A DNA stretch of 64,000 nt from an uncultured Bacteroidota bacterium (GTDB lineage: Bacteria > Bacteroidota > Bacteroidia > Bacteroidales > 4484-276). Within the stretch, counting starts at the first letter, position 1. Every line of letters starts with the position of its first letter. Location: the NCBI GenBank assembly GCA_937950125.1, contig CALFEP010000082.1:39446-103445 (forward strand), read 5' to 3'. Both the position numbers and the translations under genes were made by a program. This document shows, piece by piece, positions 1-64,000 of the stretch. The notes below the pieces were generated by a model, which was not told the DNA's origin, did no database searches, and saw only the letters and a list, made by a program, of their open reading frames with translations.

Positions 1-762
1 GCGTTTATCAATTCCCTGGTTTTAGGAACATTGCTTATCATTAATGAAAATTTGTATTTCAGCGTACTTGCTTTTGGCTTTGCAGGAGCCTTGTTAGGCT
101 TTTTACGGTTCAACTTCAATCCTGCAAAAATATTTATGGGCGATACCGGGTCGTTGGTTATCGGTTTTATGATGGCAACGCTTGGCATTGCTGTAATTTT
201 ATCGTCAGACATGACGCCAGATGGCAACCTTGCCGGGATGACGATAATCGTTTTCGGCACAATGCTGGTTCCTGTTTATGATACATTAAGGGTTTTTCTT
301 ACCAGAATTCTAAGCGGGAATTCGCCTTTCAAAGCTGATAAAACACATGTTCATCATATTCTTATCGAAATTGAAGAAGAATCGAAAACCCTCAAAAATA
401 AGGATGGTTCAAAAAAAGCAAAAGAAAAAAAGACTTTTACGGACTGGATTAAAATAAATCTCTGGAACTCCAACCACAAAAAAGCTGCAATTTCCCTTTA
501 CATTGCCGATATAATAATAATAGGTGTAGCCATTGTTCTGTACCAGTTTTTTCTGCCATTGTTTAATACAGAATCAAACAAATTATTGGGGCCAAACTTT
601 TCCATTCTATTTTTGGTCATGCTTCTATTGTTACTGATGTCGAACAATTTATTTGGAAAAGGTTTGTCAATCTTTAAAAAAGAAAAAGAAAAAGCAGAAA
701 AGGAATCAGTTAAACTGATTGAAGAAAATAGATTTTTAGACAGGTCGGATGATGAAATGTAA
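1..762 (+). CDS. MraY/WecA-family (GT4) polyprenyl-phosphate HexNAc-1-phosphate transferase; 5' end outside window; unusual C-terminal extension
   Basis: Frame 1 is open from nt 1 ([17 protein letters not shown]...), so the track Met at 31 is internal. '[20 protein letters not shown]' and '[11 protein letters not shown]' match the conserved cytoplasmic-loop motifs of WecA/MraY transferases. These are followed by a Lys-rich linker, further hydrophobic helices and a KE-rich tail. Confidence 0.8.
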
Positions 763-790
763 GTTTTTTAAAACATAAATAATCACAGAT

Positions 791-1345
791 ATGAGTAAAA
801 CAGAAGACATTAAGACATTTTTTATTGTTGAGGATAATAAGTTATTTGCAAAAACTGTGGTAAAGGGTCTTGAAAAAGAGTTTCCCAATTCTGTGGTAAA
901 ATCTTTCAATACCGGCGAGGAATTGTTGGCATATCTGGAAAACAATCCAAATGAATTACCAACAATCTACATTCTTGATTATTACCTTAACAGCGAGGTG
1001 CCTGATGCCATGGACGGAGGCGAGTTATTGGCAAAACTCAGGAAAAAGTATTCGGGACGAATTAATGAAATGCGTGTTATCATGCTTACTTCGAGCACCG
1101 AGATAAAACAAGCAGTCGAGTTACTGCAAAAAGGAGCATCGCATTACATCGTAAAGGACGAAGTCTTTTTTGATACATTAAAGCCAACAATCAGACAAAT
1201 TCTGGATTATCAGGCCATTATAAAGCAAAAGTTAAATTACGAAAAGAAAGCCGGGTTTTACAAAAAACAGCTCATTTATGCTGGGGTAGTTGGCGGAATA
1301 ATTGTGGTTACAGCGCTGATCATCTGGCTGTTATCAATGAAATAG
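791..1345 (+). CDS. Stand-alone response-regulator receiver domain with C-terminal transmembrane anchor
   Basis: ATG start. The receiver signature residues are present: acidic pair in 'FIVEDN', phospho-acceptor Asp in 'IYILDYYL', 'IMLTSS', and Lys in 'HYIVKDE'. No output domain. The C-terminal hydrophobic helix is 'LIYAGVVGGIIVVTALIIWLL'. Confidence 0.8.
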   Translation: MSKTEDIKTFFIVEDNKLFAKTVVKGLEKEFPNSVVKSFNTGEELLAYLENNPNELPTIYILDYYLNSEVPDAMDGGELLAKLRKKYSGRINEMRVIMLTSSTEIKQAVELLQKGASHYIVKDEVFFDTLKPTIRQILDYQAIIKQKLNYEKKAGFYKKQLIYAGVVGGIIVVTALIIWLLSMK

Positions 1346-1366
1346 GCATTTGTGGTTTTCACATAA

Positions 1367-1400
1367 TAAAAAAGCAGGCCTGTACAGACCTGCTTTTTTC
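1367..1400. terminator. Bidirectional intrinsic terminator shared by the convergent receiver gene and rplT
   Basis: 'aaaaaaGCAGGcCTGTACAGaCCTGCtttttt': a GC-containing stem flanked by an A-run on one side and a T-run on the other. It lies between the stop at 1345 (+) and the stop at 1420 (-). Confidence 0.7.
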
Positions 1401-1419
1401 TTTTGAAAAAGACCATAGG

Positions 1420-1767
1420 TTAATCTTTCACTGACTCTACCACAGCTTTGAACGCTTCTGGATGGTTCATGGCCAGATCGGCCAGAACTTTGCGGTTGAG
1501 TTGGATGTCGTGCTTGTGAAGTTTGCCAATGAATGCCGAATACGACAATCCAAACGGCCTTACTCCTGCGTTGATACGCTGAATCCAGAGTCCTCTGAAA
1601 TTTCTTTTCTTGGTACGTCTGTCGCGGTAGGCGTAAATGCCACCCTTTTCGTACGCGTTTTTGGCTACGGTCCAAACATTTTTTCTTTCCCCGAATTGAC
1701 CTTTAACCCTTTTCAGGATTTTTTTTCTCCGGGCTCTCGATGCTACTGCATTTACTGATCTTGGCAT
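1420..1767 (-). CDS. rplT: 50S ribosomal protein L20
   Basis: Full-length match to the L20 pattern ([19 protein letters not shown]...GYRGRR-like '[22 protein letters not shown]'). ATG start. Downstream of rpmI, as in the canonical operon. Confidence 0.95.
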
Positions 1768-1846
1768 GTTACTTTGATTTTTTTACGTTAGCGCCCCGCA
1801 AAACCGGGATCTTTTCTGCTAATCGCAAGTTAAACAATTTGATTAA

Positions 1847-2041
1847 TTACTGAAGAATCATGTCTCTGACGTTTTTTACATCGGCTTTATCAACCAAAGT
1901 AAAGTAACCGAGGTTACGTTTACGTTTTGTCGATTTCTTTGTAAGAATGTGGCGCTTGTAGGCATGTCTTCTTTTAATTTTGCCTGTGCCGGTTAATGTA
2001 AACCTTTTCTTTGCACTGGCTTTCGTCTTCATCTTCGGCAT
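1847..2041 (-). CDS. rpmI: 50S ribosomal protein L35
   Basis: 64 aa basic protein, '[14 protein letters not shown]...[17 protein letters not shown]', in the canonical infC-rpmI-rplT position. Confidence 0.95.
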
Positions 2042-2082
2042 TACTAAAAAGTATTAAATGATTAATTATTGAATAAGAATCA

Positions 2083-2646
2083 CTATTTTTTTGGTGAAAC
2101 AATCATGATCATACGTTTTCCTTCCAACTTGGGAAGACTCTCAACTTTACCAACTTCCTCCAATTCCTGGGCAAATTTGAGTAATATTATTTCTCCCTGA
2201 TCCTTGTAAATAATGGAGCGCCCTTTAAAGAACACGTCCACTTTTACTTTTGCCCCTTCCTGCAGAAACTTTTTTGCATGATTCAGTTTAAAATTGAAAT
2301 CATGATCGTCGGTATTAGGCCCCAACCTGATCTCTTTTACGATGACCTTGGCTGTTTTGGCCTTCATCTCCTTTTGTTTCTTTTTTTGCTCGTAAAGAAA
2401 TTTTTTATAGTCAATCACCCTGCAAACAGGCGGGCTGGCGGAGGGCGAAATCTCAACCAGATCGAGACCCAAATTTTCGGAAATCTCTATCGCCTCTTTG
2501 ATGTTGTAAATTCCCTGTTCAATATTCTCACCCACAACACGTACTACAGGTGATTTTATCTCGTGGTTAATTTTGTGCGGATTTTCGGTAACTTTACGTA
2601 CAGGTCGTTTTGTGATAATCCGCTTGTTAAATGGTGTTGCTATAAT
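2083..2646 (-). CDS. infC: Translation initiation factor IF-3, probably with an AUU start codon
   Basis: The track ORF (GTG at 2535) lacks the conserved IF-3 N-terminus. The frame stays open upstream through '...KINHEIKSPVVRVVGENIEQ' back to an ATT at 2644-2646, which is directly preceded by an in-frame TGA. AUU initiation is the known autoregulatory feature of infC. The length (564 nt) is divisible by 3. Confidence 0.85.
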   Translation of the reverse strand: MIATPFNKRIITKRPVRKVTENPHKINHEIKSPVVRVVGENIEQGIYNIKEAIEISENLGLDLVEISPSASPPVCRVIDYKKFLYEQKKKQKEMKAKTAKVIVKEIRLGPNTDDHDFNFKLNHAKKFLQEGAKVKVDVFFKGRSIIYKDQGEIILLKFAQELEEVGKVESLPKLEGKRMIMIVSPKK

Positions 2647-2691
2647 TCAATCTCCTATCTTTTGTTAATAATAAATTTACCTGATATTATC

Positions 2692-4632
2692 TTAATCTTC
2701 AATCATCTTCTTTACTTCATCATTCACCAGATTGGCGAAATCCTGAATTGTAAAAGTTCCCAAATCGCCTTCACCTTGCTTCCTGACCGATACTGCATTT
2801 TCCTGTTCTTCACGTTCGCCAACAATGAGCATAAAGGGAATGCGTTTCATTTCAGCATCACGGATTTTTTTTCCTGTTTTTTCGCTTCTGAGGTCAATAT
2901 CAGCGCGGACATCGAAAGTGCGCAGCAAAGATAAAACTTTTCCGGCATAGTCGTGATATTTTTCACTGATTGGCAATATGATAGCCTGCTCTGGGGCAAG
3001 CCAAAGCGGGAATTTGCCTGCGCAGTGCTCTATCAAAACAGCCACAAACCGCTCCATGGAGCCAAAGGGAGCTCGATGAATCATCACCGGACGGTGTTTT
3101 TCGTTGTCGCTGCCAATGTATTCAAGTTCAAAACGATCGGGCAAATTGTAGTCAACCTGAATGGTGCCCAATTGCCATTTTCTGCCCAAAGCATCCCTTA
3201 CCATGAAATCCATTTTTGGCCCGTAGAATGCGGCTTCGCCGTGAGCAATAACCGTTTCAAGGCCAGTTTCTTCGGCAACTTCAAGAATGGCTTTTTCTGC
3301 TTTTTCCCAATTTTCGTCGCTGCCGATGTATTTTTCACGGTTGTTCAAATCGCGCAACGAAATTTGTGTAATAAAATCATTGAAATTTAACGCCTTGAAT
3401 ATCTTCATCACAATTTTCATCACCCCTTTAAACTCATCCTTCACCTGGTCGGGTGTACAAAATATGTGCGCATCGTCCTGTGTAAATCCTCTCACCCTGG
3501 TCAGCCCATGCAATTCGCCGCTTTGTTCGTAGCGATAAACGGTACCAAATTCGGCCAGCCGTAGTGGAAGTTCTTTGTATGAATGTGGTTTTGCGTTGTA
3601 AATTTCGCAGTGATGCGGACAATTCATAGGTTTCAGGAAAAAGCTTTCGCCCTCCACCGGTGTTGAAATTGGCCTGAACGATTCAGCCCCATATTTCTGA
3701 AAGTGCCCTGATGTTTTGTAAAGTTCAACATTTCCGATGTGGGGTGTAATCACCTGCAGGTAACCGGCCTCCTTTTGAACTTTCTTCAGAAAGCGCTCAA
3801 GTCTTTCCCTTAATTCAGCACCTTTTGGCAGCCACAGTGGTAATCCCGACCCCACTTTTTGTGAAAAGGTAAAAATTTCAAGCTCTTTTCCAAGGCGGCG
3901 GTGATCCCGTTTTTTTGCTTCTTCAAGCATAATCAGGTAATCCTCAAGGTCTTTTGCCTTTGGAAAAGTTATTCCGTAAATACGTGTAAGTTGTTTGCGT
4001 TTTTCGTCACCACGCCAATAGGCGCCGGCTATACTTGTCAATTTCAAGGCTTTTATAAATCCTGTATCGGACAAATGAGGGCCGCGGCATAAATCAACAA
4101 AATTGCCTGACTCATAAAAGGTTATCTGACCATCTTCGAGTTCGCTGATCAATTCAAGTTTGTATTCGTCACCTTTTTTTGTAAAATAATCGATGGCCTC
4201 GGCTTTTGAAACCTGACGACGAATAAATTTTTGCTTTTGTTTGGCCAGATCTTTCATTCTGGCTTCTATTTTTTCAAGATCATCTTCGGTGATCACTTTT
4301 TCGCCTGTATCGATGTCGTAGTAAAAACCATTTTCAATATCCGGGCCTATTCCAAATTTCGCACCCGGGAAGAGTGCTTCAACAGCCTCGGCCATAAGGT
4401 GGGCCGAAGAATGCCACATGGTGGCTTTGCCTTCGGCATTATCCCATGTCAACAGCTGAACCTGGGCATCGGTGTGTATTGGTCTTGTTGCATCCCACAC
4501 CTCATTGTTAACTTTTGCCGATAAAACATTGCGTGCCAAACCCTCGCTGATGCTTTTGGCGATATCAAGACCTGTCACGCCTTGTTCAAACTGTTTGACA
4601 CTATTATCAGGTAATGTTATATTTATCATCAT
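2692..4632 (-). CDS. thrS: Threonine--tRNA ligase
   Basis: 646 aa. TGS-like N-terminus ([15 protein letters not shown]), editing-domain 'HSSAHLMA' motif, class II core ('[13 protein letters not shown]', '[10 protein letters not shown]') and anticodon-binding C-terminus. Immediately upstream of infC. Confidence 0.97.
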
Positions 4633-4664
4633 TTTGACTTGTCTGTTTTCAAAAAAATTGGGCG

Positions 4665-4672
4665 CAAAAGTA
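4665..4672 (-). promoter_or_regulatory. Candidate Bacteroidota -7 box (TACTTTTG) for the thrS-infC-rpmI-rplT operon
   Basis: The reverse complement of 4665-4672 is TACTTTTG, which fits TAnnTTTG. It lies 32 nt upstream of the thrS ATG. No exact -33 TTTG was seen. Confidence 0.35.
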
Positions 4673-4800
4673 ATAATATTAAATGATTAGAGATGTTTTC
4701 ACTTCCTTAAAAATTAAAAAATTAACATGAATTCACAGGTAAACAGTTGCTTTTTGACTGATTTAAGATGTCAATCGCGGTTTGTGGCAAAAAATACACC

Positions 4801-6801
4801 CTATTTCTTTTTTGTTTCCAGGATTTTGATTTCCGTCCGGCGGTTTTTCGACCGGCCTTCGGCGGTGTCGTTTGGGGAAACTGGCTTTAAAAATCCATAC
4901 CCTTTGAAAACCAACCCCGAAGGTTGTACACCATTTTCAATCAAAAAATCATAAACAGCCTTTGCCCTGTTTTCCGAGAGCGTCTGATTGTATTCTTCTG
5001 AACCAACATTATCGGTGTGCCCGCTAATTTCGATTTTCAATCCGGGATTCTGTCGGATTAAATTCAGGAGGTAATTCAGTTCGACCCTCGATTCCTCCTT
5101 GAGAAAATATTGGTCGTTGTCGAAAAAAACATTGCGTAAAACCATAATTTCACCGGCAACAACCGGCTTGAGCGCAATGTTGAGCCTAAATGGCAACAAG
5201 GCTGCCGAATTAGCGACAAGGGCAAAGTTTTCGGAATGAAACAGGTAATTTTCCTTTGAAACGCTTAAAGCATAATTCCGGTTGGCCGGGATACATACAA
5301 GAAATTCGCCGGTGATTTTGTCGGAAAACGACCGAACAACTTCTTTCCCACTTTGAAGGTCGGTTAACGAAAAATAGGCTTCGAGAGGTTTTTGTGTTTT
5401 TGCATCAAAAACAAATCCATTAACATAAGTCGAAGGATTAGGCCGGGCATACGGTGGCAAATCGAACTCAAAAATATCGAATCCGCCTTTGCCTTCGTAT
5501 TTGTCTGCCGAAATGTAGGCTTTGTCGCCTGTGGCATTCACTATGATGTTGATTTCATCCCCGGATGTATTAACAGGAAATCCGAGATTTACGGGCATAC
5601 TCCAAACACCGCTCGAATCTTTCCGCGAGAAATACAAATCCATTCCTCCCATGCCGATGTGATTATCGGAAGAAAAATAGAGTGTTTGTCCGTCGGGGTG
5701 AATAAATGGAGCCATTTCCGAGCCTTCGGTATTGATGTTTTCGCCCAGGTTTTGCGGATTTGTCCACTCGCCGTTATCCTGCAAATAGCTGAAATACAAA
5801 TCAGAATTCCCAAAACCTGAAAGCCTGATAGCTGAAAAATAGAGTGTGCGCCCGTCGGTTGAGAGTGAAGGCTGTGATTCCCATTTTGGCGAGTTGATTA
5901 CCCGACCAAGGTTCACCGGATTCTCGATGACCTCGCCCGAAATTCTGGAAATGTAAATATCGCAACTACCATAACCATCAGGCCAGTGACAGCCTGCAAA
6001 GAGTAAGTAGCGCCCATCGGGAGTTATGGTAAGAGCGCCTTCATCGCCGGATGTATTAACAGGAGAACCAATTTTTTGTGATTTTCGCCATGGTGCGGCA
6101 ACCTCGCTCCGCTTCGAAAGATAAAAATCATCACCGCCATTATTTTGAAGTGCTGATTTTCCGCGACCTGTAAAAAAAATTACCAACCCATCAGCCCTGA
6201 GGGCATTTATGTATTCGTCACCGGGCGTATTGATGCTGTCGCCAACATTAACCGGCTCGAAAGGCACAGGATTATTCATGGCATTGAGCGCAAACCGGCT
6301 GCAACTTATCAAATAGATGGCACGCTTCTCCCTTTGAGCGCTTCCGGTTGATTTTGAAATAAAAATGTCGAGGTATTGAATCGTTTTCAGGTAGTTTTGG
6401 AGCTGGTAAAAAGCATAGCCGGCAAAATAAAAAACCTCAGGGTATTTTTCGGGATTGATGGCCATGACTTTTTCGTAAGTTGCTGTTGCTTTTTCAAATT
6501 TTTCCCAGGCCGTGTAAACATCGCCCAACAGCATGGAAGCTTCGAGGAATTCAGGATCAACATCAAGCGCTTTCAGGAGGTTTTCCTCTGCCAAGGCGTA
6601 ATTGAGTAAGTTATTCTGCCTGGAACCTTCTTTAAAAAATTTGATTGCACGGCCTGATTTGGTGGAATATTGCTGGGCTGATAATGATTGTACCCCAACT
6701 AATAAACAACACATCGTCAAACAAAATGCAAAAGTTTTCGCATTGATAATTAGAAAGTTTAAAAGTACCCTTAATCGATTTGCAAACCCGGACGTGGTCA
6801 T
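4801..6801 (-). CDS. OmpA-family envelope protein with N-terminal TPR-like region and TolB-like (PD40) repeats
   Basis: C-terminal OmpA peptidoglycan-binding signature 'ISGHTDNVGSEEYNQTLSENRAKAV...SKNRRTEIKI'. Repeated '...SP.WESQPSLSTDGRTLYFSS/...EMAPFIHPDGQTLYFSS' PD40-type segments. Hydrophobic signal-like N-terminus. Confidence 0.85.
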   Translation of the reverse strand: MTTSGFANRLRVLLNFLIINAKTFAFCLTMCCLLVGVQSLSAQQYSTKSGRAIKFFKEGSRQNNLLNYALAEENLLKALDVDPEFLEASMLLGDVYTAWEKFEKATATYEKVMAINPEKYPEVFYFAGYAFYQLQNYLKTIQYLDIFISKSTGSAQREKRAIYLISCSRFALNAMNNPVPFEPVNVGDSINTPGDEYINALRADGLVIFFTGRGKSALQNNGGDDFYLSKRSEVAAPWRKSQKIGSPVNTSGDEGALTITPDGRYLLFAGCHWPDGYGSCDIYISRISGEVIENPVNLGRVINSPKWESQPSLSTDGRTLYFSAIRLSGFGNSDLYFSYLQDNGEWTNPQNLGENINTEGSEMAPFIHPDGQTLYFSSDNHIGMGGMDLYFSRKDSSGVWSMPVNLGFPVNTSGDEINIIVNATGDKAYISADKYEGKGGFDIFEFDLPPYARPNPSTYVNGFVFDAKTQKPLEAYFSLTDLQSGKEVVRSFSDKITGEFLVCIPANRNYALSVSKENYLFHSENFALVANSAALLPFRLNIALKPVVAGEIMVLRNVFFDNDQYFLKEESRVELNYLLNLIRQNPGLKIEISGHTDNVGSEEYNQTLSENRAKAVYDFLIENGVQPSGLVFKGYGFLKPVSPNDTAEGRSKNRRTEIKILETKKK

Positions 6802-6851
6802 AAGTTGCTTATGAGTATTGAGGATTTTTAACCTTTGGTGCAGGTTTTTGA

Positions 6852-7502
6852 TTACGGAATATTCATGAATTTATGCGATTGCAGGGATATTTTCCATCGG
6901 GGATGCTGCATCACATATTCAATAATGGCCGGCGTCATAAAACGTGCCCGGCTCCATTCGGGCTGAAGGTAGAGTTTGCATTTCGGGTTCACTTTGTCGG
7001 CATATTTCTCGGCCCAGGCAAGGTCGCTGTCATTAAAAATTATGACCTTCAGCTCATCGGCAATCTCCAGGATAGCTGGTAAAGGAGCGTTGTTTTTTTT
7101 GGGAGAAAGGCAAATCCAGTCCCAGACTCCTGTCAATGGATAAGCCCCTGATGTTTCGAGATAGGTTTTAATGTTGTGTTTTTTAAGTTCACTGCACAGG
7201 AAATTAAGGTTATAAAGAGTAGGTTCGCCACCCGTTACCACAACTGCTTTGGAGGGATGAACAACAGCGTGATCTACGATCAGGTTGGTATCGGTTAAGG
7301 GGTGTATGTCAGGATTCCATGATTCTTTGACATCGCACCAGCGGCAACCCACATCGCAGCCTCCAACCCTGATGAACCATGCGGCCTCACCTGTATTGAA
7401 GCCCTCACCCTGAATGGTGTAAAATTCTTCCATCAGGGGAAGAAGTCTGCCCTGGTCCAGGAGCAGGTTTTGCGCTGAGTTTGTTGTTTTTGGCTTTAAC
7501 AA
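6852..7502 (-). CDS. queE: 7-carboxy-7-deazaguanine synthase (radical SAM)
   Basis: 'LPLMEEFYTIQGEGFNTG' followed by the radical-SAM cluster motif 'CDVGCRWCDV'. Size of about 216 aa fits. The track start is a TTG; the exact start is uncertain. Confidence 0.85.
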   Translation of the reverse strand: MLKPKTTNSAQNLLLDQGRLLPLMEEFYTIQGEGFNTGEAAWFIRVGGCDVGCRWCDVKESWNPDIHPLTDTNLIVDHAVVHPSKAVVVTGGEPTLYNLNFLCSELKKHNIKTYLETSGAYPLTGVWDWICLSPKKNNAPLPAILEIADELKVIIFNDSDLAWAEKYADKVNPKCKLYLQPEWSRARFMTPAIIEYVMQHPRWKISLQSHKFMNIP

Positions 7503-7563
7503 TTTCCAATAATTGTAAGTAAAAAGGAGAAAATTCAGGTGGACAACGCGGATTCGATATCAA

Positions 7564-8442
7564 CTATTTCACCAGGCTTTTGTAGGCTCTCAGGGTATTC
7601 AGCAAGAGCCCGACACGGGTCATTGGCCCAACACCTCCCGGAACAGGCGTAATGTAGCTGCATTTGGGTGCAACTTCATCAAATTTAACATCTCCAATCA
7701 ATTGAAAACCTGTTTTTGATGAGGAGGATGAAACCCGGTGAATACCAACATCAATCACAACGGCATTTTCTTTCACCATATCGGCTGTAACAAACTGAGG
7801 GCTGCCAATGGCGGCAATAAGAATGTCGGCTGTCCTTGTGTAATCAGCAATATTTGAAGTTTTGGAATGGCACAGTGTGACCGTGCAATTGCCAGGATTA
7901 CTTTTCCGCGAAAGCATAATACTTACAGGAGTTCCAACAATACTGCTCCGGCCAAGCACAACACAATGCTTACCCGAGGTTTCGATGTTGTATCTTTTCA
8001 GCAATTCGATAATCCCGTAAGGCGTTGCTGGCAAATAGGCAGGCTGACCCAGCATCATTTTACCCAGATTTGTCGGATGAAAACCATCAACATCTTTTGC
8101 GGGATCGATACGCGAAATCACCTTATCAACATCGATGTGCCGCGGAAGTGGCAATTGAACAATGAATCCGTGAACTTCATCGTCATCGTTCAAAAAATCA
8201 ATCGTATCGAGTAAATCTTCTTCTGTGGTTTGATGATGCAATTTGTAAACTGATGATGTTATGCCAACTGATTTACAATCCTTTTCCTTATTGCTGACGT
8301 AGGTCATGCTGGCAGGATCTTCGCCAAGCACAACGGCAGCAAGATGTGGCGCCGGATTGTCCTTATCGATAATTGCTGCTACTTCGGACTTAATTTCTTC
8401 TTTAATGTTTTCAGCGATTAGCTTTCCATCTATCAGTTTCAT
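7564..8442 (-). CDS. folD: Bifunctional methylenetetrahydrofolate dehydrogenase/cyclohydrolase
   Basis: 292 aa. 'MKLIDGKLIAENIKEEI', 'HGFIVQLPLP', 'VVLGRSSIVGTPV' and 'ITPVPGGVGPMT' are the classical FolD blocks. Confidence 0.95.
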   Translation of the reverse strand: MKLIDGKLIAENIKEEIKSEVAAIIDKDNPAPHLAAVVLGEDPASMTYVSNKEKDCKSVGITSSVYKLHHQTTEEDLLDTIDFLNDDDEVHGFIVQLPLPRHIDVDKVISRIDPAKDVDGFHPTNLGKMMLGQPAYLPATPYGIIELLKRYNIETSGKHCVVLGRSSIVGTPVSIMLSRKSNPGNCTVTLCHSKTSNIADYTRTADILIAAIGSPQFVTADMVKENAVVIDVGIHRVSSSSSKTGFQLIGDVKFDEVAPKCSYITPVPGGVGPMTRVGLLLNTLRAYKSLVK

Positions 8443-8703
8443 AAAAGTCGGATTTTAATGGTTAATATTTCTACTGCGATGATAACACTTTTTTTGTTGA
8501 TAAAAATACATTGCAGTGCAAAACAAGAAAAAAAAGGAAAATTTTCTTTTGAGAATATTTCTCAGCTACCCTTAAAAGCTAATGATGAACCTGAATTGGC
8601 AACAGGTAAATCCTCTGCACGTTCAGTAGTTTCAGAATAAACCGGGATATTTTCTAAACAATCAGGTACTGGTCATGACCTGCGGCTGGTTTTAAACCCA
8701 GAA

Positions 8704-10044
8704 TCAATTCTGCATTCCTTTCATTTTCTGCATCAGGCGCATCATGTTTTTTCCGCCGCCTGTGGCCATCTGGTGCATCATTTTTCGGGTTTCTTCAAAT
8801 TGTTTCACCAGCCTGTTTACCTCGGTAACGCTGGTACCGCTTCCATCGGCTATTCGCTTGCGACGGTTTCCGTTAAGGATTCTGGGGTCTTCACGTTCCT
8901 TTGGCGTCATCGACAAAATAATGGCTTCAATTTCCTTGAAGGCATCATCATCGATGTCCATATTTTTGAGGGCTTTGGACATTCCCGGAATCATACTCAT
9001 CAATTCCTTGATGTTGCCCATTTTTTTAATCTGTTTAATCTGAGAAAGGAAGTCGTTGAAATTGAATTCATTTTTGGCAATTTTCCGCTGAAGTTTGCGT
9101 GCTTCTTCTTCGCTGAACTGTTCCTGCGCTTTTTCGACCAACGAAACGATGTCGCCCATTCCAAGAATACGGTCGGCCATACGTTTTGGGTAGAAAACAT
9201 CGAGGGCATCTATCTTCTCGCCAATACCCACAAATTTTATGGGTTTCTCGACCACCGAGCGGATTGTAAGGGCTGCTCCACCGCGGGTATCACCATCGAG
9301 TTTTGTAAGAACAACTCCATCGTAATCAAGGCGTTCGTGGAATGTGCGGGCGGTATTTACAGCATCCTGACCTGTCATGGCATCAACTACAAACAAGGTT
9401 TCGTGTGGGCTGATGGCTTTTTTCACATTGCTGATCTCGTCCATCATCTGCTCGTCGATTGCCAAACGGCCTGCAGTATCGACAATTACCACATTGTAGC
9501 TTTTCAGTTTGGCATAAGCGAGAGAATTCTTTGCAATGCCCACTGGGTCTTTACTACCTTCTTCGGTGTAAACCTCCACCCCAATCTGTTCGCCTAAAAC
9601 CTGAAGCTGGTTTATAGCAGCAGGACGATAAACGTCGCCGGCAACCAGCAGAGGATGTTTACCCTTTTTCCGTTTGAGATAATTGGCCAGTTTTGCTGAA
9701 AAAGTAGTTTTTCCGGAGCCCTGCAAACCAGCAATCAAAACAATGGCTGGGCTACCCTTAATATTGATTTCTTCGTGCTCGCCTCCCATCAGTTCGGTCA
9801 GATTGTCGTGAACAATCTTTACCATAAGCTGACCTGGTGAAACCGATGTTAAAACATTCTGTCCCAATGCCTTTTCCTTCACTTCATCGGTAAACGATTT
9901 GGCTATTTTGTAACTGACATCGGCGTCTAACAACGCTTTACGCACTTCTTTGAGGGTTTCGGCCACATTGATTTCGGTAATATGACCGTGACCTTTTAAT
10001 ATCTTGAACGACCGTTCTAATTTCTCGCTTAAACTTTCAAACAT
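8704..10044 (-). CDS. ffh: Signal recognition particle protein Ffh
   Basis: GTPase motifs 'GLQGSGKTT', 'DTAGR' and 'TKLDGD', plus a Met-rich M domain at the C-terminus. Confidence 0.97.
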   Translation of the reverse strand: MFESLSEKLERSFKILKGHGHITEINVAETLKEVRKALLDADVSYKIAKSFTDEVKEKALGQNVLTSVSPGQLMVKIVHDNLTELMGGEHEEINIKGSPAIVLIAGLQGSGKTTFSAKLANYLKRKKGKHPLLVAGDVYRPAAINQLQVLGEQIGVEVYTEEGSKDPVGIAKNSLAYAKLKSYNVVIVDTAGRLAIDEQMMDEISNVKKAISPHETLFVVDAMTGQDAVNTARTFHERLDYDGVVLTKLDGDTRGGAALTIRSVVEKPIKFVGIGEKIDALDVFYPKRMADRILGMGDIVSLVEKAQEQFSEEEARKLQRKIAKNEFNFNDFLSQIKQIKKMGNIKELMSMIPGMSKALKNMDIDDDAFKEIEAIILSMTPKEREDPRILNGNRRKRIADGSGTSVTEVNRLVKQFEETRKMMHQMATGGGKNMMRLMQKMKGMQN

Positions 10045-10069
10045 AATCAGTTAAGTTTTTTCAGGGCGG

Positions 10070-10077
10070 CAAAGATA
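10070..10077 (-). promoter_or_regulatory. Candidate -7 box (TATCTTTG) upstream of ffh
   Basis: The reverse complement of 10070-10077 is TATCTTTG (TAnnTTTG). It lies 25 nt upstream of the ffh ATG. Confidence 0.35.
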
Positions 10078-10373
10078 GGTTTTTTTCAACTGGTTAAAAA
10101 TGCCGCGAATTCAGGAATGACATTTTTTGTGTATCTTGTAGGAATTGAAATTTGATTAACGCGGACATTTAATCCTAATAACTTCCTGCGCCATAGTAAA
10201 CCACCTGCAAATTTTTATCTAAAACATGAAACCAACACAGCGCAGTTCACCTGAGAAGATTCGGGGACATCTGGCCGGCAAATTCATTCATGCCGTGAAG
10301 GTAGCAAATGCTTAAATTTCTCACCCCAGCCATATTAAAAAGAATGATTTACTGAAAAGAATAATTCATGGTA

Positions 10374-11774
10374 TTAATGCCAAACAAACATCACTACCGG
10401 CGGGATAAGCAGCAAACATGCGATGATGAAAAAAGCGATGGACAGTGGCCACATAAATTTCAGCCATTTATCATAAGGTATTTTACCGATTGCCAAAATC
10501 CCCATGGTTACACCGCTTGTAGGATAAATGTTGGTAAACAGGCCGTCGCCCAGCTGGTAAGCCAGCACGGCTGTCTGTCGGGTAATACCGATTAGATCGC
10601 TGAGAGGAGCCATCAGGGGCATAGTAAGGGCTGCCTGCCCTGAGCCTGATGGAACAAAGAAATTCATGATAATTTGAAAGACAAACATTAGCTGAACAGA
10701 AATTACCTTAGGCACATTGCCAGCAATACCGGCAATACCGTGTAAGATGGTGTCGATAATATTGCCTTCGGTGGCAATGATCAGCATCCCGCGTGTGAGA
10801 CCAACAACCAGGGCGGCGGTCATCATGTCGCGGGCACCTTCGATAAAGGCTCCTACTGAAGTGTTGGAAGGTAATCCTGAAAATATGGCAACAACCAGTC
10901 CCATTGCAATGAAAAGTCCGGCAATTTCGTTGATGTACCAGTCCCAGACATTTACACCAACAATCAACATAACGATGGTTCCCAGAAACAAAAGCAGGAT
11001 GATTTTGCGTTTTAAACTGAAGGTCATATCTTCTTCGCTTTGCATCGTCGATAAATCCCGGGTTTTGTCAAGTTCAAATACGATGCTGCGTGACGGATTC
11101 TTCTCAATTCTGCGTGCATACCACATCACATAAGTAATGGCTATGGCGGTAACCGTAAGCCATACCACAATCCTGTATTCCCAACCGCTAAAAATGGGGA
11201 TTTCAGAAATTCCCTGTGCAATGCCAATGGTGAAAGGATTGCTGAAAGCACCGGCAAATCCTGCCGCTGCGCCAATAAACGGCATGGCTATACCTGTAAG
11301 TGAATCGTAACCCATTGCCATGGCCAGCGGAATGGTGATGAGAATAAAAACCATCACTTCTTCACACATCCCAAAAGTAGCGCCTGCAAGTGAAAACAAA
11401 AACATAATTATCGGGATGATAAACTTCTTGAATTCTGGATTTTTACGCGTTAACTCAATAATACTTCCCAGCCCGGCATTGATAGCGCCTGTCCGGTTCA
11501 GAATACCAAAAGCCCCTCCGATGAGTAAAATGAATGCTATGATCTGAGCCGCTGAAATCATCCCTTTGATGGGCGCCATCAAAAATGCCATCAATCCCTG
11601 GGGGTTGCTATCCACAAATTGGAAAGTACCGGGTTTAACGACCATCCGTCCATTAAACTCCTGCCTTTCAAACTGGCCGGCAGGAACAATCCAGGTAAGA
11701 ATAAGAAAAATTACAAGAATACTCCCCACGATAACCAGGGTATGAGGCATCTTCATCTTTTTGGTTAAAGCCAT
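10374..11774 (-). CDS. yfcC: YfcC-family polytopic carrier (C4-dicarboxylate anaerobic carrier-like)
   Basis: 466 aa and highly hydrophobic. The N-terminus 'KMPHTLVIVGSILVIFLILTWIVPAGQFERQE' and the overall pattern resemble YfcC-type transporters, from memory. Confidence 0.75.
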   Translation of the reverse strand: MALTKKMKMPHTLVIVGSILVIFLILTWIVPAGQFERQEFNGRMVVKPGTFQFVDSNPQGLMAFLMAPIKGMISAAQIIAFILLIGGAFGILNRTGAINAGLGSIIELTRKNPEFKKFIIPIIMFLFSLAGATFGMCEEVMVFILITIPLAMAMGYDSLTGIAMPFIGAAAGFAGAFSNPFTIGIAQGISEIPIFSGWEYRIVVWLTVTAIAITYVMWYARRIEKNPSRSIVFELDKTRDLSTMQSEEDMTFSLKRKIILLLFLGTIVMLIVGVNVWDWYINEIAGLFIAMGLVVAIFSGLPSNTSVGAFIEGARDMMTAALVVGLTRGMLIIATEGNIIDTILHGIAGIAGNVPKVISVQLMFVFQIIMNFFVPSGSGQAALTMPLMAPLSDLIGITRQTAVLAYQLGDGLFTNIYPTSGVTMGILAIGKIPYDKWLKFMWPLSIAFFIIACLLLIPPVVMFVWH

Positions 11775-11830
11775 GTTAATTTGTTATTAATATGAATGTT
11801 GGATTTAGGCCTGCATTGGCAAGCGGTGGG

Positions 11831-11838
11831 CAAAAGTA
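11831..11838 (-). promoter_or_regulatory. Candidate -7 box (TACTTTTG) upstream of the YfcC-like gene
   Basis: The reverse complement is TACTTTTG. It lies 56 nt upstream of the ATG at 11774, just after the stop of the last glycan-locus gene. Confidence 0.3.
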
Positions 11839-11847
11839 AAAAAATAG

Positions 11848-12894
11848 TCAAATGATGAATTTATTGATTTTATTCACAATTAGTACCGGTTTTTCAAAAT
11901 TATAATCAGTGTCAGCCATTTGAAGTCCCGTGGCAACAAGCCCTACAGCAAATACCCGTTCGATGGCATGCGCCATTGTGCCATCGTTTTGACCTTGTTC
12001 CTGTTCAAAATCAGCCTCCGACAAGTGAAGACCAAGCACCGGCAAGAGCGCTTCCTTCCTGGCATAAAACATGGAGCCTGCTACAAAATTGAGGTCTGCG
12101 AGTTGCTGATTTGTAACACCCATTTTGTTGGCCATCGTATGAACACGAAGCCCATTTGCCGCGTAATACAAATACATTGGCATAATATTGCCCGAAGGAC
12201 CAATTATGCCGACCGAAGAATTCGACCTGAAGATTTCCATCATACGGTCAACACAACCACTGCCAGTCAGTTTCGCAAAAAGGTCGTTTCGCCAGTGATC
12301 ACGGCGGTTAAGATGATTCGATCGTTTAGTGTGTAATTTTAAAACAATGGTGTACCCGTCGGCAAAAACTACGGGCAATATTTTTAAAAATGGAAGGATG
12401 TCACGACCATGATTTTTTACAGGAAAATATTTTACTGGTAATGGCTTCCCTGCAATTTCAGCCTTAATCTGGCTAAGCACTTGCTCAGGACCAGTGAGAT
12501 AAAGCGAAAGTTTTGTTTTTTCAACCTTCAGTAGTGTCTGGTAAATCTCAAAAAAGATGTCAGCATAAAATGCATGAACTATCACGGCAAGCCTGTTTAT
12601 TACAACCTTTTTGCTTCCGGTTTCGTTTACAGTTTTTATCCTGTAGGAATATTTATCAAATAACCTTCTTTTCCAAAAAGCAAATTGGTAAATTTTCAAT
12701 CGTGTGTTACGGTAAACAGTTGCATTTCTCCAGTTTTGATAAATCTCCCAATGATTGAAAAGCTTTGGAAAATAAGAAAATAAAAAATTTTTAAGGGTTT
12801 CCTTAAAAGGCCTTTGGAAAGGAAAATATTTCCAGATTATGCTGAAATCGTGTTGTTTGAAGCTTTTGTCCCGTTTATTTTTTCTGTCAGTCAT
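11848..12894 (-). CDS. Rhamnan-synthesis protein F (RgpF)-family glycosyltransferase
   Basis: 'LAVIVHAFYADIFFEI', 'GRDILPFLKILP', 'VLKLHTKRS' and 'WRNDLFAKLTG' follow the RgpF pattern, and the same blocks recur in the 1265-aa protein. The track start (13029) is a TTG preceding an implausible N-terminus, so the ATG at 12894 is preferred. Confidence 0.7.
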   Translation of the reverse strand: MTDRKNKRDKSFKQHDFSIIWKYFPFQRPFKETLKNFLFSYFPKLFNHWEIYQNWRNATVYRNTRLKIYQFAFWKRRLFDKYSYRIKTVNETGSKKVVINRLAVIVHAFYADIFFEIYQTLLKVEKTKLSLYLTGPEQVLSQIKAEIAGKPLPVKYFPVKNHGRDILPFLKILPVVFADGYTIVLKLHTKRSNHLNRRDHWRNDLFAKLTGSGCVDRMMEIFRSNSSVGIIGPSGNIMPMYLYYAANGLRVHTMANKMGVTNQQLADLNFVAGSMFYARKEALLPVLGLHLSEADFEQEQGQNDGTMAHAIERVFAVGLVATGLQMADTDYNFEKPVLIVNKINKFII

Positions 12895-13439
12895 AAACCA
12901 CCTATTGGCCAATAACGGCAATACATTACAAAGGTTGGTACAAAAAACGAAATCAGTATGGTAAAAATTGAAATGCCAGAATTTAAATTTCCAAATATTG
13001 TAATTGCCTGATTGTAAACCAATAACCAAAACAATGATTTGGGTAACTGATTAAAATATCCGGCGCCAGGATTGATCCTGATGATGAGAACGGTTTTCAG
13101 GTTGGCAAAAGAAAAGCTTTTTCCTGTTTCACGAAACCCACTGTCGAACGGTACAAGCAGGGATTCGCTACCCTTCTCAAACTAATCGCCAATGTGATTG
13201 TCGTTAAAGCGTTCGAAAAAATTATTTTTGGGATTGTGCTATGCTTTAAAAGAAGGCGATGATTTATCAGGTACCTGATCAGGAGGCGTCAAACCCTGCA
13301 ATGATCATCCCCACAAAAATGGCAGCTATCAGCAAAAAGTTGTGGGCTAAATGTGGAGCCATTTTGTCGTCGGTCGGTTGAACCATTCGCAGAAAAAATG
13401 GGCATTTTGACTTATCGCCTGAATAATAAAAGCATGGTC

Positions 13440-14603
13440 TCAGCGGATAAGATTGCGTACTTTCCTGAAAGGAATTATTGGTATTTTATCCCTTAAATTC
13501 ATCATTGGCAATTCCCAATATTTAAATAAAAGCACTGATCCCAGAATGGTTGTAGCCCAATATAAAAAGTACACAATCAACGACTTAATTTCATCTCCCG
13601 GAATGGTTAAGTGGTCCTTTATCAGTGGGATAAGAAGCAGCAAAATGAGCGAATGATGGATCAGGTACATCGAATAGGAAACCCTGCTTGTATTCGTCAG
13701 AATCCGATAGACCCATCCTTTCCCGATCTTAATTGAATAAAAGAAAGGCAAGAGGAACATGACCGCTGATGAAAACACTGAAAACGAGAAAACAGTTATG
13801 TAAAAGAATATTCCCGGAGTTACAGTTCTGATCAGCATAAAAGACAATTTGTAACCAATACTGAGAATTAATCCGGCAATCAGAAAATGAATCCGGTATC
13901 TGATAAATATTTCTGAATAATAATGACACAACCAGGCTGCTACAATACCATACATCAGGCTATCGAGCCTTGTAACGACCTGCTTTCGTATGCTATCATC
14001 CAATTGTGTAAAATTTGTAACAATCTCACGGGCGTCACGGTAGAATCTTACACCGGTCGAAAATAAAATGATTATAACAGCCACGATTAAAAACGAATTT
14101 TTTACACCGAATCCCAATCTGTTAATGACGAAAAGCAAGATGGGTGTGGTAAGATAAAACCATTCCTCCACCGACAAACTCCAGGCTTCCATAAAATAAT
14201 AGGGATGGTCCCATGCAAAATTCTGAAAGAAAAAAAAGAATTCCGTTTCACGTTCATAATCAACTCCCAAAACAAAATGAAAGATGCCCAGCAGCATGAA
14301 AAGAATGAGAAAATAATTTGGCAGCGTTCTGAACCATCTTCTCATCCAAAACTGCGCAAGGGTTTTTGTCGTAGCACCTTGCTGTTCAAAGTTTCTGATT
14401 AGTATCTGCCCAATCAAAAATCCACTCAACACAAAAAAAATAGTGACCCCATCCAAAATAAGGTGCGACATCCACGACACATCAAAATGTTGCTCCAATA
14501 GTCGTTTTCCATGCCCAAAAACCACAACAAGAATTGCAACAGCCCGAAGAATATCCAATCCATAAACCCTTTTACCTGCATCCGGCAATTTAAGAATCTG
14601 CAT
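13440..14603 (-). CDS. Acyltransferase family 3 (OafA/YrhL-like) membrane O-acyltransferase
   Basis: 387 aa with about 10 TM helices. N-terminal 'VYGLDILRAVAILVVVFGHG' is typical of acyltransferase-3 enzymes. Confidence 0.85.
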   Translation of the reverse strand: MQILKLPDAGKRVYGLDILRAVAILVVVFGHGKRLLEQHFDVSWMSHLILDGVTIFFVLSGFLIGQILIRNFEQQGATTKTLAQFWMRRWFRTLPNYFLILFMLLGIFHFVLGVDYERETEFFFFFQNFAWDHPYYFMEAWSLSVEEWFYLTTPILLFVINRLGFGVKNSFLIVAVIIILFSTGVRFYRDAREIVTNFTQLDDSIRKQVVTRLDSLMYGIVAAWLCHYYSEIFIRYRIHFLIAGLILSIGYKLSFMLIRTVTPGIFFYITVFSFSVFSSAVMFLLPFFYSIKIGKGWVYRILTNTSRVSYSMYLIHHSLILLLLIPLIKDHLTIPGDEIKSLIVYFLYWATTILGSVLLFKYWELPMMNLRDKIPIIPFRKVRNLIR

Positions 14604-14624
14604 AAACCATTCTATATTAATCGA

Positions 14625-16580
14625 TTATAACACTTTTTCACATCTTGGCGGCCAGGCCAGGCTGAAATCTTCTTTTTCGAGTGTAAGATTGGGCGAGTAA
14701 GCAGGATCAAGGGTAAGATGATTTCCCCATTTTTCAATCATAAAAAACACCTCTTTCTGAAACCGTTCCAACCTGTCACCAACCAGGTCATCGCCCCTCG
14801 ATACGCTTTCATGATGGTAAAGCTCGGCATAAGGTGTCCAGACTATTCTATGTCCATTTTTTCTGACTTTCAGGCAAAAATCAACGTCGTTAAAAGCTAT
14901 TGAAAGATTTACTTCATCAAAACCGGCCGCTTCGATAAAAACACATTTCCTAACCACCATGCAGGCAGCGGTAACCGCAGATAATTCATGTATCAGGCTT
15001 ACCCTTCCGAAATACCCTCTTTCGGCGCGGCGAAGATATTTATGTGAATGACCAGCTACGCCGCCAATTCCAAGAATAACACCCCCATGTTGAAGAGTTT
15101 CGTCAGGGTAATACAGCTTTGCGCCCACAATTCCGACCCCTTCCTGATTACATTGGCTCATCATCTCTGTCAGCCAGTCGGGTGTAATCACCTCTGTATC
15201 ATCGTTCAAAAAGCAAAGAAATTCACCTCGTGCAACCCTGGCAGCGCGGTTGTTGATTGCAGAAAAATTAAACGGTGCGGGGTCATCAATGACCTGGAAA
15301 TTCTTTATTTCTCTGATCTCATTCAAATAATCCAAGGTTTCCGGCTCATCAGAATTATTGTTGATTACGAGAATTTCAAAATTGGGATAAGTAGTTTTGC
15401 TCTGTATGCTGTGAATGCATTTTTTCAGTAACCTGTGGTTGTTTCGCGATGGTACGATTATGCTGACCATTGGAATACTGGAAGGAAGCCTGTATTTTAC
15501 GCGAAAGTAAAACGATGGCAGGGTGATGAGTTCTGCATCTTTGTTTGTCCTTTGCAGGTGTTCAAATATTGCCCTGTATCCCGCATCGAGGCTGTAAGGT
15601 TTGACATCAGGGATTTTTGAAGTACTCAGCTTATGAATCCTCCAATGGTACAATACTTTTGGAATGTGAATGATTTGATGGCTTTTTACCCGTTCGATAA
15701 AACGTAAAGCCAGATCATAATCCTGCGAGCCCTCAAAACCTTGACGGAAACCGCCTATTGCCCTGACTATATCGGTGCGGTAAACCCCCAGGTGGCTAAT
15801 CATATTCTGAGATAAAAAGAGGCTGTAATTCCAGTCGCATTTAAAATACGGATCGGTAAAATTGCCCTTGTTGTCCAATTTATCTTCATCAGAATAAATA
15901 AGGGCTGCTTCTGGATGTTGGTTTATAGCACTAACTATACGAAAAAGTGCATCCCTCGTAAGCAGGTCGTCATGATCCAAAAAAGCCAGAAAAACACCAG
16001 AAGCCAATGAAATTGCACTGTTTGATGATTGAGAAATATGGCCATTCTCAGTTCTGAACACCACTTTTATCCTCGAATCCAATGCCTGGATTTTTTTTAA
16101 GTATGAAATGGTTTCAACCTGTGTTGAAGCATCATCGGCTATGCATAACTCCCAAAACGGATAAACCTGATTGCGTAACGATTCGACAGCTTCACTCAGC
16201 CATTGTGGATTGCTGTTATATGTGGGCATGATTACACTAACAAGCGGCTTGTATTTGAAAGATTTCTGTAATTCCTTCATCCTCACAAGATCTTGCTCCG
16301 ATAATTTTCCAAAAAAATCCAACCACTTCTGGTACGTTTCCTTATCATCTCCTAATTCAGAAGAAAATGTGTTTGGCCTTAGCCGATATAGGGCTTTGCG
16401 TAACGCCTTTTTTATTCCCCTCGGCAGCAACACCCTGATTATCCGTACAATGACGCCGGCAAATGAGTTATTCTTCAGCATAATATTTTCAAATTGTGAG
16501 TTGTTCTTTACAATATTCTTATCCCAAATTCCTGCCTTTAAATCATACAAATTTTCAGCTGAAAATTTTGCTACCCTCAA
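14625..16580 (-). CDS. Tandem GT2 (two GT-A domains) glycosyltransferase
   Basis: Two GT2 signatures: 'VSVIMPTYNSNPQWLSEAVESLRNQVYPFWELCIADDAS...FLDHDD' and 'VSIIVPSRNNHRLLKKCIHSIQSKTTYPNFEILVINNNS...FLNDDTE'. The track start is a TTG; an ATG at 16481 is an alternative. Confidence 0.85.
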   Translation of the reverse strand: MRVAKFSAENLYDLKAGIWDKNIVKNNSQFENIMLKNNSFAGVIVRIIRVLLPRGIKKALRKALYRLRPNTFSSELGDDKETYQKWLDFFGKLSEQDLVRMKELQKSFKYKPLVSVIMPTYNSNPQWLSEAVESLRNQVYPFWELCIADDASTQVETISYLKKIQALDSRIKVVFRTENGHISQSSNSAISLASGVFLAFLDHDDLLTRDALFRIVSAINQHPEAALIYSDEDKLDNKGNFTDPYFKCDWNYSLFLSQNMISHLGVYRTDIVRAIGGFRQGFEGSQDYDLALRFIERVKSHQIIHIPKVLYHWRIHKLSTSKIPDVKPYSLDAGYRAIFEHLQRTNKDAELITLPSFYFRVKYRLPSSIPMVSIIVPSRNNHRLLKKCIHSIQSKTTYPNFEILVINNNSDEPETLDYLNEIREIKNFQVIDDPAPFNFSAINNRAARVARGEFLCFLNDDTEVITPDWLTEMMSQCNQEGVGIVGAKLYYPDETLQHGGVILGIGGVAGHSHKYLRRAERGYFGRVSLIHELSAVTAACMVVRKCVFIEAAGFDEVNLSIAFNDVDFCLKVRKNGHRIVWTPYAELYHHESVSRGDDLVGDRLERFQKEVFFMIEKWGNHLTLDPAYSPNLTLEKEDFSLAWPPRCEKVL

Positions 16581-16586
16581 TGGATT

Positions 16587-17978
16587 TTATTTGCTGCTTT
16601 CCTTAAAAAATGAAAGCTTATTCCTTTCAAGGTAGTCGAGCTTGTTTACAATGGCATTACTATCGGGGTAAATTTTAAAATTTGCCAATTTATCGCACCC
16701 CCCAATACAATGATTTTCAAGGTAGCAATTAACCCAGTTTCGTTTGCCTTCGCTGTACCAGTTGATTCCATTCGAAAAAAATACATTAGCCTCCTTGATA
16801 ATGAGCAGAAAAAGAACCCCGTAAAGGATGGTAATATGTAGCCATTTTCTTGTTTTGACGAGTTTACCAAAAAGCAAAATCATGAAATACATGGCCAGTA
16901 TTCCCGGAATTGCATAGGACACATACCTGGATGAAAACGCTGCCTCGAGTCCAAGACACAAGCGACCTACCGAAGTAAAGACAATAAAAAGCAAGGTAAA
17001 AGAACCAAGATAAAAAATTACAAGGGATTTAACCTCCTGATTTTTAATGATCAGAAAAGAAGAAAATGCTATTGATGCCAATAGGATTAAGAACAAACCG
17101 ACAGCGTACAGCTTAAATAATTGGAGTAAAAATGGAAAATTCAATGGAATAAAAGCGCCCCAGGCTGAACCAAACTGAAAAACAGAGAACCAAACATATT
17201 CAAGAGGATGTTCAAGAGGAAACTGAAAACAATCAGTTGCTGGAGCGTGTTGATAATGAAAGAAAAATGAACCGAAGGAGGCCATTGAAAGGATCAAAGC
17301 TCCAATGTTGAACCATTTGTTTTTGACGGTTTTGCTCCTCCACGAAAAAATGAAGAGTATAATAATTACAGGTATTGCAGCGAAAAGCGCAAAACCAGTG
17401 TAGGTAGATAAAAAAACCAGTACAACCAGGCTCATGGCTCTTAAAGCCTGATTATTAAGTGTGAGCACCCAGGCACTTAAAGTAATCAGGAACAATGGAA
17501 CAGGACCATGCGCAAGGTTGGAAGTACCAATAAATGCTTCGAATTGTAACAATGTAAAGAATGCCAGCGGAATAGCTATATCGCTCCAGTGAAGCAAGCC
17601 GAATAGTTTTCGTTTTATCAGCATAGCCAGGACACACGAAACTGCCACAAAACCAGCAGCAATAAACGCTTCAACCCTGACATTCCAATCCGTAAGCGGA
17701 TAAACAACCGCCTGAATTAACCCACCCAACCCTTGTCGGGGAGGACCATGCTGCCAGCTAAATAATTGCCAAAGCGTAGTTTGACCCTTAAATAATTGGG
17801 TTAAAAAATCCCACTGATCCCAAAAAATGACGTTTACAGCGTAACGATCAACAAACCAAATCAACCTGAAAAACAATGCAAGAAAAACAACTGTCAGTGT
17901 CAACAAATGCAATGATTGATTGGCTTCCCGTAATTGGAACATTTCAAAATTTTTCGTTTTTCTTGTCAACTTTATCAA
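16587..17978 (-). CDS. Polytopic membrane protein, paralog A of an unassigned family (possible GT-C-like enzyme)
   Basis: Shares 'Y(A/S)VN..F.D.WDF', 'Q.GP.R', 'GRL.LG.E...SSRY' and a C-terminal 'LDYL..(N/H).L' tail with 42718..44094, and more weakly with 27218..28507. The track start is a TTG; an ATG at 17942 is an alternative. Confidence 0.8.
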   Translation of the reverse strand: MIKLTRKTKNFEMFQLREANQSLHLLTLTVVFLALFFRLIWFVDRYAVNVIFWDQWDFLTQLFKGQTTLWQLFSWQHGPPRQGLGGLIQAVVYPLTDWNVRVEAFIAAGFVAVSCVLAMLIKRKLFGLLHWSDIAIPLAFFTLLQFEAFIGTSNLAHGPVPLFLITLSAWVLTLNNQALRAMSLVVLVFLSTYTGFALFAAIPVIIILFIFSWRSKTVKNKWFNIGALILSMASFGSFFFHYQHAPATDCFQFPLEHPLEYVWFSVFQFGSAWGAFIPLNFPFLLQLFKLYAVGLFLILLASIAFSSFLIIKNQEVKSLVIFYLGSFTLLFIVFTSVGRLCLGLEAAFSSRYVSYAIPGILAMYFMILLFGKLVKTRKWLHITILYGVLFLLIIKEANVFFSNGINWYSEGKRNWVNCYLENHCIGGCDKLANFKIYPDSNAIVNKLDYLERNKLSFFKESSK

Positions 17979-18012
17979 TTATTATTGCTAAACAATAGCA
18001 AAACAGCAGATA

Positions 18013-19200
18013 CTATTGGGGTCTTGTCTTTTGTTCCAACTTTAAAGTTTCATAGTTATCGTTGATCAACCTTTCCAACACCTCAAATATTACAATATCT
18101 GGTTTCTCAATCCTGATAAGGTTTGTATCAGGATTAGGCTGCCTGATAATTACCGTTTCACCAAAACTTTCTTTAACCAGTATTGCAAGATGCACAAAAT
18201 ATGAATCTGCGAATACCAATATTTTCTTTGATTCGGCGGCATTTTGAAATCTGGTCTCCCAATTGTTAAAAAATTCAGGCGGGCTGGTATCGGGAATTTT
18301 CAACTGCTTATCAATGAGTTGGGCATGTTCATTTGCCGGTAATACCAGAAATTCATAACTATTTGATTCCCGGTTTAACAGCTTTGCCAAATCCATGTTT
18401 TTAAGAATGTAAAAGCGATTTTCGATCTCATAAGGATTTAACTTTTTTACCCGCCAAAAATTAGTATTTATGGTATCCATCAACTGATTGTAAACCAACC
18501 ATGCTCCAATACTGTTCCAATGGGTATCTTCTTTGCGGTAAAGTTGCATTTGATTTCCTGATGCCAGCGATTTTCGCACATCAATTGTTTTTATCCCCTT
18601 TTCCGCTGCTTTTTTTAGGATCAACTCAAGTGTAGTTGGCTGACTTGATTTTTTCAGAGGAACAAACTCATGGTAAAAAGATGTTTTTTCCTGAATGGGC
18701 AAAAAAATAAAAAAACAACCATTTTCCTTGCACCAACCATCCAAATTACTGAGGATTTGTGCAAAATCCTCGATTTCTTCATTCTTCATTCGTTCATATC
18801 CAAGTTGTTCGGACAACCCCCGGTTGAAGTCATCACCTGCAAACAACCAACCATTGCTGCCTGTAATCACCTTATCAGGAAATGGATCGACGCAAAAAAT
18901 ATTTGTCTTAACCGCTTGAAACAATTGCAGAAACTTTGTTTTCATTGGGAAATGACTGCTAAACCATGGAGCAAAATTGTTGACAAAATAAACCGCATCC
19001 AGGTAAGTACCTTTTATTTTACCTTTCAGACCTCTGCCATTGTGAATATGAAAATGATACTCTGGAGGAAGATCAAGTACCTGTTTTGTTTTCAAGGTTT
19101 CAGGAATTGCATCCTTTAAAACCTGCAAGGTAATAGGCAGAAAAATAACCCCAGCAAACAGCATTGTAAACGCCCAGCTATGTAGGTTATTGATTTTCAT
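18013..19200 (-). CDS. AlgX/AlgJ-like (SGNH-type) polysaccharide O-acetylation protein
   Basis: N-terminal signal anchor. 'EDTHWNSIGAW' matches the D-x-H-W catalytic block of AlgJ/AlgX. The stop of the upstream MBOAT gene shares one base with its ATG (TAATG at 19200). Confidence 0.65.
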   Translation of the reverse strand: MKINNLHSWAFTMLFAGVIFLPITLQVLKDAIPETLKTKQVLDLPPEYHFHIHNGRGLKGKIKGTYLDAVYFVNNFAPWFSSHFPMKTKFLQLFQAVKTNIFCVDPFPDKVITGSNGWLFAGDDFNRGLSEQLGYERMKNEEIEDFAQILSNLDGWCKENGCFFIFLPIQEKTSFYHEFVPLKKSSQPTTLELILKKAAEKGIKTIDVRKSLASGNQMQLYRKEDTHWNSIGAWLVYNQLMDTINTNFWRVKKLNPYEIENRFYILKNMDLAKLLNRESNSYEFLVLPANEHAQLIDKQLKIPDTSPPEFFNNWETRFQNAAESKKILVFADSYFVHLAILVKESFGETVIIRQPNPDTNLIRIEKPDIVIFEVLERLINDNYETLKLEQKTRPQ

Positions 19201-20642
19201 TAAAATCTGAAATAAATGAATGGATTATATGAACCCGCTGCAATGTAGGAAACGGATACAATGAACAGTACTATAAGAAATGAATATTTTAACAAAAGAA
19301 AACCATTTTCGAGTAAGGAAGCGGGTTTCAAAAAAGTATGCAACTTTTTTGCAACAAAGGGATATGCCGGCATGGCAAAAACAATTGCAACAATTAGTAA
19401 CATAACGGTCTCGGTGTTGAAAATAAAAAAACTGAGATAATTCACCCTATCCACATTGCCATCATCAAACGAAAACATCTGAGAATAATACGCTAAAGCG
19501 TATTTCAAATCAGGTGACCTGAATAAAACAAAGGTGGTTATCCACACAAAAAGCAGGTAAAAATGTTGAACAGGCGTCCAACTTTTCTCTAACATACGCA
19601 TAAATCCTAACCTTTCGATCATGATAAAAAAACCGTGAGACAAACCCCACAGCAGGAAATTCCAGGAAGCCCCATGCCAAAGCCCGGTGGCAACAAAAAC
19701 AATGATAAGATTTAAATAAATCCTTGATGTTTTCGCAACCCTGTTTCCTCCCAAAGAAATGTAGAGGTAATCTTTGAACCAGGTTGAAAGTGTCATATGC
19801 CAACGTTTCCAAACTTCCTTTACCGATTTTGCAATGTAGGGATAGTTAAAATTTTCAGGAAAATCAAAACCGAGCATCCACCCCATACCAATGGCCATGT
19901 CCGAATAGCCTGAAAAATCGTAATACAACTGGATGACATAGGCCAACATTCCAAACCATAAGATTGCTGACGACAAATCGGAGGGTGTATGAGAAAACAC
20001 CTGGTCGGCAACCGTCGCAAACGTGTTTGCAATAATCATTTTTTTTGCCAGACCAATGATAAACCTTTCTATCCCCAATGCAAATTTATTAATACTAATA
20101 TCCCGGTTTCTTAATTGATTATGAATGTCAGCATATCGGACTATTGGCCCGGCAATTAATTGTGGAAACATGGTCACAAATGTGGCATAATCAACAAAAT
20201 TCCTGTTTGCTTTAATCTTTCCTCTATAAATATCGATGGTGTACGACAGGGTTTGAAACGTGTAAAAACTTATCCCGATTGGCAAGGCTATGTGTGGCAC
20301 ATTTTGGAACGCAGTATTTGAAATACCTGTTAAATCAAGCAATTCTCTGAAATTTTCAAATGCAAAATTGAAATATTTGAAAAAACCGAGAAGCGACAGA
20401 TTAACAACAAGCGATAATGCAAGCCCTATCTTTCGGTAACCACTTTCGATCGCCTGGGCACAATAATAGTCAGCTATTGTTGAAGTTAGAAGCACCAGTA
20501 CAATCCATTTTTCGCCCCAGCTATAAAATACCAGACTTGCCATCACCATAAAAAGGTTTTTAAGCTTTAAGGGCAAAATCAGGTAGAGTGCAAGAACAAT
20601 AGGCAGAAAAAGGAAAATAAAAATCAGGCTGCTGAATAGCAA
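19200..20642 (-). CDS. MBOAT-family membrane O-acyltransferase (AlgI/DltB-like)
   Basis: 480 aa. 'LFSSLIFIFLFLPIVLALYLILP' and the 'WHMTLSTWFKDYLYISLGGNR' His block are typical of MBOAT enzymes. The only available start is a TTG, because an in-frame TAA lies two codons upstream. Confidence 0.9.
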   Translation of the reverse strand: MLFSSLIFIFLFLPIVLALYLILPLKLKNLFMVMASLVFYSWGEKWIVLVLLTSTIADYYCAQAIESGYRKIGLALSLVVNLSLLGFFKYFNFAFENFRELLDLTGISNTAFQNVPHIALPIGISFYTFQTLSYTIDIYRGKIKANRNFVDYATFVTMFPQLIAGPIVRYADIHNQLRNRDISINKFALGIERFIIGLAKKMIIANTFATVADQVFSHTPSDLSSAILWFGMLAYVIQLYYDFSGYSDMAIGMGWMLGFDFPENFNYPYIAKSVKEVWKRWHMTLSTWFKDYLYISLGGNRVAKTSRIYLNLIIVFVATGLWHGASWNFLLWGLSHGFFIMIERLGFMRMLEKSWTPVQHFYLLFVWITTFVLFRSPDLKYALAYYSQMFSFDDGNVDRVNYLSFFIFNTETVMLLIVAIVFAMPAYPFVAKKLHTFLKPASLLENGFLLLKYSFLIVLFIVSVSYIAAGSYNPFIYFRF

Positions 20643-20703
20643 AGTTTAAGTGATTTGATGTTAATTATCAGGCCTTTCAAATTAAAACAAGTATCCGCCG
20701 ATG

Positions 20704-23025
20704 CTAATTTTTCAGATAACGGCTAAAAAGTGCACGTAATAGCTGCATTCCAAAGAACACCGTGAGCACAATAAAAATCAGAAAAAAATGATAAACAAAA
20801 TTGAGATAGTGTGGTCCAATAGCATTAAACTGTGTAACAGCGAGGTAGGCAATCAGGGCAACCCTTGCATTTATCATCATAAACAATCCTGACAAAATCA
20901 CCCATGGAATCCAAAATCCACCAAACCTGTGGCGAAATAACAAAAGTACCGTCATCACCATAAAGCAACACATCGAAATCAGGGTCAGCGGGAAGGTTAG
21001 CCAGGCGGTAACCCTTGCTATAATTTTCAGCATAGCATATTTCAAACGGCTCATCAGAGGCAGGTTCAAAAGCGGATCGGGAGCCAAACCTGATGTTGCA
21101 AGGGTAATATTCTGAAACCAGGCAGTCATTTCAGGGCTATTCTGGTGATACCGCGGATATGGATGATAACCCCTGAAAGTAGATGCAAAAATAAAAGCTT
21201 CTTTAAATTTTTGAATGAAGGGGTAGGTGTAACGTTGATCCCATGAGAAGGAAAGAAGCGAAATCTGGTTTCTTCGTGGCAACCTGCCATCGTCCAATGC
21301 TTGATTGATCTCGTTCGCCAATTCACGATAAAAATCCTGCGATTTAAGCAATGTCTGATGGTAACCGGCCTGATCGGCAGCCCACCTCAGTGCCCAATAA
21401 AACCATCCACCCTTGTATTCATCAGGGTAACCGGATTCAAATCCAAGAAAAATGTTGTGGCTGTCTTCCAGGGAAACCTGAAGCTCACGAAATTTCGGAC
21501 TTACTTCATAAGCCTTCATCCTCATTTTTTTGGTAACAGGAACCATGAGTTTGTTCTCGTCATCCGCAATTTTTGTCAGCACGGTGTTCACCTCAGCAAA
21601 AGCACCCGACTTTATCTCGTTGACAATAAATTTACCGTACCAGAAATAGTTGATGGTAGCGATTGATGAATTGCCTATTCCGAGAAACAGAAAAGGAAGG
21701 ATAAATAGACCCACTTTTTTCCAGGGTAACAATTCAACTGATGTTGACCCATCGGCAACGGCCAGGGTACGCCTTTTTTTTATCAACAGGAAAATTCCCC
21801 AAACCGAAAACCAGACTATTGCCGGTAGCATAATGACCCCCTCCTCTCGTGTATTCCAAAATGCAAATAATGCCAGTGAAGCCAGAATGCTCCACCTGAA
21901 AAGCGACCCCATGTTACCATTTCTGTTCACCAGCAAACCTATAAATGTTGCGAAAACCAAAACCCCAAGCGAAGAATAAATGCCTTCCCTCAGTACCCTG
22001 GTCATTGGCTCCACCGTTGTCATTGGGTTAAACAGGATAACAGCAAACAAAACAATTTTCCAAATTCGACTGCGTATTAAACCTGATAATGCATACACAA
22101 AAATTAAGGCCGTGACCACCAACAACAGAAACTGTGAAAAAGGCAAAGGAAGTCCCACACTATTGCTCAAAACAATAAACACAGAATACATGAATCCTTT
22201 GATAAGTGTAAACTGCGAATAATCGCCAAGCCATTGCCCGTTTGCCAGAAAGCAGGCCATATTGATATACAAAGCATCATCGTGCACGGCATTGGTAATA
22301 AAACACATTGGTTGAGCTGAAATCAGAAAAAACTTAAAGACGACCAGTGCAATTACCCAGGCTGCGTATTTTCTGTCGATGGCCAGAAAAAAGCTCTGCA
22401 TGTACCCGAATATCGCCCTCGTGGCCTGTCTTATTTTTGTTGTAATCGCTTGTCCAAAAATTAACAATAATAACCAGACTATAACACAAACTACCAGCAC
22501 AGCGAGCGTACGATTGCGGCTTTTTGTTTTGTCAACCAGATTGAGTGAATCCTGAATGTTTTCATTAAAATTAAGTATTGGATCATTTCCTTCCGGGATG
22601 AAATGTACATATTCAGCGCTGTCGGGCAAATTGCTGGCATGTAAACCCAACAGGCTAAAACGGGAGAGAATTTCCTGTCCCTTTATGACCACGGAATCTT
22701 CTAATCCTTTAAAACATATCTTCCTGATTGAAAAATGAACCGGATCGCTTGTCGGATCAAGCCTAAGCCTGCTTATATCAACAGCTGGCAACAAAAATGA
22801 CAGGCGCTGAAAACTACCATCTCCTGAGTATTGGTTACGAACCTTTGCAATCTCATTAAAATTTCCGTCGGAAGAATAAAAAACCTCTCCATTGCACACA
22901 GTGTCGCATTTCATTTCTACCTCGACCTTAATGGGATAATAATAAGTCTTTTTAAAAGTCGCAAGAAACAACAATGCGATTAAAACAGAGAAAAGGACAA
23001 ACTGCAATTGTTTGAATTTTTTCAT
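20704..23025 (-). CDS. Large polytopic membrane protein: N-terminal 'FNE...LRLDP' module, multi-TM core, soluble loop domain, C-terminal TM bundle (function unknown, GT-C-like?)
   Basis: Start taken at the ATG at 23025 (MKKFKQLQFVLFSVLIALLFL, a signal anchor). The track's 32-aa N-terminal extension overlaps a GC-rich hairpin. There is an acidic 'NAVHDDALY' motif after the first core helix. Confidence 0.8.
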   Translation of the reverse strand: MKKFKQLQFVLFSVLIALLFLATFKKTYYYPIKVEVEMKCDTVCNGEVFYSSDGNFNEIAKVRNQYSGDGSFQRLSFLLPAVDISRLRLDPTSDPVHFSIRKICFKGLEDSVVIKGQEILSRFSLLGLHASNLPDSAEYVHFIPEGNDPILNFNENIQDSLNLVDKTKSRNRTLAVLVVCVIVWLLLLIFGQAITTKIRQATRAIFGYMQSFFLAIDRKYAAWVIALVVFKFFLISAQPMCFITNAVHDDALYINMACFLANGQWLGDYSQFTLIKGFMYSVFIVLSNSVGLPLPFSQFLLLVVTALIFVYALSGLIRSRIWKIVLFAVILFNPMTTVEPMTRVLREGIYSSLGVLVFATFIGLLVNRNGNMGSLFRWSILASLALFAFWNTREEGVIMLPAIVWFSVWGIFLLIKKRRTLAVADGSTSVELLPWKKVGLFILPFLFLGIGNSSIATINYFWYGKFIVNEIKSGAFAEVNTVLTKIADDENKLMVPVTKKMRMKAYEVSPKFRELQVSLEDSHNIFLGFESGYPDEYKGGWFYWALRWAADQAGYHQTLLKSQDFYRELANEINQALDDGRLPRRNQISLLSFSWDQRYTYPFIQKFKEAFIFASTFRGYHPYPRYHQNSPEMTAWFQNITLATSGLAPDPLLNLPLMSRLKYAMLKIIARVTAWLTFPLTLISMCCFMVMTVLLLFRHRFGGFWIPWVILSGLFMMINARVALIAYLAVTQFNAIGPHYLNFVYHFFLIFIVLTVFFGMQLLRALFSRYLKN

Positions 23026-23084
23026 GGAAAATTTACAATTATGAGCTGAGCTATAAAAACCAGTTTTTCGCCAGAAAACCTGTC

Positions 23085-23112
23085 TGCCTTCCTGCCTTTG
23101 GCAGGCCGGCAG
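23085..23112 (-). terminator. GC-rich stem-loop directly after the 1265-aa gene (weak terminator or attenuator candidate)
   Basis: CTGCC-tt-CCTGCC ttt GGCAGG-cc-GGCAG gives an 11 bp interrupted stem. It begins 12 nt after the stop at 23125. On the transcript it is followed by 'acaggUUUUC'. Confidence 0.3.
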
Positions 23113-23124
23113 GAATCTCAAATT

Positions 23125-26100
23125 TTATGACAATGCCTTTTCCGGCAAGTCAAAAGTTCTGACATCATAATACTGTTCAAATTTGTCGTCAGTCATTTCA
23201 GGCCAGAGATTACGCAAATTCAGTTCTACGCTTTCGACCATCAGTTTCCTGATATTTTTCGGTATCTCAAACTCGTCATGAATGAACCTGTGCATGTGGT
23301 AATATTCGGGTACTGTTAATGCCGCCTCATTTTTGGTTGCACCAATCACAGATTTTGCGTGTATTCGATGGAAGTTGAGATGCTGATGAAAATACGCCAG
23401 AGAGCCTTGCTTCAACACTGAAAGATACAATTTCCAGTCACCGGTTGTTTTCAGGCCTGAAATCCCTGAAAAATCAAGATGATCAAACACGCTTCGCCTG
23501 AAAAGTACGGCACTCACATTGGGAATGATGTTGCGGACAGCCAGTGCATTTTCAATTTCCTGCCTGCCGTCGGTGATGTAGTCATTTTGCCATCTTTCGC
23601 GCGGGAAACCAAGTCCATCATAATGACCTGAACGTAGGTAATGTTCGTTGGAAACAACGTCATTCTCATCAACACAATGCGACGCGCAATACGCCATCAT
23701 CACAGCCAGGTTGTTAAAAGCCGGAATGAGAGAGGAGAGAAAATCATGACTGGCATAATCATCCCCTTCAGCTATCCAGACCAGGGCACCCCGAGCCATC
23801 TCAATACCTTTCTGCCATTGCCTTAATGGTGAACCACTGTTGGTTTCATTGCCAATAATACGCAAAGCAGGATGAGAAAGGTATTCTGAGGCAACTTCCA
23901 GGCTATTGTCAGTGGAGGCATCATCGAGGATAATGATCTCCACATCGCGGAATTGCTGTTTCAGGATCGAATCGAGACGGTTGCGAAGAAATGGCGCCTG
24001 ATTGAAAACAGGAACAATCACACTAACAGCCGGGGCAGTCTTCATGGCCGCATGGCAAATCTTCAGTATCTGAGGCACAGCAATATCGTCGGTATGTCGT
24101 GCAAGCATTTTATTGCGGGCTGCTTTCCCTTTTTTAATTCTGGTTTCCTTGTCAGAAATAAGCTGGCCGATAGCTTCTGCTGCTTTCATGATGTCAAGGT
24201 ATGGAACAATATACCCGGCATCTTCTTCCACAAAGGCAGGCATACCGCCAGCATCGGCAAAACAAATTACAGGAAGCTCACATTCAGCTGCTTCGAGACA
24301 TACCAGAGGGTACGGGTCTTCACGGGATGGGAGATAAAACATGTCGCCTGCCTTAAAATACTCTTTCGGATTTTCTTTTTCGCCTGTAAACAGCACGATA
24401 TCTTCCAGTTGAAGTTCACTGATGCGCTTTTCCTGCATTTGCCATTCACCCCAATCGGCCATCTCGTTGTTCCAGTGGTTTGACCCGATCCAGCAAAAAA
24501 CAAAATCTACGATGCCCATATTTTTCAAAATTCCGGCTGTTTCGATGAATAAATCGGTTCCTTTTCTCCAGTAAATGGTCCCACATCCCCAGATAATTGC
24601 TTTATCAGTTGGCAAACCATACATTTGCCGGTGATGGATTTTATCGGCAGGCTCAAAAAAACCGGGCCGGATAAATTCATCAACCTGATGCAAAATAGCC
24701 GGCTCAAGGCCATGATTTACCATCAGGTTATTGTAAACCGGCAAGGAGCAGGCAATGTAGGTGGCAGTGGTTTTTTTCATCTGATTTCTGATTTCCGGAG
24801 TGGCGTAAATCTTTATCGATTCTTCCAGTTCGTGAATGTGTGTTATGACGGGTGCACCAAACCCAACCAGCCATCGGTAAACCGTAGCCGACAATATCGT
24901 ATTTCCATAAATAAGGTCAACATTGCCTGTCAGCCCTTTAATCATGTCAAATGCCTCCTGCTCCCGGTGATGCGCCAGCATTTCATCCAACAAAATTACT
25001 TTTGCTGCACGACGGTATTCAGTCAACATTTTACCTCCGTCATTCCCCTTTTTTATAGCAACAACCGTTAGCTCGTAAGCAGTATGACGCTTCAGCCAGT
25101 TCAAAATATGAAGGAGTATCATTTCGGCGCCTGCCCTGAAAAGGTCATGGGCGATAAAAAGTATTTTTCTGGAACCTGCCCTGAAATCAATTCCACTTTC
25201 GCGCTCAGAATGAACCACTTCCCTGGGAAAAAAGACCGTTTTATGCTTGTAGCCTGCCATTTCAGCCATTTTGCCCATCATCCTTTCGATGGTGTGCGAT
25301 AAGGCGCCGTCGATATCCCCGGATTCAACTTCAAAATCTTTTTGACTGAATTTCAACGTATTAAAATAACTTAGCGCCAGCGGACGGAACCAAAACATGT
25401 TTCCCACAGGAAAATGAAAGGGTTCATCGAGTGCTGGCGGCTGTAAATCGCTGAAATAAAGCATAGCATTTTGCCGGTTTTTCTCTCTGCTTAATGCTGG
25501 CCCCCATCCTAAATGGATACCCAGATATTTAAGATAGGGAAAAGGCAAAGGCCACACAATTCCGAGTCGTTCATCAGCCTCAAAAGCTGTGATGATACGC
25601 TTGATTATTTTTCGACTTCCCAGCAGATTTTCTAACAAGTAGGTGCGCCAGCCTTCGAGTTCTTTATTGTGAGAACTTTTTTTTGAATGAACCTTGCAAA
25701 CCAGATCGTAATTGCGCAGGCAATCTGAAAACATGGATAAAAAAGGCGCAACATCCCGTCCGAGGTTGGGGACGGCACGAATGTTTATGTTGACATCCTT
25801 CATTTTCTGCCCGAAATATTCTTCGAGATACGACAAACTTTGTTCTGATGTTGTGATATAAAAGTCGCAGGGGTATGGTATCCGACGGAAATACATCATA
25901 AACTCATCAGCAAGTTCTTTGTGAAACAAGTGGCAAACTACAGCAATCTTAATGGGCTTTTCGATGGGTTCAATCATATCAGCATCCGTGATGTCAGCCT
26001 CTGCAATACACTGACTTTCATCATATTCAAAGGGTTTTGGTAAACGCCCCTCAGCTTCACCAAACTTTATATAATGAATTAGGGGATTTACTCCCATGTC

Positions 26101-26922
26101 TTTCACATCTGCATAAGTACTCAGATAATAAAAGGTCTCGAACAAAGGCCCTGGATTCCTGCGTTCCTTCCAGCCAAAATGATAAAAATGAAATTCCGGC
26201 GCAATGCCGCTCGCTTTCACATCGGCATTCACGCGTAAATAATAATCTGCATCAAAGTACCCGCTTTTTTTAATCATCTGAATTTCGGCGTCAACCAAAC
26301 TACCGCTGGATACATTCTCGCCGTAAGGCCAAAACTGCGGGTTATCCAGCCTTGAAAGGTACCCTTCAGAGAATTTTTTGTAATCGATTTCACCCGTCTC
26401 GTTTTTCCCGTTTCCGTGCAAAAGAAAGTGAACCAGGGGATTCACTCCTGATTGCGCAACACCGGGATTGTAAATAAGGTAAGAAGAACTGTCGAATAGA
26501 TCAGACGGATTGCGGCCTTCCAGGCCACCATAAAGCAAATAATGCCGAATGGGATTCAGGCCTGAATTTATGACGTCAGGATAAGACCGGACGTAAAAAT
26601 CTTTGTCAAAGTAGCCACTTTTTTTCAGCAAACGGGCATGTTTACAATATGTGATTTCTGACCTGAACTTATTGATGCTCAGGATTGCAAGCAACCATCT
26701 TTTTACCCACCTTAACAGCCTCTGAACCCTGAAAGCAATGTTCCTGCGACAAAACATCAGTTTTCCTCCCCGGCTATCCGGTGCAGTAGGGCTTGGGGCA
26801 GATGAAAATTCATTTTCTACCGGGGAATTTTCTTTTCTGTCAGCACCATCCAATTGTTCCCTCAAAAAGTCTTCCCTTCCGGACGTCATCAGATCTTTTA
26901 AAGCATTTTGATTTTCATGCAT
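23125..26922 (-). CDS. 1265-aa multi-domain glycosyltransferase: 4x 'NPDV/NPL.HY' repeats + RgpF domain + GT4 (GT-B) + GT2 (GT-A)
   Basis: Repeats at aa 100-297. RgpF blocks 'IAVVCHLFHKELADEF', 'GRDVAPFLSMF' and 'VCKVHSKKS'. GT4 block 'REDPYPLVCLEAAECELPVICFADAGGMPAFV'. GT2 block 'VSVIVPVFNQAPFLRNRLDSILKQQFRDVEIIILDDASTDNS'. Confidence 0.9.
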   Translation of the reverse strand: MHENQNALKDLMTSGREDFLREQLDGADRKENSPVENEFSSAPSPTAPDSRGGKLMFCRRNIAFRVQRLLRWVKRWLLAILSINKFRSEITYCKHARLLKKSGYFDKDFYVRSYPDVINSGLNPIRHYLLYGGLEGRNPSDLFDSSSYLIYNPGVAQSGVNPLVHFLLHGNGKNETGEIDYKKFSEGYLSRLDNPQFWPYGENVSSGSLVDAEIQMIKKSGYFDADYYLRVNADVKASGIAPEFHFYHFGWKERRNPGPLFETFYYLSTYADVKDMGVNPLIHYIKFGEAEGRLPKPFEYDESQCIAEADITDADMIEPIEKPIKIAVVCHLFHKELADEFMMYFRRIPYPCDFYITTSEQSLSYLEEYFGQKMKDVNINIRAVPNLGRDVAPFLSMFSDCLRNYDLVCKVHSKKSSHNKELEGWRTYLLENLLGSRKIIKRIITAFEADERLGIVWPLPFPYLKYLGIHLGWGPALSREKNRQNAMLYFSDLQPPALDEPFHFPVGNMFWFRPLALSYFNTLKFSQKDFEVESGDIDGALSHTIERMMGKMAEMAGYKHKTVFFPREVVHSERESGIDFRAGSRKILFIAHDLFRAGAEMILLHILNWLKRHTAYELTVVAIKKGNDGGKMLTEYRRAAKVILLDEMLAHHREQEAFDMIKGLTGNVDLIYGNTILSATVYRWLVGFGAPVITHIHELEESIKIYATPEIRNQMKKTTATYIACSLPVYNNLMVNHGLEPAILHQVDEFIRPGFFEPADKIHHRQMYGLPTDKAIIWGCGTIYWRKGTDLFIETAGILKNMGIVDFVFCWIGSNHWNNEMADWGEWQMQEKRISELQLEDIVLFTGEKENPKEYFKAGDMFYLPSREDPYPLVCLEAAECELPVICFADAGGMPAFVEEDAGYIVPYLDIMKAAEAIGQLISDKETRIKKGKAARNKMLARHTDDIAVPQILKICHAAMKTAPAVSVIVPVFNQAPFLRNRLDSILKQQFRDVEIIILDDASTDNSLEVASEYLSHPALRIIGNETNSGSPLRQWQKGIEMARGALVWIAEGDDYASHDFLSSLIPAFNNLAVMMAYCASHCVDENDVVSNEHYLRSGHYDGLGFPRERWQNDYITDGRQEIENALAVRNIIPNVSAVLFRRSVFDHLDFSGISGLKTTGDWKLYLSVLKQGSLAYFHQHLNFHRIHAKSVIGATKNEAALTVPEYYHMHRFIHDEFEIPKNIRKLMVESVELNLRNLWPEMTDDKFEQYYDVRTFDLPEKALS
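26032..26625 (-). repeat. Four tandem protein-level repeats of about 40 aa, 'FD..(F/Y)Y...(N/Y)PDV..(S/A)G.NPL.HY...G..EGR.P'
   Basis: YFDKDFYVRSYPDVINSGLNPIRHYLLYGGLEGRNP / FDSSSYLIYNPGVAQSGVNPLVHFLLHG / YFDADYYLRVNADVKASGIAPEFHFYHFGWKERRNP / FETFYYLSTYADVKDMGVNPLIHYIKFGEAEGRLP. Confidence 0.8.
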
Positions 26923-27217
26923 TCACTACAATAATTTTCGAATAAGAAGAAGAGGTTTTAAAAGACGGTTTTTTTACTTTTCTACCTGGCGGCCATTTGT
27001 TTTTTAATTGTCACAGTTTGAAACCGGGCAGAAACAAGATTTCCCGTATTAATTCTTTGTCATTACTCGGTATTGATAAACCTTTTGCAAGGGCATGCCA
27101 CCCGGTGGCTATGTTGTCATGCATGTCAATCTTTGGTTTAAGCTGGCTATGATAGGTTGTTACATTTCTTGCTACACCCGTTTTGAGGCCTCAACCCTGT
27201 CATTTTGTTGATGCTTG

Positions 27218-28507
27218 TTATGGTTCGTTGAGGCGGTAAATATTATTTGCTACCGATTCATCAAGTATCCAAGTCCCTCTCGACTCATCAGGAAAGAGTG
27301 TTTTCGGGCATGTTTTGGTTTCGTAATACGTTTTCATTCCTTCGGTTAACAAGGTTTTATGTTTTTCAAGTTTGTGAAAACCATACATTGTGCGACCAGC
27401 GTAAAACAGCAAACTACCGAGCATAATAGCCACCATGACCCATTTGTTGATTTCAGGAAAACACTGAAGTACCAGGATGTACATCAAGGCCAAAAATAAG
27501 GCAGTTATCAACCGGTAACGGTCAGCGGTAGCCACTTCTATCCCTATTCCTATTCGCGAAAAACTAATAACTGCTGCCACTGACACGATAAAAAACATTA
27601 AACCCAGGGTTACAGGATGCATTTTAATACATTTCCACCGGGATATGACCAGCCAAAGGCAAAACAGCAGGATGAAACACCCCAACAAGATAACCGGCAG
27701 GAGTTGTTTCCCAAAAAAAGGAAAGAAGTTATTGGCAAAGAAAGCAGCAAAAAACATCAGACTTCCGATGGAGCGATCGACATCATAAAAACCCGGTTTT
27801 CCCTGAGTAATTAACACATAATTACTGAAGTAACTGAGTACTGAAATTACGGCAAACAACGACCAGACAGCAATCTTATTGCGGCGCATTGGCTTCTCCA
27901 AAAACAAAATGATGTATCCCGCGATAAATACAAAAAGCCCGCTACCAAACGAAAATGTTGCTGCAATGGCAAGTATGACAGCCAGGATAAAAAACCTATG
28001 CTGACTTTTGTTTAAAAACCAAAGTGAAGCCATGATTAAAACGTATTGTACTACGCCGTTCATGGTCATTAAACTCATGTCGGTAATATGGCCCATAGGA
28101 GGAGTGAGCAACAGAACTACCGGAATAAAAAACAACATGTTTCTCTTTTCTGCCGGTAAAAAGTAGTATAAAAGTATGATTAAGATAATGATAGCCAAAT
28201 TGCCTGCAATGGTCATGAACCGGAAATTGATTTCACCCATCATCAGGTAGTTGATTAAAACCATGGCATAATAGGAAAAAATACGGTGTTCGCCATGTTG
28301 CCGGATCAATAGTCTGGCTTTATCACCAATACCAGCCTCATTAAATTTTAACAACCAATCAAGCGCTGCATCAAACTCATCCCAAAAGGGAATATTGACC
28401 GCATAGTGAAATACAGCGATAAAATAAATCGCCAGTGGCAATACAATAGCCAGATAGCCTAAAATGCTTACCCCGGAATTTTTCGATAAGGGCAAACTAA
28501 GTTTCAT
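27218..28507 (-). CDS. Polytopic membrane protein, divergent paralog B of the 16587/42718 family
   Basis: 'HYAVNIPFWDEFDA', 'RQHGEHR' and 'ATADRYRL' align with the motifs of paralogs A and C. Start taken at the ATG at 28507 (MKLSLPLSK), which overlaps the upstream stop by 11 nt. Confidence 0.75.
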   Translation of the reverse strand: MKLSLPLSKNSGVSILGYLAIVLPLAIYFIAVFHYAVNIPFWDEFDAALDWLLKFNEAGIGDKARLLIRQHGEHRIFSYYAMVLINYLMMGEINFRFMTIAGNLAIIILIILLYYFLPAEKRNMLFFIPVVLLLTPPMGHITDMSLMTMNGVVQYVLIMASLWFLNKSQHRFFILAVILAIAATFSFGSGLFVFIAGYIILFLEKPMRRNKIAVWSLFAVISVLSYFSNYVLITQGKPGFYDVDRSIGSLMFFAAFFANNFFPFFGKQLLPVILLGCFILLFCLWLVISRWKCIKMHPVTLGLMFFIVSVAAVISFSRIGIGIEVATADRYRLITALFLALMYILVLQCFPEINKWVMVAIMLGSLLFYAGRTMYGFHKLEKHKTLLTEGMKTYYETKTCPKTLFPDESRGTWILDESVANNIYRLNEP

Positions 28508-29474
28508 TCCACCCAAATCCTGTTTTTTTTGATAAAAATATCCTGATACTATAAAGAAAAATTCCCATTGACAGCAAAGCTTCAAACATTTCGCCAGGGC
28601 CATAAAAACCTGCACAGGCCAAAAAGAAAAACAAAAGTAAAAAGGAGGGTGGAGGAATGAAAAGCTTTTGCAAAACGCCCTTGTTACCAGCCGGAAAAAA
28701 CCAGGCGAGCATCAGTGCAAGGAAGGCGGTAATTCCGACAAATGGATAGAAAAGCGGCAAAACCGGGTTGATAAAATTATGCAAATTTGTTTCCTGCTGG
28801 TAATTGTAGTCTTTGAAAATCCCCTCTGCCTTCCATTTAAAAAAGTGTTGACCCCAGCTTAATTCTTCGCCAACCATCACAAGTATTACGAAAGCAAAAA
28901 TCAACGAAACTGTTTTTATTAACCTGCGGTTGGCTTTCGATTTCATATTTTGATCGTTGTGTAGTGCTGAAATGAAGAAAAGTACCGACGACAGAAACAA
29001 AACTGACGTACTTACATCCTCATAAACTCCCTCGTAGGTTGGCAATCCATTGAACAGGAAAGTCAAATGCAAGGTAAAACCAACAATGGCGCTGGCCAAC
29101 AGTGTAACTACATTAAAATTTACTAACGCCTTGTTATCATCATAAATAAAAAACCTTTTAACCCGGGCGGGATCAATAAATGAGGCAATACATCCATAGG
29201 TTTTTTCCTGAAGCAGAACAACAAAGGATTTGAGCCGGTTGGTTAAAAAAAGAATTCCAAAAAAAATGCAAAGCAACCCAAAAATAAAAACCGAACCTTG
29301 CAGGATGATTTTTGTAATGGCATTTATTTGGCCATCGGGGCTTGCATTGGTTTCCAAAAACTGAACGGCTCCTTCAAAATACAAAACACTGAAAACCAAT
29401 ATCACTGACCCAATAAATAAGCAACTTACACCTGTAACCTTCAAAAAAATTCCCATATCCCGGTACTTTTTCAT
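28497..29474 (-). CDS. Hypothetical polytopic membrane protein (325 aa) with 'GEELSWGQ' motif
   Basis: About 8 hydrophobic helices. No family recognised. ATG start; tightly coupled to both neighbours. Confidence 0.7.
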   Translation of the reverse strand: MKKYRDMGIFLKVTGVSCLFIGSVILVFSVLYFEGAVQFLETNASPDGQINAITKIILQGSVFIFGLLCIFFGILFLTNRLKSFVVLLQEKTYGCIASFIDPARVKRFFIYDDNKALVNFNVVTLLASAIVGFTLHLTFLFNGLPTYEGVYEDVSTSVLFLSSVLFFISALHNDQNMKSKANRRLIKTVSLIFAFVILVMVGEELSWGQHFFKWKAEGIFKDYNYQQETNLHNFINPVLPLFYPFVGITAFLALMLAWFFPAGNKGVLQKLFIPPPSFLLLFFFLACAGFYGPGEMFEALLSMGIFLYSIRIFLSKKTGFGWNET

Positions 29475-29477
29475 CCT

Positions 29478-30578
29478 TTAAAAATTTGTGATCATTATAT
29501 CAGGGATTCCAGTTCTTTTCGATAATTCCTTTACCGCAGGGTTACTTTTCATCCTGAATAAAACAGCCTTTTCAATCCCGAGCTTTTCAGCAAAAGCAAT
29601 CTGGTTTTTAGTGTCGTCGAAACTGATGGTTCTGCCAGGTGGAAGCCAAATTGCTGCCGTTAGTTTTCCATTGTCCCCGACAAAAGCAAAAGGATTGGCA
29701 GCCAGGTAATTTAACAAGGCATCTGATTTTTTCAAAATGGTCATTTTTACCATTCCCGAATCCTGCCAGGGTATTCCAGCATCTATTTTCGCTCCAAGCC
29801 TTGCCTTTTGAGCATTTATCCCATTAAGCATAAACGCAGGAGAGCCACCAAGATGCAGCATATTAATGTCCTTCTTTTTGGCTTCAATCACAGCAAAATA
29901 GTACATTGCAGAGGTGTTCCATTTCAGTATTTCATTCATCACACCTTCTTTCACACCAAAAAAGCCAAGGGTTGGCCGGTTTTGCCAATAGTGCATGACC
30001 AATCCAGCTATCCGCTCACCATTTTTTTTCACCATGATGATTTCAGATTTTATTGTAGGGGAAAATATATTTTCAAAAGTCACAATCAGCGATTTGTCTT
30101 GATGACGTTTGGCAACAAAAGGCAGGTACATCCGATCATAAAACACGTGCTGAGCTTCCTCAGAAGTCTCAATTTCGTAATCAAGTTTTTGCGATTTCAC
30201 CCAGCGGGCTATTCTTCCAAAACCAGACCGGCTGTTTTTCAGCATCTCATCGAGCGGTGCGGAAACATCCATCTGGGTGTTGATGAACCGGGGAATAATA
30301 AAGGTTTCACCACTGTTTGCGATTATCTTTTCTGGCAGGGAGTTTTCGGACAATAAAAGAGAACATTGCGGATGATAATTATTCAATTTCCTTATCAGGT
30401 TTTTTTCGGGAACATATTCGGGCGCACCATACAGTGGGTTTTCAAAAAACAAGGAGACCCAAAAACGTGCATTTACATAATCATAACCTAAGTAGGCAAT
30501 TTCAATTTTTTCACCAGTGGTTTTTGCTTTGCCCCGGATTACAGTTACACTATTTTTGACCTTATTTTCTGTTGGCAT
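29478..30578 (-). CDS. FemAB-like / GNAT (Acetyltransf_6-like) acyl- or aminoacyl-transferase
   Basis: The layout 'LKNSRSGFGRIARWVKSQKLDYEI...' followed by 'IIMVKKNGERIAGLVMHYW...LHLGGSPAFMLNGINAQKARLGA' resembles the FemAB-like GNAT fold. It is paralogous to the N-terminal domain of the adjacent 1177-aa protein. Confidence 0.55.
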   Translation of the reverse strand: MPTENKVKNSVTVIRGKAKTTGEKIEIAYLGYDYVNARFWVSLFFENPLYGAPEYVPEKNLIRKLNNYHPQCSLLLSENSLPEKIIANSGETFIIPRFINTQMDVSAPLDEMLKNSRSGFGRIARWVKSQKLDYEIETSEEAQHVFYDRMYLPFVAKRHQDKSLIVTFENIFSPTIKSEIIMVKKNGERIAGLVMHYWQNRPTLGFFGVKEGVMNEILKWNTSAMYYFAVIEAKKKDINMLHLGGSPAFMLNGINAQKARLGAKIDAGIPWQDSGMVKMTILKKSDALLNYLAANPFAFVGDNGKLTAAIWLPPGRTISFDDTKNQIAFAEKLGIEKAVLFRMKSNPAVKELSKRTGIPDIMITNF

Positions 30579-30664
30579 TAATTAACGTTTTGACCATTTT
30601 TGTAATGGAAGGTTTTCGCGGGTTTTGAACTTAAGATTCCTTCATGATCAACTATCTACGGTCG

Positions 30665-33600
30665 TTAATCATTTCGCGTCAGTTGATTATCAATTTTCCT
30701 TTTGAAAATTACGGTGTCCTTTTCAGCAAAAATTTTCACAAACCCGTTTTTATCCATTTCTTCAACAATTTGCTTCCATCCTTTTTCCAGTATATGCGTT
30801 GAATGATTACCAGTCCAGTCGAAATTATCAGCCGATTGAACTACCGGTGCTTCAAATAAGACTGTTTGGATTTTTGCAGGAATCCATCGCATTAACAGCA
30901 GAAGTTCCCGCCATTTCAGATGCTCTATCATGTGTGTGGCAATCAGCGCATTATATTTTTCCGAAAGATCTAGGTTCCAAATGTAATCGCTCAGTGGAAT
31001 CTGACGATAGCGGTTATCCTTGCATTTTTGGGTAGATTGATCGGAGATTACATCAAAATTATCCCACTCTTCAACAAACCCGTATCGTGATAAAATATCC
31101 CGTGCAAGATCGCCCCGCCATCCACCAATTTCGAGAACACGGGCAGGTCTCGGAACGTGGTTTTCGATCCATTGAAATACAAAAGGCAGTGTGTAGTGAG
31201 CCTGTTCAGGATATTTGTGTAATGAATCATTTGCAATATCTACAAGTTGACCGAAGGTCATAAGGTCATAGTTTTCTCTGAAAAGGTCCATTTCCCTGAT
31301 GGATTTGGCCAAAGGGCTTTCCTCGTCAGTCTTCGGTAGTTCTTTGATGCTTTCTGCGGGTTGTCCGGTTTTGTCCGGAACTGGCAGCAACGCTTGTTTG
31401 GCAGCCTTAACCCAGGTTTTCAGCTTAACTGAGTTATAATCCTTACCAGCAATTATATAGCTAAACAGATCGAGCCATGCAATACGGCGGTTTGGAAATG
31501 TCTTTACCAGTTTCCAAAGAGCAATCATTCCTGCCTTTTTGTCTTTAAGCTGGTAACAGAGATTAACGTACACTTTGTGGTGCATGTAATAAGCATCCCA
31601 GTGATTTTTGAGAAAACCCCGGTTTCGGTCGATTATTTTTCCATAATTGACCATCTTCAACCTGCTGAATTTTTCATGCGTAAGCTGCCCATCACCGTGG
31701 TGATGAATTTTGACCAAAACCTCAGGGACCGTCCTGAAATTGTAATACTTCGATAGCCGCAACATAAAATCGGTGTCCTCGCCCACCCTGAGCGTTTCAT
31801 CGTAAAATCCGGTTTTTTTCAAACATTCCCGCTTCACGCTCAGCCCAAAGCCATTGCCGATGGCCGTCGAAACCATCAACCCCTGTTCAAGGGTTTCAAA
31901 ATCGGCCGGCCACAGCTGCGTTCTGATAATTTCCTCACCAGTGGCAGTATCTTTTACACGGGTAATGCCTGTCCACACAAAGCCGGGATTGTTGTTGGCC
32001 TCATCAAATGTTTGCCTGATTTTCATCAAAATATCCGGGAGGTACTCATCGTCATCATCCAGAAAGTTGAGGTATTTGCCGGAGGCGTTTTTCATTCCGG
32101 TGTTGTAAGCCCCAGCCGCGCCTTTTGAATTTTCGTGCACCAGGTATTTAATTCTCGGATCGTTGAACGATTCAACCATAGTTCGGGTTTCAAGGCTGTT
32201 TGCATCGTCCACAATAATTTGCTCCCAATTGGTAAACGACTGCTTTTGAACGCTTTCTATGTTTCTTCTAAGAAAGCCGGGGCGATTGTTGGTTGGTGTG
32301 ATGATGCTGAAAACCGGATTGGGATTGAAACCGGGAGGTTCGTTTAATATGGAGGCCATTCTCGTCTCCATTTCCAGAAATCCGGCGTACACAGCATGCG
32401 ACTTTTGATAAAGCTGCCGATGCCTTCGGAATGCCTGCAAGGAAGCCAAATCATGCAATTGTATGTTCATTAAGCGTCGTCCCGACCGACTGTCAACAGG
32501 ATGCTGATAGGTCCTGATAAAAACAAGTGTTTCTTCAATTTTCCTTACCTCTCTTCCCAACTCAAGAATTGAGAGCCAGAAATCAAAATCTTCGTATCCG
32601 TGTTGCAGGAAACTGGAATATCCTTCGGTTTTCTCCCAGTCACACCTTCTGTAACAGGCATTTGCTATGATGCAATTTGCCCTCAACATACCTTCAAAAG
32701 TGTAGTCATGGATACGAAACGGTTCGTATTTATGGCCAAACAGAAATGCGTTTGAGTAAACTATGCCAACATTTGGATTTGTATCCATCACTTCAACACA
32801 TTTGTGTAAAAACTCAGGCGCAATCCTGTCATCGGCATCCAGGTTAACAATCAGGTCGCCTTTGGCGTGGGTTATAGCCAGGTTTCGGGCATTGGCCGGA
32901 CCATGATTTGCTGTATAAAAAATCCTGACTTTTTTGTGTCTGATTTTTTTCAGAACCGTTGCCGTTTCGTCGGTTGAGCCATCATCAACAATAATTATTT
33001 CATAGAATTGAAAGGTTTGATTAAAAATGGATTGTAGATTTTCGAGAATGTATTTACCATGATTAAAACACGGAACAACCACCGTTACCCGAACGGGCAA
33101 GCTGAACCGGATGTGAACTTTGTAAAGGGCTTTTTTAATCAGAAGCCAACTGTGGCGCATGATAAGGCCAACATGATACCTCCAGTCGTCGGGTGGTGGC
33201 GGCGGTGAATGAACAATTTCGCGTATCACCTCCTTTTCAACCACCTTTTCAACCTCGGTCACAACCGACCTATCAGCAAAAATATGGAAGTACTGTGCCA
33301 TGGTGCCTCCATAGCTTCTCAAATGGGTTTCGATGCGCTGGATATCCGAACCTCCAAAATTGTAGTAACGAACCCTGCTGCTAAAATACCTGATGGCTTC
33401 CCAATTGGCCAGCGAATGCCCCCCGAGATGTCCGTACGTTGGATCGCTTGCACTGAGCAGAGCATATGCTGATTTTGGATTGAAAACCAAATAAATGGCA
33501 GCGTGAGGTGTTCCAACATTATCGAAAACAGTAATGATGCGCCTTTGATCTCGTTTTACAATTTCATCATCCAACAACTTAAAATCGTCGTAAGAAAACC

Positions 33601-34198
33601 GGAAGGTAAGGCCTTGCCGCTTATAGGTTAGCTCAACAAGTGAGTAAAATGCGCGAAGATCGTCCGTAACCAGTGAAATTAGATTGTGTGAAAGGGCTTT
33701 TCTAATGTTCCTTTTCCTGTTGGAATTTAACTGATTCCAAAGTTCCTTTTCCGTCTTTCCTTCAAAATCAATTAAATATGTGTAGCGCGTCATCTGCTTG
33801 TAGCCCCTCCACCTGAAAGGCAGCCAATCGATGAAGTTGTGAGAAGTACAAAACTGCTCAAAATCATCATAAGGGATCTCATCAAGCAGCAATTCAAGCC
33901 ATTGCCGTTCAAGGGTTGACCTGTCGTGTTCGGATAAACGGCTCAGGTCTTTGAAAAGCGGACCCAGCGTTCGGGTAATTGGAGGCTCATTAATTTTCCC
34001 AAGATAATAAGCCAGCGGGATTCCGGCAACAATTTCATCGTTTTCAAATACAGCCAGGATTTTAAAATTCCCTTTGGTGATGGCGTCGAGCCACCACGAA
34101 TAACAAAAGACATCGCCCTGTGGGGAATCATCCACAAAGCGGTTCCATAGGTCGAATTGAGCTGGCAGTAATTCAATTGCAAAACTTTTCATTTTCAT
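30665..34198 (-). CDS. 1177-aa four-domain protein: FemAB-like GNAT + GT2 + GT2 + class I methyltransferase-like domain
   Basis: aa 1-310: 'LNSNRKRNIRKALSHNL...AAIYLVFNPKSAYALLSASDP...YNFGGS'. GT2-A: 'VTVVVPCFNHGKYILENLQSIFNQTFQFYEIIIVDDGSTDET...NLDADD'. GT2-B: 'FSIITPTNNRPGFLRRNIESVQKQSFTNWEQIIVDDANS...FLDDDDE'. C-terminus: 'VLEIGGWRGDLARDIL...ALIATHMIEHL'. Confidence 0.85.
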   Translation of the reverse strand: MKMKSFAIELLPAQFDLWNRFVDDSPQGDVFCYSWWLDAITKGNFKILAVFENDEIVAGIPLAYYLGKINEPPITRTLGPLFKDLSRLSEHDRSTLERQWLELLLDEIPYDDFEQFCTSHNFIDWLPFRWRGYKQMTRYTYLIDFEGKTEKELWNQLNSNRKRNIRKALSHNLISLVTDDLRAFYSLVELTYKRQGLTFRFSYDDFKLLDDEIVKRDQRRIITVFDNVGTPHAAIYLVFNPKSAYALLSASDPTYGHLGGHSLANWEAIRYFSSRVRYYNFGGSDIQRIETHLRSYGGTMAQYFHIFADRSVVTEVEKVVEKEVIREIVHSPPPPPDDWRYHVGLIMRHSWLLIKKALYKVHIRFSLPVRVTVVVPCFNHGKYILENLQSIFNQTFQFYEIIIVDDGSTDETATVLKKIRHKKVRIFYTANHGPANARNLAITHAKGDLIVNLDADDRIAPEFLHKCVEVMDTNPNVGIVYSNAFLFGHKYEPFRIHDYTFEGMLRANCIIANACYRRCDWEKTEGYSSFLQHGYEDFDFWLSILELGREVRKIEETLVFIRTYQHPVDSRSGRRLMNIQLHDLASLQAFRRHRQLYQKSHAVYAGFLEMETRMASILNEPPGFNPNPVFSIITPTNNRPGFLRRNIESVQKQSFTNWEQIIVDDANSLETRTMVESFNDPRIKYLVHENSKGAAGAYNTGMKNASGKYLNFLDDDDEYLPDILMKIRQTFDEANNNPGFVWTGITRVKDTATGEEIIRTQLWPADFETLEQGLMVSTAIGNGFGLSVKRECLKKTGFYDETLRVGEDTDFMLRLSKYYNFRTVPEVLVKIHHHGDGQLTHEKFSRLKMVNYGKIIDRNRGFLKNHWDAYYMHHKVYVNLCYQLKDKKAGMIALWKLVKTFPNRRIAWLDLFSYIIAGKDYNSVKLKTWVKAAKQALLPVPDKTGQPAESIKELPKTDEESPLAKSIREMDLFRENYDLMTFGQLVDIANDSLHKYPEQAHYTLPFVFQWIENHVPRPARVLEIGGWRGDLARDILSRYGFVEEWDNFDVISDQSTQKCKDNRYRQIPLSDYIWNLDLSEKYNALIATHMIEHLKWRELLLLMRWIPAKIQTVLFEAPVVQSADNFDWTGNHSTHILEKGWKQIVEEMDKNGFVKIFAEKDTVIFKRKIDNQLTRND

Positions 34199-34249
34199 TT
34201 TTTACATTTTACATTGTAAGGAGTTGGGAATTTTTCAACCACTCCACGC

Positions 34250-37243
34250 TCAGATCATTTCTTCAACCATCTTTTCCCATTTCTGGTGCATGTATTTTTG
34301 ATCGAGTACTTCATGGGCATATTTTTTGGCAGATGCCGAAATGCGTGACCGCATTTCATCATCATTTTTCAGTTCGACTATACTTTTAGCAAATGCTTCA
34401 TAATCACCAGGTTCGATTAAATATCCGTTGTCGCCATCATTAATCAAAGTAGGCAGCCCACCAACCCTGGAGGCAACTACCGGAACTCCGGCAGCAAGTG
34501 CCTCGAGTACTGCATTTGGACGGCCATCCATACGCGAAGGGAGTATGAGTACATCAGCCACCGATAACAAATCAACCGATTCGACAAAACCCGGGGTAAA
34601 TATTACATCCTGCAACTCGCTGAGTGCGATAAGATTCTTAATGTCCTCGAAAAGTGGCCCATATCCACACATCACAAATATTATTTCTTTGCTCCTTGTC
34701 TTTTTGGCAATTTCAACAACCGCTTCCGGGCCTTTCTCTTCCGAAAATCTACCTAAAAAACCTACCACAAATTTGTTTTGGCATATTCCAAGTTGTGACT
34801 TTATCGTGTCCTTATCTCTTTTAAGCGAGAACTTTATGAGGTCAACACCATTGTGAATCAGCTTGATTTTATCCGGTTTTTCAGCATAATGGTTCAGTAA
34901 TAAATCCCTGATCTTTTCATTTTCAACGACGTTCAGATCAATATACCGGGCATATTTCCGGTTGTTTTTCATGTGACCTTCTTCATTAAATATGAAATCA
35001 ATTATTTTCAGGCAGGGATTTTCGGATTTGATGCGGGGAAGCAAAGGGTAAGTAACCACACTGCCAGCCTGAATCAAAACATCGGCTTTCTTTGCTAAGA
35101 TCAGCTGGAGGATGAATTGCTGCATTTGTTGCTGCGTGGACAAAAATTTTGGCAGGTGATAAATTTCTTTTGTAAACTTTTCGTAAAAGGGAGTATTGTC
35201 GCCGTATTCTTTAGTCACCGGAACGGTAGTAAAAAATGCAATGTCGTATTTTTTGGAAAGATACCCGAAGATGTTGATAAAAATGGAGTCAACACCGCCA
35301 ATAATCATGAAAGGCAGCGCCACCAGTATTCGTTTTCTGGTTTTAGTGTGACCCATATTAATAAACGGATGTTTGATTTTGAAGTTGGCTTCGACCGATT
35401 TTTGCCGGATACGCCGATAGGCTGGAGCATCCAGATAAACATTTTCCTGTCTGATAATTTCCTTTTGCTCATTAACAGAGGTTTCGCAAAGCTGCGAAAG
35501 GCTTTTATGGTGCACCCTGTAAAGCATGAGTGGTTCGGGAATTGCCTTAAACCGGAACCCTGATCCGGCTAATCGTACCCAAAATTCCCAATCCTCACTC
35601 ACATGTCCTTTGCCAATAGGGTAATCCTTGTACCCACCAGCTTTTTCCCAGGCAGACTTCCTGAAAACTGCATTTGTCGCTACCAAATTCCCTTCAATGG
35701 TAAGGGTTTCGTAGGTCGCATCGGCTGTCTTCCAAAGCGTCTCCGACTCGCCAAAACTTTGCACCCAGGGATAAACCACATCATAATTCAGGGCTTCGAG
35801 ATAGAACACTGCCTTTTCGAGGTAAGTTGGCAGGATGGCGTCGTCGGAGTCGAGGCAACAAATGTATTTTCCTTTTGCCAGTTTGATTCCAAAATTCCGG
35901 TTATCTCCTACAAGATGCCTCCCTCCTCTGAAATGCACCTGAATTTTGGGATGAATGATCTGCTTCAGAACCTCAACCGTTTTAGTATCATCCGAACCGC
36001 CGTCAACAACAATGATTTCATAATTAATGAAAGTTTGATTTAGCACCGATTCAATGGTTTCGTGGATGTATTTCCCATAATTATAATTTGGAATCACCAC
36101 ACTTACCAGCGGATCGCCTGCAGGCCATTTTTGGTTGACAATTGTTGTCCTGCGAAGTAATCGGATAGTATTGCTCACCTTCTTTCGAAGTTTCTCAGGC
36201 AGCAGACCCGTCCAAACCAAAGTTGATACGATCCCTTTCAAAATCAGATTGGTAATTTTACCCAGCATCGAATTTTTTGGAAAAACACTATGGTAGCTAT
36301 TACGCAGGCTGTCAGCAATTTTCCATGATTTTGAGCTGAAAATCAAGTCGAGTGTTGACTGTAATTCAGCATTTTTCTGCTGGTTTTTTTGCAGCCCCAT
36401 TGCCAGACCCAGTTTAAAAAAATCGTAATACTTCAGGCCGGGATTGTAGCTTTTCTGGCTTTCGATGGCTTCAAAAATATCGGTGTAATGTTTTTCATCG
36501 GCCAATCTGATCAGATCGTGATAAAAGAATGCAACCATCCGGTGACGTTCTTCAATGGTTTTGCCCTCCCATGTCCCCTGGGCTGTTACTGCATGATGCG
36601 CCATGATTTCATCCAGAAAATGAATCTTCCCTTTTTGTGCAAAAACGAGATGAATTGGCCAATCGGGAAAGGCTAAGGTCTTAAACAAATCGGGGAAATC
36701 GCTGTTGCAATTTCTGTAAACCACCGAACAGTTTGCGATAAAGTTTTCTTTGATCAAATCTTGAAACGTAAACCCGTTTTTTTGTCCAAATAGGTGGCTG
36801 TAAAACTTATTATGCTCCTCAAAATCCACCTCAGCGCCACCGACAAAACCCACGCGGTGAAAGCTAATGCTGTAATCCGGATGGTTCTGCATAAAATCAA
36901 TCTGCTTCTGCAACTTCAGCGGGTCAGTCCAATAGTCGTCGCCTTCGCAAATGGCTAAATATTTACCTTTTGCCTGCGGAAAAACGATCTGCGTGTAAAT
37001 TTCATACAGGCTTTTTCCTTTGCTAAACAAGTTTTCAGGTTGGATTAACAATCGAACAATCTCCGGATTTTCCTGCTGAAATTTTCGGATAATCAGTGTG
37101 GTTCCATCATCGGAGGCATCATCATGGATTAAAATCTCAACAGGAAAATCAGTTTTTTGCATCAGGAAGGATTCAATTGCTTTTCCGATGCAGTTTTTGT
37201 GATTGTATGTCAGGCAGCAGATGCTAACGAGAGGTTGTGTCAT
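34250..37243 (-). CDS. GT2 + GT2 + GT4 triple-domain glycosyltransferase
   Basis: 'VSICCLTYNHKNCIGKAIESFLMQKTDFPVEILIHDDASDDGT', 'VSVVIPNYNYGKYIHETIESVLNQTFINYEIIVVDGGSDD...CLDSDD', and a C-terminal GT-B block 'SRMDGRPNAVLEALAAGVPVVASRVGGLPTLI'. The track start at 37285 is a TTG, so the ATG at 37243 (MTQPLVSICC) is preferred. Confidence 0.88.
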   Translation of the reverse strand: MTQPLVSICCLTYNHKNCIGKAIESFLMQKTDFPVEILIHDDASDDGTTLIIRKFQQENPEIVRLLIQPENLFSKGKSLYEIYTQIVFPQAKGKYLAICEGDDYWTDPLKLQKQIDFMQNHPDYSISFHRVGFVGGAEVDFEEHNKFYSHLFGQKNGFTFQDLIKENFIANCSVVYRNCNSDFPDLFKTLAFPDWPIHLVFAQKGKIHFLDEIMAHHAVTAQGTWEGKTIEERHRMVAFFYHDLIRLADEKHYTDIFEAIESQKSYNPGLKYYDFFKLGLAMGLQKNQQKNAELQSTLDLIFSSKSWKIADSLRNSYHSVFPKNSMLGKITNLILKGIVSTLVWTGLLPEKLRKKVSNTIRLLRRTTIVNQKWPAGDPLVSVVIPNYNYGKYIHETIESVLNQTFINYEIIVVDGGSDDTKTVEVLKQIIHPKIQVHFRGGRHLVGDNRNFGIKLAKGKYICCLDSDDAILPTYLEKAVFYLEALNYDVVYPWVQSFGESETLWKTADATYETLTIEGNLVATNAVFRKSAWEKAGGYKDYPIGKGHVSEDWEFWVRLAGSGFRFKAIPEPLMLYRVHHKSLSQLCETSVNEQKEIIRQENVYLDAPAYRRIRQKSVEANFKIKHPFINMGHTKTRKRILVALPFMIIGGVDSIFINIFGYLSKKYDIAFFTTVPVTKEYGDNTPFYEKFTKEIYHLPKFLSTQQQMQQFILQLILAKKADVLIQAGSVVTYPLLPRIKSENPCLKIIDFIFNEEGHMKNNRKYARYIDLNVVENEKIRDLLLNHYAEKPDKIKLIHNGVDLIKFSLKRDKDTIKSQLGICQNKFVVGFLGRFSEEKGPEAVVEIAKKTRSKEIIFVMCGYGPLFEDIKNLIALSELQDVIFTPGFVESVDLLSVADVLILPSRMDGRPNAVLEALAAGVPVVASRVGGLPTLINDGDNGYLIEPGDYEAFAKSIVELKNDDEMRSRISASAKKYAHEVLDQKYMHQKWEKMVEEMI

Positions 37244-37292
37244 TTTTTTGTTAGTGATGGGAGTCGTGGGAAACGGGCAATTCAATTACACT

Positions 37293-40200
37293 TCAGGCAC
37301 TTTCAACAATTTCAATTTCCTCCTCCGTCAATCCGTAAAGCTCATACACCAGTTGATTGATCCGGTTTTCGCAGAAATCAATTTTGCCTTTCAACAATTG
37401 TCGGTCGCTTTCGAGGGTGAGGGTGGGGAGTTGGTGATTACAATTTTCCAGTTGAGATACAAGATTGATAAGCTCTATCTGAATTCCAATCTCCTTATTA
37501 TTTTTGCTATCAATATTTTTTACAGGAAAGGGCTTTATGTATTCAGGTGTAAGTCTGTAGGCATTTCCACGAAGAGCAGTGCCTGTGTTGGAAAGAAAAA
37601 ACCAAAACAACCTCGAACCCAGCAATGCAGCGATGTATTTCATACCCAAACAGGAATACTCGTCTTTAAGAATTACACTATGAATGGCGGGCCCATGAAA
37701 AAATTCACCTTTTTCATCAACGGCAATTCTGCTTTCTACCAACAAATCGGGAATCAGAATTTTTGGTTTATTGTACCATCCAAGGCTTCTGGCAGCTGAA
37801 TATTTGTAAAAATCTTCAGTCGTAAAACTCAACTTTCGCTTTTGTAAAATTGTCCTTACTTTTTTAAAATATTCAGAAGCCAATGGAAATTCCTTTTTCA
37901 TTTTTTTGAACTCTGTTAAACAAACAGGTTCATGGGAAGAATAAGGAAAAATCAAATGCTTGTGATATTTCCCGATAGTGTATCTTCTTACATCAGAACC
38001 ATAAAGAAAAGGCCTCAGCAAAGCGGTTTCTATCTGCACCCTTTCATGGAGAATTTCTGAGTAGAAAGTCGATATCTCATTATTGCTTTCCACAACATCA
38101 ACAAGATAAACACTGTCGTTGCCGGTTGATGAACCCTTGAAGATTTTTAAACAGATGTCGTTCAGCAATAATTTGTTATGATTGATTTTCTCAAAAATCT
38201 CACTTTTTGATGAATCAACAAAATTCCATTTCCCGATAAGGCATTCAGAGTCCAGATTTTTCTTTTTTTCCGAATAAAGAAAATCAACCATATTGTTGAC
38301 TAACTCAATCTTTTGATATGAAAAAGTTTCCACTGGAATATTTGATAAAAACAACAGACAGGTGTAGGTTGTTGCATTAGTAAATACTTGGTTTGTTGTG
38401 AAATTATTGATTTGACTTACTGCCTTTTTACCTGCTAACAAGAGTCTGATAGAATTTCCATATTCAGCAGTAAAAAACTTATTTGGAAGAATCATCCCGG
38501 ACCGACCAGTACTATTGAGAATTTTTAGGGTTTTCTCAATAAATAATACATACAAATCATAATTTCCATAATTTGCACTGTGATAATACTTCTTAAAATA
38601 ATTTGTTTGGGTAGTGTTGATTGTCTGAATTCTGACGTAAGGCGGATTTCCAATCACTACATCGAAGCCGCTTTTGAATTTGGCAACCATTTCGGGTTCG
38701 CTCGCCTGGCTAACCTCTTCTTCCAATTGCGAAACATACTCCAGTGTTTTTTGGGCATGATGCTTTGCTTTTTTGGCAAGCGTCAGCAAGTTTTCTTCCT
38801 TTCCTGGCTCAACGCCATATACAGCTTTACGCCGAAACACTTCGGGAAATGCACTTACCCAATTAAATGGCTTTATCTTTTTCTCGTCGCCAAAATCGAG
38901 TTGTGTCGAATAAAAATCGGTATCGATCAGGCTGTTTCCGCTCTGGATGTTGTGATCAAGCGAAGGCAATACCCTTTCGTTGAATAATTTGAATTGCGAG
39001 TTGATGCTTGCTTCGGTTTCGCCCTCGAGGCATTTGAGCAGCAGACTGAGTTTGGTTACTTCCACGGCATTTACGTCAATATCAACGCCATAAATGTTAT
39101 TCAGAAGAATCCGTTTCTTTTCGGCAGTTGTGAGTGAACCTGTGGGAGTGAGCGGGTTGCTTTTGCTACCTTTCGATGGTTTACCGTGATTGCTGTAATA
39201 ATCTTTGTGCCAGTCTAACAGAAACTGGTAAGCGCCTAACAGAAAACTTCCGCTGCCACAGGCCGGGTCAACAATTTTTAATTCGCTTACCTCTTTGGGT
39301 GTTTTGCCTTCGACCAGCGTGCCAACGGTGTTTTTTACAATATAATCGACAATGTATTGTGGTGTGTAGTAAACTCCGCCAGCCTTACGCACTTCGGGCT
39401 TTTCTTCAATTTTGGCATGGTGTGCCGGAGTAATCCTGATAATTTTTCCAAGAAACTGTTCATAAGCTGTACCCAGAATTTCGACCGGCATAACGCCAAA
39501 TTCGTATTCGCTTTTGGGGTAGTAAAGTTCCTCAACAAGGTTTTTAATTACCTTGTTATCAATAATTAAACTGTGGCTAATCTTATCCTTGCTGAAATCG
39601 AAGAGGCCAGAGTTGTATTTTTCGTCAGCAATTTTGAATACCTGAAACAGATTTTGGTAAAAATCGCCCGACTGAATGCAGTGCTTGAGATTGTTTTCCG
39701 GTTCAATGCCCCTGTCTTCGGCAATTCTGAGAAAAATGACACGGTCGATGGTTTGCTGCACCACATAGTTAATTTCTTCTTCGGTAAGGGTTTTATTGTT
39801 CCAGCTCACTGATGTGGCCAGATAAGTGCGCCAGTTGTCCAACGATTGCAGGAATTCTTTATCAACAGTTGCCGTTCCTTTTTTGTGTGTATCGCTTTGG
39901 ACAAACCTATCGAAACTCCCTTTCAAAACCTGCTCTTTGGCAAAGGTTTCCCAAAGAAAATCGAATTTTTCGTTGTATTCGCGGAAAGTGAAATAGGCAA
40001 TCCGGCCAACGTGTGGTTTGTCGGCATTATTTGGCTTTTGGGTGCAGTCGTACACAGCAAACTCCTCAAAATCGGTAAGAATACATACCGGAAGTTTTGC
40101 ATTCCAGCCATATCGCCTGACCTGGTAAGCTGGCTGAATTTCATCTTTTATGTAAACGGCTGGTTTTTTGGCTTCCACAAAAAACAGCCGCTTTCCTCCC

Positions 40201-40457
40201 ACCAGCCTGAACGAATAATCGGGGGCTCTGTTTGATTTTCCATCCTTTACCTTGTCCTCGTGAATTACTTCGCGATAGCTTTCGGCATAGCCATTTTCGT
40301 TATCAACATCCCAGCCAAGCGCCTTAAAAAATGGGTCAATAAAATCGCGGCGGGTAAGGGTTTCGTTGTAGTCTGATTTTTTGTAAGATTCGTACTGCTC
40401 ACCAAAGCGTTTGACGAGTTCAGAAACTTTTTGAAAAGCTGCTTCCTTGTTTGTCAT
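37293..40457 (-). CDS. Single-chain type IIG restriction-modification enzyme (PD-ExK nuclease + gamma-class N6-adenine methyltransferase + TaqI-like C-terminal specificity domain)
   Basis: N-terminus 'NRAPDYSFRLVGGKRLFFVEAKKP' carries the nuclease motif (PD...E-A-K). MTase motif I is 'IVDPACGSGSFLLGAY' and motif IV is 'VVIGNPPYVRIQ'. The TaqI_C-like block is 'LLRPFLYGSDVRRYTIGKYHKHLIFPYS'. ATG start. Confidence 0.85.
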   Translation of the reverse strand: MTNKEAAFQKVSELVKRFGEQYESYKKSDYNETLTRRDFIDPFFKALGWDVDNENGYAESYREVIHEDKVKDGKSNRAPDYSFRLVGGKRLFFVEAKKPAVYIKDEIQPAYQVRRYGWNAKLPVCILTDFEEFAVYDCTQKPNNADKPHVGRIAYFTFREYNEKFDFLWETFAKEQVLKGSFDRFVQSDTHKKGTATVDKEFLQSLDNWRTYLATSVSWNNKTLTEEEINYVVQQTIDRVIFLRIAEDRGIEPENNLKHCIQSGDFYQNLFQVFKIADEKYNSGLFDFSKDKISHSLIIDNKVIKNLVEELYYPKSEYEFGVMPVEILGTAYEQFLGKIIRITPAHHAKIEEKPEVRKAGGVYYTPQYIVDYIVKNTVGTLVEGKTPKEVSELKIVDPACGSGSFLLGAYQFLLDWHKDYYSNHGKPSKGSKSNPLTPTGSLTTAEKKRILLNNIYGVDIDVNAVEVTKLSLLLKCLEGETEASINSQFKLFNERVLPSLDHNIQSGNSLIDTDFYSTQLDFGDEKKIKPFNWVSAFPEVFRRKAVYGVEPGKEENLLTLAKKAKHHAQKTLEYVSQLEEEVSQASEPEMVAKFKSGFDVVIGNPPYVRIQTINTTQTNYFKKYYHSANYGNYDLYVLFIEKTLKILNSTGRSGMILPNKFFTAEYGNSIRLLLAGKKAVSQINNFTTNQVFTNATTYTCLLFLSNIPVETFSYQKIELVNNMVDFLYSEKKKNLDSECLIGKWNFVDSSKSEIFEKINHNKLLLNDICLKIFKGSSTGNDSVYLVDVVESNNEISTFYSEILHERVQIETALLRPFLYGSDVRRYTIGKYHKHLIFPYSSHEPVCLTEFKKMKKEFPLASEYFKKVRTILQKRKLSFTTEDFYKYSAARSLGWYNKPKILIPDLLVESRIAVDEKGEFFHGPAIHSVILKDEYSCLGMKYIAALLGSRLFWFFLSNTGTALRGNAYRLTPEYIKPFPVKNIDSKNNKEIGIQIELINLVSQLENCNHQLPTLTLESDRQLLKGKIDFCENRINQLVYELYGLTEEEIEIVESA

Positions 40458-40487
40458 ATAATTTGTTTTGCATAAATAGGCACTTAT

Positions 40488-40506
40488 CCGATGCTTTAAA
40501 CATCGG
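40488..40506 (-). promoter_or_regulatory. Small stem-loop between the wzm stop and the RM gene start
   Basis: CCGATG-ctttaaa-CATCGG (6 bp stem, 7 nt loop) within the 56-nt spacer. No U-tract follows, so it is unlikely to be a strong terminator. Confidence 0.2.
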
Positions 40507-40513
40507 GCAGATG

Positions 40514-41335
40514 TTACAACTCATCCCCAAACCCCGGTCGAAGCCGGGTGAAGGTATAGATTCCAAGAACAAAAAGCAAAATACTGATCATCCAAAAAAA
40601 CACATTCATTTCGGGAAACTCAAAAAACCAGCGGCGTTCAACCAGGGCGTAACGGTAACCCTCGGTGATGTAAAAAAACGGATTGAGCAGTGCGATAAAC
40701 CGAAGTTTGCTGTCACTTATCATCGTGTAGGGCCAAATGATGGGCGTTGCCCAAAACAAGATGGTGGTAAAAATATTAACAATGTGTGCCATGTCTTTGA
40801 TGAAAACATTGATGGAAGAAACAAACCATCCTATTCCCGACAACAAGAAAATGGTTGCAAACAGGTAATAAAAAATCTGTATCCAATAAATGGATGGGGC
40901 AATGTTGAAGCTAAACATCAGCAAAAGCAAAATACATCCCATCATCACCGCATGAACAATCATTCCCGAAAAAATTTTAATAATGGGGATAAGCATTACA
41001 GGAAATTGTGTTTTTTTTATCAGGTAGCCATATTCAGTAATGGCCATACACGAAACGATGATGGTCTGGCTGATGAAAAGCCAGGGAATAAGTCCGGCAA
41101 TGAGCCAGGCGCCATAGTGTATGCCCGATGATGTATATCCTGAGCGCAATCCATAGGTAAAGGCAAACCAAACCACCAAAACATACACTGCAGGTTGTAC
41201 AAAAGCCCATGGCAACCCAATGTAGGATGAAAGGTATCTGCTTTGAAAATCGCGCCAGATTAGGGTTTTCATCAGGAAGCGATTGGTAAACAAGGCCTTT
41301 ATTACTTCAAAAATATCTTTGTAAAATTTTTTCAT
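40514..41335 (-). CDS. wzm: ABC-2 type polysaccharide export permease (Wzm/TagG-like)
   Basis: 273 aa with six predicted TM helices. N-terminal 'LIWRDFQSRYLSSYIGLPWAFVQP' is typical of the ABC-2 glycan exporter family. Directly downstream of the ATPase gene. Confidence 0.9.
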   Translation of the reverse strand: MKKFYKDIFEVIKALFTNRFLMKTLIWRDFQSRYLSSYIGLPWAFVQPAVYVLVVWFAFTYGLRSGYTSSGIHYGAWLIAGLIPWLFISQTIIVSCMAITEYGYLIKKTQFPVMLIPIIKIFSGMIVHAVMMGCILLLLMFSFNIAPSIYWIQIFYYLFATIFLLSGIGWFVSSINVFIKDMAHIVNIFTTILFWATPIIWPYTMISDSKLRFIALLNPFFYITEGYRYALVERRWFFEFPEMNVFFWMISILLFVLGIYTFTRLRPGFGDEL

Positions 41336-41350
41336 TTACTGAATAGCGAA

Positions 41351-42667
41351 TTAATGGGTTAAAACACTGCCCGGTTCCAGGTTAAAAACCCGTGCATCGG
41401 GTATAACAATCTGAGTACCCATGTTGTAAACCGGCTTTGGAATATCAACCGATACGATTAACCCATCCTCCTGGGTGTAAATAAATTCGATATGGCCCTT
41501 GTTCAACTGTGTTATGGCCAGCGAAATGGTGTAATTTCCATTGGCAAGGTTTGGAAAAATAAATTCGGTGACAATGATGTTGGGCTCATCTTTCTTCAAG
41601 GTAATGGTCTGCCCGTAATGATGGGTATTGATTTTGAACAGTTCGGTGCTGAAGTGACCGTTCATGGTTAACTGAAATCCTGGCTGGACAACATTTTCAT
41701 GAGCCATGACCAGACACAAAACAAATACTTTCTGCCCTCCTCTGGCCTTTGTAATCGATTGTCGGGTATCAGCATCCACAATTGTTGCATGATAAATCTG
41801 CACCTGTCCATCGCCTTTCCACTGAAAATTGTCCAAATCAATCCAATTCAAACCTGCAAACAATGGTAATGATAAAATGCTGCTAAAGCCGTTTTTTGCT
41901 ACCGTTCCTGCTTTTTCCCTTGTGGTGTTGGTTTGCACCATAAAAGCCTGGTAACTGTCAGTTACTGTAACCGGGTTACCATCGGCCACAATTTCGCCTT
42001 TGTTTATCCAGATGGCACGTGTACAAAAGTCTTTAACAGCGCTCAGGCTATGGCTGCAAAACACAATGGTTTTGCCCGACTCCTTTATTTCTTTGATCTT
42101 GCGATAGCATTTCTGCTGAAAACGCATATCACCGACCGAAAGCGCCTCGTCGATGATCAGTATATCGGGATTGATGTTGATGTTCATCGAAAAGGCCAAA
42201 CGCACATACATTCCGCTCGAATAGCTTTTTACCGGCTGCCAGGCATACTCGCCGATGTCGGCAAAATCGAGTATGGCCCGCACACGTTCTTTCATATCCT
42301 TTTTACGAAAACCCTGCAAAGCTCCAATAAAAAAAATATTTTCCACACCCGTCATCTCTTCATTAAAACCACCTCCAAGTTCTAGCAGTGCTGTAACCCG
42401 GCCGTTGCATTTGTAAAATCCGGATGTGGGCGAAACTACCGAAGCCAGAATCTTCAGTAAGGTGGACTTGCCGCTGCCGTTGTGCCCTACCACACCAAGC
42501 ACCTCACCCTTTTCAACGGTAAAACTGACATTGTTGAGCGCATGATGCCAGGTGTGATATTTTTTACGCAAGGGATGAAAAAACTCCTTCATCCGGTCGC
42601 GGTGCGATTGATACAGCCGATAAGTTTTTGAGAGTGAATTAACTACTATTACTGATTCTGCCTGCAT
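41351..42667 (-). CDS. wzt: Polysaccharide ABC transporter ATP-binding protein with C-terminal carbohydrate-binding-type extension (Wzt-like)
   Basis: Walker A 'GVVGHNGSGKSTLLKIL', signature 'YSSGMYVRLAFS' and Walker B 'ILIIDEALSVGD'. An additional C-terminal domain of about 190 aa follows ('...VQIYHATIVDADTRQ...LANGNYTISLAI...'), as in Wzt proteins that recognise capped glycan termini. Confidence 0.9.
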   Translation of the reverse strand: MQAESVIVVNSLSKTYRLYQSHRDRMKEFFHPLRKKYHTWHHALNNVSFTVEKGEVLGVVGHNGSGKSTLLKILASVVSPTSGFYKCNGRVTALLELGGGFNEEMTGVENIFFIGALQGFRKKDMKERVRAILDFADIGEYAWQPVKSYSSGMYVRLAFSMNININPDILIIDEALSVGDMRFQQKCYRKIKEIKESGKTIVFCSHSLSAVKDFCTRAIWINKGEIVADGNPVTVTDSYQAFMVQTNTTREKAGTVAKNGFSSILSLPLFAGLNWIDLDNFQWKGDGQVQIYHATIVDADTRQSITKARGGQKVFVLCLVMAHENVVQPGFQLTMNGHFSTELFKINTHHYGQTITLKKDEPNIIVTEFIFPNLANGNYTISLAITQLNKGHIEFIYTQEDGLIVSVDIPKPVYNMGTQIVIPDARVFNLEPGSVLTH

Positions 42668-42717
42668 TTAAGAAACATTAGTTATACCTTTTAAGCGCAG
42701 CAAAGCTATTGAGATTT

Positions 42718-44094
42718 TTAGTTTTTTCCTGGGAAATTATCCTGTTTATCTGCGGTATGGTATAAATTCAGCTCATGTTTTTTCAGATAATCCAACACAT
42801 CCTGAATACTCGCATTATTAGGATGAACCCTGAAATGGCAAACCGAATCTGCTTTGTCAGCATCTTCGTACTTCAGATAGTTGTATTTCCAGTTTGATTT
42901 CATCGCATACCAGGCCTCCATGTCTTTCACCGATTTTACGGATGAGAGTTGCATAAAAATGATGAAAATAAAAAATACCGGAATCAGGAGTGATTTCTTG
43001 GGTAAACTCAGACTATTCAGATAAAAATAAACGCCAATGATTGATGGAACAAGGTAAACCATGTAACGGGAAGACCCAGCAAATTCAAAACCTAAACGAA
43101 GCCTTCCGAACGCCAGATTTACCACAAAAAGCAGTGAGTAAGCCACAAGAATAAACGACATTTTACTCATCAGTACCTGCTTTTCGTCCTGATTGGTTCT
43201 TGAGTATATTCCTATCAGGCTCTTTATCAAAACAAAAACAACAACAGAAAAAACCATGAATCCAAAAACAAATGGCAACATTCCGATATGCTTAAAACCG
43301 AAGAAACCAGCATAACTGTGTGATATGTATTGCAAGTATTGCCAGGGTTTGCTCCACAAGATCAAAATGTGAACACTCGCATAATCCGTTTTGTAGCCTT
43401 TAAAAAACAAGACCAAAGTGAAAACAGCAATCAGGAAAGAAACAAAGCCGATAAAACCGGACTTTTTTCGGCCACAGGTGAAATCAATAATGGTTTCTGA
43501 CGCAAACAGCATTATCGTGACCAACCCCATAAAAAATCCAAAGGCCGACCAAACAAGGTTCAGATTTAAGAAAAGCAAAAGGATATTCCGTAAAAGCCGG
43601 GATTTCACGAAAAGTGTAAGACAAATCAACGATACCAATATTGCAGGCACCCCACTGTACGACAAAAATGGGGTTATGTTCAGTACTTCATACTGGGTAA
43701 ATGACAAAACAATGACCGGAATGACAACATCAAAAAAATTGATGTTTCTGAATAACCTGTATTTCACAAAAAGGTAAACCAAAAAACTCAGAAAAATTAA
43801 AAAAGCTATTACAATCGAAATCCAGTTTGAATTCCAGCCGCTTAATGCATTAAGCCATCCGGTAATGACCAGACCGATGCCCATCCGGTGTGGCCCAAAC
43901 TGAAAATGAAACTGCTTTAGCAAGGTGTAATCCCAAATAAAAACCCGGTGAAAATCCCAGGCATCTGAAAAAAGCAGGTTTACACTGTATTTTTTAACAA
44001 AATAGAACCAGCAGGCAGCGATACAAACAGAGGCCAACGCCGCCCCAACAGTAAAATATTTACTGTCAACAATTTTTTGATACAATTTTTTCAT
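42718..44094 (-). CDS. Polytopic membrane protein, paralog C of the unassigned family
   Basis: 'KKYSVNLLFSDAWDF', 'FQFGPHRMGIG', 'FGRLRLGFEFAGSSRYMVY' and 'VLDYLKKHELNLY' are colinear with paralog A (16587..17978). Confidence 0.8.
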   Translation of the reverse strand: MKKLYQKIVDSKYFTVGAALASVCIAACWFYFVKKYSVNLLFSDAWDFHRVFIWDYTLLKQFHFQFGPHRMGIGLVITGWLNALSGWNSNWISIVIAFLIFLSFLVYLFVKYRLFRNINFFDVVIPVIVLSFTQYEVLNITPFLSYSGVPAILVSLICLTLFVKSRLLRNILLLFLNLNLVWSAFGFFMGLVTIMLFASETIIDFTCGRKKSGFIGFVSFLIAVFTLVLFFKGYKTDYASVHILILWSKPWQYLQYISHSYAGFFGFKHIGMLPFVFGFMVFSVVVFVLIKSLIGIYSRTNQDEKQVLMSKMSFILVAYSLLFVVNLAFGRLRLGFEFAGSSRYMVYLVPSIIGVYFYLNSLSLPKKSLLIPVFFIFIIFMQLSSVKSVKDMEAWYAMKSNWKYNYLKYEDADKADSVCHFRVHPNNASIQDVLDYLKKHELNLYHTADKQDNFPGKN

Positions 44095-44336
44095 GTGTTA
44101 GTTATAAATGAGTCCAGTCTATGCAGGTCAAATTTTAGATTTTGCCACAAAAACTCTAAAATTCTAAACAGCACAAAACAATGTATTTCAACATATTAAA
44201 ATTATAAAAATTTATGATTTTGTATTACTTCGTCAAGCTCAGTTCAGGCTTGGTGGCGAAAAATTAGTTTTTAGGCTGAGCACATAAATTGAAAATTCTT
44301 TTTTACGTGTTCTTCCCTACTCAATAAAATTCCTTT

Positions 44337-45089
44337 TCAGGAAGATTTCTGGATTTTTAGGGTGATAAACATGGCGAACTGGGGTGAGATGCGGCAAAGC
44401 AGGTTATCAATAAACAAAAAGGGTTTGAAAAGAAATCCCGGAACCATTTGCCTGAACGAAACTCCGCCACTCAAAAGGTAAAGAAAGGATGTGTGAAATT
44501 TCGGACTTTCGATGGTTAAACCCGGAAATGTGGATTCAAACCGTTCTCTGTCCCTGAAAAATACAATCCACGGCAACGCACAATTAGAATTACTCAGAGG
44601 ATTTCCTTCAGGAAATTCCCACCCCCCGTTCACATCATGGTTTTCGTGATGAAGTTTGGCATAAATAAACCTTCCCCAAATGGTATTGGCGGGTTCGGTC
44701 ATCACAATAACCCCATCTTTTCCGAGCACCCTGCAGGCTTCATGCAAAAAACCCGCAGAATCGGGGATATGATGAAAAACATTAACCATGCAGATCCCCT
44801 GCAGTGAATTTGCATCAAAAGGCAGCGCCTGTGCCGGAAAGCATTGATCCACACCTTCGATGGGCTGGATGTCGGAGGTAATTATGTCCGGCAATACTTC
44901 TTTTATAAAACCGCCTCCTGACCCAATTTCCAACAAGCCACCCTGTTTTTTTCCGGCAAACTCGCGGGCAATCTGATGATACCATTGAAGGTAAATTTTT
45001 TTTAGAAATGGTTTTGACCTGATGATCTTTCTGTGTATCAGGGTTCTTTCCACTGAATCAAGCGGAACTTCGAATTTGTATCCTAACAT
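44337..45089 (-). CDS. Class I SAM-dependent methyltransferase
   Basis: 'LLEIGSGGGFIKEVL' (motif I), 'ICMVNVFHHIPD' and 'GVIVMTEP'. Overlaps the upstream methyltransferase gene by 7 nt. Confidence 0.8.
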   Translation of the reverse strand: MLGYKFEVPLDSVERTLIHRKIIRSKPFLKKIYLQWYHQIAREFAGKKQGGLLEIGSGGGFIKEVLPDIITSDIQPIEGVDQCFPAQALPFDANSLQGICMVNVFHHIPDSAGFLHEACRVLGKDGVIVMTEPANTIWGRFIYAKLHHENHDVNGGWEFPEGNPLSNSNCALPWIVFFRDRERFESTFPGLTIESPKFHTSFLYLLSGGVSFRQMVPGFLFKPFLFIDNLLCRISPQFAMFITLKIQKSS

Positions 45090-45829
45090 TTGATTTTGAT
45101 AGCTTTGATAAACAATGACCCGGCGATCTCACGCAGGACCGGTATTTTTTCCAAATTAATGAGAAACGATGCTGAATATCTTGCAACCAATCCGGGAATA
45201 AAAGGGTGCATAAAATCGAATGGTTGGATGTGCACCTGCTCAAAACCGCCCTTCATCAGTTGTTTCTTTAATTTCCATCTGATAAAAGCCGTTTCATCTG
45301 GCGAATCGCCCATTTTTCTTTTCAGGTATGGCCAGTTTTTCTGAAGGGCTATCTGAGGATTTACCATGTTTGGCTCAGTAAAAACAAGTTTTCCGCCAGG
45401 GTTTAAAACCCTGTTAAACTCTCTGATAGCCAAATCAACATCAAGGTGATGAAATACGGATGAGCCAATCAGGATATCAAATGAATGATCCGGGAAAGTC
45501 ATGCTGCAGGCATTCTCCAACCGAAAATCGATACCATTCTCATCATTGTTTTTCCGGGCAATTTCGATCAGGCTTTCCGAAACATCAATGGCTGTAAGGT
45601 GCACATCCATTTTGCTGATTTCAGCGGAGAGCAGGCCGGTACCACATCCAATTTCCAATACTTTCGACCCTGCAGAAATTTCGCTCAAAAGAAAATTTTT
45701 CCTTCGCTGCCACCTGATTTGTCCCGCAGGAGAATCCCAATTCCATATTTTCTGAGGATGGTTGGATGCAAGGAACTGTCCATGATGCTTTTCCCTGTCA
45801 ATTCTTTGATTTAAAGGAATTTTACTCAT
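45083..45829 (-). CDS. Class I SAM-dependent methyltransferase
   Basis: 'VLEIGCGTGLLSAEISK', 'ILIGSSVFHHL' and 'GGKLVFTEPN'. The ATG abuts the stop of the upstream gene (45830). Confidence 0.85.
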   Translation of the reverse strand: MSKIPLNQRIDREKHHGQFLASNHPQKIWNWDSPAGQIRWQRRKNFLLSEISAGSKVLEIGCGTGLLSAEISKMDVHLTAIDVSESLIEIARKNNDENGIDFRLENACSMTFPDHSFDILIGSSVFHHLDVDLAIREFNRVLNPGGKLVFTEPNMVNPQIALQKNWPYLKRKMGDSPDETAFIRWKLKKQLMKGGFEQVHIQPFDFMHPFIPGLVARYSASFLINLEKIPVLREIAGSLFIKAIKIKC

Positions 45830-47848
45830 TTAAAGATAATATCTTAAAAGTAACACACCTATCGTAACACTAAAAAAAACAACTATGTTTAAAAGAACAA
45901 ACGCGGATAATAAGCCCGGCAAAGCATGCAATTTTCTATTGTGCAGCATCAATAAAAACAAAGGTCCGGCAGGAATAAAATATCGCCCTTGTATCCCATA
46001 AATAATTTTGCTGCCCAACGGGGCCCAGGTAGCATAAATAATGGTAAGAACAGAAAGGATAACACCGGCGGCTATGCACGAAATGATGATCTTTTGCCAT
46101 ACCCTAAATCCAAAAACGGCACTTGAGTCAAACAGCGCGGTGATGATCATTGCGAGATAAGCCCAGGATACAAATACAGGCGGAAAAGGCGTGTCATGCC
46201 AGCCCAGATTGCCAACCCATCCCACCGCGTAAGCTTTCCAAAACTGACCAAAAGTACCGACCACTACTGTTATAAATCCTGGCAAATTCTGAAACATCAG
46301 GAGTAGCTGCTTTTCAGGATGAACATCCTGCGGATAACCTTTATTAAAAGCATAAAGGCCATTGGTGACATCAACCTGTCCGAAAACATGTTGTAAATAA
46401 ATGTGATTGATGACCATTGCTGCAACAACTACCGCAAGCGACCCGGAAAACAGGACAAACCACCTGCCTTTTGAGGAAAATCCTGACAATGGAATTATCA
46501 AAATCGAGGCAATCAGCACAAAATAGGCCGTCTTTGACAAAGACAGAAAAAAGGCCATTGTGAGCATCATGGCAATGTTTGCAACAGTAATTTTCCGGTT
46601 TTCAACGAACACAAGTTTAAGCACATAAGCGATGAGAAGAAAAGACAGGCCGTTCGTAAGTCCATCGGGGCTTAATGTCGATGCCTGAAATATGGACATT
46701 GGCATAAGCGGCAACATCACAAAAACCCATTTAAAGACCGGGGTAATGCTGATGGCAAGATAAACCAGGATTATCCAGAAAAGCAGGTTTCCAAGCCGAC
46801 CTGAATAGAAAAGCAACAAGGGTGGCGCATTGAACTGAACCGGCAAAGCCATAAGCAAAGCCTGAGGAGTGTAGGGCACCGGAGTGTACTGGCAACTATT
46901 TGAATGAAATGTAAATATTGTATTTTCCGGATGTAAGGGGATATCAAAATCATTCAGAATTTTCTTAACAGAAACCTTATTCTCCGGGTTAAACGGGATT
47001 TTCTGATATCCCGACGTGAATTGAAAAAAACTTTCAGGCACATTGCCGCCAATCATATTTTCGTTAGCAAACGGCAATATTTTTAGCCTTGAAATCTGAT
47101 AAATCCTGAAAAAATGAAAAAATTCATCCGGAGATTGAAATGGAGGGGTAACAAAAACCAATATCAGCCCCCAGACGACCGCGGCATAAATGAATACCTT
47201 CTGAGGTTTTATACATGTCAGAAAAGGCAACCAGTGAGGCAGGTTTAAAAATAATGCGATAACCCGGTTCCGGATTTCAGAAGAACAGTAAGAAAGTACG
47301 ATGACCACCGCAAACATCAGAAGAATCTTTATGACCAGGAAGAATGCTTTCGTCCAATCGACCTGAAAGTCAATAAATTGCCGGATGTTTTGAGTGAATC
47401 CGATGTGCGAATCACTTCGGGTCGGTCGGACAATCAATTCGTTGTCGTCGAACAACAACCCGATATCGCTGTTCAATGTGGGCACATTGCCCGAAGGGTA
47501 TTCAACGGCAAGGCAGGTTCGATGGTTGTCATGACAAAAGGTGATGCTGTCAACCCTGACTTTAGAGGATTTTGAACCCGGGTCAATCCTCAATTGTCTG
47601 AACCAGCTTCCCGGAATTTCAAATTCAATTTTGCCCGTATTGATACTATCCTTAAAAAAATTAACGGATTCCCGCTCGTTAATTCCAAATCCGGGATTGT
47701 AAAACAACCGAAACATATCCGGCTGACCTCCTGATGAATAAAGGGTTATGGAGGTATTTTGGTAACACGAGGTCCTGAATTCAAAAAAACCATAACCTGC
47801 GATGGCTGCCATGGCCAATATAACCAAGCATTTCCTGATCAGTTTCAT
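45830..47848 (-). CDS. DUF2142-like polytopic membrane protein (GT-C-type candidate) with N-terminal 'FNE...LRIDP' module
   Basis: Start taken at the ATG at 47848 (MKLIRKCLVILAMAA), which forms an ATGA overlap with the upstream stop. 'PPFQSPDEFFHFFRIYQISR' resembles the PDExxH motif of DUF2142 membrane proteins, from memory. More than 12 TM helices. Confidence 0.75.
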   Translation of the reverse strand: MKLIRKCLVILAMAAIAGYGFFEFRTSCYQNTSITLYSSGGQPDMFRLFYNPGFGINERESVNFFKDSINTGKIEFEIPGSWFRQLRIDPGSKSSKVRVDSITFCHDNHRTCLAVEYPSGNVPTLNSDIGLLFDDNELIVRPTRSDSHIGFTQNIRQFIDFQVDWTKAFFLVIKILLMFAVVIVLSYCSSEIRNRVIALFLNLPHWLPFLTCIKPQKVFIYAAVVWGLILVFVTPPFQSPDEFFHFFRIYQISRLKILPFANENMIGGNVPESFFQFTSGYQKIPFNPENKVSVKKILNDFDIPLHPENTIFTFHSNSCQYTPVPYTPQALLMALPVQFNAPPLLLFYSGRLGNLLFWIILVYLAISITPVFKWVFVMLPLMPMSIFQASTLSPDGLTNGLSFLLIAYVLKLVFVENRKITVANIAMMLTMAFFLSLSKTAYFVLIASILIIPLSGFSSKGRWFVLFSGSLAVVVAAMVINHIYLQHVFGQVDVTNGLYAFNKGYPQDVHPEKQLLLMFQNLPGFITVVVGTFGQFWKAYAVGWVGNLGWHDTPFPPVFVSWAYLAMIITALFDSSAVFGFRVWQKIIISCIAAGVILSVLTIIYATWAPLGSKIIYGIQGRYFIPAGPLFLLMLHNRKLHALPGLLSAFVLLNIVVFFSVTIGVLLLRYYL

Positions 47849-49251
47849 CCTGCAAATTTTATTTTCCGTGCAACAAAAAAGCACATTTTCACCAGCAACC
47901 AACCATGCATGAAACGGCTGATCTGGGTGGTTCCATACCTTCGTTCACGGTAACGGATATTCACCTCTGCAATCTTCATGTTTAATTTTGAAGCGCCAAA
48001 AAGAAGATCAAAATCACCAAAAGGATCGAAATCACCAAAATACTGCCTGTTTTTTTTAATTTCTTCATAATCGCTTTTATACAAAACCTTTGTACCGCAG
48101 AGTGTGTCCTTCAACCGTTGCCCCAGCAGCCAACTGAACATCACTCCAAACATTTTATTGGCCATGTAATTCAACAGGCGCATCGACTGTTTTTCCATTG
48201 GGTAAACCAGGCGGCAACCATTGATAAAATCGCCGTGATTGGCAATCAATGCCTGGTAAAACCTGGGTAAATCCTCCGGAGGAACGGTCAGGTCGGCATC
48301 CAGGATCATCAGGACATCACCGGTTGCTGCTTCAAACCCTTCACGGACCGCATTTCCCTTGCCCCTACCCGATTGCATGAATACTTTGATGTCTTTTTCG
48401 GAATATTTGTTTTTCACCCGGACCATTTCATCAAAAGTTCCATCAGTGGATTCGCCGCAAACAAAGACAAATTCCTGGCGCTGACCAAATTGTGGGGTTC
48501 GGCGTATGGCATTTTCAATATTCCCGAATTCATTTTTAGCTGGAATTACCACAGAAACACTTTTTTCTGCAATGTCTGTTTTTACAGGCCTGGCAACAAT
48601 CAAATTCACAAGGTTAAGCGAAGAAATCAACGGCAGATTTGCAAAGAAATGATTCAGCAAATAACTGATTCCCGGAATATTAAATGGAAATAACAACTTC
48701 CGGCTGACGGTTACAATTTCATAATTTTCGAGTTTTAACATTGCGGCAATATCAGCAGTCGAAAGCCAGTTTTGAGTGGGTTGTCGCAGTTTCAGCCGTA
48801 GTTTTTCAGCCAAAAGGTTGTAGGGTTCCCACATAAAATTGTAGTTGGAAATGACCAATCGTGTGTTTGGATGACAGAATTTTCGGGCATTTTTCAGTAC
48901 CTGCTGCACATCCCACAAACTTCCCAACAGGTCGGACATAATGATGTAATCGAAGCTTTCGGTGGCTTCAACATGTATTGCATCGCCAACAACAAAATGA
49001 ATGTGCGGGTGTTTTTCTTTGGCAATGTTGATGATGGTTTCGGAAAAATCCACACCTACACCATATCCCGGCCTTACCGCATTGAGCAGATCTCCTGCTC
49101 CGCAACCCATTTCCAGCACCCGTTTTCCCGGGGGGATGATGAAACACAAATATTTTTTAAGCGAATGGTGGTAATATCGGTTTCTACGATTCCATTTTTC
49201 GCGGTAACGGGCAGTTCGTTCAAAAAAATCTTTCCAGTCGGTTGGTTTCAT
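47845..49251 (-). CDS. Methyltransferase + GT2 fusion (polyprenyl-phosphate glycosyltransferase, DPM1/GtrB-like C-terminal half)
   Basis: N-terminus 'VLEMGCGAGDLLNAV...IIMSDLLGSLWD'. C-terminus 'VSVVIPAKNEFGNIENAI...VFVCGESTDGT...ILDADLTVPPEDL'. ATG at 49251 (MKPTDWKDFF); the track start at 49257 is a TTG. Confidence 0.8.
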   Translation of the reverse strand: MKPTDWKDFFERTARYREKWNRRNRYYHHSLKKYLCFIIPPGKRVLEMGCGAGDLLNAVRPGYGVGVDFSETIINIAKEKHPHIHFVVGDAIHVEATESFDYIIMSDLLGSLWDVQQVLKNARKFCHPNTRLVISNYNFMWEPYNLLAEKLRLKLRQPTQNWLSTADIAAMLKLENYEIVTVSRKLLFPFNIPGISYLLNHFFANLPLISSLNLVNLIVARPVKTDIAEKSVSVVIPAKNEFGNIENAIRRTPQFGQRQEFVFVCGESTDGTFDEMVRVKNKYSEKDIKVFMQSGRGKGNAVREGFEAATGDVLMILDADLTVPPEDLPRFYQALIANHGDFINGCRLVYPMEKQSMRLLNYMANKMFGVMFSWLLGQRLKDTLCGTKVLYKSDYEEIKKNRQYFGDFDPFGDFDLLFGASKLNMKIAEVNIRYRERRYGTTQISRFMHGWLLVKMCFFVARKIKFAG

Positions 49252-49289
49252 GCACAAGATTTTATGCTTGACATTAAAATATTATAGAT

Positions 49290-50670
49290 CAATCAGAAAA
49301 AATAAAAATCAGACTTTGGGAATATTGGGTAATGCAACAAATGCAAATGAGTAGAACGAGGTAAGCGAAATAATAACGATCATCAGTTTGACGAATATGG
49401 ATTTAACAGATTCGTGATTTTTGGTGAACCAAAAACCGAAAACCCCCAATATTGACAATAAATACCTCCCTTGTGGCTGAAAATCGCTGACCCAGGAGAA
49501 ATATGATGACCTGTAAATGATGAAAAATAAAAGGCTAAAAAAATCAAAGGAAGTAGCTTGATTGTGGGAAAACTATGAAGCAGTCTGAATACAACGATGA
49601 ATCCAATTAAGATTGAAATTAATAAAACATGATCTTGTAATTCAATGGATGGCTTTTGATTGACTTATAGCCAAAAACACCAAAAAATGACATAGCGGTT
49701 TTTGTGTGCCAACTCCATTTCTCCGAATACAATTCGGAATACTTAACCCCCTTCTCCTTCAGGAAAAGCCCAAAACAAGATGTTTCAAGAGTTTTTTCAG
49801 CATGTTTGAAACGGGCGTGCGCATATTTTTCCTTGAATTCGGAAATCAATAAACGCCTGTTAAATCCATGCAATTTCACATCATACAAATACCTCGGCAT
49901 CAAAAATAAAAGCGTCAACCCAATTAATGCCAGGCATTTTAGGGAAATCCTTGTCGATTCCCTTTATTATCCACTAAATACAAAAACACGATTATTGCAA
50001 AGAAGACAAGTATCAGGCAAAAATTTTTCTTTGAAAAAATCCGAAGTGCCAACAGGATTGCCATGATTACAGCGCCTTATAATATGGCCGTGGGTTTTGG
50101 GTGAAACAAGAAATTTGTTAAACGAAATGTTATCATTAACAAGCTGGTAAACAACAAGTATCGATAAAAATAAAGCGAACGCATCGGTGTTAACATACGA
50201 AAACAACTACCAGATTTGCGGAGAATTTTGCTAAACCAGTAGCAGGGGCTTTACTTTTCGGCTTCCTTTTAAAAACAGAACCATCAAACTTAAAAACAGC
50301 ACTTTGTTGAATAATCTTATGGATAGCAGCGAATCGTTGACAATGTACCCAACCAGAACCGAGAATTTTCAATTAAAAAATAACAGGGATCAAAATCCGT
50401 CAACCGTGAATGCCCGTAAGCTGAAAAACCTCCCCTGATGTCCGGATCACTTACCACCGGTGTAAGCCAATGATTTTGATACTATGTAACCGCTTCCGCC
50501 TGGACATGTTCATCGGGATGTGCATTGAACCTGCTTGTGACAGCCATCGTAATTATGAACAAAAAGATGATTAAAAAAATGGTGCTTAGTAGCACATTCA
50601 ATCCGGGATGAAGATACCGGCAAACCCGGTTTTTAATGGCAATTAATATCCTGCAGTTTTTGTATTTCAT
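49290..50670 (-). pseudogene. Frameshifted remnant of a second DUF2142-like/GT-C membrane protein gene
   Basis: The N-terminal piece (50482..50670) reads 'LLSTIFLIIFLFIITMAVTSRFNAHPDEHVQAEAV', a TM helix followed by a PDExH motif. Further hydrophobic segments continue in at least four different frames. For example, after the stop at 49619 the frame shifts to 'ISILIGFIVVFRLLHSFPTIKLLPLIFLAFYFSSF...' and then to 'LMIVIISLTSFYSFAFVALPNIPKV'. Confidence 0.5.
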
Positions 50671-52376
50671 AGTTGCCCAATTTCAGATGTTGGAAGCCTG
50701 CCTTCTTTCTTTCCATATTTTATGTAATGAACCAGTGGATTCATCCCAACTTCTTTTACATCAGGATTTTTGGCCAGATAAAATACGGAATCGAATTTTG
50801 TTGACGGATTTCTACTTTCAAAGCCTCCGTAAAGCAGAAAATGCTTTTCCGCATCCATTCCCGATTCTTTAACATCAGGATTGTTTTGCAGGTAAAAATC
50901 CACCTCAAAAAGGCTGCTTTCACCTATCAGGCGGATGTTTCTTTGCAGTGTGATTTTCTTGTTAACCCATCGGTAAAATTTAGCGGGGTGAAGCAGTGAC
51001 AAGCTTTTGGCAAAACGATAAACAGAACTGCGCTTTATAGAAACAATCTCATTTTTGAGCGCTTCAATTTTACTATTTAGTTGGCTTATTTCAATTTGAT
51101 GATGCAATGTTTTCCCAACGAAATCTTCATTGAGCCTTGTCTCCTCAAAATTCATTTGAGCAGACTCATTTTTGAGGTTCCTGGTTTTTTCCTGCCTCTG
51201 TTTAATGATTATTTCGAGTGCATCAAAAACCTTTATTCCAGTCGCCAAATATTCTGCATCTATTCCAACATGGTCAAATTCAACAGTTCCTTCGGTTTCG
51301 ATCAAAATCTGTGGGTCGGAATTTGAAAAATAATAAACCGAATTTTCGACTACACATGCATTTGAAGTGAGACGAAAATTGATAATAACCTCATTTTCGT
51401 TATCGAAAAACCTGATGGACTTTAGCTTTACAACAGCAAAATCGTTGAGCGGATCAAATCTCAGCCTCGAATAACATTGCCCAGTTGGCAATTTAAAAGG
51501 TAATGGATTATTAGAAATTTCGATACACGCCGAATTATCTTCGTTGAAGTCCCTACTTCCGGTTTGATAAAAAAGCTGTGCGAAATATTTTTTTTGGATA
51601 ACGAGGCTTTCGAGAACCTGGGTTGGTAGCAATGAAAGGGTTACCGGATATTTTTGTTTCAGGTAGTAAATGAGGTGTTTAAGCTGGTCGGATTTGAAAT
51701 TCAGCGATTTATTCAAATGGTGAACGCGGTAAAACGACAGTGGTTCCCCCGGAATAAAAGCAACCGTTCCGCCCATTTTGCCCACTCTCAGCCAGAGTTC
51801 ATAATCTTCCCATCCATAAGGTGGCATCATGTTATCATACATTCCAGCTTTTATGAGTTCGAATCTGCGGAACATGGCCATTGCATCAATGTACGGAGCT
51901 TCGAGTAGTTTCAGGTAATCGAAAGGTTGATTTGATCGCAGGCCGCAATTTTCGCCAGTTTCATGTAAAAAATTCTGAATTGAGGCATAACAAGCCATGG
52001 CTTCATGATTTTGCCTCAAGGTGGCAACATGAATCTTCAGGCAATCCTTCCGGATGTAATTATCAGAATCGAGGAAAAATAAAAATTCACCGCGGGCATT
52101 AGCAATTCCACGGTTCCGGCTTGATATCAGCCCAAGGTTGGTTTCATTTTTTATCAGCCTGACAGGGAAAGGGCTTCCTTTCATTATTTCCTCAATTACG
52201 TTAACACTTTCATCAGTGCTGGCATCATCCACAATGATTACTTCCATTTTATCGGATTCAAAATCCGAATTAATCACGCTCTGCAGGCACTGCCCGAGGT
52301 AATGGGCATAATTGTAATTGGGGATGATTACGGAAACAAGCACGCTGTCAGAAGAATTATTGGAGGTGGCAATCAT
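50667..52376 (-). CDS. GT2 glycosyltransferase + 'FNE...LRFDP' module + coiled coil + 2x 'NPDV/NPL.HY' repeats
   Basis: 'VSVIIPNYNYAHYLGQCLQSVINSDFESDKMEVIIVDDASTDES...FLDSDN'. Module at aa 265-385 ('QLFYQTGSRDFNEDNS...YSRLRFDP'). Heptad-rich aa 385-445. C-terminus 'FEVDFYLQNNPDVKESGMDAEKHFLLYGGFESRNP' and 'FDSVFYLAKNPDVKEVGMNPLVHYIKYGKKEGRLP'. Confidence 0.88.
   Translation of the reverse strand: MIATSNNSSDSVLVSVIIPNYNYAHYLGQCLQSVINSDFESDKMEVIIVDDASTDESVNVIEEIMKGSPFPVRLIKNETNLGLISSRNRGIANARGEFLFFLDSDNYIRKDCLKIHVATLRQNHEAMACYASIQNFLHETGENCGLRSNQPFDYLKLLEAPYIDAMAMFRRFELIKAGMYDNMMPPYGWEDYELWLRVGKMGGTVAFIPGEPLSFYRVHHLNKSLNFKSDQLKHLIYYLKQKYPVTLSLLPTQVLESLVIQKKYFAQLFYQTGSRDFNEDNSACIEISNNPLPFKLPTGQCYSRLRFDPLNDFAVVKLKSIRFFDNENEVIINFRLTSNACVVENSVYYFSNSDPQILIETEGTVEFDHVGIDAEYLATGIKVFDALEIIIKQRQEKTRNLKNESAQMNFEETRLNEDFVGKTLHHQIEISQLNSKIEALKNEIVSIKRSSVYRFAKSLSLLHPAKFYRWVNKKITLQRNIRLIGESSLFEVDFYLQNNPDVKESGMDAEKHFLLYGGFESRNPSTKFDSVFYLAKNPDVKEVGMNPLVHYIKYGKKEGRLPTSEIGQL
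50670..50918 (-). repeat. Two C-terminal 'NPDV/NPL.HY...EGR.P' protein repeats
   Basis: See the sequences quoted for 50667..52376. Same repeat family as 26032..26625 and 63772..64000. Confidence 0.8.
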
Positions 52377-53025
52377 AATGAAATGCTTTAAAGTCCTGGT
52401 TGTATATTTCTACAATTCTTTGTCTTGTTTTTTTCGAAATGCGGGGTATGATCTCTGTTTTGCTCAATCCTGTTGAGTTTGCTAAAGGCAAGTTTCGGTT
52501 TTGGTACCTGAAAAGGCCGTTGGTTTTATCGGCAATCAATCGGAGCAATATGTTGAAATCGGCTTTAAAATGCTCGAATCTGCCAACGAAATTAATGGTG
52601 TGATCAACAAATTTTATCTGTGGCTCTTTGTGTGAATTGTTTAAGTCGGACAACACTTCCTCACACCAAAAATCGAAATATTGCGGGTCAAAATCAGCGG
52701 GTGATAAGTATTGCTTGTTGTTTCGCCAAAAAAACTCAGAAAGCAATTTCGTGTAAGGATTTCTCACGAAAGTAAACTTGAAATAATCATCGTAATCACT
52801 GATCAGTTCTTTTAAAACCTCAACAGGATAATGCTGAGGCTCATAAACAAGCTTTGGTGAACTGGACATAATCCGGTGCTTTTCCACAAAACTTTCACAG
52901 TCTCTGTCCCATCTATCAAACCAAAAGTTCCTGGCATGGCAAAGATCAAAGAACTGCTCAATGGAGGTTCCGCCCGTTTTGGGAATATGGACAAAAAGTA
53001 TTTTCTGCTTGGGGTCGAAAGGCAA
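52357..53025 (-). CDS. Sulfotransferase-family protein (PAPS-dependent fold)
   Basis: 5'-PSB-like loop 'FVHIPKTGGTSIEQFF' and 3'-PB-like 'FVRNPYTKLLSEF'. TTG is the only start candidate at this position. The 3' end overlaps the next gene by 20 nt. Confidence 0.7.
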   Translation of the reverse strand: MPFDPKQKILFVHIPKTGGTSIEQFFDLCHARNFWFDRWDRDCESFVEKHRIMSSSPKLVYEPQHYPVEVLKELISDYDDYFKFTFVRNPYTKLLSEFFWRNNKQYLSPADFDPQYFDFWCEEVLSDLNNSHKEPQIKFVDHTINFVGRFEHFKADFNILLRLIADKTNGLFRYQNRNLPLANSTGLSKTEIIPRISKKTRQRIVEIYNQDFKAFHYDCHLQ

Positions 53026-53030
53026 AACTG

Positions 53031-53783
53031 CTATTTTATATGGTTGCGAAACAGCCTTTTCAGGTAATTTCTTTTACTAAAAAATCCGTCATTATCGTTC
53101 GTACCGAATTCATTTTTTAACCGCTCGTTTCTTATTTGCAATGCTTTCTGGTACAATGCCATATCAGTGGCGTGAAAGGATTCTATTTCCCTTTTCAACG
53201 ACTTATCCACGCAATAATGACCATCGCCGGTTCTGTGTACGTTTTCATGGTAAAGCATAAGTTCCTTACCGAAAAATTTATGGCTAAGATATTTTAAATC
53301 AGAGGAGTAATATTCGGTGATTCCGATAAAATCAAAATTTTCGAACGGAAAACCCCAGAAAAACTGCGAATAAACATTCCTGAAAATCTCACAGAGACAA
53401 TATTTTTCGAGTGACCATTTTTCATTAACAATGCGCTGCTGCAATGGTGGCGAAAGTTCGTTTATGTTTCGCAAGGTGTGGTAATAATCCGAAATAATCC
53501 GCTCAACAGGATTGCGCATCCAGGTGATAAAGGTAAGCGGTTTCAGTTCGTTGAGCAACAAAAACTGAACAGGCAAAAAATGGCCATGAATACAATCCAC
53601 GTATTCGTAATTTACCTCTGAGTTTTTAATGGCTGCAAGCAGGGCATTTTTGTTCCGCTCAAAAACAGTTCTGTTAAAAAGCCGGTCGCCGTATTTGAGT
53701 TTTAGCCGATCTCCAAAGCAATCCTTCAAGGCTAACCCGAAACTGGTACCCGCTGTTTTTGGCACGTGTACTGAAATAATCAT
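53031..53783 (-). CDS. Sulfotransferase-family protein
   Basis: 'MIISVHVPKTAGTSF' and 'WMRNPVERIISDYYH' follow the same two-motif pattern as 52357..53025. Confidence 0.7.
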   Translation of the reverse strand: MIISVHVPKTAGTSFGLALKDCFGDRLKLKYGDRLFNRTVFERNKNALLAAIKNSEVNYEYVDCIHGHFLPVQFLLLNELKPLTFITWMRNPVERIISDYYHTLRNINELSPPLQQRIVNEKWSLEKYCLCEIFRNVYSQFFWGFPFENFDFIGITEYYSSDLKYLSHKFFGKELMLYHENVHRTGDGHYCVDKSLKREIESFHATDMALYQKALQIRNERLKNEFGTNDNDGFFSKRNYLKRLFRNHIK

Positions 53784-53850
53784 CTTTTCATCTTTTCAAT
53801 TTCTTATTTTTTAAAGGCTATGATGAAGAACTACCTTTTTACTCATAGCA

Positions 53851-54630
53851 TCATGTTAAATCCCATCGAAACTTTTCACCAATAAGTTTTCTGAGTTCTC
53901 TGGCATCCTGATCAAATAATAAGGATACTTTAATTCTTGTTTCCAAGGTTAAGCCTGGATAAAAATTAGCATTTTTTGGTGTAAGTAATCCGGGAAAAAC
54001 CTCTTTTATCCCTAAAAACCGATAAACAGCATGAAGTTCATTTTCAGGATTTTTAAAAAAATCCTCGCTTTTTATAAACATCATCTGCGAAAGCGGGAAG
54101 TGTTTTAACCACCGGTTAATTTGTCTGGCGTAAAGCCCACGGCTTATGTATGAAAAGCTTTGATGTGCATCGCTCTGTTTAATCCTGCCCGATATCAGGT
54201 ATTCCTCATTTTCGGTTATCCGTTCATTTTCTTTCTCGATGGCCTTTTCAAAGTTTTCGATTATTTCGGTTTTATGCATGCGCTCATGGTGAAAATGCGA
54301 ATAAGCCCTGTCAACCGGATTTCGCAATAAAACAATGAGCTTGATTTTGGGCAGATGGTGGGCAACCCTCTGCGGCACAAGCGGGTGAAATAAATAGTAA
54401 GGACTTGCTTCACCAGCTATGGTACCCCCGAAAAGACCCTTTGACCGGAAAAACTCTTTGTACCATTTCAGACCATTTTCATAATTCAAATCAAAAAAAT
54501 GCACTTCCTTTATAGCTGGCATAAAAACCTTTGGATGTTGACTAAGATAATGGTAAAGCGTGGTTGTGCCTGCCTTTTGGGCGCCAATAATGAGGAAATC
54601 AGGAAGTTGCGAAAATCGAAAAAATGTCAT
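53851..54630 (-). CDS. Sulfotransferase-domain protein (Sulfotransfer_1-like)
   Basis: 'FLIIGAQKAGTTTLYHYLSQHP' (5'-PSB) and 'VLLRNPVDRAYSHFHH' (3'-PB). Typical size of about 260 aa. The ATG at 54630 is the second codon of the track ORF. Confidence 0.85.
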   Translation of the reverse strand: MTFFRFSQLPDFLIIGAQKAGTTTLYHYLSQHPKVFMPAIKEVHFFDLNYENGLKWYKEFFRSKGLFGGTIAGEASPYYLFHPLVPQRVAHHLPKIKLIVLLRNPVDRAYSHFHHERMHKTEIIENFEKAIEKENERITENEEYLISGRIKQSDAHQSFSYISRGLYARQINRWLKHFPLSQMMFIKSEDFFKNPENELHAVYRFLGIKEVFPGLLTPKNANFYPGLTLETRIKVSLLFDQDARELRKLIGEKFRWDLT

Positions 54631-54688
54631 CAATTAAGTTACTGCGAGCTAAATTTGGAGGAAGGTTGCCGATGGAATATTTTGTCCG

Positions 54689-54991
54689 TCAATTTTGTTT
54701 GGAATTTTTACATGAGCACAGTCTAAAGCCTAATTTTTCGCCACTAAATCCTGCAAATCGGGTAAGCCGGTCAAGGTTTTGTTCAATCTGGTCGGAACAG
54801 ATTATCGGCAGCTTTTTTTCTGGATTACCTTCAATCACGGTTTTGTTGTGATAATACCAATATTTCAGGTAACCATCCAGGGTGTAAAGGTTGTTGTCCT
54901 TCATTATCTTTTCTTCGGGCGAGTGTGTGTATAAATCAGGACGATACCTGTAATCCCTGAGTTTTGTCCTGTATTTCGGAAGAAAATCTTT
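54689..54991 (-). pseudogene. Possible truncated C-terminal remnant of a further sulfotransferase-like gene
   Basis: The open frame 'KDFLPKYRTKLRDYRYRPDLYTHSPEEKIMKDNNLYTLDGYLKYWYYHNKTVIEGNPEKKLPIICSDQIEQNLDRLTRFAGF' lacks any PAPS-loop N-terminus and has no convincing start. It loosely resembles sulfotransferase C-terminal halves. Confidence 0.25.
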
Positions 54992-55009
54992 TCATTTATG
55001 TTTTAGAGC

Positions 55010-57805
55010 TTATTTTCTCTTAAACAATGCCATCAATTTACGCAGCGGCTTTGTAATTTTCCACGATCTGCTTAGCAACACTTCATCAAGTATTTGAGCT
55101 GTTGTGGTCAATCCGGCAATTTGTTCGTCCTTTTCCCGTAAGGTTTTTTTAAGAAAATCAATATTATCCTGAATTACATTGGTTTGGCTTTCGTAAGAGG
55201 GGGCAGCAGGCTGATTGATCTCAATAAATGTCACATTAGGAAAAACATCCTTCATCGAATAAGTATAAACAGCCTTTATTTTGTAATAATTGTTTGGGTA
55301 CAAAACAACTTTTTTACCTAAAATACCAGCCAGAATGGCAATGTGAAGCCGGTCGGTTTTTACGGTTTCAAAAGCGCTCAGGTAACAGGCCAGGCTGTGG
55401 GTTACGTTTTTGGCAAAATCGGGGCGGTGCCAGAGTTCGCCATTCCACGAAAGCGAAATATCCACATTGTCAGCAGGAATAACAAACAAACCTGTACTCT
55501 CCATATCTGTCCGGAAACAGTTGGCAACACCTAAACCTTTTTGATGAAAATCCTGAAATTCGGTTTCCGGCAGCAGAAAAGCCATGTCGTGGGCAAGAAA
55601 CAGCCGTTCGGGCGGAAATCCTGCTGCAGCCAGATATTGGTAACTGATTTTTTCCCGGCAAATGATGGTCAGGTTTTTGGCCGAAAGCAACAAATCATCA
55701 TATCCGTGAACCGTGTGTGGCAACAGAATAATCTCCCGGTTTTGCCGGTAATTGTTATTGATGAAGTGAAAAGCATGCCTGTACTTTCCCTCAACCAGGT
55801 TACCCCCTCCACTGTAGAAAACAACTTTGTCCTTCACCACATCTTTGTACCCGATTACCTGAGGCCTGATGTTCAATTTTTCAAACAACTGAAAGGTAGC
55901 ATGTGCCATTATTGCATCACCTGCATTTCCCGGGTTGGCGCAATAAACAACTTCTTGTCCCGGGTATTTTTTCAGAAAATCCTCAATTATTATCTCGTTG
56001 TAGTTGAATAAATCTTTGGAATTTCCATCCATGACGGACTTTTCAGCATTTATCCTGGTAATTTTTAACGAACCGTTTGAACCATCTGCAACAAAATGAC
56101 CATTTACCTGTAACAGAAACTCATCGGTTGCCATTCTGCACCCTTCCCAATCGAAGTAATCGTCAACAATGATACTTCCGCCAGTTGACAATTTTGGAAA
56201 GATAGTTTGAAGGCAGAAAGCAACAGAATCGTACCAGTCAACATCAATGTGGGCGAAAGCGACAGGCTCATCTATTTGCATTGTGGCCCGGATAAGCCCT
56301 TTGACCAACGAAACGGAGTGCGTTTTTGGATCGATGCCAAAGGTGCTGAAATTCGATTGCACAACTTCCAGCAGGTTATCAACATATCCGTAATATTTAT
56401 CCCCGCCAATTCCATTCGATTTTCCATCCGAAATAATATTGTAACGACGGTGAACCTCTTCGGGGTCATTATCTGATGGTGGAGGTATCATCCCAAAAAC
56501 ATCATAGATGAAAAGCTTTCGATGCCGGTTCTTAACAGAAGCAATCAGTATTGATGACCCGCCAAGTGCACAACCCGCTTCAATAAACACACCTGGAATT
56601 TCTGCTTTTTCTATTTCGGAACACGTTGAAGCAATACTTTGAAGCCGTTTTCCGGAAAGATAGGTGAGATTCCGGTCATGTATTTTATTAATAAGCACTT
56701 CTATATTTTCTTTCGAGATTATTTTGGTACGGATGCCGTATTGTTGAGATTTCATTTCATTTAAAAATCGTATGACAGTATTTCTGTCTGCTGTTGGCAG
56801 ATTTGGGATAACACCATCAATAAAATCAAGCGTTTCGCTGCTCCAGACCAAAAAATCGGGTTTTAAATCCTCATTCAAAAAACTGTACTCAGGTAGCGAA
56901 AACTCCCTGCAAAGCCAATTCACATCTTCAGCGTATGCCTGCCAAACTTTACCACTCAGGCCTATTGGGAGCATGAATTTTTGTCCGGGCATTCCTTCAA
57001 AAAGTGTGTTCAATGCTATCATTCTTTCGGGATGTAGTTCATAACCCGATGTTTGCGGAAAGGTTTGGTTGATTGCATTGAGCAGAAGCACAGTTTCGTA
57101 CGTTCTGGTTTGATTGTCCCTAAAAATTTCAGGTTTGATATTTTCGGGTAAACTGCCATCGACCATCTCCAGCAAAGCGCCAGCCGGGCCAAACTTATGA
57201 AGAACAAGATCTTCGTACTTAAGCACAGTAATGTTTTCGCGACCAAAAACCCCTGAAAGCTGATTAAGCAGATTCCGGTACAAACCAGAGCGGCTAAGAT
57301 GGTAATCAGTTGCTTTTCCCATGGTCATACCAAAGTTGCAAATGCTGGCCTGCAGAGCACTCCTGAAGCGTGATACAGGATGCCGGCAAACCATGACAAT
57401 CATGATATTTGCATCGCGGGAGGTGTTTTCTAACAAAAAAGATTTCAGGTTTTCAAGTTCATGTTTGTTAAGATGAGAAATATCTTCTCCCGAAATGATC
57501 AGTGTTTCACCTTCAAAAGCTGATAATTGCTCTTCCATTTGAATGTGATAATTCTGATGAAGCTGCTGGATTGCCTGTGGGGTCGTAAAATCCTGGCTGA
57601 CATTGAAATGGTAAGTTTCGGGCTTTAGCATAAAAAGGCTGTAAAAAGGGATGGAATGGTTGCTGATGGCCGTATTGCCGACTTTGAACACGGGATATAA
57701 AACACCTTCTTCCATTAGTTTGACCCGCTCCCGGTGCAACGTGTTTTGTATGGTGGTGGAAGCGGTTTTATGCACCCCGATGTGGAGTAAAATGGTTTTA
57801 ATCAT
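55010..57805 (-). CDS. 931-aa tri-functional decoration enzyme: sulfotransferase-like domain + TylF-type O-methyltransferase + polysaccharide pyruvyl transferase + coiled-coil tail
   Basis: aa 1-310: 'LLHIGVHKTASTTIQ' and 'VMVCRHPVSRFRSA'. aa 365-585: 'GVFIEAGCALGGSS...HIDVDWYDSVAFCLQTIFPKLSTGGSIIVDDYFDWEGC' (TylF pattern). aa 600-860: 'YCANPGNAGDAIM...TDRLHIAILAGILGKKVVLYPNNYYK' (pyruvyl-transferase pattern). Tail: 'LSRSWKITKPLRKL'. Confidence 0.8.
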   Translation of the reverse strand: MIKTILLHIGVHKTASTTIQNTLHRERVKLMEEGVLYPVFKVGNTAISNHSIPFYSLFMLKPETYHFNVSQDFTTPQAIQQLHQNYHIQMEEQLSAFEGETLIISGEDISHLNKHELENLKSFLLENTSRDANIMIVMVCRHPVSRFRSALQASICNFGMTMGKATDYHLSRSGLYRNLLNQLSGVFGRENITVLKYEDLVLHKFGPAGALLEMVDGSLPENIKPEIFRDNQTRTYETVLLLNAINQTFPQTSGYELHPERMIALNTLFEGMPGQKFMLPIGLSGKVWQAYAEDVNWLCREFSLPEYSFLNEDLKPDFLVWSSETLDFIDGVIPNLPTADRNTVIRFLNEMKSQQYGIRTKIISKENIEVLINKIHDRNLTYLSGKRLQSIASTCSEIEKAEIPGVFIEAGCALGGSSILIASVKNRHRKLFIYDVFGMIPPPSDNDPEEVHRRYNIISDGKSNGIGGDKYYGYVDNLLEVVQSNFSTFGIDPKTHSVSLVKGLIRATMQIDEPVAFAHIDVDWYDSVAFCLQTIFPKLSTGGSIIVDDYFDWEGCRMATDEFLLQVNGHFVADGSNGSLKITRINAEKSVMDGNSKDLFNYNEIIIEDFLKKYPGQEVVYCANPGNAGDAIMAHATFQLFEKLNIRPQVIGYKDVVKDKVVFYSGGGNLVEGKYRHAFHFINNNYRQNREIILLPHTVHGYDDLLLSAKNLTIICREKISYQYLAAAGFPPERLFLAHDMAFLLPETEFQDFHQKGLGVANCFRTDMESTGLFVIPADNVDISLSWNGELWHRPDFAKNVTHSLACYLSAFETVKTDRLHIAILAGILGKKVVLYPNNYYKIKAVYTYSMKDVFPNVTFIEINQPAAPSYESQTNVIQDNIDFLKKTLREKDEQIAGLTTTAQILDEVLLSRSWKITKPLRKLMALFKRK

Positions 57806-57810
57806 TGGAT

Positions 57811-58710
57811 TCAGTTACCCTGATTTAAGACATTTCTGTTTTGATACTCAAGCCTGTGCGCCTGCAGCCAACTCCAAAAGCTCATTTTCCATTGGCTGCC
57901 CAGGAAAAGGTTAAACTCATGGTCGCTGGTTGGCCGGTTATCCTGCCCGCCGTTGGGGTAAATGGTTATTTCCGACAGGTAAAATTGCTGTCGGTCGGCA
58001 AAAAAATCAATCCTCAAAAAGTCAAAATCCCTTCCTAACCTTCCTGCAGCTTCAATCATTTCAGGGAGGAATGGAGGTTTTTCAGGAATTGTAGCTGGTT
58101 CTTTTTCAAAATTGTTTTTCAGATTGAATTTATTCCAGTGCGCATCAAAATACACATTTTCATTGTTTTTGCGCATCGATGATGAGCCAATGCTGATGGC
58201 TGCCACCCTCCCCCTGAAAGTAAAAAGCCTGTAATCCAATATTTCTTTCCCAGGCTCAGGTTCAATGAGTTTTTCCACAAAAACTGCCGGCGGGATATTA
58301 TTGTAAGCCCATTCGATGGGGCGGTATCTGGTTTGCAACCATAAGTGGCAGATGTCGATAACCTCGTTGGGCTTGAGTTTTTTCAGCGCCTTGTTTTCAA
58401 ATTCATAAAAACCGCTGCTGGCAACACAATTTTCGCCATTAAAAAAGTCATAAAACTGCATCCCATATTTCAGGATATTCCAGTTGCAGCCATGGTTGGC
58501 TTTGATGAAACATTTTTCGGGCAAATCGCCGAAAGGAATGGTTTCGGGGTTTTGAGTTACAAAAATCACCTCTGCCGATTTTACTCCCTTTTCTGCAGCA
58601 TATTTCTTAACAGCCAGTTTATCCTGCATCATTGTAAACAGCGGATTGTGGTCGTTTTTCATGCGCCAGCGGATTTTGGCGGCCAGAGTGAGTTTGTTGA
58701 ACAATGCCAT
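57811..58710 (-). CDS. TupA-like ATP-grasp amidoligase
   Basis: 'LAAKIRWRMKNDHNPLFTMMQDKLAVKKYAAEKGVKSAEVIFVT' and the overall 299-aa layout match the TupA-like ATP-grasp family, from memory. Confidence 0.65.
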   Translation of the reverse strand: MALFNKLTLAAKIRWRMKNDHNPLFTMMQDKLAVKKYAAEKGVKSAEVIFVTQNPETIPFGDLPEKCFIKANHGCNWNILKYGMQFYDFFNGENCVASSGFYEFENKALKKLKPNEVIDICHLWLQTRYRPIEWAYNNIPPAVFVEKLIEPEPGKEILDYRLFTFRGRVAAISIGSSSMRKNNENVYFDAHWNKFNLKNNFEKEPATIPEKPPFLPEMIEAAGRLGRDFDFLRIDFFADRQQFYLSEITIYPNGGQDNRPTSDHEFNLFLGSQWKMSFWSWLQAHRLEYQNRNVLNQGN

Positions 58711-58716
58711 TACAAT

Positions 58717-59367
58717 TTATGGGGGACTAAATTTAAATAGTTCATAATCAGTTGCAACTTCCAACAAATCGACATTTGGCCTGATATTAAACACAGCCAA
58801 AGTATCTGCTTTTTCAATTTCGGAAAGATATTTCAGCACTTCATGATAGCGTGGCCGGTTGTAAAAATCGTGGAATAGAATTTTTAAACCGGAATTTTTG
58901 TGGCAATGCAAAATTGTTTGTAAAACACTTGCAACCCTGAAACGGCCATCGATCAGCACACAATCAACTTTGGAAACATCAATTTTTTTGAAAATACCCG
59001 AAGAATAGTCGGGGAAAGAAAGCTTATGTTGTGTGTCAACAGGATAGCCCCATTCTTTGGTATTGCCAATATTTGCATAATAAATTGAAAGCCGTTTCAG
59101 TAAATGGAACCGGATAAACCAGTATTTTTTTAGTTTTCTGATCCATTCGAAATCCGATTCAACACTGTAAACCTTTGCTTTTGTGTTAGATAAGGCCAAA
59201 AATGTACTTCCACCCATTCCAAATTCCAGGTAGTAACCGGACTTTTTGATGTGCCTGACAAAAAGTTCACTTTCAACAGGCTTCATGAGCGCTTTTACAT
59301 CAGGTTTGTATGAAAATCTAACAGGTAAATGCATAACTTTTACATCAGTAAAAAAATGGTTCTGCAA
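58717..59367 (-). CDS. Putative SAM-dependent methyltransferase (small Rossmann-fold, DUF579/TylF-like)
   Basis: 'YYLEFGMGGSTFLALSNTKAKVYSVESDFEWI' and 'VDCVLIDGRFRVASVL'. The track start is a TTG; an ATG at 59334 is an alternative. Confidence 0.55.
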   Translation of the reverse strand: MQNHFFTDVKVMHLPVRFSYKPDVKALMKPVESELFVRHIKKSGYYLEFGMGGSTFLALSNTKAKVYSVESDFEWIRKLKKYWFIRFHLLKRLSIYYANIGNTKEWGYPVDTQHKLSFPDYSSGIFKKIDVSKVDCVLIDGRFRVASVLQTILHCHKNSGLKILFHDFYNRPRYHEVLKYLSEIEKADTLAVFNIRPNVDLLEVATDYELFKFSPP

Positions 59368-59525
59368 ATGGGGTAATCGTATTTCAGCATCGATAGGATG
59401 CTAATACTGGCCTTCTGACCCATCACAAAAACCAATTTGGAAATCCTCATGAAGCTCTTTATTTCCGTGGTTAGTATTTTGAACCTGATGAAAATGTTTA
59501 AATGTCCTGCTGGTCAGGATAACTT

Positions 59526-59720
59526 TTAGATAATAGTCCTGATTTGGGGAAGTGGACTGGTCAGATAACATGAATTAGAATCCATGATCTTTCTTATCAT
59601 TTCATTTGCATGGTTGAATTGATTCGCAATAGCCCGGGTTTGAATTCCGATTTCATGTGTTGACTTCTCAAGTTCAGCGATTTTTTGATTTTCGGTGACG
59701 CATTTCCTATTTTCCAGCAT
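59526..59720 (-). pseudogene. Remnant of a coiled-coil 'S.SW.IT.PLR'-type C-terminal tail
   Basis: 'ENQKIAELEKSTHEIGIQTRAIANQF...IMDSNSCYLTSPLPQIR' resembles the tails of the 931-aa protein (LSRSWKITKPLRKL) and of the first module of the 997-aa protein. No catalytic domain is attached. Confidence 0.3.
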
Positions 59721-59907
59721 GATTCGTTGATCATAACCGGCAAGAAAAAAATGAAGTTGCCATACTTTTCATCATCCGGCAGGTTTCGCCACAAGTAGTA
59801 AAGGATTTATCTGAAAGTCACAGATTCCTCACAAACCGCATGTACACCAGATGAATTGGAAATATGATAAATACCCGTGATTTCATCATGATGACAGAAT
59901 GTTGTTT

Positions 59908-60144
59908 TCATCGCTGTCGTATGAGAAAATCCCAATCTTCAAAGACATCGGACTGCTCGTCAAACCGGCATTTCAGCCTGATTAATTCACTCTGAAACAG
60001 CAATGCATGAATTGGAATAAATTTTTCAACCAACATTCTTTCAAAGATGAACCCTTCATTGTATAATTTTTTCAGATCACCGCTCAGGTTCAACGCTTTA
60101 ATCGCAAGATAGGCCACAAATGCGACGTGGTTTGGCGGGCTTGC
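59908..60144 (-). pseudogene. Remnant of the C-terminal part of a GT2 glycosyltransferase
   Basis: '...IHALLFQSELIRLKCRFDEQSDVFEDWDFLIRQR' looks like the GT2 '...FDE...(E/D)D.D(F/L)..R' block. The frame is closed by TAG just upstream, and there is no DxD or N-terminal half. Confidence 0.35.
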
Positions 60145-60531
60145 CTACCAAACCAACCCTTCATCCAGGTGATTCTTCGGTTAATCCGATGGTGTCCTGA
60201 AAGTGAAGCGCTTCGGGGCGACTGAATAATTACCTGGTATTTGAAATACAGTTGTTTACAAAAACTTGTCGATGGTATCGAAGTGAGGAATCAACCCAAA
60301 AACTGTCGTTGGCTCAAGGAATTTTGCGAATGAATCAGGTTCAAATTATTCCAGTGGGCTGGTTAACCATTTCATCCTGAAATAATGCTTATGTTGCTTT
60401 ACCCCTTCTAAAACAACATAAGAAAATGATTTTCTACTTCCCGCCCGGCAGTTCGACCTTGGGCAAAGTTAATTTATGGCTGGGGTTGTTTTTGTTGGCC
60501 TGAATGATCAGTCATAGGCTGGACATTTGTT

Positions 60532-63500
60532 TTAGGATTGAACCATCGAAAACAATTCGATTCGGTGGATAAAAAAGCGCAATGGGTCTTCAGGCAGAAA
60601 TTTCAGTATTGCAGAGCGGGCTTCTAAGCCCATCTTTTCCCACTCTTCTCTTCTTTGCCAGGCTCTTTCCAGCGCTTCATCAAGCGCCTCAACGCCTGGC
60701 TTTGCGGCAATAAAACCCGAAACATTATCGCTGATGACTTCGGTATGCGAGCCTATGTCGGTGGCTATGGAAACCCTGGCACAAAGCATGGCCGACATCA
60801 ATACTATGGGCAGCCCTTCCATATACGATGGTAAAAATATGGCGTGGTTTTGCGCCCACACCTCCGTCAAATCATTGGCAAATCCGCAAAAAGTAACATT
60901 GGTGAGATATCGGTCGTAAACCTGCCTTTTAAGTTCATCCTCGTCCTGACCTTTGCCATAAATATTGAGGTGAACTGGCCGTACCCTCCATTTTTGTTTT
61001 GCAAAGAGTTCGATGGCTAATTGTTGCCCTTTGTGAATATTATGCAAATTGCCAACAATGGCAATTTGAAGTTTTTCGCCTGATTTTGGGTACGGAATGT
61101 TAATATTGCGTTCAGTGCCGGTTGGGTTGTAAAATATTCCTGAATTTGTGATTGGATGTCCAAGCCTTTTTTCCATCACCCTAAGGTTATTTTTTCCCGT
61201 AAAAAGAACGATTTCAGCTCCTTCCTGTCCTTTGATGAGTTTCGGCACAAGCTGTTCGTTCACTGGCCAATACATGGGTTCTTTGGTAAGTTGGTTAACA
61301 ATAACATAAGGAATTTTTGAAGCACTGCATTGCTGATACCATTCGGTACCTTCGTCCTGATCGCCGATTGAAATTATCATCAGGCTTGGGTTGAATTCTA
61401 CGATTTGGCTGAATTCGAAATAATTTTTAAACAATACTAAAATGCCGGCTTTCCTCAAATCATCAATAAAATCAGGCTCGGGTTCCCACTTTTTAATCAC
61501 CACAATTACTTCATCGCCCCTTTCCTTTGTTTCGAGTGCTGCCTGAATCCAAAGTTTTTCGCTTCCACCCATCGAAGCCCCGTCGTTAGTAGTCAGAAAC
61601 ACCCATCGCTTCTGCTTTGCCTCCGCTTTGGCAGTCAGTTCTTTAATCTTATTATTGATGACATCATAAGGATAGTATTTGTTAAATTCATCCTCTTTCA
61701 TTGTAGGGTAAAAAGCTCCTATTTGCTCATGGATGTGAAATTTCCATTTTTCAGCAAATTGCGGGTTTAGCTCATACAGATCCAGAACCCTTGCGTGAAT
61801 TTTAGCTGCTTCCTGTAGAAGGGTAAGCTTTTTTTGTTCATCACTGTTGAACTGCGTGGTGAGGGTTTGGCGGTGGCGTCGGTGAAAGTTGAGTTTTTCA
61901 TGGCAATAGGCTATTTGCCGGCCTTTTAATAATTCGATATAAAAAAGCCAGTCGCCGGAAAATTTGAACGCCTCAAGTTTAATGAAGATGTCGGGCGGTA
62001 TGGCTTCTTTTCTAAAAATCACGCTGCTTACATTCAGGATGGAATTTTTGACACCCAACCCAAAGTTTATTTCCTGCGTGCTTTTCACCCTGTAATTGTA
62101 TTTCCAGTGGTTAAAATCGAGTTTTCGATGATAATCGGTGTAGTCGCCGGTAATGTTATCGTTTTCATCAATAATATTGGAGTTGCAGTGCGCCAAAGCC
62201 ACCTCGGGATGATTGAAAAACGGCAACATCAGTGCAAGAAAATCAGGAGCAGAAAAATCGTCGCTTTCGGCAATCCATATTATTTCACCTTTAGCCGCCG
62301 TAATTCCCTTTTGCCATTGCCGAAATGGCGAACCACTGTTAACCTTGTTTAAAACAACCGATGTATTTGGTTTCGACCTGTATTTTTCGATGATTGCCAA
62401 ACTATCATCTGTGGAAGCATCATCCAAAATAATCACTTCAAATTCTTTGAATGTCTGGTTGTAAATTGATGATAACCTTTCATCGAGAAACGGTGCATAA
62501 TTATAATTTGGCACAATTACCGAAACTACAGGATGAAAATTGCCTACCCGCAGGCATTTGGTCAAAATTTTGGGCGCCGAAATATCCATGGTATAGCCCG
62601 ACAGAAATTTTTCCCTGGCTTTTGCACCAAGTCCGATTCTATGGTGCAGATGGGTTTTAAGAAATACCATTTTTTCAGCCGCAACATTCACATCTTCAAA
62701 GGGTACCACGAAGCCTGCATCATTTGCAACAAAATCGGGCATTCCGCCCGAATTTTCAAAACAAATTATTGGAATGCTGCATTGTGCCGCTTCGAGGCAA
62801 ACAAGCGGGAAAGGATCTTCTCTTGACGACAGAAAGAAAATATCGCCGGAAAGAAAATATTCATAAAAATTCTCCCGCGTACTGAGAAAAGTAATATGAT
62901 TTTTAACCTGTTGGACGACAATTTTTTGCTCCAGTTCGTCCCAGGTGCAGATATTATGAATACTCCGATCAACCTCCCAATAATTATCACCAATCCAGAT
63001 AAAGTGAAAATCGGTCATTCCTTTTTGCTTTAAAACTATGGCAGTTTCAATAAAAAGGTCAACCCCTTTTCGCCAGGTGATGCTTCCGGCGCCAAAAACC
63101 AGCATGCCATCTTGTGGCAGTCCAAGTTTTTTGCGAAGCTCATTTTTGGAACTATTAAAATTCAAATCTCTTATTTCGATAAAATCGGGCACCATTTCTA
63201 TTTTGCCAGGCGCAATCCCATGATTCTTTATCAAATTTTCGGCAACTTGATTTGAAGCAACCATAAATAGCGCCGTGAAATGCCGCATATTTTTAATTGC
63301 AGCGGTCGATTCATACAGCCTGATGGTATTTTCGAGTTCGTGAACATGCGTAATCACAGGGACATTCAGGTAACTCAATTCATCGTAAATGAAGGAAGAA
63401 ACCATGGTATTTCCATAAACCAGGTCAATTTTGCCAACAAATTCGCGAATTGTAGCTGAAAAATTTTCCTTTGTTGGAGAATATTTTTTACACTCATCCC

Positions 63501-64000
63501 AAACCAGGGTGGGAGCAATAGCATGGTAGCTTTCAACAAGCTCTCCACCTGTTAAAAGAAGTATTTTAAAATCAATTCCTGTATTTTTGTAAAACCACTT
63601 TACTAAACTCAACAGTAGCATTTGGCCACCGCCAATTCCGGCATCGTGCCCAATAAACAAAATAGAGATTGACCCTCTGAATTTTAATATTTCCGCATGA
63701 CTCAGCTCATCGTATTGATTATATTTTTTTGCTTTCCATCGCTCCTTCAAAACTTCCACAGATACAATGCTACTTATCCGCCTGTTTTCAGTTTTGCCGT
63801 AAAGCAAATAATGCAACAACGGGTTCATCTTGCTTTCTTTCACATCGGGGTACTGCTCGAGATAAAAAGCTGAATCGAATTTATCGCAGGGTTTGCGTCC
63901 TTCGAAACCACCAAATAGCAAGTAGTGGAAGGCAGGATTTATTCCTGAGGCATTTACATCGGGGTTGTTTTGCCGGTAATAGGTTTCATCAAACAAACCA
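60532..64000 (-). CDS. Multi-domain glycosyltransferase of more than 1154 aa (5' end outside window): 'NPDV/NPL.HY' repeats + GT4 + GT2 + second GT4
   Basis: The frame is open to the window edge, and the track start is only a TTG. GT4 block 'REDPFPLVCLEAAQCSIPIICFENSGGMPDFV'. GT2 block 'VSVIVPNYNYAPFLDERLSSIYNQTFKEFEVIILDDASTDDS'. C-terminal GT-B block 'LPSYMEGLPIVLMSAMLCARVSIATDIGSHTEVI'. Confidence 0.9.
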   Translation of the reverse strand, partial: GLFDETYYRQNNPDVNASGINPAFHYLLFGGFEGRKPCDKFDSAFYLEQYPDVKESKMNPLLHYLLYGKTENRRISSIVSVEVLKERWKAKKYNQYDELSHAEILKFRGSISILFIGHDAGIGGGQMLLLSLVKWFYKNTGIDFKILLLTGGELVESYHAIAPTLVWDECKKYSPTKENFSATIREFVGKIDLVYGNTMVSSFIYDELSYLNVPVITHVHELENTIRLYESTAAIKNMRHFTALFMVASNQVAENLIKNHGIAPGKIEMVPDFIEIRDLNFNSSKNELRKKLGLPQDGMLVFGAGSITWRKGVDLFIETAIVLKQKGMTDFHFIWIGDNYWEVDRSIHNICTWDELEQKIVVQQVKNHITFLSTRENFYEYFLSGDIFFLSSREDPFPLVCLEAAQCSIPIICFENSGGMPDFVANDAGFVVPFEDVNVAAEKMVFLKTHLHHRIGLGAKAREKFLSGYTMDISAPKILTKCLRVGNFHPVVSVIVPNYNYAPFLDERLSSIYNQTFKEFEVIILDDASTDDSLAIIEKYRSKPNTSVVLNKVNSGSPFRQWQKGITAAKGEIIWIAESDDFSAPDFLALMLPFFNHPEVALAHCNSNIIDENDNITGDYTDYHRKLDFNHWKYNYRVKSTQEINFGLGVKNSILNVSSVIFRKEAIPPDIFIKLEAFKFSGDWLFYIELLKGRQIAYCHEKLNFHRRHRQTLTTQFNSDEQKKLTLLQEAAKIHARVLDLYELNPQFAEKWKFHIHEQIGAFYPTMKEDEFNKYYPYDVINNKIKELTAKAEAKQKRWVFLTTNDGASMGGSEKLWIQAALETKERGDEVIVVIKKWEPEPDFIDDLRKAGILVLFKNYFEFSQIVEFNPSLMIISIGDQDEGTEWYQQCSASKIPYVIVNQLTKEPMYWPVNEQLVPKLIKGQEGAEIVLFTGKNNLRVMEKRLGHPITNSGIFYNPTGTERNINIPYPKSGEKLQIAIVGNLHNIHKGQQLAIELFAKQKWRVRPVHLNIYGKGQDEDELKRQVYDRYLTNVTFCGFANDLTEVWAQNHAIFLPSYMEGLPIVLMSAMLCARVSIATDIGSHTEVISDNVSGFIAAKPGVEALDEALERAWQRREEWEKMGLEARSAILKFLPEDPLRFFIHRIELFSMVQS
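63772..64000 (-). repeat. At least two N-terminal 'NPDV/NPL.HY' protein repeats (array may continue beyond the window)
   Basis: 'FDETYYRQNNPDVNASGINPAFHYLLFGGFEGRKP' and 'FDSAFYLEQYPDVKESKMNPLLHYLLYGKTENR'. Confidence 0.8.

What the first reader, a model, noticed from the sequence alone, without database searches (positions are those of the whole stretch)
30665..34198. FemAB-like domain fused to two GT2 domains and a methyltransferase-like domain, next to a free-standing FemAB-like paralog
The N-terminal 310 aa of the 1177-aa protein and the adjacent 366-aa protein (29478..30578) both show the two-lobed FemAB/GNAT (Acetyltransf_6-like) pattern. Some members of that family use aminoacyl-tRNA or acyl donors.

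Fusion to two GT-A polymerising domains and a C-terminal 'LEIGGWRG...IEHL' Rossmann domain suggests an enzyme that builds a repeat unit and also acylates or aminoacylates and methylates it. A 'PPPPPDDW' linker separates the first two domains.
Basis: partly seen in the sequence, partly recalled or inferred. Interest (0 to 1): 0.65.

Follow-up and report, generated by a model that had tools for sequence, protein, structure and literature searches.

The report
Fused Fem-like glycan-building and decorating enzyme
One very large gene in a sludge bacterium's surface-sugar gene cluster joins four enzymes that are separate neighbouring genes in relatives: a FemX-like transferase, two sugar-adding enzymes and a methyltransferase. 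This suggests the sugar chain is built and then decorated, possibly with amino acids, but the chemistry is untested.

Summary
The ORF at 30665..34198 (-) encodes 1177 aa in five parts:
- a FemAB/Acetyltransf_6 tandem-GNAT domain (aa 1-310; both Pfam models pass their cut-offs)
- a conserved basic tail (aa 311-366)
- two GT2 domains with intact DXD motifs
- a C-terminal domain (aa 960-1177) that folds as a class I SAM methyltransferase (pLDDT 91)

The neighbouring 366-aa protein has no Pfam, NCBIfam or PDB sequence hit. Its family profile and predicted fold still place it with FemX, MprF and other aminoacyl-tRNA-dependent tandem GNATs. It is a very distant relative, not a recent paralog.

The fusion is real. 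Independent assemblies reproduce it without indels.

The main new result is that the four parts form a conserved gene module in Bacteroidota. In relatives they occur as separate adjacent genes or in other fusions:
- Fem-GT2-GT2
- Fem-GT2-MT
- Fem-GT2-GT2-GT4
- Fem-GT2-GT2-MT-p366, as a single 1529-aa ORF

'PPPPPDDW' lies inside the ancestral Fem-like protein's own C-terminal extension. The true fusion joint comes after 'HIRFS' (aa 366).

The most likely function is a soluble, probably cytoplasmic, enzyme of a Wzm/Wzt-exported glycan that adds two sugars, acylates or aminoacylates a sugar, and methylates. The donor (aminoacyl-tRNA or acyl-CoA) is unresolved.

I rate it a new variant of a known kind, of moderate interest.

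The parts
30665..34198 (-). Whole 1177-aa ORF: Fem-like, tail, GT2, GT2, methyltransferase-like
   Evidence: Intact in independent assemblies. No predicted TM segment (maximum KD19 1.27).
33269..34198 (-). aa 1-310: tandem-GNAT FemAB/Acetyltransf_6 domain. Motifs 'NFGGSD' (aa 280-285) and 'HLRSYGG' (aa 292-298).
   Evidence: Pfam PF02388 at 43 bits and PF13480 at 34.5 bits. Family profile against FemX 6snr E 8e-6 over both lobes. 147 homologs, and the 120 listed are all 300-390 aa free-standing proteins.
33101..33268 (-). aa 311-366: 'VEKVVEKEV' repeat spacer, PPPPPDDW, and the basic-hydrophobic tail ending in HIRFS. This is the C-terminal extension of the ancestral free-standing Fem-like protein. 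The fusion joint lies at its end.
   Evidence: Alignment A2. In L001 the homolog ends '...HIRFSNKNPR**', followed by ~140 nt and then the GT2 start. Hydrophobic moment is only moderate (0.37, ~83rd percentile).
32339..33100 (-). aa 367-620: first GT2 (GT-A) domain. 'IVDDGSTD' at aa 403-410 and 'NLDADD' at aa 452-457.
   Evidence: PF00535 stretch 372-497. PDB hits include chondroitin synthase 2z87, E 1e-24. Motif positions.
31379..32338 (-). aa 621-940: second GT2 domain plus its helical C-terminal extension. 'IVDDANS' at aa 662-668 and 'LDDDDE' at aa 713-718.
   Evidence: PF00535 second stretch. NCBIfam partial matches TuaG, PglI and WcaA, all below cut-off. PglI structure 9jma E 7e-16.
30668..31321 (-). 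aa 960-1177: class I SAM-methyltransferase-fold domain. 'LEIGGWRG' at aa 1022-1029, 'WDNFD' at aa 1045-1049, 'ATHMIEH' at aa 1087-1093.
   Evidence: AF2 pLDDT 91.4. Foldseek top 50 hits are nearly all SAM methyltransferases, with two spermidine synthases of the same fold. 34 homologs, nearly all free-standing proteins of ~221 aa without Pfam hits, on the same contigs as Fem-like homologs.
29478..30578 (-). 366-aa free-standing second Fem/MprF-like tandem-GNAT protein plus a C-terminal alpha/beta extension. K258 is invariant across the family.
   Evidence: Fused to the C-terminus of the Fem-GT2-GT2-MT protein in L010, giving a 1529-aa ORF.
28497..29474 (-). 325-aa polytopic membrane protein, no family hit. 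Same operon.
   Evidence: Also present next to the p366 homolog on ENA contig L086.
27218..28615 (-). Polytopic membrane protein of up to 465 aa (true start uncertain), no family hit.
   Evidence: A 34%-identical relative is in L008.
34250..37285 (-). Upstream 1011-aa multi-domain glycosyltransferase (GT2, GT2, GT4).
   Evidence: It directly precedes the Fem-like gene in L006 and L020 too.
23125..26922 (-). 1265-aa RgpF, GT4, GT2 protein. Relatives of its C-terminal GT2 domain follow the Fem/MT genes in most type B/C loci.
40514..42667 (-). Wzm (ABC-2 permease, 40514..41335) and Wzt (ATPase with Wzt_C carbohydrate-binding domain, 41351..42667). This is the export system of the cluster.

Best explanation
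SHOWN:
- The ORF is a genuine multi-domain protein with no predicted membrane span. It lies in a large gene cluster (~12-64 kb of the window) for a heavily decorated surface polysaccharide exported by a Wzm/Wzt ABC transporter. The organism is a Lentimicrobiaceae-like Bacteroidota from sludge.
- The protein is a fusion of four proteins that are separate, adjacent genes in relatives: a FemX-like tandem-GNAT transferase with its own basic tail, two GT-A (GT2) glycosyltransferases, and an unannotated ~221-aa class I methyltransferase-fold protein.
- The adjacent 366-aa protein is a second, very divergent Fem/MprF-like tandem GNAT. In one relative it is fused to the same polypeptide.

INFERRED MECHANISM:
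- The protein works at the cytoplasmic face on the undecaprenyl-linked glycan or on a nucleotide sugar.
- The two GT2 domains add two sugars.
- The Fem-like domain transfers an acyl group onto one of them, most plausibly onto a sugar amine. I favour an aminoacyl group from aminoacyl-tRNA, but only slightly over an acyl-CoA donor.
- The 366-aa enzyme adds a second residue or acts on a second site.
- The methyltransferase domain methylates the sugar or the added group.
- The Wzt carries a carbohydrate-binding domain, so the product may be, or may include, the non-reducing-end cap that ends chain growth and licenses export.
For: Domain identities.

Conserved module:
- In 25 of 26 distinct loci whose Fem-like gene is at least 41% identical, GT2 genes related to the two GT2 domains lie alongside it. 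The exception is L018, where the match lies at the start of the stretch fetched.
- The 221-aa methyltransferase-like gene is adjacent in 13 of those loci.
- Three gene orders occur.
- At least 15 homologs of the C-terminal domain sit on contigs of exactly the same length as Fem-like homologs.

Alternative fusions (Rosetta-stone evidence that the parts act together) come:
- L007 and L087, 941/940 aa: Fem-GT2-GT2
- L009, 957 aa: Fem-GT2-MT
- L008, 1385 aa: Fem-GT2-GT2-GT4
- L010, 1529 aa: Fem-GT2-GT2-MT-p366

Location and pathway:
- No TM segments.
- Wzm and Wzt with Wzt_C are in the same strand-run.

Support for a sugar-amine acceptor in the wider family:
- Clostridial homologs lie in a nonulosonic-acid cluster.
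- L087 has a DegT aminotransferase.
- L005 and L009 have PIG-L deacetylases.

Precedents:
- The C. difficile type B flagellin locus has GT2s, a GT2-methyltransferase fusion and a FemAB-like gene. Its glycan ends in Fuc3N capped with taurine, Ala and Gly (PMC5207246, PMC5207245).
- Orf11 aminoacylates an amino sugar from Gly-tRNA (PMC12945691).
- HfsK is proposed to acylate holdfast polysaccharide (PMC5362036).

For p366, the top 15 structural neighbours are all aminoacyl-tRNA-dependent enzymes.
Against: - No donor or acceptor is shown.
- No deacetylase or sugar aminotransferase was found among the window ORFs scanned.
- PIG-L accompanies the module in only 2 loci.
- No tRNA gene lies in the window or in 28 module loci.
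- At the position I would align (from memory of Fem sequences) with the essential Lys305 of FemX, the N-domain family has mostly Arg ('HLRGFGG'). I could not verify this mapping.
- The methyltransferase domain has 'GGWRG' instead of the usual GxGxG and misses the Pfam threshold.
- The p366 model has only moderate confidence (pLDDT 67) and low TM-scores.
- In Bacteroidales the module sits in a compact operon without a transporter. A role as an ABC-pathway terminator therefore cannot be its general function.
Confidence: 0.55

Rival explanations
1. The architecture and pathway role are the same, but the Fem-like domains are acyl-CoA-dependent N- or O-acyltransferases adding, for example, acetyl, succinyl or hydroxyacyl groups. 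No aminoacyl-tRNA is involved.
For: - Pfam Acetyltransf_6 also passes its cut-off.
- HfsK, the closest polysaccharide-linked relative, is discussed simply as an acyltransferase with unknown donor (PMC5362036).
- No tRNA genes or extra aminoacyl-tRNA synthetases were seen nearby.
- A possible Arg replaces the Fem catalytic Lys in the N-domain family (mapping unverified).
Against: - The sequence profile hits FemX and FemA, not CoA-dependent GNATs.
- The nearest folds to p366 are FemX, Sba18/Sbb17 and MprF, all aminoacyl-tRNA-dependent, ahead of CoA-dependent tandem GNATs such as VipF and N-myristoyltransferase.
- The cluster already has other acylation systems: MBOAT plus AlgX-like, and Acyl_transf_3.
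Confidence: 0.3
2. The Fem-like domains have lost catalysis. They serve as binding or scaffold modules that hold the lipid-linked glycan or tether the glycosyltransferases to the membrane or to partner enzymes.
For: - A conserved basic tail resembles the HfsK tail that is needed for membrane association (PMC5362036).
- The fusions could reflect assembly of a complex.
- The catalytic residue is not verified.
Against: - The N-domain family is highly conserved: 55 invariant columns across 26 sequences at 42-65% identity, clustered in motifs typical of the Fem active-site region (NFGGS, LRGFGG).
- The p366 family keeps an invariant Lys and Gly across 52 sequences at ~20-50% identity.
- Such conservation is more typical of enzymes.
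Confidence: 0.08
3. The long ORF is an artefact, either an assembly chimera or a sequencing error that removed a stop codon between separate genes.
For: - In L001 the homologous genes are separate, with an in-frame stop between Fem and GT2.
- The window's own protein was not returned by the first protein search.
Against: - Two runs of one sample give identical contigs across the gene (one contig in X2, two overlapping in X1).
- Contigs from a different study carry 28 substitutions, no indel and no stop (26 tested).
- ENA contig L086 matches at 99.63% without gaps.
- Four other loci have independent fusions at the same joint.
Confidence: 0.02

Closest known systems
HfsK of Caulobacter crescentus (FemX-like tandem GNAT of holdfast polysaccharide synthesis; PMC5362036)
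   Same: - Tandem-GNAT, FemX-like protein genetically coupled to polysaccharide synthesis.
- Soluble, with a short basic C-terminal extension absent from FemX.
- Proposed to acylate the polysaccharide, possibly on amines.
- Donor unknown.
   Different: - HfsK is free-standing and belongs to a Wzx/Wzy-type pathway.
- It binds c-di-GMP through its tail.
- No fused GT2 or methyltransferase partners are described for it.
FemX/FemA/FemB peptidoglycan aminoacyl-transferases (PF02388; PDB 6snr, 1lrz, 1ne9/4ii9)
   Same: - Two-lobed GNAT fold.
- Pfam FemAB above cut-off for the N-domain.
- Profile match to 6snr over both lobes.
- FemX of W. viridescens is the best structural match of the 366-aa protein.
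   Different: - The genomic context is polysaccharide synthesis, not peptidoglycan precursor synthesis.
- The coiled-coil arm of the S. aureus Fem factors is missing, as it is in FemX of W. viridescens.
- Identity is very low.
- Equivalence of the essential Lys305 is not established.
Clostridioides difficile type B flagellin glycosylation locus (CDR20291_0241-0247; PMC5207246, PMC5207245)
   Same: - A glycan locus that combines GT2 enzymes, a GT2 fused to a methyltransferase domain, a FemAB-superfamily gene and an ATP-grasp gene.
- The product is a methylated rhamnose-containing glycan whose terminal amino sugar (Fuc3N) carries a peptidyl cap of Ala, Gly and taurine.
- The window cluster likewise has RgpF domains, methyltransferases, a TupA-like ATP-grasp and sulfotransferases.
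   Different: - It is a protein O-glycan of a Gram-positive flagellin, not an ABC-exported polymer.
- Its Fem-like gene is free-standing, and its role was never tested because no mutant was obtained.
- The methyltransferase there is a standard Methyltransf_11 domain.
Orf11 / Sba18 / Sbb17: aminoacyl-tRNA-dependent aminoacylation of the amino sugar streptothrisamine (PMC12945691; PDB 9wqy, 9wqw)
   Same: - Fem-like tandem GNATs that put an amino acid on a sugar amine.
- Among the best structural neighbours of the 366-aa protein (E 5e-6 to 1.6e-5).
   Different: They act in secondary-metabolite pathways of Streptomyces, are free-standing, and act on a small molecule.
WsaE (Geobacillus stearothermophilus S-layer glycan) and WbdD/WbdA (E. 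coli O8/O9a): polymerase and terminator enzymes of ABC-transporter-dependent glycans. This comparison rests on my own knowledge and was not tested here.
   Same: - Multi-domain cytoplasmic enzymes that combine glycosyltransferase domains with a methyltransferase, which caps the chain.
- Export by a Wzt whose C-terminal domain reads the cap.
   Different: - None of them contains a Fem-like domain.
- No sequence relationship of the methyltransferase domain to WbdD or WsaE was shown.
- The module also occurs where no ABC transporter is nearby.

Membership tests
FemABX family (Pfam PF02388) | Match to the family HMM above the curated cut-off | tested here: met
   N-domain: 43.0 bits against 24, though the best stretch covers only profile positions 149-215 of 406. 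The 366-aa protein gets no hit at E<=10, so this feature is not met for it.
FemABX family (Pfam PF02388) | Two tandem GNAT lobes | tested here: met
   N-domain family profile aligns to FemX 6snr residues 9-230 and 262-358. The 366-aa protein's AF2 model matches FemX 4ii9 over 329 columns, probability 1.0 but TM 0.35-0.38.
FemABX family (Pfam PF02388) | Essential active-site Lys (Lys305 of FemX from W. viridescens, preceded by Phe) | tested here: inconclusive
   Candidates are R294 in 'HLRSYGG' for the N-domain (Arg in most homologs, Lys in one) and invariant K258 for the p366 family. An attempt to align this region to solved Fem structures gave only spurious hits.
FemABX family (Pfam PF02388) | Aminoacyl-tRNA as donor | not testable with these tools
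   This needs biochemistry. No tRNA genes are nearby, which is neutral.
FemABX family (Pfam PF02388) | Acceptor is a peptidoglycan precursor | tested here: not met
   The gene is fused to GT2 domains. It sits in a Wzm/Wzt polysaccharide cluster with no mur or fem context.
Acetyltransf_6 / HfsK-type polysaccharide-associated tandem GNATs (PF13480) | PF13480 match above cut-off, and coupling to polysaccharide genes | tested here: met
   34.5 bits against 22. Glycosyltransferase neighbours are present in every locus with >=41% identity except L018, where the match lies at the start of the stretch fetched.
Acetyltransf_6 / HfsK-type polysaccharide-associated tandem GNATs (PF13480) | C-terminal basic tail that mediates membrane association and c-di-GMP binding | tested here: inconclusive
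   A tail is present and conserved, but its amphipathicity is only moderate. Binding cannot be tested here.
XrtA/PEP-CTERM-associated FemAB protein (TIGR03019) | Equivalog HMM score above cut-off | tested here: not met
   30.9 bits against a cut-off of 260.
GT2 (GT-A fold) glycosyltransferases | PF00535 match and acidic DXD-type motifs | tested here: met
   Two stretches, 214 bits. DDG/DAD and DDA/DDDD motifs read directly from the sequence.
Class I SAM-dependent methyltransferases | Rossmann-like seven-strand methyltransferase fold | tested here: met
   pLDDT 91.4, and the top Foldseek hits are nearly all SAM methyltransferases, TM 0.5-0.63.
Class I SAM-dependent methyltransferases | Family HMM above cut-off, and the canonical GxGxG motif I | tested here: not met
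   Methyltransf_23 scores 19.2 bits against 27. Motif I is 'EIGGWRG'. An acidic residue at the end of strand 2 (D in 'WDNFD') is invariant.
ABC-transporter-dependent glycan pathway with a capped chain | Wzm permease plus a Wzt ATPase carrying a C-terminal carbohydrate-binding domain | tested here: met
   ABC2_membrane, ABC_tran and Wzt_C at 40514..42667.
ABC-transporter-dependent glycan pathway with a capped chain | This protein makes the terminal cap | not testable with these tools
   This is inference only. The cluster contains several other methyltransferases that could do it.

The most novel reading that the evidence does not exclude
The two Fem-like enzymes use aminoacyl-tRNA to build an aminoacyl or short peptidyl substituent on a sugar of a lipid-linked surface glycan, and the fused methyltransferase then methylates it. 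The two enzymes are the N-domain and the 366-aa protein, which form one polypeptide in L010. If so, this conserved Bacteroidota module would be a tRNA-dependent 'peptidyl-glycan' synthase. It would link translation substrates to surface polysaccharide or LOS decoration in diderm (Gram-negative-type) bacteria. It would also assign a function to two unannotated protein families: the ~221-aa methyltransferase-like family and the ~1070-cluster p366 family.
Probability: 0.3. Interest if true: 0.75.

Novelty: new variant of a known kind. Interest (0 to 1): 0.5.

Why it matters
Amino-acid and peptidyl substituents occur on bacterial glycans. One example is the Ala, Gly and taurine cap on C. difficile flagellin glycans (PMC5207245). 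From my own knowledge, N-aminoacyl amino sugars in O-antigens and glycine in LPS cores are further examples. The enzymes that attach them are mostly unknown.

Fem-like genes have been noticed in polysaccharide loci before (HfsK, the PEP-CTERM FemAB family, CDR20291_0244), but none has a defined reaction.

This module physically fuses a Fem-like domain to its glycosyltransferase and methyltransferase partners. In one relative a second Fem-like enzyme is fused as well. That gives a compact, expressible system in which donor, acceptor and order of reactions can be tested. It also flags two unannotated families as part of the same chemistry.

If the donor proves to be acyl-CoA, the finding is an ordinary, if unusually fused, decorating enzyme.

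Tried and rejected
- **Direct comparison of p366 with the N-domain.** BLASTP gave E 0.044. hhalign with only 8 close p366 homologs gave probability 8.7%. Both are too weak. The link appeared only after the exhaustive HMMER search supplied distant family members.
- **PDB sequence searches for p366.** Searches with the single sequence and with two profiles found nothing meaningful.
- **Mapping the FemX catalytic Lys.** A C-lobe sub-profile returned only spurious de novo TIM-barrel hits, so I abandoned it.
- **Testing whether deacetylation creates the acceptor amine.** PIG-L genes accompany the module in only L005 and L009, and none is in the window. This is not a general feature.
- **Looking for dedicated tRNA genes or RNA elements.** None was found in the window or in 28 module loci.
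- **Treating the tail as a strong amphipathic membrane helix.** The hydrophobic moment is only ~0.37, so I do not claim it.
- **Assembly artefact.** Rejected.
- **Membership of TIGR03019.** Rejected.
- **Literature search for 'PF13480' plus 'polysaccharide'.** It found nothing.

Full report
**What is in the sequence**

Window 30665..34198 (-) is one uninterrupted 1177-codon ORF. It lies in a long run of minus-strand genes. Pfam places these domains in it:
- FemAB (PF02388): 43 bits against a cut-off of 24.
- Acetyltransf_6 (PF13480): 34.5 bits against 22. Both of these are in the first ~300 residues.
- Two Glycos_transf_2 domains at aa ~372-560 and ~628-830.

Both GT2 domains keep their acidic DXD-type motifs: DDGSTD/DADD and DDANS/DDDDE.

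The last ~218 residues get only a sub-threshold Methyltransf_23 hit. With an alignment of 32 homologs they fold at pLDDT 91.4 into a Rossmann-type domain. Its best structural neighbours are nearly all class I SAM methyltransferases.

A profile of 26 homologs of the N-terminal domain matches S. aureus FemX (6snr, E 8e-6) across both GNAT lobes, and also FemA.

**The 366-aa neighbour**

ORF 29478..30578 (-) has no hit in Pfam, NCBIfam or the PDB by sequence. It resembles the N-domain only at BLASTP E 0.044.

The word-indexed search found just eight relatives. The exhaustive HMMER search found 1070 cluster representatives. The evidence from that wider family is:
- A 52-member alignment aligns with the N-domain family over 252 columns (hhalign 73.6%, E 2.9e-5).
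- Four members weakly hit Pfam FemAB.
- The AF2 model (pLDDT 67) is closest to W. viridescens FemX (E 2e-7), then to the aminoacyl-tRNA-dependent synthases Sba18/Sbb17 and the MprF aminoacyl-phosphatidylglycerol synthase domains.

TM-scores are low (0.33-0.42), so this shows fold-class membership and is not a precise model. I conclude that it is a second, very divergent Fem/MprF-like tandem GNAT. It is not a recent paralog of the N-domain.

**The fusion is real**

- An ENA contig (L086) matches window 28147-32739 at 99.63% without gaps.
- Logan contigs from two runs of a bioreactor-sludge sample are identical across the gene.
- Contigs from a different sludge study span the Fem/GT2 joint with 28 substitutions (about half of the 26 tested are synonymous), no indel and no new stop among those tested.

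**The parts form a conserved module**

All 120 listed homologs of the N-domain are free-standing proteins of 300-390 aa. Nearly all of the 34 homologs of the C-terminal domain are free-standing proteins of ~221 aa without any Pfam annotation. At least 15 of them sit on contigs of exactly the same length as N-domain homologs.

Fetching loci confirmed the linkage. In 25 of 26 distinct loci whose Fem-like gene is at least 41% identical, genes related to GT2a and GT2b are adjacent. The exception is L018, where the match lies at the start of the stretch fetched. The methyltransferase-like gene is adjacent in 13 of those loci. Three gene orders occur:
- Fem, GT2a, GT2b, [MT], [p366]. This is the order in the closest relatives, which are Lentimicrobiaceae and other Bacteroidia MAGs.
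- GT2a, GT2b, Fem, MT, GT2c. This is the order in Bacteroidales and Rikenellaceae. There it forms a compact operon headed by a GT25 gene, with no transporter nearby (L090, L091).
- Fem, MT, GT2c.

More distant homologs (<37% identity, for example in Clostridium) lack these partners. One of them lies in a nonulosonic-acid biosynthesis cluster.

The same parts are fused in different combinations elsewhere:

| Locus | Length | Architecture |
|---|---|---|
| L007, L087 | 941 / 940 aa | Fem-GT2-GT2 |
| L009 | 957 aa | Fem-GT2-MT |
| L008 | 1385 aa | Fem-GT2-GT2-GT4 |
| L010 | 1529 aa | Fem-GT2-GT2-MT-p366 |

In L001 and L005 all parts are separate genes. These alternative fusions are strong evidence that the Fem-like, GT2, methyltransferase-like and p366 proteins act together.

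**The linker**

'PPPPPDDW' (aa 332-339) is not the fusion joint. Free-standing homologs carry the same proline/DDW segment. They also carry the following basic-hydrophobic tail ('...LIKKALYK.HIRF') as their own C-terminus. In L001 that tail is followed by two stop codons, ~140 nt, and then the GT2 start codon. The window lost that interval, so the joint is after 'HIRFS' (aa 366).

The tail recalls the 25-aa C-terminal extension that HfsK needs for membrane association (PMC5362036). Its hydrophobic moment is only moderate, so I do not assign it that role.

**Context**

The window carries housekeeping genes at 2-10 kb: thrS, infC, ffh, folD and a TPR/PD40/OmpA protein. From ~12 kb to the end it carries a very large glycan cluster on the minus strand:
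- Multi-domain glycosyltransferases, including two with RgpF domains.
- An MBOAT plus AlgX-like pair, and an Acyl_transf_3 protein.
- Several methyltransferases and a TylF/pyruvyl-transferase fusion.
- A TupA-like ATP-grasp and three sulfotransferases.
- Wzm, and Wzt with a Wzt_C carbohydrate-binding domain.

Neither the big protein nor p366 has a predicted membrane span. That fits work at the cytoplasmic face, where NDP-sugars, SAM, acyl-CoA and aminoacyl-tRNA are all available.

**Most likely mechanism (inferred)**

The GT2 domains add two sugars to the lipid-linked chain. The Fem-like domain transfers an acyl or aminoacyl group to one of these sugars. The p366 enzyme adds a second residue or serves a second site. 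The methyltransferase domain methylates the sugar or the substituent.

A sugar-amine acceptor is suggested by three kinds of context in relatives:
- a nonulosonic-acid cluster
- a DegT aminotransferase
- PIG-L deacetylases

None of these is universal, and none was found in the window.

Three published precedents are relevant:
- The C. difficile type B flagellin locus has GT2s, a GT2-methyltransferase fusion, a FemAB-like gene and an ATP-grasp gene. Its glycan ends in Fuc3N capped with Ala, Gly and taurine (PMC5207246, PMC5207245).
- Orf11 is a Gly-tRNA-dependent Fem-like enzyme that acylates an amino sugar (PMC12945691).
- HfsK is proposed to acylate holdfast polysaccharide (PMC5362036).

Because Wzt carries a carbohydrate-binding domain, the decorated unit could be the chain-terminating cap, as with WbdD or WsaE (my own knowledge). 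The module also occurs without a transporter, so this cannot be its general role.

**What remains open**

The donor is unresolved. Points favouring aminoacyl-tRNA:
- The N-domain profile matches Fem proteins rather than CoA-dependent GNATs.
- The nearest structural neighbours of p366 are all aminoacyl-tRNA-dependent.
- Both Fem-like families are basic (median pI 9.2 and 9.5).

Points against, or neutral:
- No nearby tRNA genes.
- A probable Arg, rather than Lys, at the position I would align with FemX Lys305 in the N-domain family. I could not verify that alignment.

I put aminoacyl-tRNA at ~0.35-0.4, acyl-CoA at ~0.3, and a non-catalytic role at <0.1.

**Verdict**

This is a new variant of a known kind, namely Fem-like GNATs in polysaccharide loci. 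What is new:
- the conserved Fem + GT2 + methyltransferase (+ second Fem-like) module
- its repeated fusion into single polypeptides
- two unannotated partner families

Interest is moderate (0.5). It would be high if tRNA-dependent aminoacylation of the glycan were shown.

Noticed in passing
window 37293..40457 (-): A 1054-aa Type IIG restriction-modification enzyme (HSDR_N, Eco57I/MmeI-type N6-methylase and TaqI_C specificity domain) sits between wzm and the first glycosyltransferase gene. In the related Lentimicrobiaceae contig L020, wzm and the p1011 homolog are only ~50 nt apart. Window ~37223-40514 is therefore an insertion into the glycan operon.
   Followed up: partly
window 52357..54633 (-): Three consecutive sulfotransferase genes (two Sulfotransfer_2, one Sulfotransfer_1/3) lie inside the glycan cluster. 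Next to them are a TylF-methyltransferase/pyruvyl-transferase fusion (55010..57805) and a TupA-like ATP-grasp (57811..58710). Together they point to a sulfated, pyruvylated and methylated polymer.
   Followed up: no
window 18013..20642 (-): An MBOAT (480 aa) is immediately followed by an AlgX-like SGNH protein (395 aa). This is an alginate/Dlt-style pair for acylation of an extracytoplasmic polymer. An MBOAT is also present near the module in L005 and L008.
   Followed up: no
window 33227..33253 (aa 316-324), and homologs in alignment A2: Only the closest Fem-like homologs (>54% identity) carry a short repeated spacer such as 'VEKVVEKEVIREI' or 'VIKEIQVVKEIQVIKEI' between the GNAT core and the proline/DDW tail. 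More distant family members have a gap there.
   Followed up: no
L090 8231..12593 and L091 7306..12654: In Bacteroidales and Rikenellaceae MAGs the module is a compact GT25-GT2-GT2-Fem-MT-GT2 operon. Its chromosomal neighbourhood is conserved (sulfatases, arginine decarboxylase, G6PD) and has no transporter. The GT25 family is typical of LOS/LPS core glycosyltransferases (my own knowledge), which hints at a lipooligosaccharide target there.
   Followed up: partly
window 50667..52376 (-): A 569-aa GT2 protein has a long non-catalytic C-terminal half that includes a heptad-like stretch ('QIEISQLNSKIEALKNEIVSIKRS'). This may be a coiled-coil spacer of the kind used for chain-length control in ABC-dependent pathways.
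   Followed up: no
window 49260..50660: About 1.4 kb inside the cluster has no ORF longer than 120 aa, no Rfam match and no tRNA. It may be a promoter region or a decayed gene.
   Followed up: partly
L001 1994..2712: In ENA contig L001 the GT2a homolog is split by a frameshift near position 2240 into 86-aa and 159-aa gene calls. This is either a pseudogene or a sequencing error.
   Followed up: no

Follow-up and report, generated by a model that had tools for sequence, protein, structure and literature searches.

In the type IIG scheme of restriction-modification, an asymmetric DNA site is recognised by a C-terminal specificity domain. A gamma-class methyltransferase marks host DNA by N6-methylation of an adenine within the site, and a nuclease cuts unmethylated DNA at a fixed distance from it. 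The catalytic motif of Eco57I is PD-x13-EAK. This enzyme needs a separate methyltransferase for the second strand (PMC2582602), and RM.BpuSI (PDB 3S1S) unites in a single polypeptide a PD-x15-ExK nuclease, a helical bundle, an M.TaqI-like methyltransferase and a specificity domain, or TRD (PMC3185434). Type IIG enzymes that stand alone have been described too, namely the MmeI family, Tth111II and TaqII (PMC3185434, PMC2582602), and type IIG enzymes of Campylobacter are reported to serve as phase-variable regulators (PMC4889913). Furuta, Abe and Kobayashi (2010) described how restriction-modification genes have inserted into operon-like clusters, and reported allelic diversity in the TRDs of type IIG genes (PMC2853133). 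Our literature search found no prior report of restriction-modification genes inside wzm/wzt operons.

Here we analyse a gene, RM, that lies in a surface-glycan operon of an uncultured Bacteroidota bacterium, within a stretch of 64,000 nucleotides that we call the window (GCA_937950125.1 CALFEP010000082.1:39446-103445; positions are counted from its first letter). We consider it highly probable that RM encodes a lone type IIG enzyme that entered the operon in a single old insertion in a small clade, has been kept since and is expressed mostly by read-through.

Table 1. Position of RM, its predicted domains and its neighbours in the window
Feature	Coordinates	Strand	Evidence
Type IIG restriction-modification gene (RM)	37293..40457	-	1054-aa ORF, ATG start; Pfam and PADLOC
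RM chain order: nuclease, helical linker, N6A methyltransferase, TRD, C-terminal helices, all in one polypeptide			
PD-(D/E)XK nuclease domain, aa 30-143	40029..40370	-	HSDR_N PF04313, 43 bits
Nuclease catalytic P79-D80...E95-A96-K97	40167-40223	-	
Gamma-class N6-adenine DNA methyltransferase domain, aa 355-735	38253..39395	-	PF07669, PF02384, PF20473
Methyltransferase motif I VDPACGSGSF, aa 396-405	39243-39272	-	
Methyltransferase motif IV GNPPY, aa 603-607	38637-38651	-	
TRD (specificity domain), aa 740-1000, AT-rich, hypervariable	37458..38240	-	TaqI_C PF12950
C-terminal helices flanking TRD, conserved, aa 1001-1054	37296..37457	-	
wzm (ABC-2 permease), upstream border of insertion site	40514..41335	-	PF01061
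wzt (ABC ATPase and Wzt_C glycan-binding domain)	41351..42667	-	PF00005, PF14524
GT2+GT4 fusion glycosyltransferase, 997 aa, downstream border of insertion site	34250..37243	-	Pfam
Second large glycosyltransferase, 1177 aa, part of ancestral wzt-wzm-GT-GT order	30665..34198	-	Pfam
wzm/RM spacer, 56 nt	40458..40513	-	Sequence, fold
RM/glycosyltransferase spacer, 49 nt	37244..37292	-	Sequence, fold

A predicted single-chain type IIG enzyme

A sequence-only reading of this DNA had placed RM and its neighbours on one strand, with spacers of 56 and 49 nt on the two sides of RM, and had taken RM from its motifs for a single-chain type IIG enzyme. Re-measurement returned the same layout, with RM and its neighbours on the minus strand throughout (Table 1). 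The start of the GT2+GT4 glycosyltransferase was set at ATG 37243, which agrees with the public gene call and with alignments of homologs; the mechanical ORF list runs to TTG 37285. The motifs were all located, with APDYSF at aa 78-83 and FFVEAKK at aa 92-98, and both the order of the Pfam domains and PADLOC, which assigns the protein to REase_MTase_IIG (E 3.7e-236), agree with the proposed identity. In the Pfam scan of the RM protein, the Eco57I family (PF07669) matched at 146.8 bits (cut-off 25.3); together with N6_Mtase (PF02384) and MmeI_Mtase (PF20473), the methyltransferase matches span aa 388-735, and TaqI_C matches aa 816-979 (46.4 bits, cut-off 26.5). Motif I precedes NPPY and the TRD is C-terminal, as a gamma-class N6A methyltransferase requires.

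In an alignment of 35 homologs that are 54-79% identical, residues P79, D80, Y81, E95, A96, K97, K98 and P99 are invariant, as are D397, A399-F405 and G603-P606; the nuclease motif picked out in the sequence-only reading is thus conserved at its catalytic positions in 35 of 35 homologs. The same architecture recurs in more than 8000 homologs. Judged by its domains and motifs, RM is a complete single-chain type IIG enzyme (an R-M-S fusion) and is predicted to be catalytically active. AlphaFold modelled the nuclease region poorly (pLDDT <50 for aa 60-153), so the nuclease fold is drawn from sequence only. CamA, M.BseCI and M.TaqI match the methyltransferase domain in both sequence and fold. The fold search, in which the RM model also matched MmeI and BpuSI, supports only the half comprising methyltransferase and TRD, and a general likeness to type IIG/IIL enzymes.

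We found no DNA methyltransferase among the scanned ORFs of the window or adjoining the homologs; the methyltransferases encoded nearby are small-molecule class I types only (Methyltransf_11/23/25). On the type IIG scheme, the C-terminal specificity domain of RM would recognise an asymmetric DNA site, its methyltransferase would N6-methylate an adenine of that site, marking host DNA, and its N-terminal PD..EAK nuclease would cut unmethylated incoming DNA at a fixed distance. As a single-gene system with no partner methylase, it could occupy an operon spacer without breaking the operon. Membership in BREX, DISARM or another multi-gene defence system was rejected, with matches below threshold and partner genes missing.

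Insertion between wzm and a glycosyltransferase gene

Comparison of orthologous glycan loci, which the sequence-only reading had proposed as a check, shows that RM was inserted into the glycan operon. The site is unoccupied in loci L012 and L116, whose wzm genes are 82% and 66% identical to that of the window. In both, wzm is followed directly by orthologs of both glycosyltransferases, without RM; the first ortholog is 72% identical in L012 and 51% in L116, and the second 72% and 59%, respectively. The distance from wzm to the glycosyltransferase is 25 nt in L012 versus 3270 nt in the window.

RM occupies exactly the same slot in four lineages (the window, L005, L011 and L111), among which the glycosyltransferase genes around the slot change. 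Orthologs of wzm are 81-89% identical in L005, L011, L111, L012 and L112, and in a neighbour-joining tree of wzm (no bootstrap) the four RM-bearing lineages cluster, with the RM-less L012 and L112 as their sister. The more distant wzm loci L013-L030 and L113-L136 gave no RM match.

Pfam identified no transposase or integrase in the 37 window ORFs of at least 150 aa (8 others, on the opposite strand, overlap scanned genes), no tRNA or Rfam match was found, and a repeat search returned no meaningful direct or inverted repeats around RM. The sequence-only reading had likewise seen no flanking transposase, integrase or repeats. No mobile-element border (target duplication, inverted repeat, integrase or transposase, tRNA target) was found at RM.

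The arrangement would have arisen when a single-gene segment of ~3.27 kb (the ORF and ~80 nt) entered an ABC-transporter-dependent glycan operon at the short spacer between wzm and the glycosyltransferase gene, the recipient being the ancestor of a small Lentimicrobiaceae-like Bacteroidota clade. Vertical inheritance in at least four lineages would have followed, under strong purifying selection and with a diversifying specificity domain. The lineages that keep RM differ in wzm by as much as 19%. Such persistence exceeds the usual patchy distribution of restriction-modification genes and leaves some room for a locus-specific benefit.

Probable expression from the operon

RM shares the strand of the glycan genes, is separated from them by short spacers and is bounded by no terminator, as expected of a member of the glycan operon. 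The small hairpin reported earlier in the 56-nt spacer was located as an 8-bp stem at 40488-40506 (centroid -10 kcal/mol; spacer z -1.8 vs shuffles), and no U-tract follows it. The 49-nt spacer is unstructured (-1.9 kcal/mol, z +0.42). Neither spacer contains a terminator-like site or an RNA element from Rfam.

Promoters of Bacteroidota lie outside the model of the sigma-70 scan. A purpose-made TAnnTTTG scan gave, before RM, only a degenerate Bacteroidetes-type -7 box, TATTTATG (one mismatch), at 40471-40478, 13 nt before the RM ATG. In the corresponding spacers of L005 and L011 the -7 box is exact, TAGCTTTG; it sits 23 nt ahead of the RM start and aligns by eye with the box of the window. L111 has no -7 box before RM. 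The same scan identified no -33 TTTG at proper spacing before RM. Another exact -7 box, TAGCTTTG, lies at 42701-42708, 34 nt upstream of the wzt start. Of the independent promoter and terminator signals that the sequence-only reading had named as features that might isolate RM transcriptionally, the window showed a one-mismatch box before RM and no terminator.

The sequence of the wzm/RM spacer is not conserved between lineages. This, together with the shared strand, the short spacers and the lack of a terminator, suggests that RM is likely co-transcribed with the glycan genes. Its expression would come mainly by read-through from the operon, and transcripts of the downstream glycosyltransferase genes would have to cross RM. 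Given the exact -7 box in L005 and L011 and the one-mismatch box in the window, RM may also have a promoter of its own.

Taken further, the same boxes could mean that RM is an autonomous selfish gene, with a promoter in the 56-nt spacer, expression independent of the operon and no significance in its position. A related enzyme in another locus, L007, is consistent with such autonomy, as its flanking spacers measure 193 and 273 nt and a weak terminator-like hairpin stands upstream. We nevertheless regard autonomy as unlikely: the -33 TTTG is missing at the right spacing, L111 lacks the -7 box and the window has only a degenerate one, and, with no terminator on either side, read-through from wzm is possible and the downstream genes need read-through. 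Autonomy would in any case be compatible with our preferred reading, an inserted lone enzyme expressed mostly by read-through, rather than exclusive of it.

Relationship to surface-glycan genes

The sequence-only reading had further suggested that a DNA-level and a receptor-level phage barrier are coupled in one transcription unit. The wider enzyme family leaves this suggestion unsupported. No locus among the 80 family genome loci has two or more glycan genes at a distance of up to three genes from the enzyme, and only 13 of 932 flanking ORFs (1.4%) match glycan profiles (home-made, for GT2, GT4, wzm, wzt, DegT, Wzy and Bac_transf). In a Pfam survey of 116 immediate neighbours of the enzyme, no glycosyltransferase family recurs. 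The nearest non-syntenic homologs (59-64% identical) have unrelated gene contexts, and a plasmid collection contained distant homologs only (~32% identical). On these 80 loci and 116 neighbours, a family-wide link of the enzyme to glycan loci was rejected.

In L007, a 64%-identical enzyme is embedded co-directionally in a different glycan operon. This second independent insertion into such an operon fits chance: with glycan genes making up 1.4% of the flanks, two landings in ~86 contexts are in line with expectation.

Selection might still have coupled the two functions within the clade, either by co-regulating restriction with surface-glycan synthesis as an anti-phage barrier of two layers or by making RM an addiction-like anchor that stabilises the export module. 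Four lineages have the slot filled as the glycosyltransferase genes around it change, terminators are absent, RM is preceded by no conserved promoter-like element, and the L007 enzyme again lies co-directionally in a glycan operon. Against this stand the family survey, with its glycan-poor loci and flanks, its non-recurrent neighbours and its unrelated contexts for the next-closest homologs, and a number of landings that glycan density alone predicts. Moreover, the close relatives L012 and L112 live without RM, and the flanking glycan genes still turn over, so that RM does not freeze the locus. Selected coupling is accordingly quite improbable. We see a similarly slim chance that RM was retained because the operon promoter acts as one switch for two phage barriers, or because RM stabilises the conserved wzt-wzm export module at a boundary of glycosyltransferase exchange.

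Origin, selection and exchange of the specificity domain

RM could also be ancestral to the locus and have been deleted later in L012, L112 and L116. Its core has a GC content of 0.42, the same as the flanking genes, and thus no compositional sign of foreign origin. Such a history is very improbable, as the RM-less wzt-wzm-GT-GT order in both the sister L012 and the distant outgroup L116 would demand at least two precise deletions in place of one insertion, and the more distant wzm loci are also without an RM match.

The AT-richness that the sequence-only reading had noticed in the specificity half is real: among all 900-bp stretches in the window, the one poorest in GC lies there, at 37701 (0.326; window mean 0.410, sd 0.027). 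It is a trait of the whole family, not of this locus: in 98% of 62 homologous genes the TRD has a lower GC content than the core. The same comparison rules out the AT-rich TRD as a mark of recent foreign origin here.

Synonymous sites are near saturation (pS 0.5-0.7), and dN/dS values are therefore rough. They are lowest within the protein for the nuclease (0.034-0.039), followed by the methyltransferase (0.049), the linker (0.053) and the TRD (0.146), with 0.074 for wzm and 0.119 for wzt as a comparison. Rough as they are, the values of 0.03-0.05 place RM under strong purifying selection; near saturation, strict vertical inheritance and within-clade recombination are indistinguishable. The L005 TRD is 63% identical to that of the window. 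L011 is 87% identical to the window RM over the N-terminal 350 aa and 85% over the last 54 aa, with only 27% identity in the TRD, an alignment pattern indicating that its specificity domain is swapped. The C-terminal helices are 80-85% identical even where the TRD has been replaced, and their synonymous divergence (pS 0.48-0.50) is lower than elsewhere in the RM gene.

That RM works as a methyltransferase only, with a dead nuclease, in the role of an epigenetic or phase-variable regulon controller or a PglX-like BREX component, is barely credible: although its methyltransferase core resembles PglX/BrxX and type IIG enzymes of Campylobacter can be phase-variable regulators, the nuclease has invariant catalytic residues and the lowest dN/dS in the protein, the NCBIfam PglX model reached at best 117.9 bits against a cut-off of 500, no BREX partner genes lie in the window, and the RM gene carries no signal of phase variation, having no simple-sequence repeat of at least four units and no homopolymer of at least 8 (two A7 runs only).

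Significance of the locus

The enzyme type itself is already known and ordinary. The locus alone demonstrates no new defence strategy, and its glycan link is limited to one clade and compatible with chance. It provides a clean, datable case of a one-gene restriction-modification system that entered the spacer of a working operon without disrupting it and has persisted through speciation while its DNA specificity changed. It thereby illustrates why lone type IIG enzymes spread easily, and it lends itself naturally to tests of polar effects and of read-through expression of defence genes.

Comparison with described systems

Eco57I-type enzymes (PF07669; Eco57I, CTGAAG 16/14) are the best Pfam family match of RM, at 146.8 bits, and share with it a single chain of ~1000 aa in which an N-terminal PD...EAK nuclease and a gamma-class N6A methyltransferase with NPPY are followed by a TRD at the C-terminus. 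The catalytic spacing is PD-x14-EAK in RM versus PD-x13-EAK in Eco57I. Unlike in Eco57I, a companion DNA methyltransferase adjoins neither RM nor its relatives.

In this respect RM resembles the MmeI family (type IIL, PDB 5HR4), which also consists of lone single-gene R-M-S enzymes with the order nuclease, helical linker, methyltransferase, TRD and a freely evolving specificity domain. The fold match to MmeI covers 922 columns (TM 0.62, normalised to MmeI), and MmeI_Mtase scores 52.6 bits. The two differ in that the RM TRD is of TaqI_C type and sequence identity is ~12%; of the MmeI Pfam models, PF20473 alone matches RM, with none of the others (N-terminal, helical, TRD, C-terminal) matching at E 0.001. 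RM.BpuSI has the same one-chain domain set and a Foldseek E of 1e-15, but its operon includes two companion methyltransferases, its TM-score is low (0.28-0.33) and it was missed by the sequence profile. CamA and M.BseCI are homologous to aa 355-990 of RM (profile E 9e-59 and 3e-42, respectively; TM 0.72-0.79), and the TaqI_C-type TRD of RM aligns to the CamA TRD; in contrast to RM, they are orphan or classical methylases without a nuclease domain or helical linker.

In its genomic setting, RM is closest to the cases described in PMC2853133, where restriction-modification genes also lie between co-directional genes with intact flanks and the TRD is replaced between conserved flanks. It is set apart from them by having no long target duplication or flanking repeat, by a host cluster that is a glycan operon, and by its persistence across several lineages.

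An intact, lone type IIG enzyme

The sequence-only reading had described a complete single-chain type IIG restriction-modification (RM) enzyme between wzm and a glycosyltransferase gene. Its open reading frame and all motifs quoted for it are present, and the order of Pfam domains, the PADLOC call (best model REase_MTase_IIG, E = 3.7e-236) and invariant catalytic residues uphold the identification. Across 35 aligned homologs (54–79% identical), nuclease residues P79, D80, Y81, E95, A96, K97, K98 and P99, motif I residues D397 and A399–F405, and motif IV residues G603, N604, P605 and P606 were invariant, which bears out conservation of the nuclease motif; residues ~690–1000 were hypervariable. 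At least 8,000 database proteins share the same domain set at E 1e-10 or better.

Features of the RM gene and its surroundings in the window
Feature	Position	Strand	Residues or length	Remark
RM gene	37293–40457	−	1054 aa	ATG start
Nuclease motif APDYSF			aa 78–83	
Nuclease motif FFVEAKK			aa 92–98	
Methyltransferase motif VDPACGSGSF			aa 396–405	
Methyltransferase motif GNPPY			aa 603–607	
HSDR_N (PD-(D/E)XK nuclease)			aa 30–143	Pfam
Eco57I, N6_Mtase, MmeI_Mtase			aa 388–735	Pfam; Eco57I 146.8 bits, cut-off 25.3
TaqI_C specificity domain			aa 816–979	Pfam
Target recognition domain (TRD)	37458–38240			
Last RM codons	37296–37457		54 codons	
Spacer, wzm stop to RM ATG		−	56 nt	
Spacer, RM stop to next glycosyltransferase ATG (37243)		−	49 nt	
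TAGCTTTG (−7 box)	42701–42708			34 nt upstream of wzt start codon
TATTTATG	40471–40478			before RM gene
Gene of uncharacterised protein	42718–44094		458 aa	just upstream of wzt
Wzt region compared with L111	41351–42667			
Glycosyltransferase, repeated motif	50667–52376			two copies, C-terminal
Glycosyltransferase, repeated motif	60532–63996			N-terminal
ORF-poor stretch	49258–50666		1.4 kb	one 120-aa plus-strand ORF
ORF-poor stretch	59368–60531		1.2 kb	

By sequence profile, the solved relatives are CamA, M.BseCI, BREX PglX/BrxX, BsaXI, M.TaqI and DrdV. An AlphaFold model (mean pLDDT 71; good in the methyltransferase and TRD, poor at aa 60–153) matched the folds of CamA (TM 0.79), M.BseCI (TM 0.72), MmeI (922 aligned columns, TM 0.62) and BpuSI (E 1e-15). 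By mechanism and family, the protein classifies as a predicted type IIG enzyme. Identity with BREX PglX was rejected, as NCBIfam returned PglX matches only, all far below threshold, and membership of the MmeI family proper was rejected because the methyltransferase model was the sole match. We found no DNA methyltransferase gene adjoining the RM gene or any homolog whose context was read, so it is a lone system.

An old insertion behind wzm

Comparison of related loci, gathered via the enzyme's closest homologs and via wzm, confirmed the suspected insertion. In L012, a locus from a Lentimicrobiaceae metagenome-assembled genome (MAG; wzm 82%, wzt 68% identical to the window), wzm is followed after 25 nt by orthologs of the 997-aa and then the 1177-aa glycosyltransferase (each 72% identical), with no restriction gene in the locus; the same genes follow one another, again without RM, in L116 (wzm 66% identical). 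These loci point to wzt-wzm-GT-GT as the ancestral order and to an insert of 3270 nt that separates wzm from the glycosyltransferase gene in the window. The enzyme occupies the identical slot in L005/L006 (wzm 89%, enzyme 79% identical), in L011 (wzm 87%, enzyme 77% across the first 705 aa) and in L111 (wzm 81%, enzyme 84% across the 139 aa that precede the contig end). In a neighbour-joining tree of wzm, built without bootstrap, the four RM-bearing loci group together, RM-less L012 and L112 are their sister, and the outgroups are RM-less; a single insertion is the most parsimonious account.

The flanks showed no noteworthy direct or inverted repeats, we found no tRNA or Rfam element, and a Pfam scan of 37 window ORFs revealed no transposase or integrase, in line with what had been read by eye.

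Around the wzt-wzm-RM core, RM-bearing lineages carry different glycan genes, and genes turn over at the junction after wzm. L005 (12983–18412) carries an extra gene (GT_STM0557_N, 481 aa) after the enzyme gene, and its ortholog of the 997-aa glycosyltransferase bears an extra methyltransferase domain at the N-terminus (1294 aa in total). The Wzt C-terminal region, which binds the glycan end cap, is only 56% identical between L111 (2–655) and the window where wzm is 81% identical, so lineages with the enzyme gene in common probably export different glycans.

Likely transcription through the RM gene

Both spacers are exactly as the sequence-only reading gave them. The 8-bp hairpin in the wzm-RM spacer (centroid energy −10 kcal/mol; spacer z-score −1.8) is not a classical terminator because no U-tract follows it, and the RM-glycosyltransferase spacer is predicted to be unstructured. 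Neither spacer holds a terminator-like site, a result that fits the proposed co-transcription; across the region such sites are as frequent as in shuffled sequence. Given the shared strand, two spacers under 60 nt and the lack of a terminator on either side, operon read-through into the RM gene is likely, and the downstream glycosyltransferase genes likely depend on transcription through it.

Bacteroidota promoters follow the consensus TAnnTTTG, not sigma-70 hexamers. The closest genome records for the window's wzm are uncultured Lentimicrobiaceae and Bacteroidales MAGs, so the Bacteroidota rules apply here. An exact −7 box of this type, TAGCTTTG, precedes wzt, and L005 (about 9741–9748) and L011 (about 5139–5146) have the same octamer 23 nt ahead of the enzyme gene. 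Before the RM gene in the window it is present with one mismatch (TATTTATG), and in L111 no such box precedes the gene. An additional weak promoter of its own is thus possible for the RM gene, although it is not a conserved feature.

Constraint and an exchanged specificity domain

Nei-Gojobori dN/dS values between the window and L005, which are rough as synonymous sites are near saturation, were 0.034 for the nuclease, 0.053 for the helical linker, 0.049 for the methyltransferase and 0.146 for the TRD, with 0.074 for wzm and 0.119 for wzt. On these values the nuclease domain is clearly under constraint, an argument that the enzyme has retained restriction and not methylation alone. In L011 the TRD has been replaced (27% identity over the aligned part) between well-conserved flanks (N-terminal 350 aa 87%, last 54 aa 85% identical).

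The last 54 codons have a lower synonymous divergence (pS 0.48–0.50 vs 0.67–0.73 in the rest of the gene) and remain 80–85% identical even in genes with a replaced TRD; they could serve as a conserved arm for recombination or harbour an overlapping signal that acts on the downstream gene.

The specificity half had been noted as AT-rich. This is real, since no other 900-bp stretch of the window has a GC content as low as the TRD (0.326 vs a mean of 0.410, s.d. 0.027), but it is not special to this locus: among 62 full-length homologs at the fetched RM loci (L005–L110), TRD GC was below core GC in 98%, by a mean of 6.6 points GC and 11 points GC3, while core GC equalled flank GC on average (+0.2 points). 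This systematic offset suggests that the TRD travels as cassettes drawn from an AT-rich pool, or else evades codon adaptation.

The glycan setting and the proposed coupling of phage barriers

The RM gene is the sole non-glycan gene in the middle of a glycan-synthesis region that runs for more than 50 kb, from ~11.8 kb to the right end of the window, with all genes on the minus strand; housekeeping genes (infC, thrS, ffh, folD and dcuC) lie to the left of this region. The region encodes GT2/GT4 fusion glycosyltransferases, RgpF, MBOAT and AlgX-like proteins, acyltransferases, sulfotransferases, a pyruvyl transferase, DUF2142, SAM methyltransferases and the wzt/wzm exporter. A ~35-aa motif, F(D/E)xxFYLxxNPDVKExGMNPLxHYxxYGxxEGR, recurs in two different glycosyltransferases. 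Two stretches of this otherwise tightly packed cluster have no minus-strand ORF of at least 100 aa; these may represent regulatory DNA or genes that have decayed. The 458-aa protein has no Pfam or NCBIfam match; since its homologs adjoin wzt/wzm in L014, L112, L114, L115 and L117, it is an uncharacterised conserved component of these ABC-type glycan loci.

The suggestion that a DNA-level and a receptor-level phage barrier are coupled here found no support beyond adjacency. We ran local profiles of GT2, GT4, wzm, wzt, DegT, Wzy and Bac_transf over 80 genome loci of the family (best-segment identity 40–76%). Of 932 ORFs in the flanks only 13 matched, and no locus had two or more matches within three genes of the enzyme. 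Among 116 immediate neighbours, no glycosyltransferase Pfam family occurred in two or more; the commonest families were HTH_5/HTH_20, TIR_2, rve, ParE_toxin, Fic and Bro-N. The closest non-syntenic homologs P0004, P0005, P0006 and P0008 (59–64% identical) lie outside glycan clusters. P0003 (64% identical; locus L007, 8001–11111, context 5529–15768) lies inside one, a Wzx/Wzy-type locus in which DegT and a 336-aa gene flank it. Many Bacteroidota genomes keep the gene order of that locus, o267-FdtA-DegT-o336-GT4-Hexapep-Wzy, and none of 79 related loci has the enzyme; L007 is a second case, independent of the first, of insertion into a co-directional glycan operon. Two such landings in ~86 sampled contexts (2.3%) are close to the 1.4% glycan gene density in the flanks, so chance suffices. 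That the RM gene was retained because operon-driven expression or stabilisation of the locus is beneficial strikes us as improbable.

Comparison with known systems

Overall, the initial description was accurate, and both the enzyme and the insertion are confirmed as it had identified them. Insertion of RM genes into operon-like clusters is documented, as is TRD allelism (PMC2853133), and the replacement in L011 is an instance of the cassette-like TRD exchange known from type IIG genes (PMC2853133). The literature searched yielded no account of an RM gene within a wzm/wzt operon, a gap in description and not a new principle. In sequence the protein is closest to the Eco57I Pfam family. Eco57I itself and BpuSI require companion methylases, whereas the MmeI family, Tth111II and TaqII are also lone systems (PMC2582602, PMC3185434); in gene organisation the RM gene is like the MmeI-type lone enzymes.

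Follow-up and report, generated by a model that had tools for sequence, protein, structure and literature searches.

The window, by which we mean the whole stretch of 64,000 nucleotides that was analysed, carries a glycan locus of at least 50 kb whose genes are co-directional and include wzm, wzt and three sulfotransferase (ST) genes, denoted ST1, ST2 and ST3. In Pfam scans of 37 of the larger ORFs of the window, including every ORF of at least 150 aa not nested in a longer gene, the locus was found to encode many GT2 and GT4 glycosyltransferases, RgpF domains, methyl-, acetyl- and pyruvyltransferases, and Wzm/Wzt. The Ffh protein of the host shares 82-86% identity with proteins that carry the name Bacteroidales or Lentimicrobium. 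Both the Bacteroidota origin and the Wzm/Wzt setting proposed in an earlier note on this DNA are thus borne out. The features considered here are as follows.

40514..41335, minus strand: Wzm, ABC-2 permease of the glycan exporter (Pfam ABC2_membrane, E=3.7e-19)
41351..42667, minus strand: Wzt, ABC-transporter ATPase with a C-terminal carbohydrate-binding domain (Pfam ABC_tran, E=6.9e-21; Wzt_C, E=1.1e-14, 55 bits against a cut-off of 30.4)
44337..49257, minus strand: two SAM methyltransferases, a DUF2142 membrane protein and a methyltransferase/polyprenyl-phosphate-hexose-synthase-like GT2 (Pfam; precomputed Pfam in L001)
50667..52376, minus strand: GT2 glycosyltransferase, 569 aa (Pfam PF00535, E=2.1e-34)
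52357..53025, minus strand: ST1, soluble Sulfotransfer_2-family sulfotransferase, 222 aa (Pfam PF03567, E=2.3e-20, 74.2 bits)
53031..53783, minus strand: ST2, soluble sulfotransferase, 250 aa (Pfam PF03567, Sulfotransfer_2, E=5.5e-5, 23.9 bits against a cut-off of 22)
53851..54630, minus strand: ST3, soluble Sulfotransfer_1 enzyme of the heparan sulfate (HS) 3-OST/NST type, 259 aa (Pfam PF00685, E=1.1e-27, 97.6 bits)
54689..54904, minus strand: 71-aa ORF between ORF4 and ST3 (ORF list)
55010..57805, minus strand: ORF4, multi-domain protein, comprising the next three entries
56744..57805, minus strand: ORF4 N-terminal domain, divergent ST-like, aa 1-354 (Pfam Sulfotransfer_3, 17.7 bits against a cut-off of 27)
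56117..56665, minus strand: ORF4 middle domain, TylF-type SAM-dependent O-methyltransferase, aa 381-563 (Pfam PF05711, E=2.4e-23; PF13578, E=2.2e-6)
55010..55927, minus strand: ORF4 C-terminal part, polysaccharide pyruvyl transferase, aa 627-931 (Pfam PF04230, E=7.8e-14, aa 627-749)
57811..58710, minus strand: TupA-like ATP-grasp enzyme (Pfam PF14305, E=7.3e-23)

The genes at 44337..49257, placed between wzt and the ST module, are further decoration genes, and the NCBIfam AglJ/ArnC-like matches among them were below the cut-off. The 71-aa ORF was also predicted as a gene in four independent metagenome contigs; no family match is recorded for it. The TupA-like gene lies directly upstream of ORF4 with a gap of 5 bp, and a homologue of the ORF4 N-terminal domain in another locus (L097) has the same neighbour.

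The three ST genes are tightly packed, as the earlier note had described, with gaps of 5 bp between ST1 and ST2 and 67 bp between ST2 and ST3. ST1 and the downstream GT2 gene share 20 bp and are translationally coupled. The spacing of the whole gene string is operon-like (5-6 bp, the 20-bp overlap, 67 bp and 376 bp). The PAPS 5'-phosphosulfate loop (PSB) and the R..P..R..S motif for the 3'-phosphate (3'PB), which had also been claimed, are present in all three proteins, each together with a candidate catalytic base. All three scored above the Pfam cut-off, ST2 marginally, and none falls into a non-sulfotransferase P-loop family; these motif and family matches are far beyond chance. A sequence scan of ST1, ST2 and ST3 revealed no membrane or signal-like hydrophobic segment, which fits cytoplasmic action in an ABC-transporter-dependent pathway.

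The PF03567 match of ST1 spans profile positions 5-252 of 252. Its PSB loop is HIPKTGGTS (aa 13-21), its 3'PB motif is FVRNPYTKLLSEF (aa 86-98) and its candidate base is His65; K16, T20, S21, H65, R88, P90 and S96 are invariant in a family alignment of seven members. For ST3, the ATG start at 54630 gives the protein called in metagenome assemblies, and an alternative TTG start lies at 54633. ST3 contains the PSB motif GAQKAGTTT (AQKAGTTT, aa 17-24), the 3'PB motif LLRNPVDRAYSHF (aa 101-113) and a Glu in GEASPYY. It matched human heparan sulfate 3-O-sulfotransferase-3A (PDB 1t8t, E=2.4e-29), the bacterial sulfotransferase 3rnl (E=5.7e-28) and NST (1nst, E=1e-23). The Glu of GEASPYY aligns with that of 'EKTPSY' in 3-OST-3, Glu184, which, like His142 of HS2ST, is a catalytic base.

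ST2 belongs to a mostly unannotated family that, judging from sequence and model comparisons, resembles heparan-sulfate 2-O-sulfotransferase. It carries the PSB loop HVPKTAGTS (aa 6-14), the 3'PB motif WMRNPVERIISDY (aa 88-100) and His66-Gly-His68. When compared with PDB entries, ST2 matched HS2ST (3f5f, E=1.4e-4), its IHGH being aligned with YHGH. We found 541 homologues, and in an alignment of 30 diverse ones P8, K9, T10, A11, G12, S14, H66, H68, R90, P92, R95 and S98 were invariant. With the AF2 model (pLDDT 89), the best Foldseek match was HS2ST (4ndz, E=1e-5), and HS2ST, HS6ST, SULT1A3, 3-OST and 3rnl ranked above any kinase. The marginal Pfam score is therefore backed by the invariant residues, by the HS2ST-like model and by PAPS genes beside homologues in three other genomes. 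These are a Draconibacterium polysaccharide locus with an APS kinase (219 bits) 5 kb upstream of the ST2 homologue (L089), a Balneolaceae MAG with CysD and CysN 3-5 kb upstream (L088), and a locus with a CysQ-like PAP phosphatase between wzt and the ST2 homologue (L059). Considering this proximity, PAPS is the likely donor of the ST2 family.

The earlier note had also assigned a fourth sulfotransferase domain to ORF4. The motifs are present and conserved in the family, but the Sulfotransfer_3 score stays below the cut-off, and we thus describe the domain as sulfotransferase-like. Its motifs are GVHKTASTT (aa 10-18), N49-H50-S51, S105-G-E107-D and CRHPVSRFRS (aa 140-149); H12, T14, N49, H50, S51, S105, E107, R141 and P143 are invariant in the family alignment, denoted A2. 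The family is very large and unannotated, and profile and fold searches tie it to sulfotransferases. The A2 profile had a sole significant PDB match, the sulfotransferase 3rnl (E=1.9e-7), and the best Foldseek matches of the AF2 model (pLDDT 91.8) were TPST1/2 and 3rnl (E 4e-5 to 1e-3, TM 0.3-0.57). In one family member (P0442), the Sulfotransfer_3 score exceeds the cut-off. ORF4 ends in a short coiled-coil-like tail finishing in SRSWKITKPLRK. In another locus (L098), the ST-like part and the TylF plus pyruvyl-transferase part are separate adjacent genes.

The GT2-ST1-ST2-ST3 module recurs beside wzm/wzt in a related Bacteroidales MAG (L010), in the order wzm-wzt-GT2...ST3-ST2-ST1-(ST1-like)-GT2. 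A further locus (L006) has the order ST2-ST1-(ST1-like)-GT2 plus two more Sulfotransfer_3 genes. The GT2 genes after the ST genes in these two are 46% and 40% identical to that of the window, respectively.

Based on these results, we propose, with a probability of about 0.7, that ST1-ST3 are cytoplasmic PAPS-dependent carbohydrate O-sulfotransferases of three subfamilies that sulfate the locus glycan before export. Family membership, the conserved cofactor and catalytic residues, solubility, the operon arrangement, the locus content and the taxonomy are supported directly. The three ST genes would be co-transcribed with the GT2 gene, the multi-domain modifier ORF4 lying upstream in the same gene string. 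The locus would make a glycan, possibly of the rhamnan type, that grows on a polyprenyl carrier on the cytoplasmic side of the inner membrane. On the same side, we infer, cytoplasmic PAPS would serve to sulfate the polymer at as many as three or four different positions, and the polymer would be methylated and pyruvylated there as well. Wzm/Wzt export would follow, and further glycosyl and acetyl decorations would be added outside. In the ABC-transporter-dependent pathway, the glycan is finished before export (PMC9445017, PMC3482155).

Some observations count against this proposal. The Pfam score of ST2 is marginal, and genes of the ST2 family are not confined to glycan loci. No PAPS-pathway gene appeared in the Pfam scans, in agreement with the earlier note, and no cysD, cysN, cysC or cysQ was found in the window or in about 10 kb on each side, while co-located PAPS genes have been called a hallmark of sulfated-polysaccharide clusters (PMC11641403). 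In Vibrio sp. KMM 8419 and Cobetia marina KMM 1449, the cluster has its own cysNDC, and that of Cobetia adds cysQ and a sulfate permease, all of which are missing from the window and its 10-kb flanks. These gammaproteobacterial loci, whose polymer structures are solved, also differ in their KpsMTED capsule export. They resemble the window in exporting a rhamnose-containing glycan by an ABC transporter, as the locus of the window may do, in ST genes dispersed among glycosyltransferases and in their very large size (70-80 genes), and the Vibrio cluster has three ST genes and a mentioned RgpF-type protein (PMC11641403, PMC11766843). The synechan cluster xss of Synechocystis sp. PCC 6803 and related cyanobacterial sulfated-EPS clusters likewise combine several glycosyltransferases with more than one ST from distinct subfamilies (PF00685, PF03567, PF13469), and in synechan the sulfate count roughly equals the ST gene count (PMC8205485). 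In contrast with the window, xss lies on a megaplasmid with Wzx/Wzy, two STs and its own regulators, and its product was chemically shown to be sulfated (PMC8205485); the window has Wzm/Wzt with Wzt_C, three STs and an ST-like fusion in a Bacteroidales bacterium. Compared with the animal HS 3-OST/NDST ST domain (for ST3) and HS 2-OST (for ST2), fold and cofactor motifs are shared, but the bacterial enzymes, short and soluble, are cytoplasmic and lack a Golgi membrane anchor; ST2 and HS2ST can be aligned over no more than about 125 residues, with a structure-based identity of 17-19%. Since the locus contains no heparosan synthase, the acceptor is not heparan sulfate.

The multiply sulfated polymer of the earlier note is one reading, and sulfate could also serve partly as a terminal cap. 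That sulfation is mainly a chain-ending cap or export signal, not spread along the whole polymer, seems unlikely to us. One or more STs or ORF4 would then modify the non-reducing end in a WbdD-like manner, and the C-terminal domain of Wzt would read this end before export. The Wzt of the window carries such a carbohydrate-binding domain, which in studied systems recognises a chemically modified terminus (PMC9445017, PMC3482155). Moreover, wzt is directly followed by an ST or ST-like gene in several unrelated genomes: wzm-wzt-ORF4N-like in L027, wzt with Wzt_C and then Sulfotransfer_1 in Oceanimonas (L017 and L018), an ST or ST-like gene after wzt in L068 and L081, and wzt-cysQ-ST2 in L059; in L025, wzt lies about 1 kb upstream of an ST2 homologue. 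In P0320, a Wzt ATPase 40% identical to that of the window is fused to two ORF4N-type domains replacing Wzt_C. The multi-domain ORF4 with its tail is also reminiscent of E. coli O9a, where WbdD, in an ABC-transporter pathway whose Wzt has a C-terminal binding domain, combines a methyltransferase, a P-loop-type domain and a coiled-coil-like tail (PMC3482155, PMC9445017); the modifier genes after wzt in L027 and L017 invite the same comparison. WbdD, however, is a kinase and methyltransferase adding methyl-phosphate (PMC3482155, PMC9445017), while ORF4 joins ST-like, TylF and pyruvyl transferase parts, and a capping role for ORF4 by this parallel is a hypothesis only. Against the cap, three or four different STs exceed the needs of a single one, 10 kb separate the ST genes of the window, which are coupled to a GT2 gene, from wzt, and the methyltransferases of the locus could cap the chain just as well. 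Adjacency of genes is no more than suggestive, and the literature found on the topic describes no sulfated cap.

It is less probable still that the STs are passengers in the locus and act on something else, such as lipids, small metabolites, peptides or glycans linked to proteins. An ST2-family gene does occur outside glycan loci, between Trk and DcuC genes in Subsaxibacter (L075), the PDB matches of ST1 are weak and all to steroid and bile-salt SULTs, and bacterial STs are known that take glycolipids or lipo-oligosaccharides as acceptors (NodH, Stf0; PMC11625862). However, the STs are tightly operon-coupled to the GT2 gene and to glycan-modifying enzymes, the module is kept beside wzm/wzt in relatives, and both in structure and in sequence, ST2 and ST3 are closest to polysaccharide sulfotransferases. 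Finally, it is highly improbable that at least one of the four domains, above all that of ORF4 and perhaps ST2, is another P-loop-fold enzyme, for instance a kinase or a different transferase that uses nucleotides, or a catalytically dead binding module: the ORF4 domain scores below the Pfam cut-off, its TM values are low with P-loop kinases and zeta toxins close behind, hhalign of A2 against A1 gave 1% probability and family members have no Pfam or NCBIfam name, but both loops lack the kinase Walker A GxxxxGK[ST] and keep the ST pattern K-T/G-x-S/T-T plus R-x-P-x(5)-S, the only significant A2 match is a sulfotransferase, the top eight fold matches of the ORF4 domain and the top 11 of ST2 are all sulfotransferases, and ORF4 N-type domains are fused elsewhere to canonical Sulfotransfer_1, _3 and _4.

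ST-bearing polysaccharide clusters have already been described in cyanobacteria, Vibrio, Cobetia and Pontiella, which makes the present one less novel than the earlier note implied (PMC8205485, PMC11641403, PMC11766843, PMC7356697). The recurrent adjacency or fusion of wzt to ST-like domains is a lead worth following. Taken together, a sulfated surface glycan is probably made by this uncultured Bacteroidales bacterium, which carries three ST genes and a fourth ST-like domain. Its locus would be a sulfated-glycan cluster in a phylum, the Bacteroidota, that is mainly known for degrading sulfated sugars.

The three consecutive open reading frames that the earlier note had read as stand-alone sulfotransferase genes, here ST1, ST2 and ST3, lie on the minus strand at exactly the positions claimed there, and every peptide motif it had quoted was found where expected. 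The genes are packed in an operon-like manner: ST2 and ST1 are separated by 5 bp and ST3 and ST2 by 67 bp, and ST1 overlaps the adjoining glycosyltransferase gene by 20 bp. Upstream, a 216-aa ORF is followed after 6 bp by an ATP-grasp gene, after a further 5 bp by the multi-domain gene ORF4 and after 376 bp by ST3, and the block as a whole is ordered GT2-ST1-ST2-ST3-ORF4-ATP-grasp.

50667..52376 (-), GT2 glycosyltransferase, adjoining ST1
52357..53025 (-), ST1, 222 aa
53031..53783 (-), ST2, 250 aa
53851..54633 from a TTG start, or 53851..54630 from an ATG start (-), ST3, 259 aa from ATG
54689..54904 (-), 71-aa ORF within the 376-bp gap between ORF4 and ST3
55010..57805 (-), ORF4, 931 aa, with the N-terminal domain ORF4N at aa 1-354
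ORF4 aa 381-563 (-), TylF-type O-methyltransferase (Pfam)
ORF4 aa 627-749 and beyond (-), polysaccharide pyruvyl transferase (Pfam)
57811..58710 (-), TupA-like ATP-grasp

The 259-aa form of ST3 is the one that gene callers give on independent metagenome contigs. The 71-aa ORF is likewise a gene call in four independent assemblies of the same organism, with no family match on record. A scan of 49000..61000 for sigma-70 promoters and terminators, whose coverage does not extend to Bacteroidota promoters, gave counts no higher than those of shuffled sequences, and an Rfam scan of the whole window for RNAs informative on taxonomy or regulation returned zero matches.

All three proteins scored above the gathering cut-offs of the Pfam sulfotransferase profiles that the earlier note had proposed for checking them. 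ST1 matched Sulfotransfer_2 (PF03567, cut-off 22 bits) over nearly the entire profile with 74.2 bits (E=2.3e-20), and ST2 matched the same profile marginally with 23.9 bits (E=5.5e-5). ST3 matched Sulfotransfer_1 (PF00685, cut-off 22 bits) with 97.6 bits (E=1.1e-27) and also Sulfotransfer_3 (PF13469, cut-off 27 bits) with 56.4 bits. In an NCBIfam scan of ST1-ST3, ORF4 and their neighbours, the sulfotransferases were without a match.

The 5'-phosphosulfate-binding (PSB) loop, (P)K-x-G/A-(G/T)-T-S/T, and the 3'-phosphate-binding motif, R-x-P-x(2)-R-x(2)-S, are present in ST1, ST2, ST3 and ORF4N. Both motifs, which the earlier note had assigned to the three stand-alone proteins, thus hold for each of them, with conserved or aligned PSB residues and with R88, P90 and S96 in ST1, R90, P92, R95 and S98 in ST2, and RNPVDRAYS in ST3. 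In a small family alignment of ST1 (7 sequences), K16, T20, S21, H65, R88, P90 and S96 are invariant. In an alignment of 30 diverse members of the ST2 family, the invariant positions are P8-K9-T10-A11-G12-x-S14, H66, H68 and R90-x-P92-x-x-R95-x-x-S98, which at the sequence level are exactly those expected of a sulfotransferase. A His or Glu, a candidate catalytic base, occupies the corresponding position of characterised relatives in each protein: H65 in ST1, H66/H68 in ST2, and in ST3 the Glu of GEASPYY, which aligns to that of EKTPSY in 3-OST-3. In the reference enzymes, a His of Y-H-G-H (HS2ST) and the Glu of EKTPSY (3-OST-3) serve as the catalytic bases.

Comparison with solved structures gave results of different strength for the three proteins. 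ST3 was matched to human heparan-sulfate 3-O-sulfotransferase-3A (E=2.4e-29), the bacterial sulfotransferase 3rnl (E=5.7e-28) and the NDST sulfotransferase domain (~1e-23), and its QKAGTT, GEASPYY and RNPVDRAYS aligned to KKGGTR, EKTPSY and RDPVTRAIS of 3-OST-3, respectively. For ST1, the single sequence reached at best a weak match to SULT2A1 (E ~0.008), and the 7-sequence profile gave no meaningful match in the PDB, the best being a spurious sperm protein; the assignment of ST1 is therefore based on Pfam and on motif conservation. The best PDB match of ST2 by sequence was chicken heparan-sulfate 2-O-sulfotransferase (E=1.4e-4), with I-H-G-H aligned to Y-H-G-H.

Since the Pfam score of ST2 was marginal, this protein was examined further. 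Its AlphaFold model, built on the 30-member alignment, had a pLDDT of 89 and a pTM of 0.84, and the top 11 Foldseek matches in the PDB were all sulfotransferases, with HS 2-OST first (E=1e-5), then HS 6-OST, SULT1A3, 3-OST and 3rnl, and with adenylate and guanylate kinases lower down. The fold is thus that of a sulfotransferase rather than a kinase P-loop protein for the ST2 model, and the same is predicted for ST3 from its sequence similarity to solved sulfotransferases (E=2e-29). Ordinary Walker-A NTPases were rejected, as the loops lack GxxxxGK[ST] and both fold and profile searches rank sulfotransferases first; neither HMM nor structure comparison placed ST1-ST3 in a non-sulfotransferase P-loop family, the outcome that the earlier note had named as fatal to its proposal. 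No hydrophobic segment fit for a signal peptide or membrane helix was present in ST1, ST2 or ST3. The enzyme families and conserved residues of the three proteins are, like their gene organisation, plain observations.

The earlier note had counted a fourth domain of this kind at the start of ORF4. In its motifs, profile and fold ORF4N is sulfotransferase-like, but Pfam membership failed, with 17.7 bits for Sulfotransfer_3 (PF13469) against the cut-off of 27. ORF4N had no NCBIfam match, stand-alone members of its family were without any Pfam match, and the members tested gave no Pfam or NCBIfam match above cut-off; the domain of one member, P0442, just passes the Sulfotransfer_3 cut-off (27.3 bits against 27). 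Across 35 aligned members, the conserved positions are H12-K13-T14 in a G-x-H-K-T-x-S-T loop, N49-H50-S51, S105-G-E107-D and R141-x-P143...S149, among which H12, T14, R141, P143 and N49-H50-S51 are invariant and K13 and S149 are conserved in at least 90%. N49-H50-S51 is at most a putative counterpart of the catalytic base. When this alignment was searched against the PDB as a profile, 3rnl was the sole significant match (E=1.9e-7), with the CurM sulfotransferase next. The AlphaFold model of ORF4N (pLDDT 91.8) retrieved tyrosylprotein sulfotransferases and 3rnl as its top 8 Foldseek matches, at low TM values of 0.3-0.57 and with P-loop kinases close behind. Considering the profile match to 3rnl and the score of P0442, ORF4N is probably related to sulfotransferases while standing outside Pfam membership, and we regard it as a divergent sulfotransferase-like domain with putative activity. 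The ORF4N and ST2 families are not demonstrably close, since hhalign between them gave a probability of 1% and aligned only the 3'-phosphate-binding region.

The ORF4N family is very large: when 1.84 billion representative proteins were searched with HMMER, 28,393 representatives were retrieved at E<=1e-3, and 13,465 remained at E<=1e-10. Most homologues of ORF4N are stand-alone proteins with a length of 380-420 aa. Among the members P0316-P0454, many carry the domain in 2-4 tandem copies (four in the 1676-aa P0316), and domains of this type are often fused to canonical Sulfotransfer_1, _3 or _4 or to GT1/GT2 domains. On another metagenome contig (L098), the parts of ORF4 are present as two adjacent genes, which indicates that ORF4 joins modifiers with linked functions in a gene fusion. 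Two further contigs again combine a stand-alone ORF4N-type domain with a pyruvyl transferase and more sulfotransferase genes, and one of them (L097) additionally carries a TupA-type ATP-grasp gene and a giant RgpF-GT gene. As a separate observation, ORF4 ends (55010..55130 (-)) in a coiled-coil-like stretch followed by SRSWKITKPLRK, and the neighbouring GT2 protein carries a similar segment, EISQLNSKIEALKNEIVSIKRSSVYRFAKSL; these segments may be a shared membrane-association or assembly motif.

Between ~11.8 kb and the right-hand edge, nearly all long ORFs of the window are on the minus strand and are mostly concerned with building or decorating a glycan.

ends at 762, to the left of this stretch, polyprenyl-phosphate initiating transferase of WecA/MraY type (Glycos_transf_4), 429 aa in the full contig
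18013..20642 (-), MBOAT and AlgX pair, O-acetylation
30665..34198 (-), FemAB/GNAT and GT2 protein
40514..41335 (-), Wzm, ABC2_membrane E=3.7e-19
41351..42667 (-), Wzt, ABC_tran E=6.9e-21, Wzt_C 55.1 bits against a cut-off of 30.4
45830..49257 (-), methyltransferase with polyprenyl-phosphate-hexose-synthase-like GT2 (GtrB/AglJ-like), and DUF2142 membrane protein
60532..63996 (-), GT4-GT2-GT1 protein, 1154 aa, reaching the window edge
elsewhere in the glycan locus, RgpF (rhamnan-synthesis) domains (Pfam)
elsewhere in the glycan locus, several giant multi-GT proteins of 1011-1265 aa
elsewhere in the glycan locus, Acyl_transf_3 gene
elsewhere in the glycan locus, two SAM methyltransferases

A Wzm/Wzt pathway is therefore represented by its permease, its ATPase, a C-terminal binding domain on Wzt and an initiating transferase, and the Pfam matches to ABC2_membrane, ABC_tran and Wzt_C bear out the glycan locus of this type that had been proposed. 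The glycan product is probably unusually heavily decorated, judging from the gene content. MBOAT and AlgX suggest O-acetylation, the TupA-like ATP-grasp and FemAB/GNAT proteins suggest amino-acid addition, and the GtrB/AglJ-like methyltransferase-GT2 and DUF2142 proteins suggest side-chain glycosylation after export. Beyond the right edge of the window, the locus goes on in the parent contig with a 1770-aa PIG-L and GT protein, GT2 genes, an acetyltransferase and another DUF2142 gene. The left flank (L091, 1..9972) holds the full-length WecA-type initiating transferase and a second glycan-export locus with an ABC-2 permease, GDP-mannose 4,6-dehydratase, an epimerase/reductase, Poly_export (Wza-like), GT4 and a sensor/response-regulator hybrid.

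Two other features of the locus were observed. A 1054-aa Eco57I/MmeI-like type IIG restriction-modification protein (HSDR_N, Eco57I, N6_Mtase and TaqI_C; 37293..40457 (-)) is encoded co-directionally, flanked by a 1011-aa GT2-GT1 gene and by wzm at distances of just 7 and 56 bp, and is an odd passenger in a polysaccharide operon. A repeat of ~30 aa, Y(Y/L)xxNPDVxxxGxNPxxHYxxxGxxEGR, is found in two copies at the C-terminal end of the GT2 protein next to ST1 and in two more at the N-terminal end of the 1154-aa GT4-GT2-GT1 protein.

Pfam scans of 37 of the larger ORFs in the window found no ATP sulfurylase, APS kinase, PAP phosphatase or sulfate permease, in agreement with the earlier statement that cysC and cysDN are missing from it, and the called genes of the two flanks of ~10 kb (L091, L093) likewise included none of cysD/N/C, PAP phosphatase or sulfate permease. 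Measured against the co-occurrence of a sulfotransferase and PAPS-synthesis genes in one cluster (PMC11641403), the locus has the former and lacks cysN, cysD and cysC. This co-location is not universal, because the paper on the synechan cluster makes no mention of PAPS and lists no PAPS-synthesis genes (PMC8205485). Near other ST2 homologues such genes do occur. In a Draconibacterium MAG (L089), an APS kinase (219 bits) lies 5 kb upstream of the ST2 homologue in a Wzx-type polysaccharide locus; in a Balneolaceae MAG (L088), CysD and CysN lie 3-5 kb upstream; and in the complete genome of a Candidatus Moraniibacteriota (L059, 7137..10672), a CysQ-like gene of the inositol-monophosphatase family lies between wzt and the ST2 homologue. 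These three cases are independent genomic support for the use of PAPS, the sulfate donor, by the ST2 family.

In ABC-transporter pathways, the whole polymer is made on undecaprenyl diphosphate at the cytoplasmic face and is then exported by Wzm/Wzt (PMC9445017, PMC3482155), so that soluble PAPS-dependent enzymes can reach both donor and acceptor. We propose, with a probability of roughly 0.7, that ST1-ST3 O-sulfate the nascent glycan of this locus before Wzm/Wzt export and that ORF4 co-modifies it. The neighbouring glycosyltransferases would make the glycan that ST1, ST2 and ST3 would then sulfate, and since the three belong to different subfamilies they probably have three regio- or sugar-specificities. 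ORF4 would add methyl and pyruvyl groups and possibly a fourth sulfate, and the DUF2142/GtrB-like and MBOAT/AlgX pairs would add a side-chain sugar and acetyl groups after export. The donor, the acceptor, the positions of the sulfates and the timing are what we infer. The sulfated surface glycan proposed in the earlier note thus gains support from families, conserved residues and gene organisation, as a predicted product and with ORF4N below its cut-off.

Proteins identical to those of the window were found only in metagenome assemblies, the longest carrier being a 112-kb contig (ENA ERZ724084 NODE_137), and a literature search for the samples (SRR3330208 and others, ERZ724084) retrieved no publication. 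Ffh of the window shares 82-86% identity with proteins named "MAG: Bacteroidales bacterium", "Bacteroidetes bacterium" and "Lentimicrobium sp.", and the nearest genome match of ST2 is in the Bacteroidales MAG isolate Tobar13m-G16 (L010, 78% identity); based on these nearest relatives, the assignment to Bacteroidota is sound. The MAG is ordered wzm - wzt - GT2 ... ST3 (65%) - ST2 (78%) - ST1 (68%) - second ST1-like gene - GT2 (46%). A JGI contig with a T9SS-tailed neighbour (L006) is ordered ST2 - ST1 - ST1-like - GT2 and also has two Sulfotransfer_3 genes, a sulfatase-family gene and a Wzy-like gene. From these two layouts, GT2, ST1 and ST2, with or without ST3, form a module that is conserved among a small set of environmental Bacteroidota. 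Sulfatase-family (PF00884) and radical-SAM genes were also noticed inside sulfotransferase-bearing glycan loci (L006, 1559..9165; L008, 15654..17843); the PF00884 products could be phosphoethanolamine-transferase-like enzymes or true sulfatases editing the product.

The ST2 family as a whole, with 541 detectable homologues nearly all named "hypothetical protein", is spread over many phyla, including Gammaproteobacteria (Oceanimonas, Dyella, Luteimonas, Halieaceae), Planctomycetota, Cyanobacteria, Saprospiraceae and CPR bacteria. Its link to glycan loci is not universal, as the homologue of Subsaxibacter sp. CAU 1640 is flanked by Trk and DcuC genes outside any glycan locus, and this strain was therefore rejected as a cultured Bacteroidota model.

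Across the fetched loci, wzt is repeatedly followed by, or near, a sulfotransferase or sulfotransferase-like gene. In the type strains Oceanimonas smirnovii ATCC BAA-899 (L017, 9995..19153) and O. baumannii ATCC 700832 (L018), a Sulfotransfer_1 gene overlaps the stop of a wzt with Wzt_C, and the order is ST2 homologue, 596-aa ORF without Pfam match, wzt, Sulfotransfer_1, a 1026-aa protein with a sub-threshold Sulfotransfer_3 match and GT25, and GT2. Another locus (L027) has wzm-wzt and then an ORF4N-like gene; wzt stands directly before the ST2 homologue in a Saccharibacteria MAG (L068, 8736..10672) and in L081, and ~1 kb upstream of it in L025; the Moraniibacteriota order is wzt - cysQ - ST2. 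The 1076-aa protein P0320 has a Wzt-type ABC ATPase, 40% identical to Wzt of the window over 243 aa, with two fused ORF4N-type domains where Wzt_C normally sits. A Wzt-like ATPase was found within 10 kb in 12 of the 80 ST2-family genome loci, a raw count, uncorrected for any background rate, that need not mean enrichment. CPR bacteria (the Moraniibacteriota genome and the Saccharibacteria MAG) also show wzt with an ST2-family gene downstream.

In characterised systems, the C-terminal domain of Wzt recognises a chemically capped non-reducing end (PMC9445017). Since Wzt of the window carries such a domain, the locus should encode a capping enzyme, and no chain terminator was identified in its Wzm/Wzt locus. 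The linkage of wzt and sulfotransferase genes suggests that some Wzm/Wzt systems might use sulfation as a terminal cap or as an export signal, an idea that we consider improbable at present; sulfate, accompanied here by methyl and pyruvyl groups, would mark the non-reducing end of the glycan, which Wzt would recognise ahead of export. The wider version, in which the ORF4N family and HS2ST-like/3-OST-like enzymes act as a WbdD-like capping module and couple sulfation to Wzm/Wzt export in many bacteria, seems to us equally doubtful. Sulfate is unmentioned in the literature found on Wzt capping, and no LPS chemistry was found for Oceanimonas. As cultured strains, the two Oceanimonas type strains are tractable for testing a sulfated O-antigen or CPS and are a better model than Subsaxibacter. 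Should the linkage prove real, the O-antigen ABC-transporter model would gain a new kind of export signal, and if sulfate does act as the cap, the window would represent the first Bacteroidota surface glycan that is sulfate-capped or heavily sulfated and ABC-exported.

Sulfotransferase-bearing polysaccharide clusters have already been described, and the window does not represent a novel type of system. The xss cluster for synechan relies on Wzx/Wzy and encodes two sulfotransferases, and its authors list additional cyanobacterial clusters, of the Wzx/Wzy as well as the ABC type (PMC8205485); the capsule/O-antigen region of Vibrio sp. KMM 8419 combines three sulfotransferases with cysNDC and a Kps ABC exporter (PMC11641403); in Cobetia marina, a sulfotransferase is accompanied in the capsule cluster by cysN/C, cysD, cysQ and a sulfate permease (PMC11766843); and Pontiella has a putative sulfotransferase-bearing polysaccharide cluster (PMC7356697). 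The window differs from these in its phylum, in the number and diversity of sulfotransferases packed together, in the tri-functional ORF4, in its O-antigen-type Wzm/Wzt with Wzt_C, and in the absence of co-located PAPS genes.

Bacteroidota are treated in surveys as consumers of sulfated glycans, and to our knowledge the sulfotransferases of bacterial sulfated polysaccharides are almost uncharacterised. We found no paper on sulfated-glycan synthesis by Bacteroidota, a survey of MAGs from mat metagenomes recorded the PF13469 sulfotransferase in zero Bacteroidetes MAGs (PMC9723792), and bacterial sulfated polysaccharides are known from few genera, six in a 2024 review (PMC11625862). Sulfated glycoconjugates are abundant in aerobic and anaerobic granular sludge, where the producers and enzymes were not found with reference sulfotransferases (PMC10483923). 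While routine Pfam already names ST1 and ST3 as sulfotransferases, ST2 and the ORF4 domain escape standard annotation, and the analysis exposes two large under-annotated sulfotransferase families. That these are left as "hypothetical" would explain why such producers are missed, and if the capping reading holds, loci of this kind could belong to the producers so far missing for the sulfated glycoconjugates of anaerobic granules and sediments. The enzymes, being short and soluble, are also candidates for enzymatic glycan sulfation. Taken together, three different carbohydrate-type sulfotransferases are packed into a compact module in an uncultured Bacteroidales lineage related to Lentimicrobium, and this module, as judged from its genes, points credibly to sulfated surface glycans in this anaerobic lineage.
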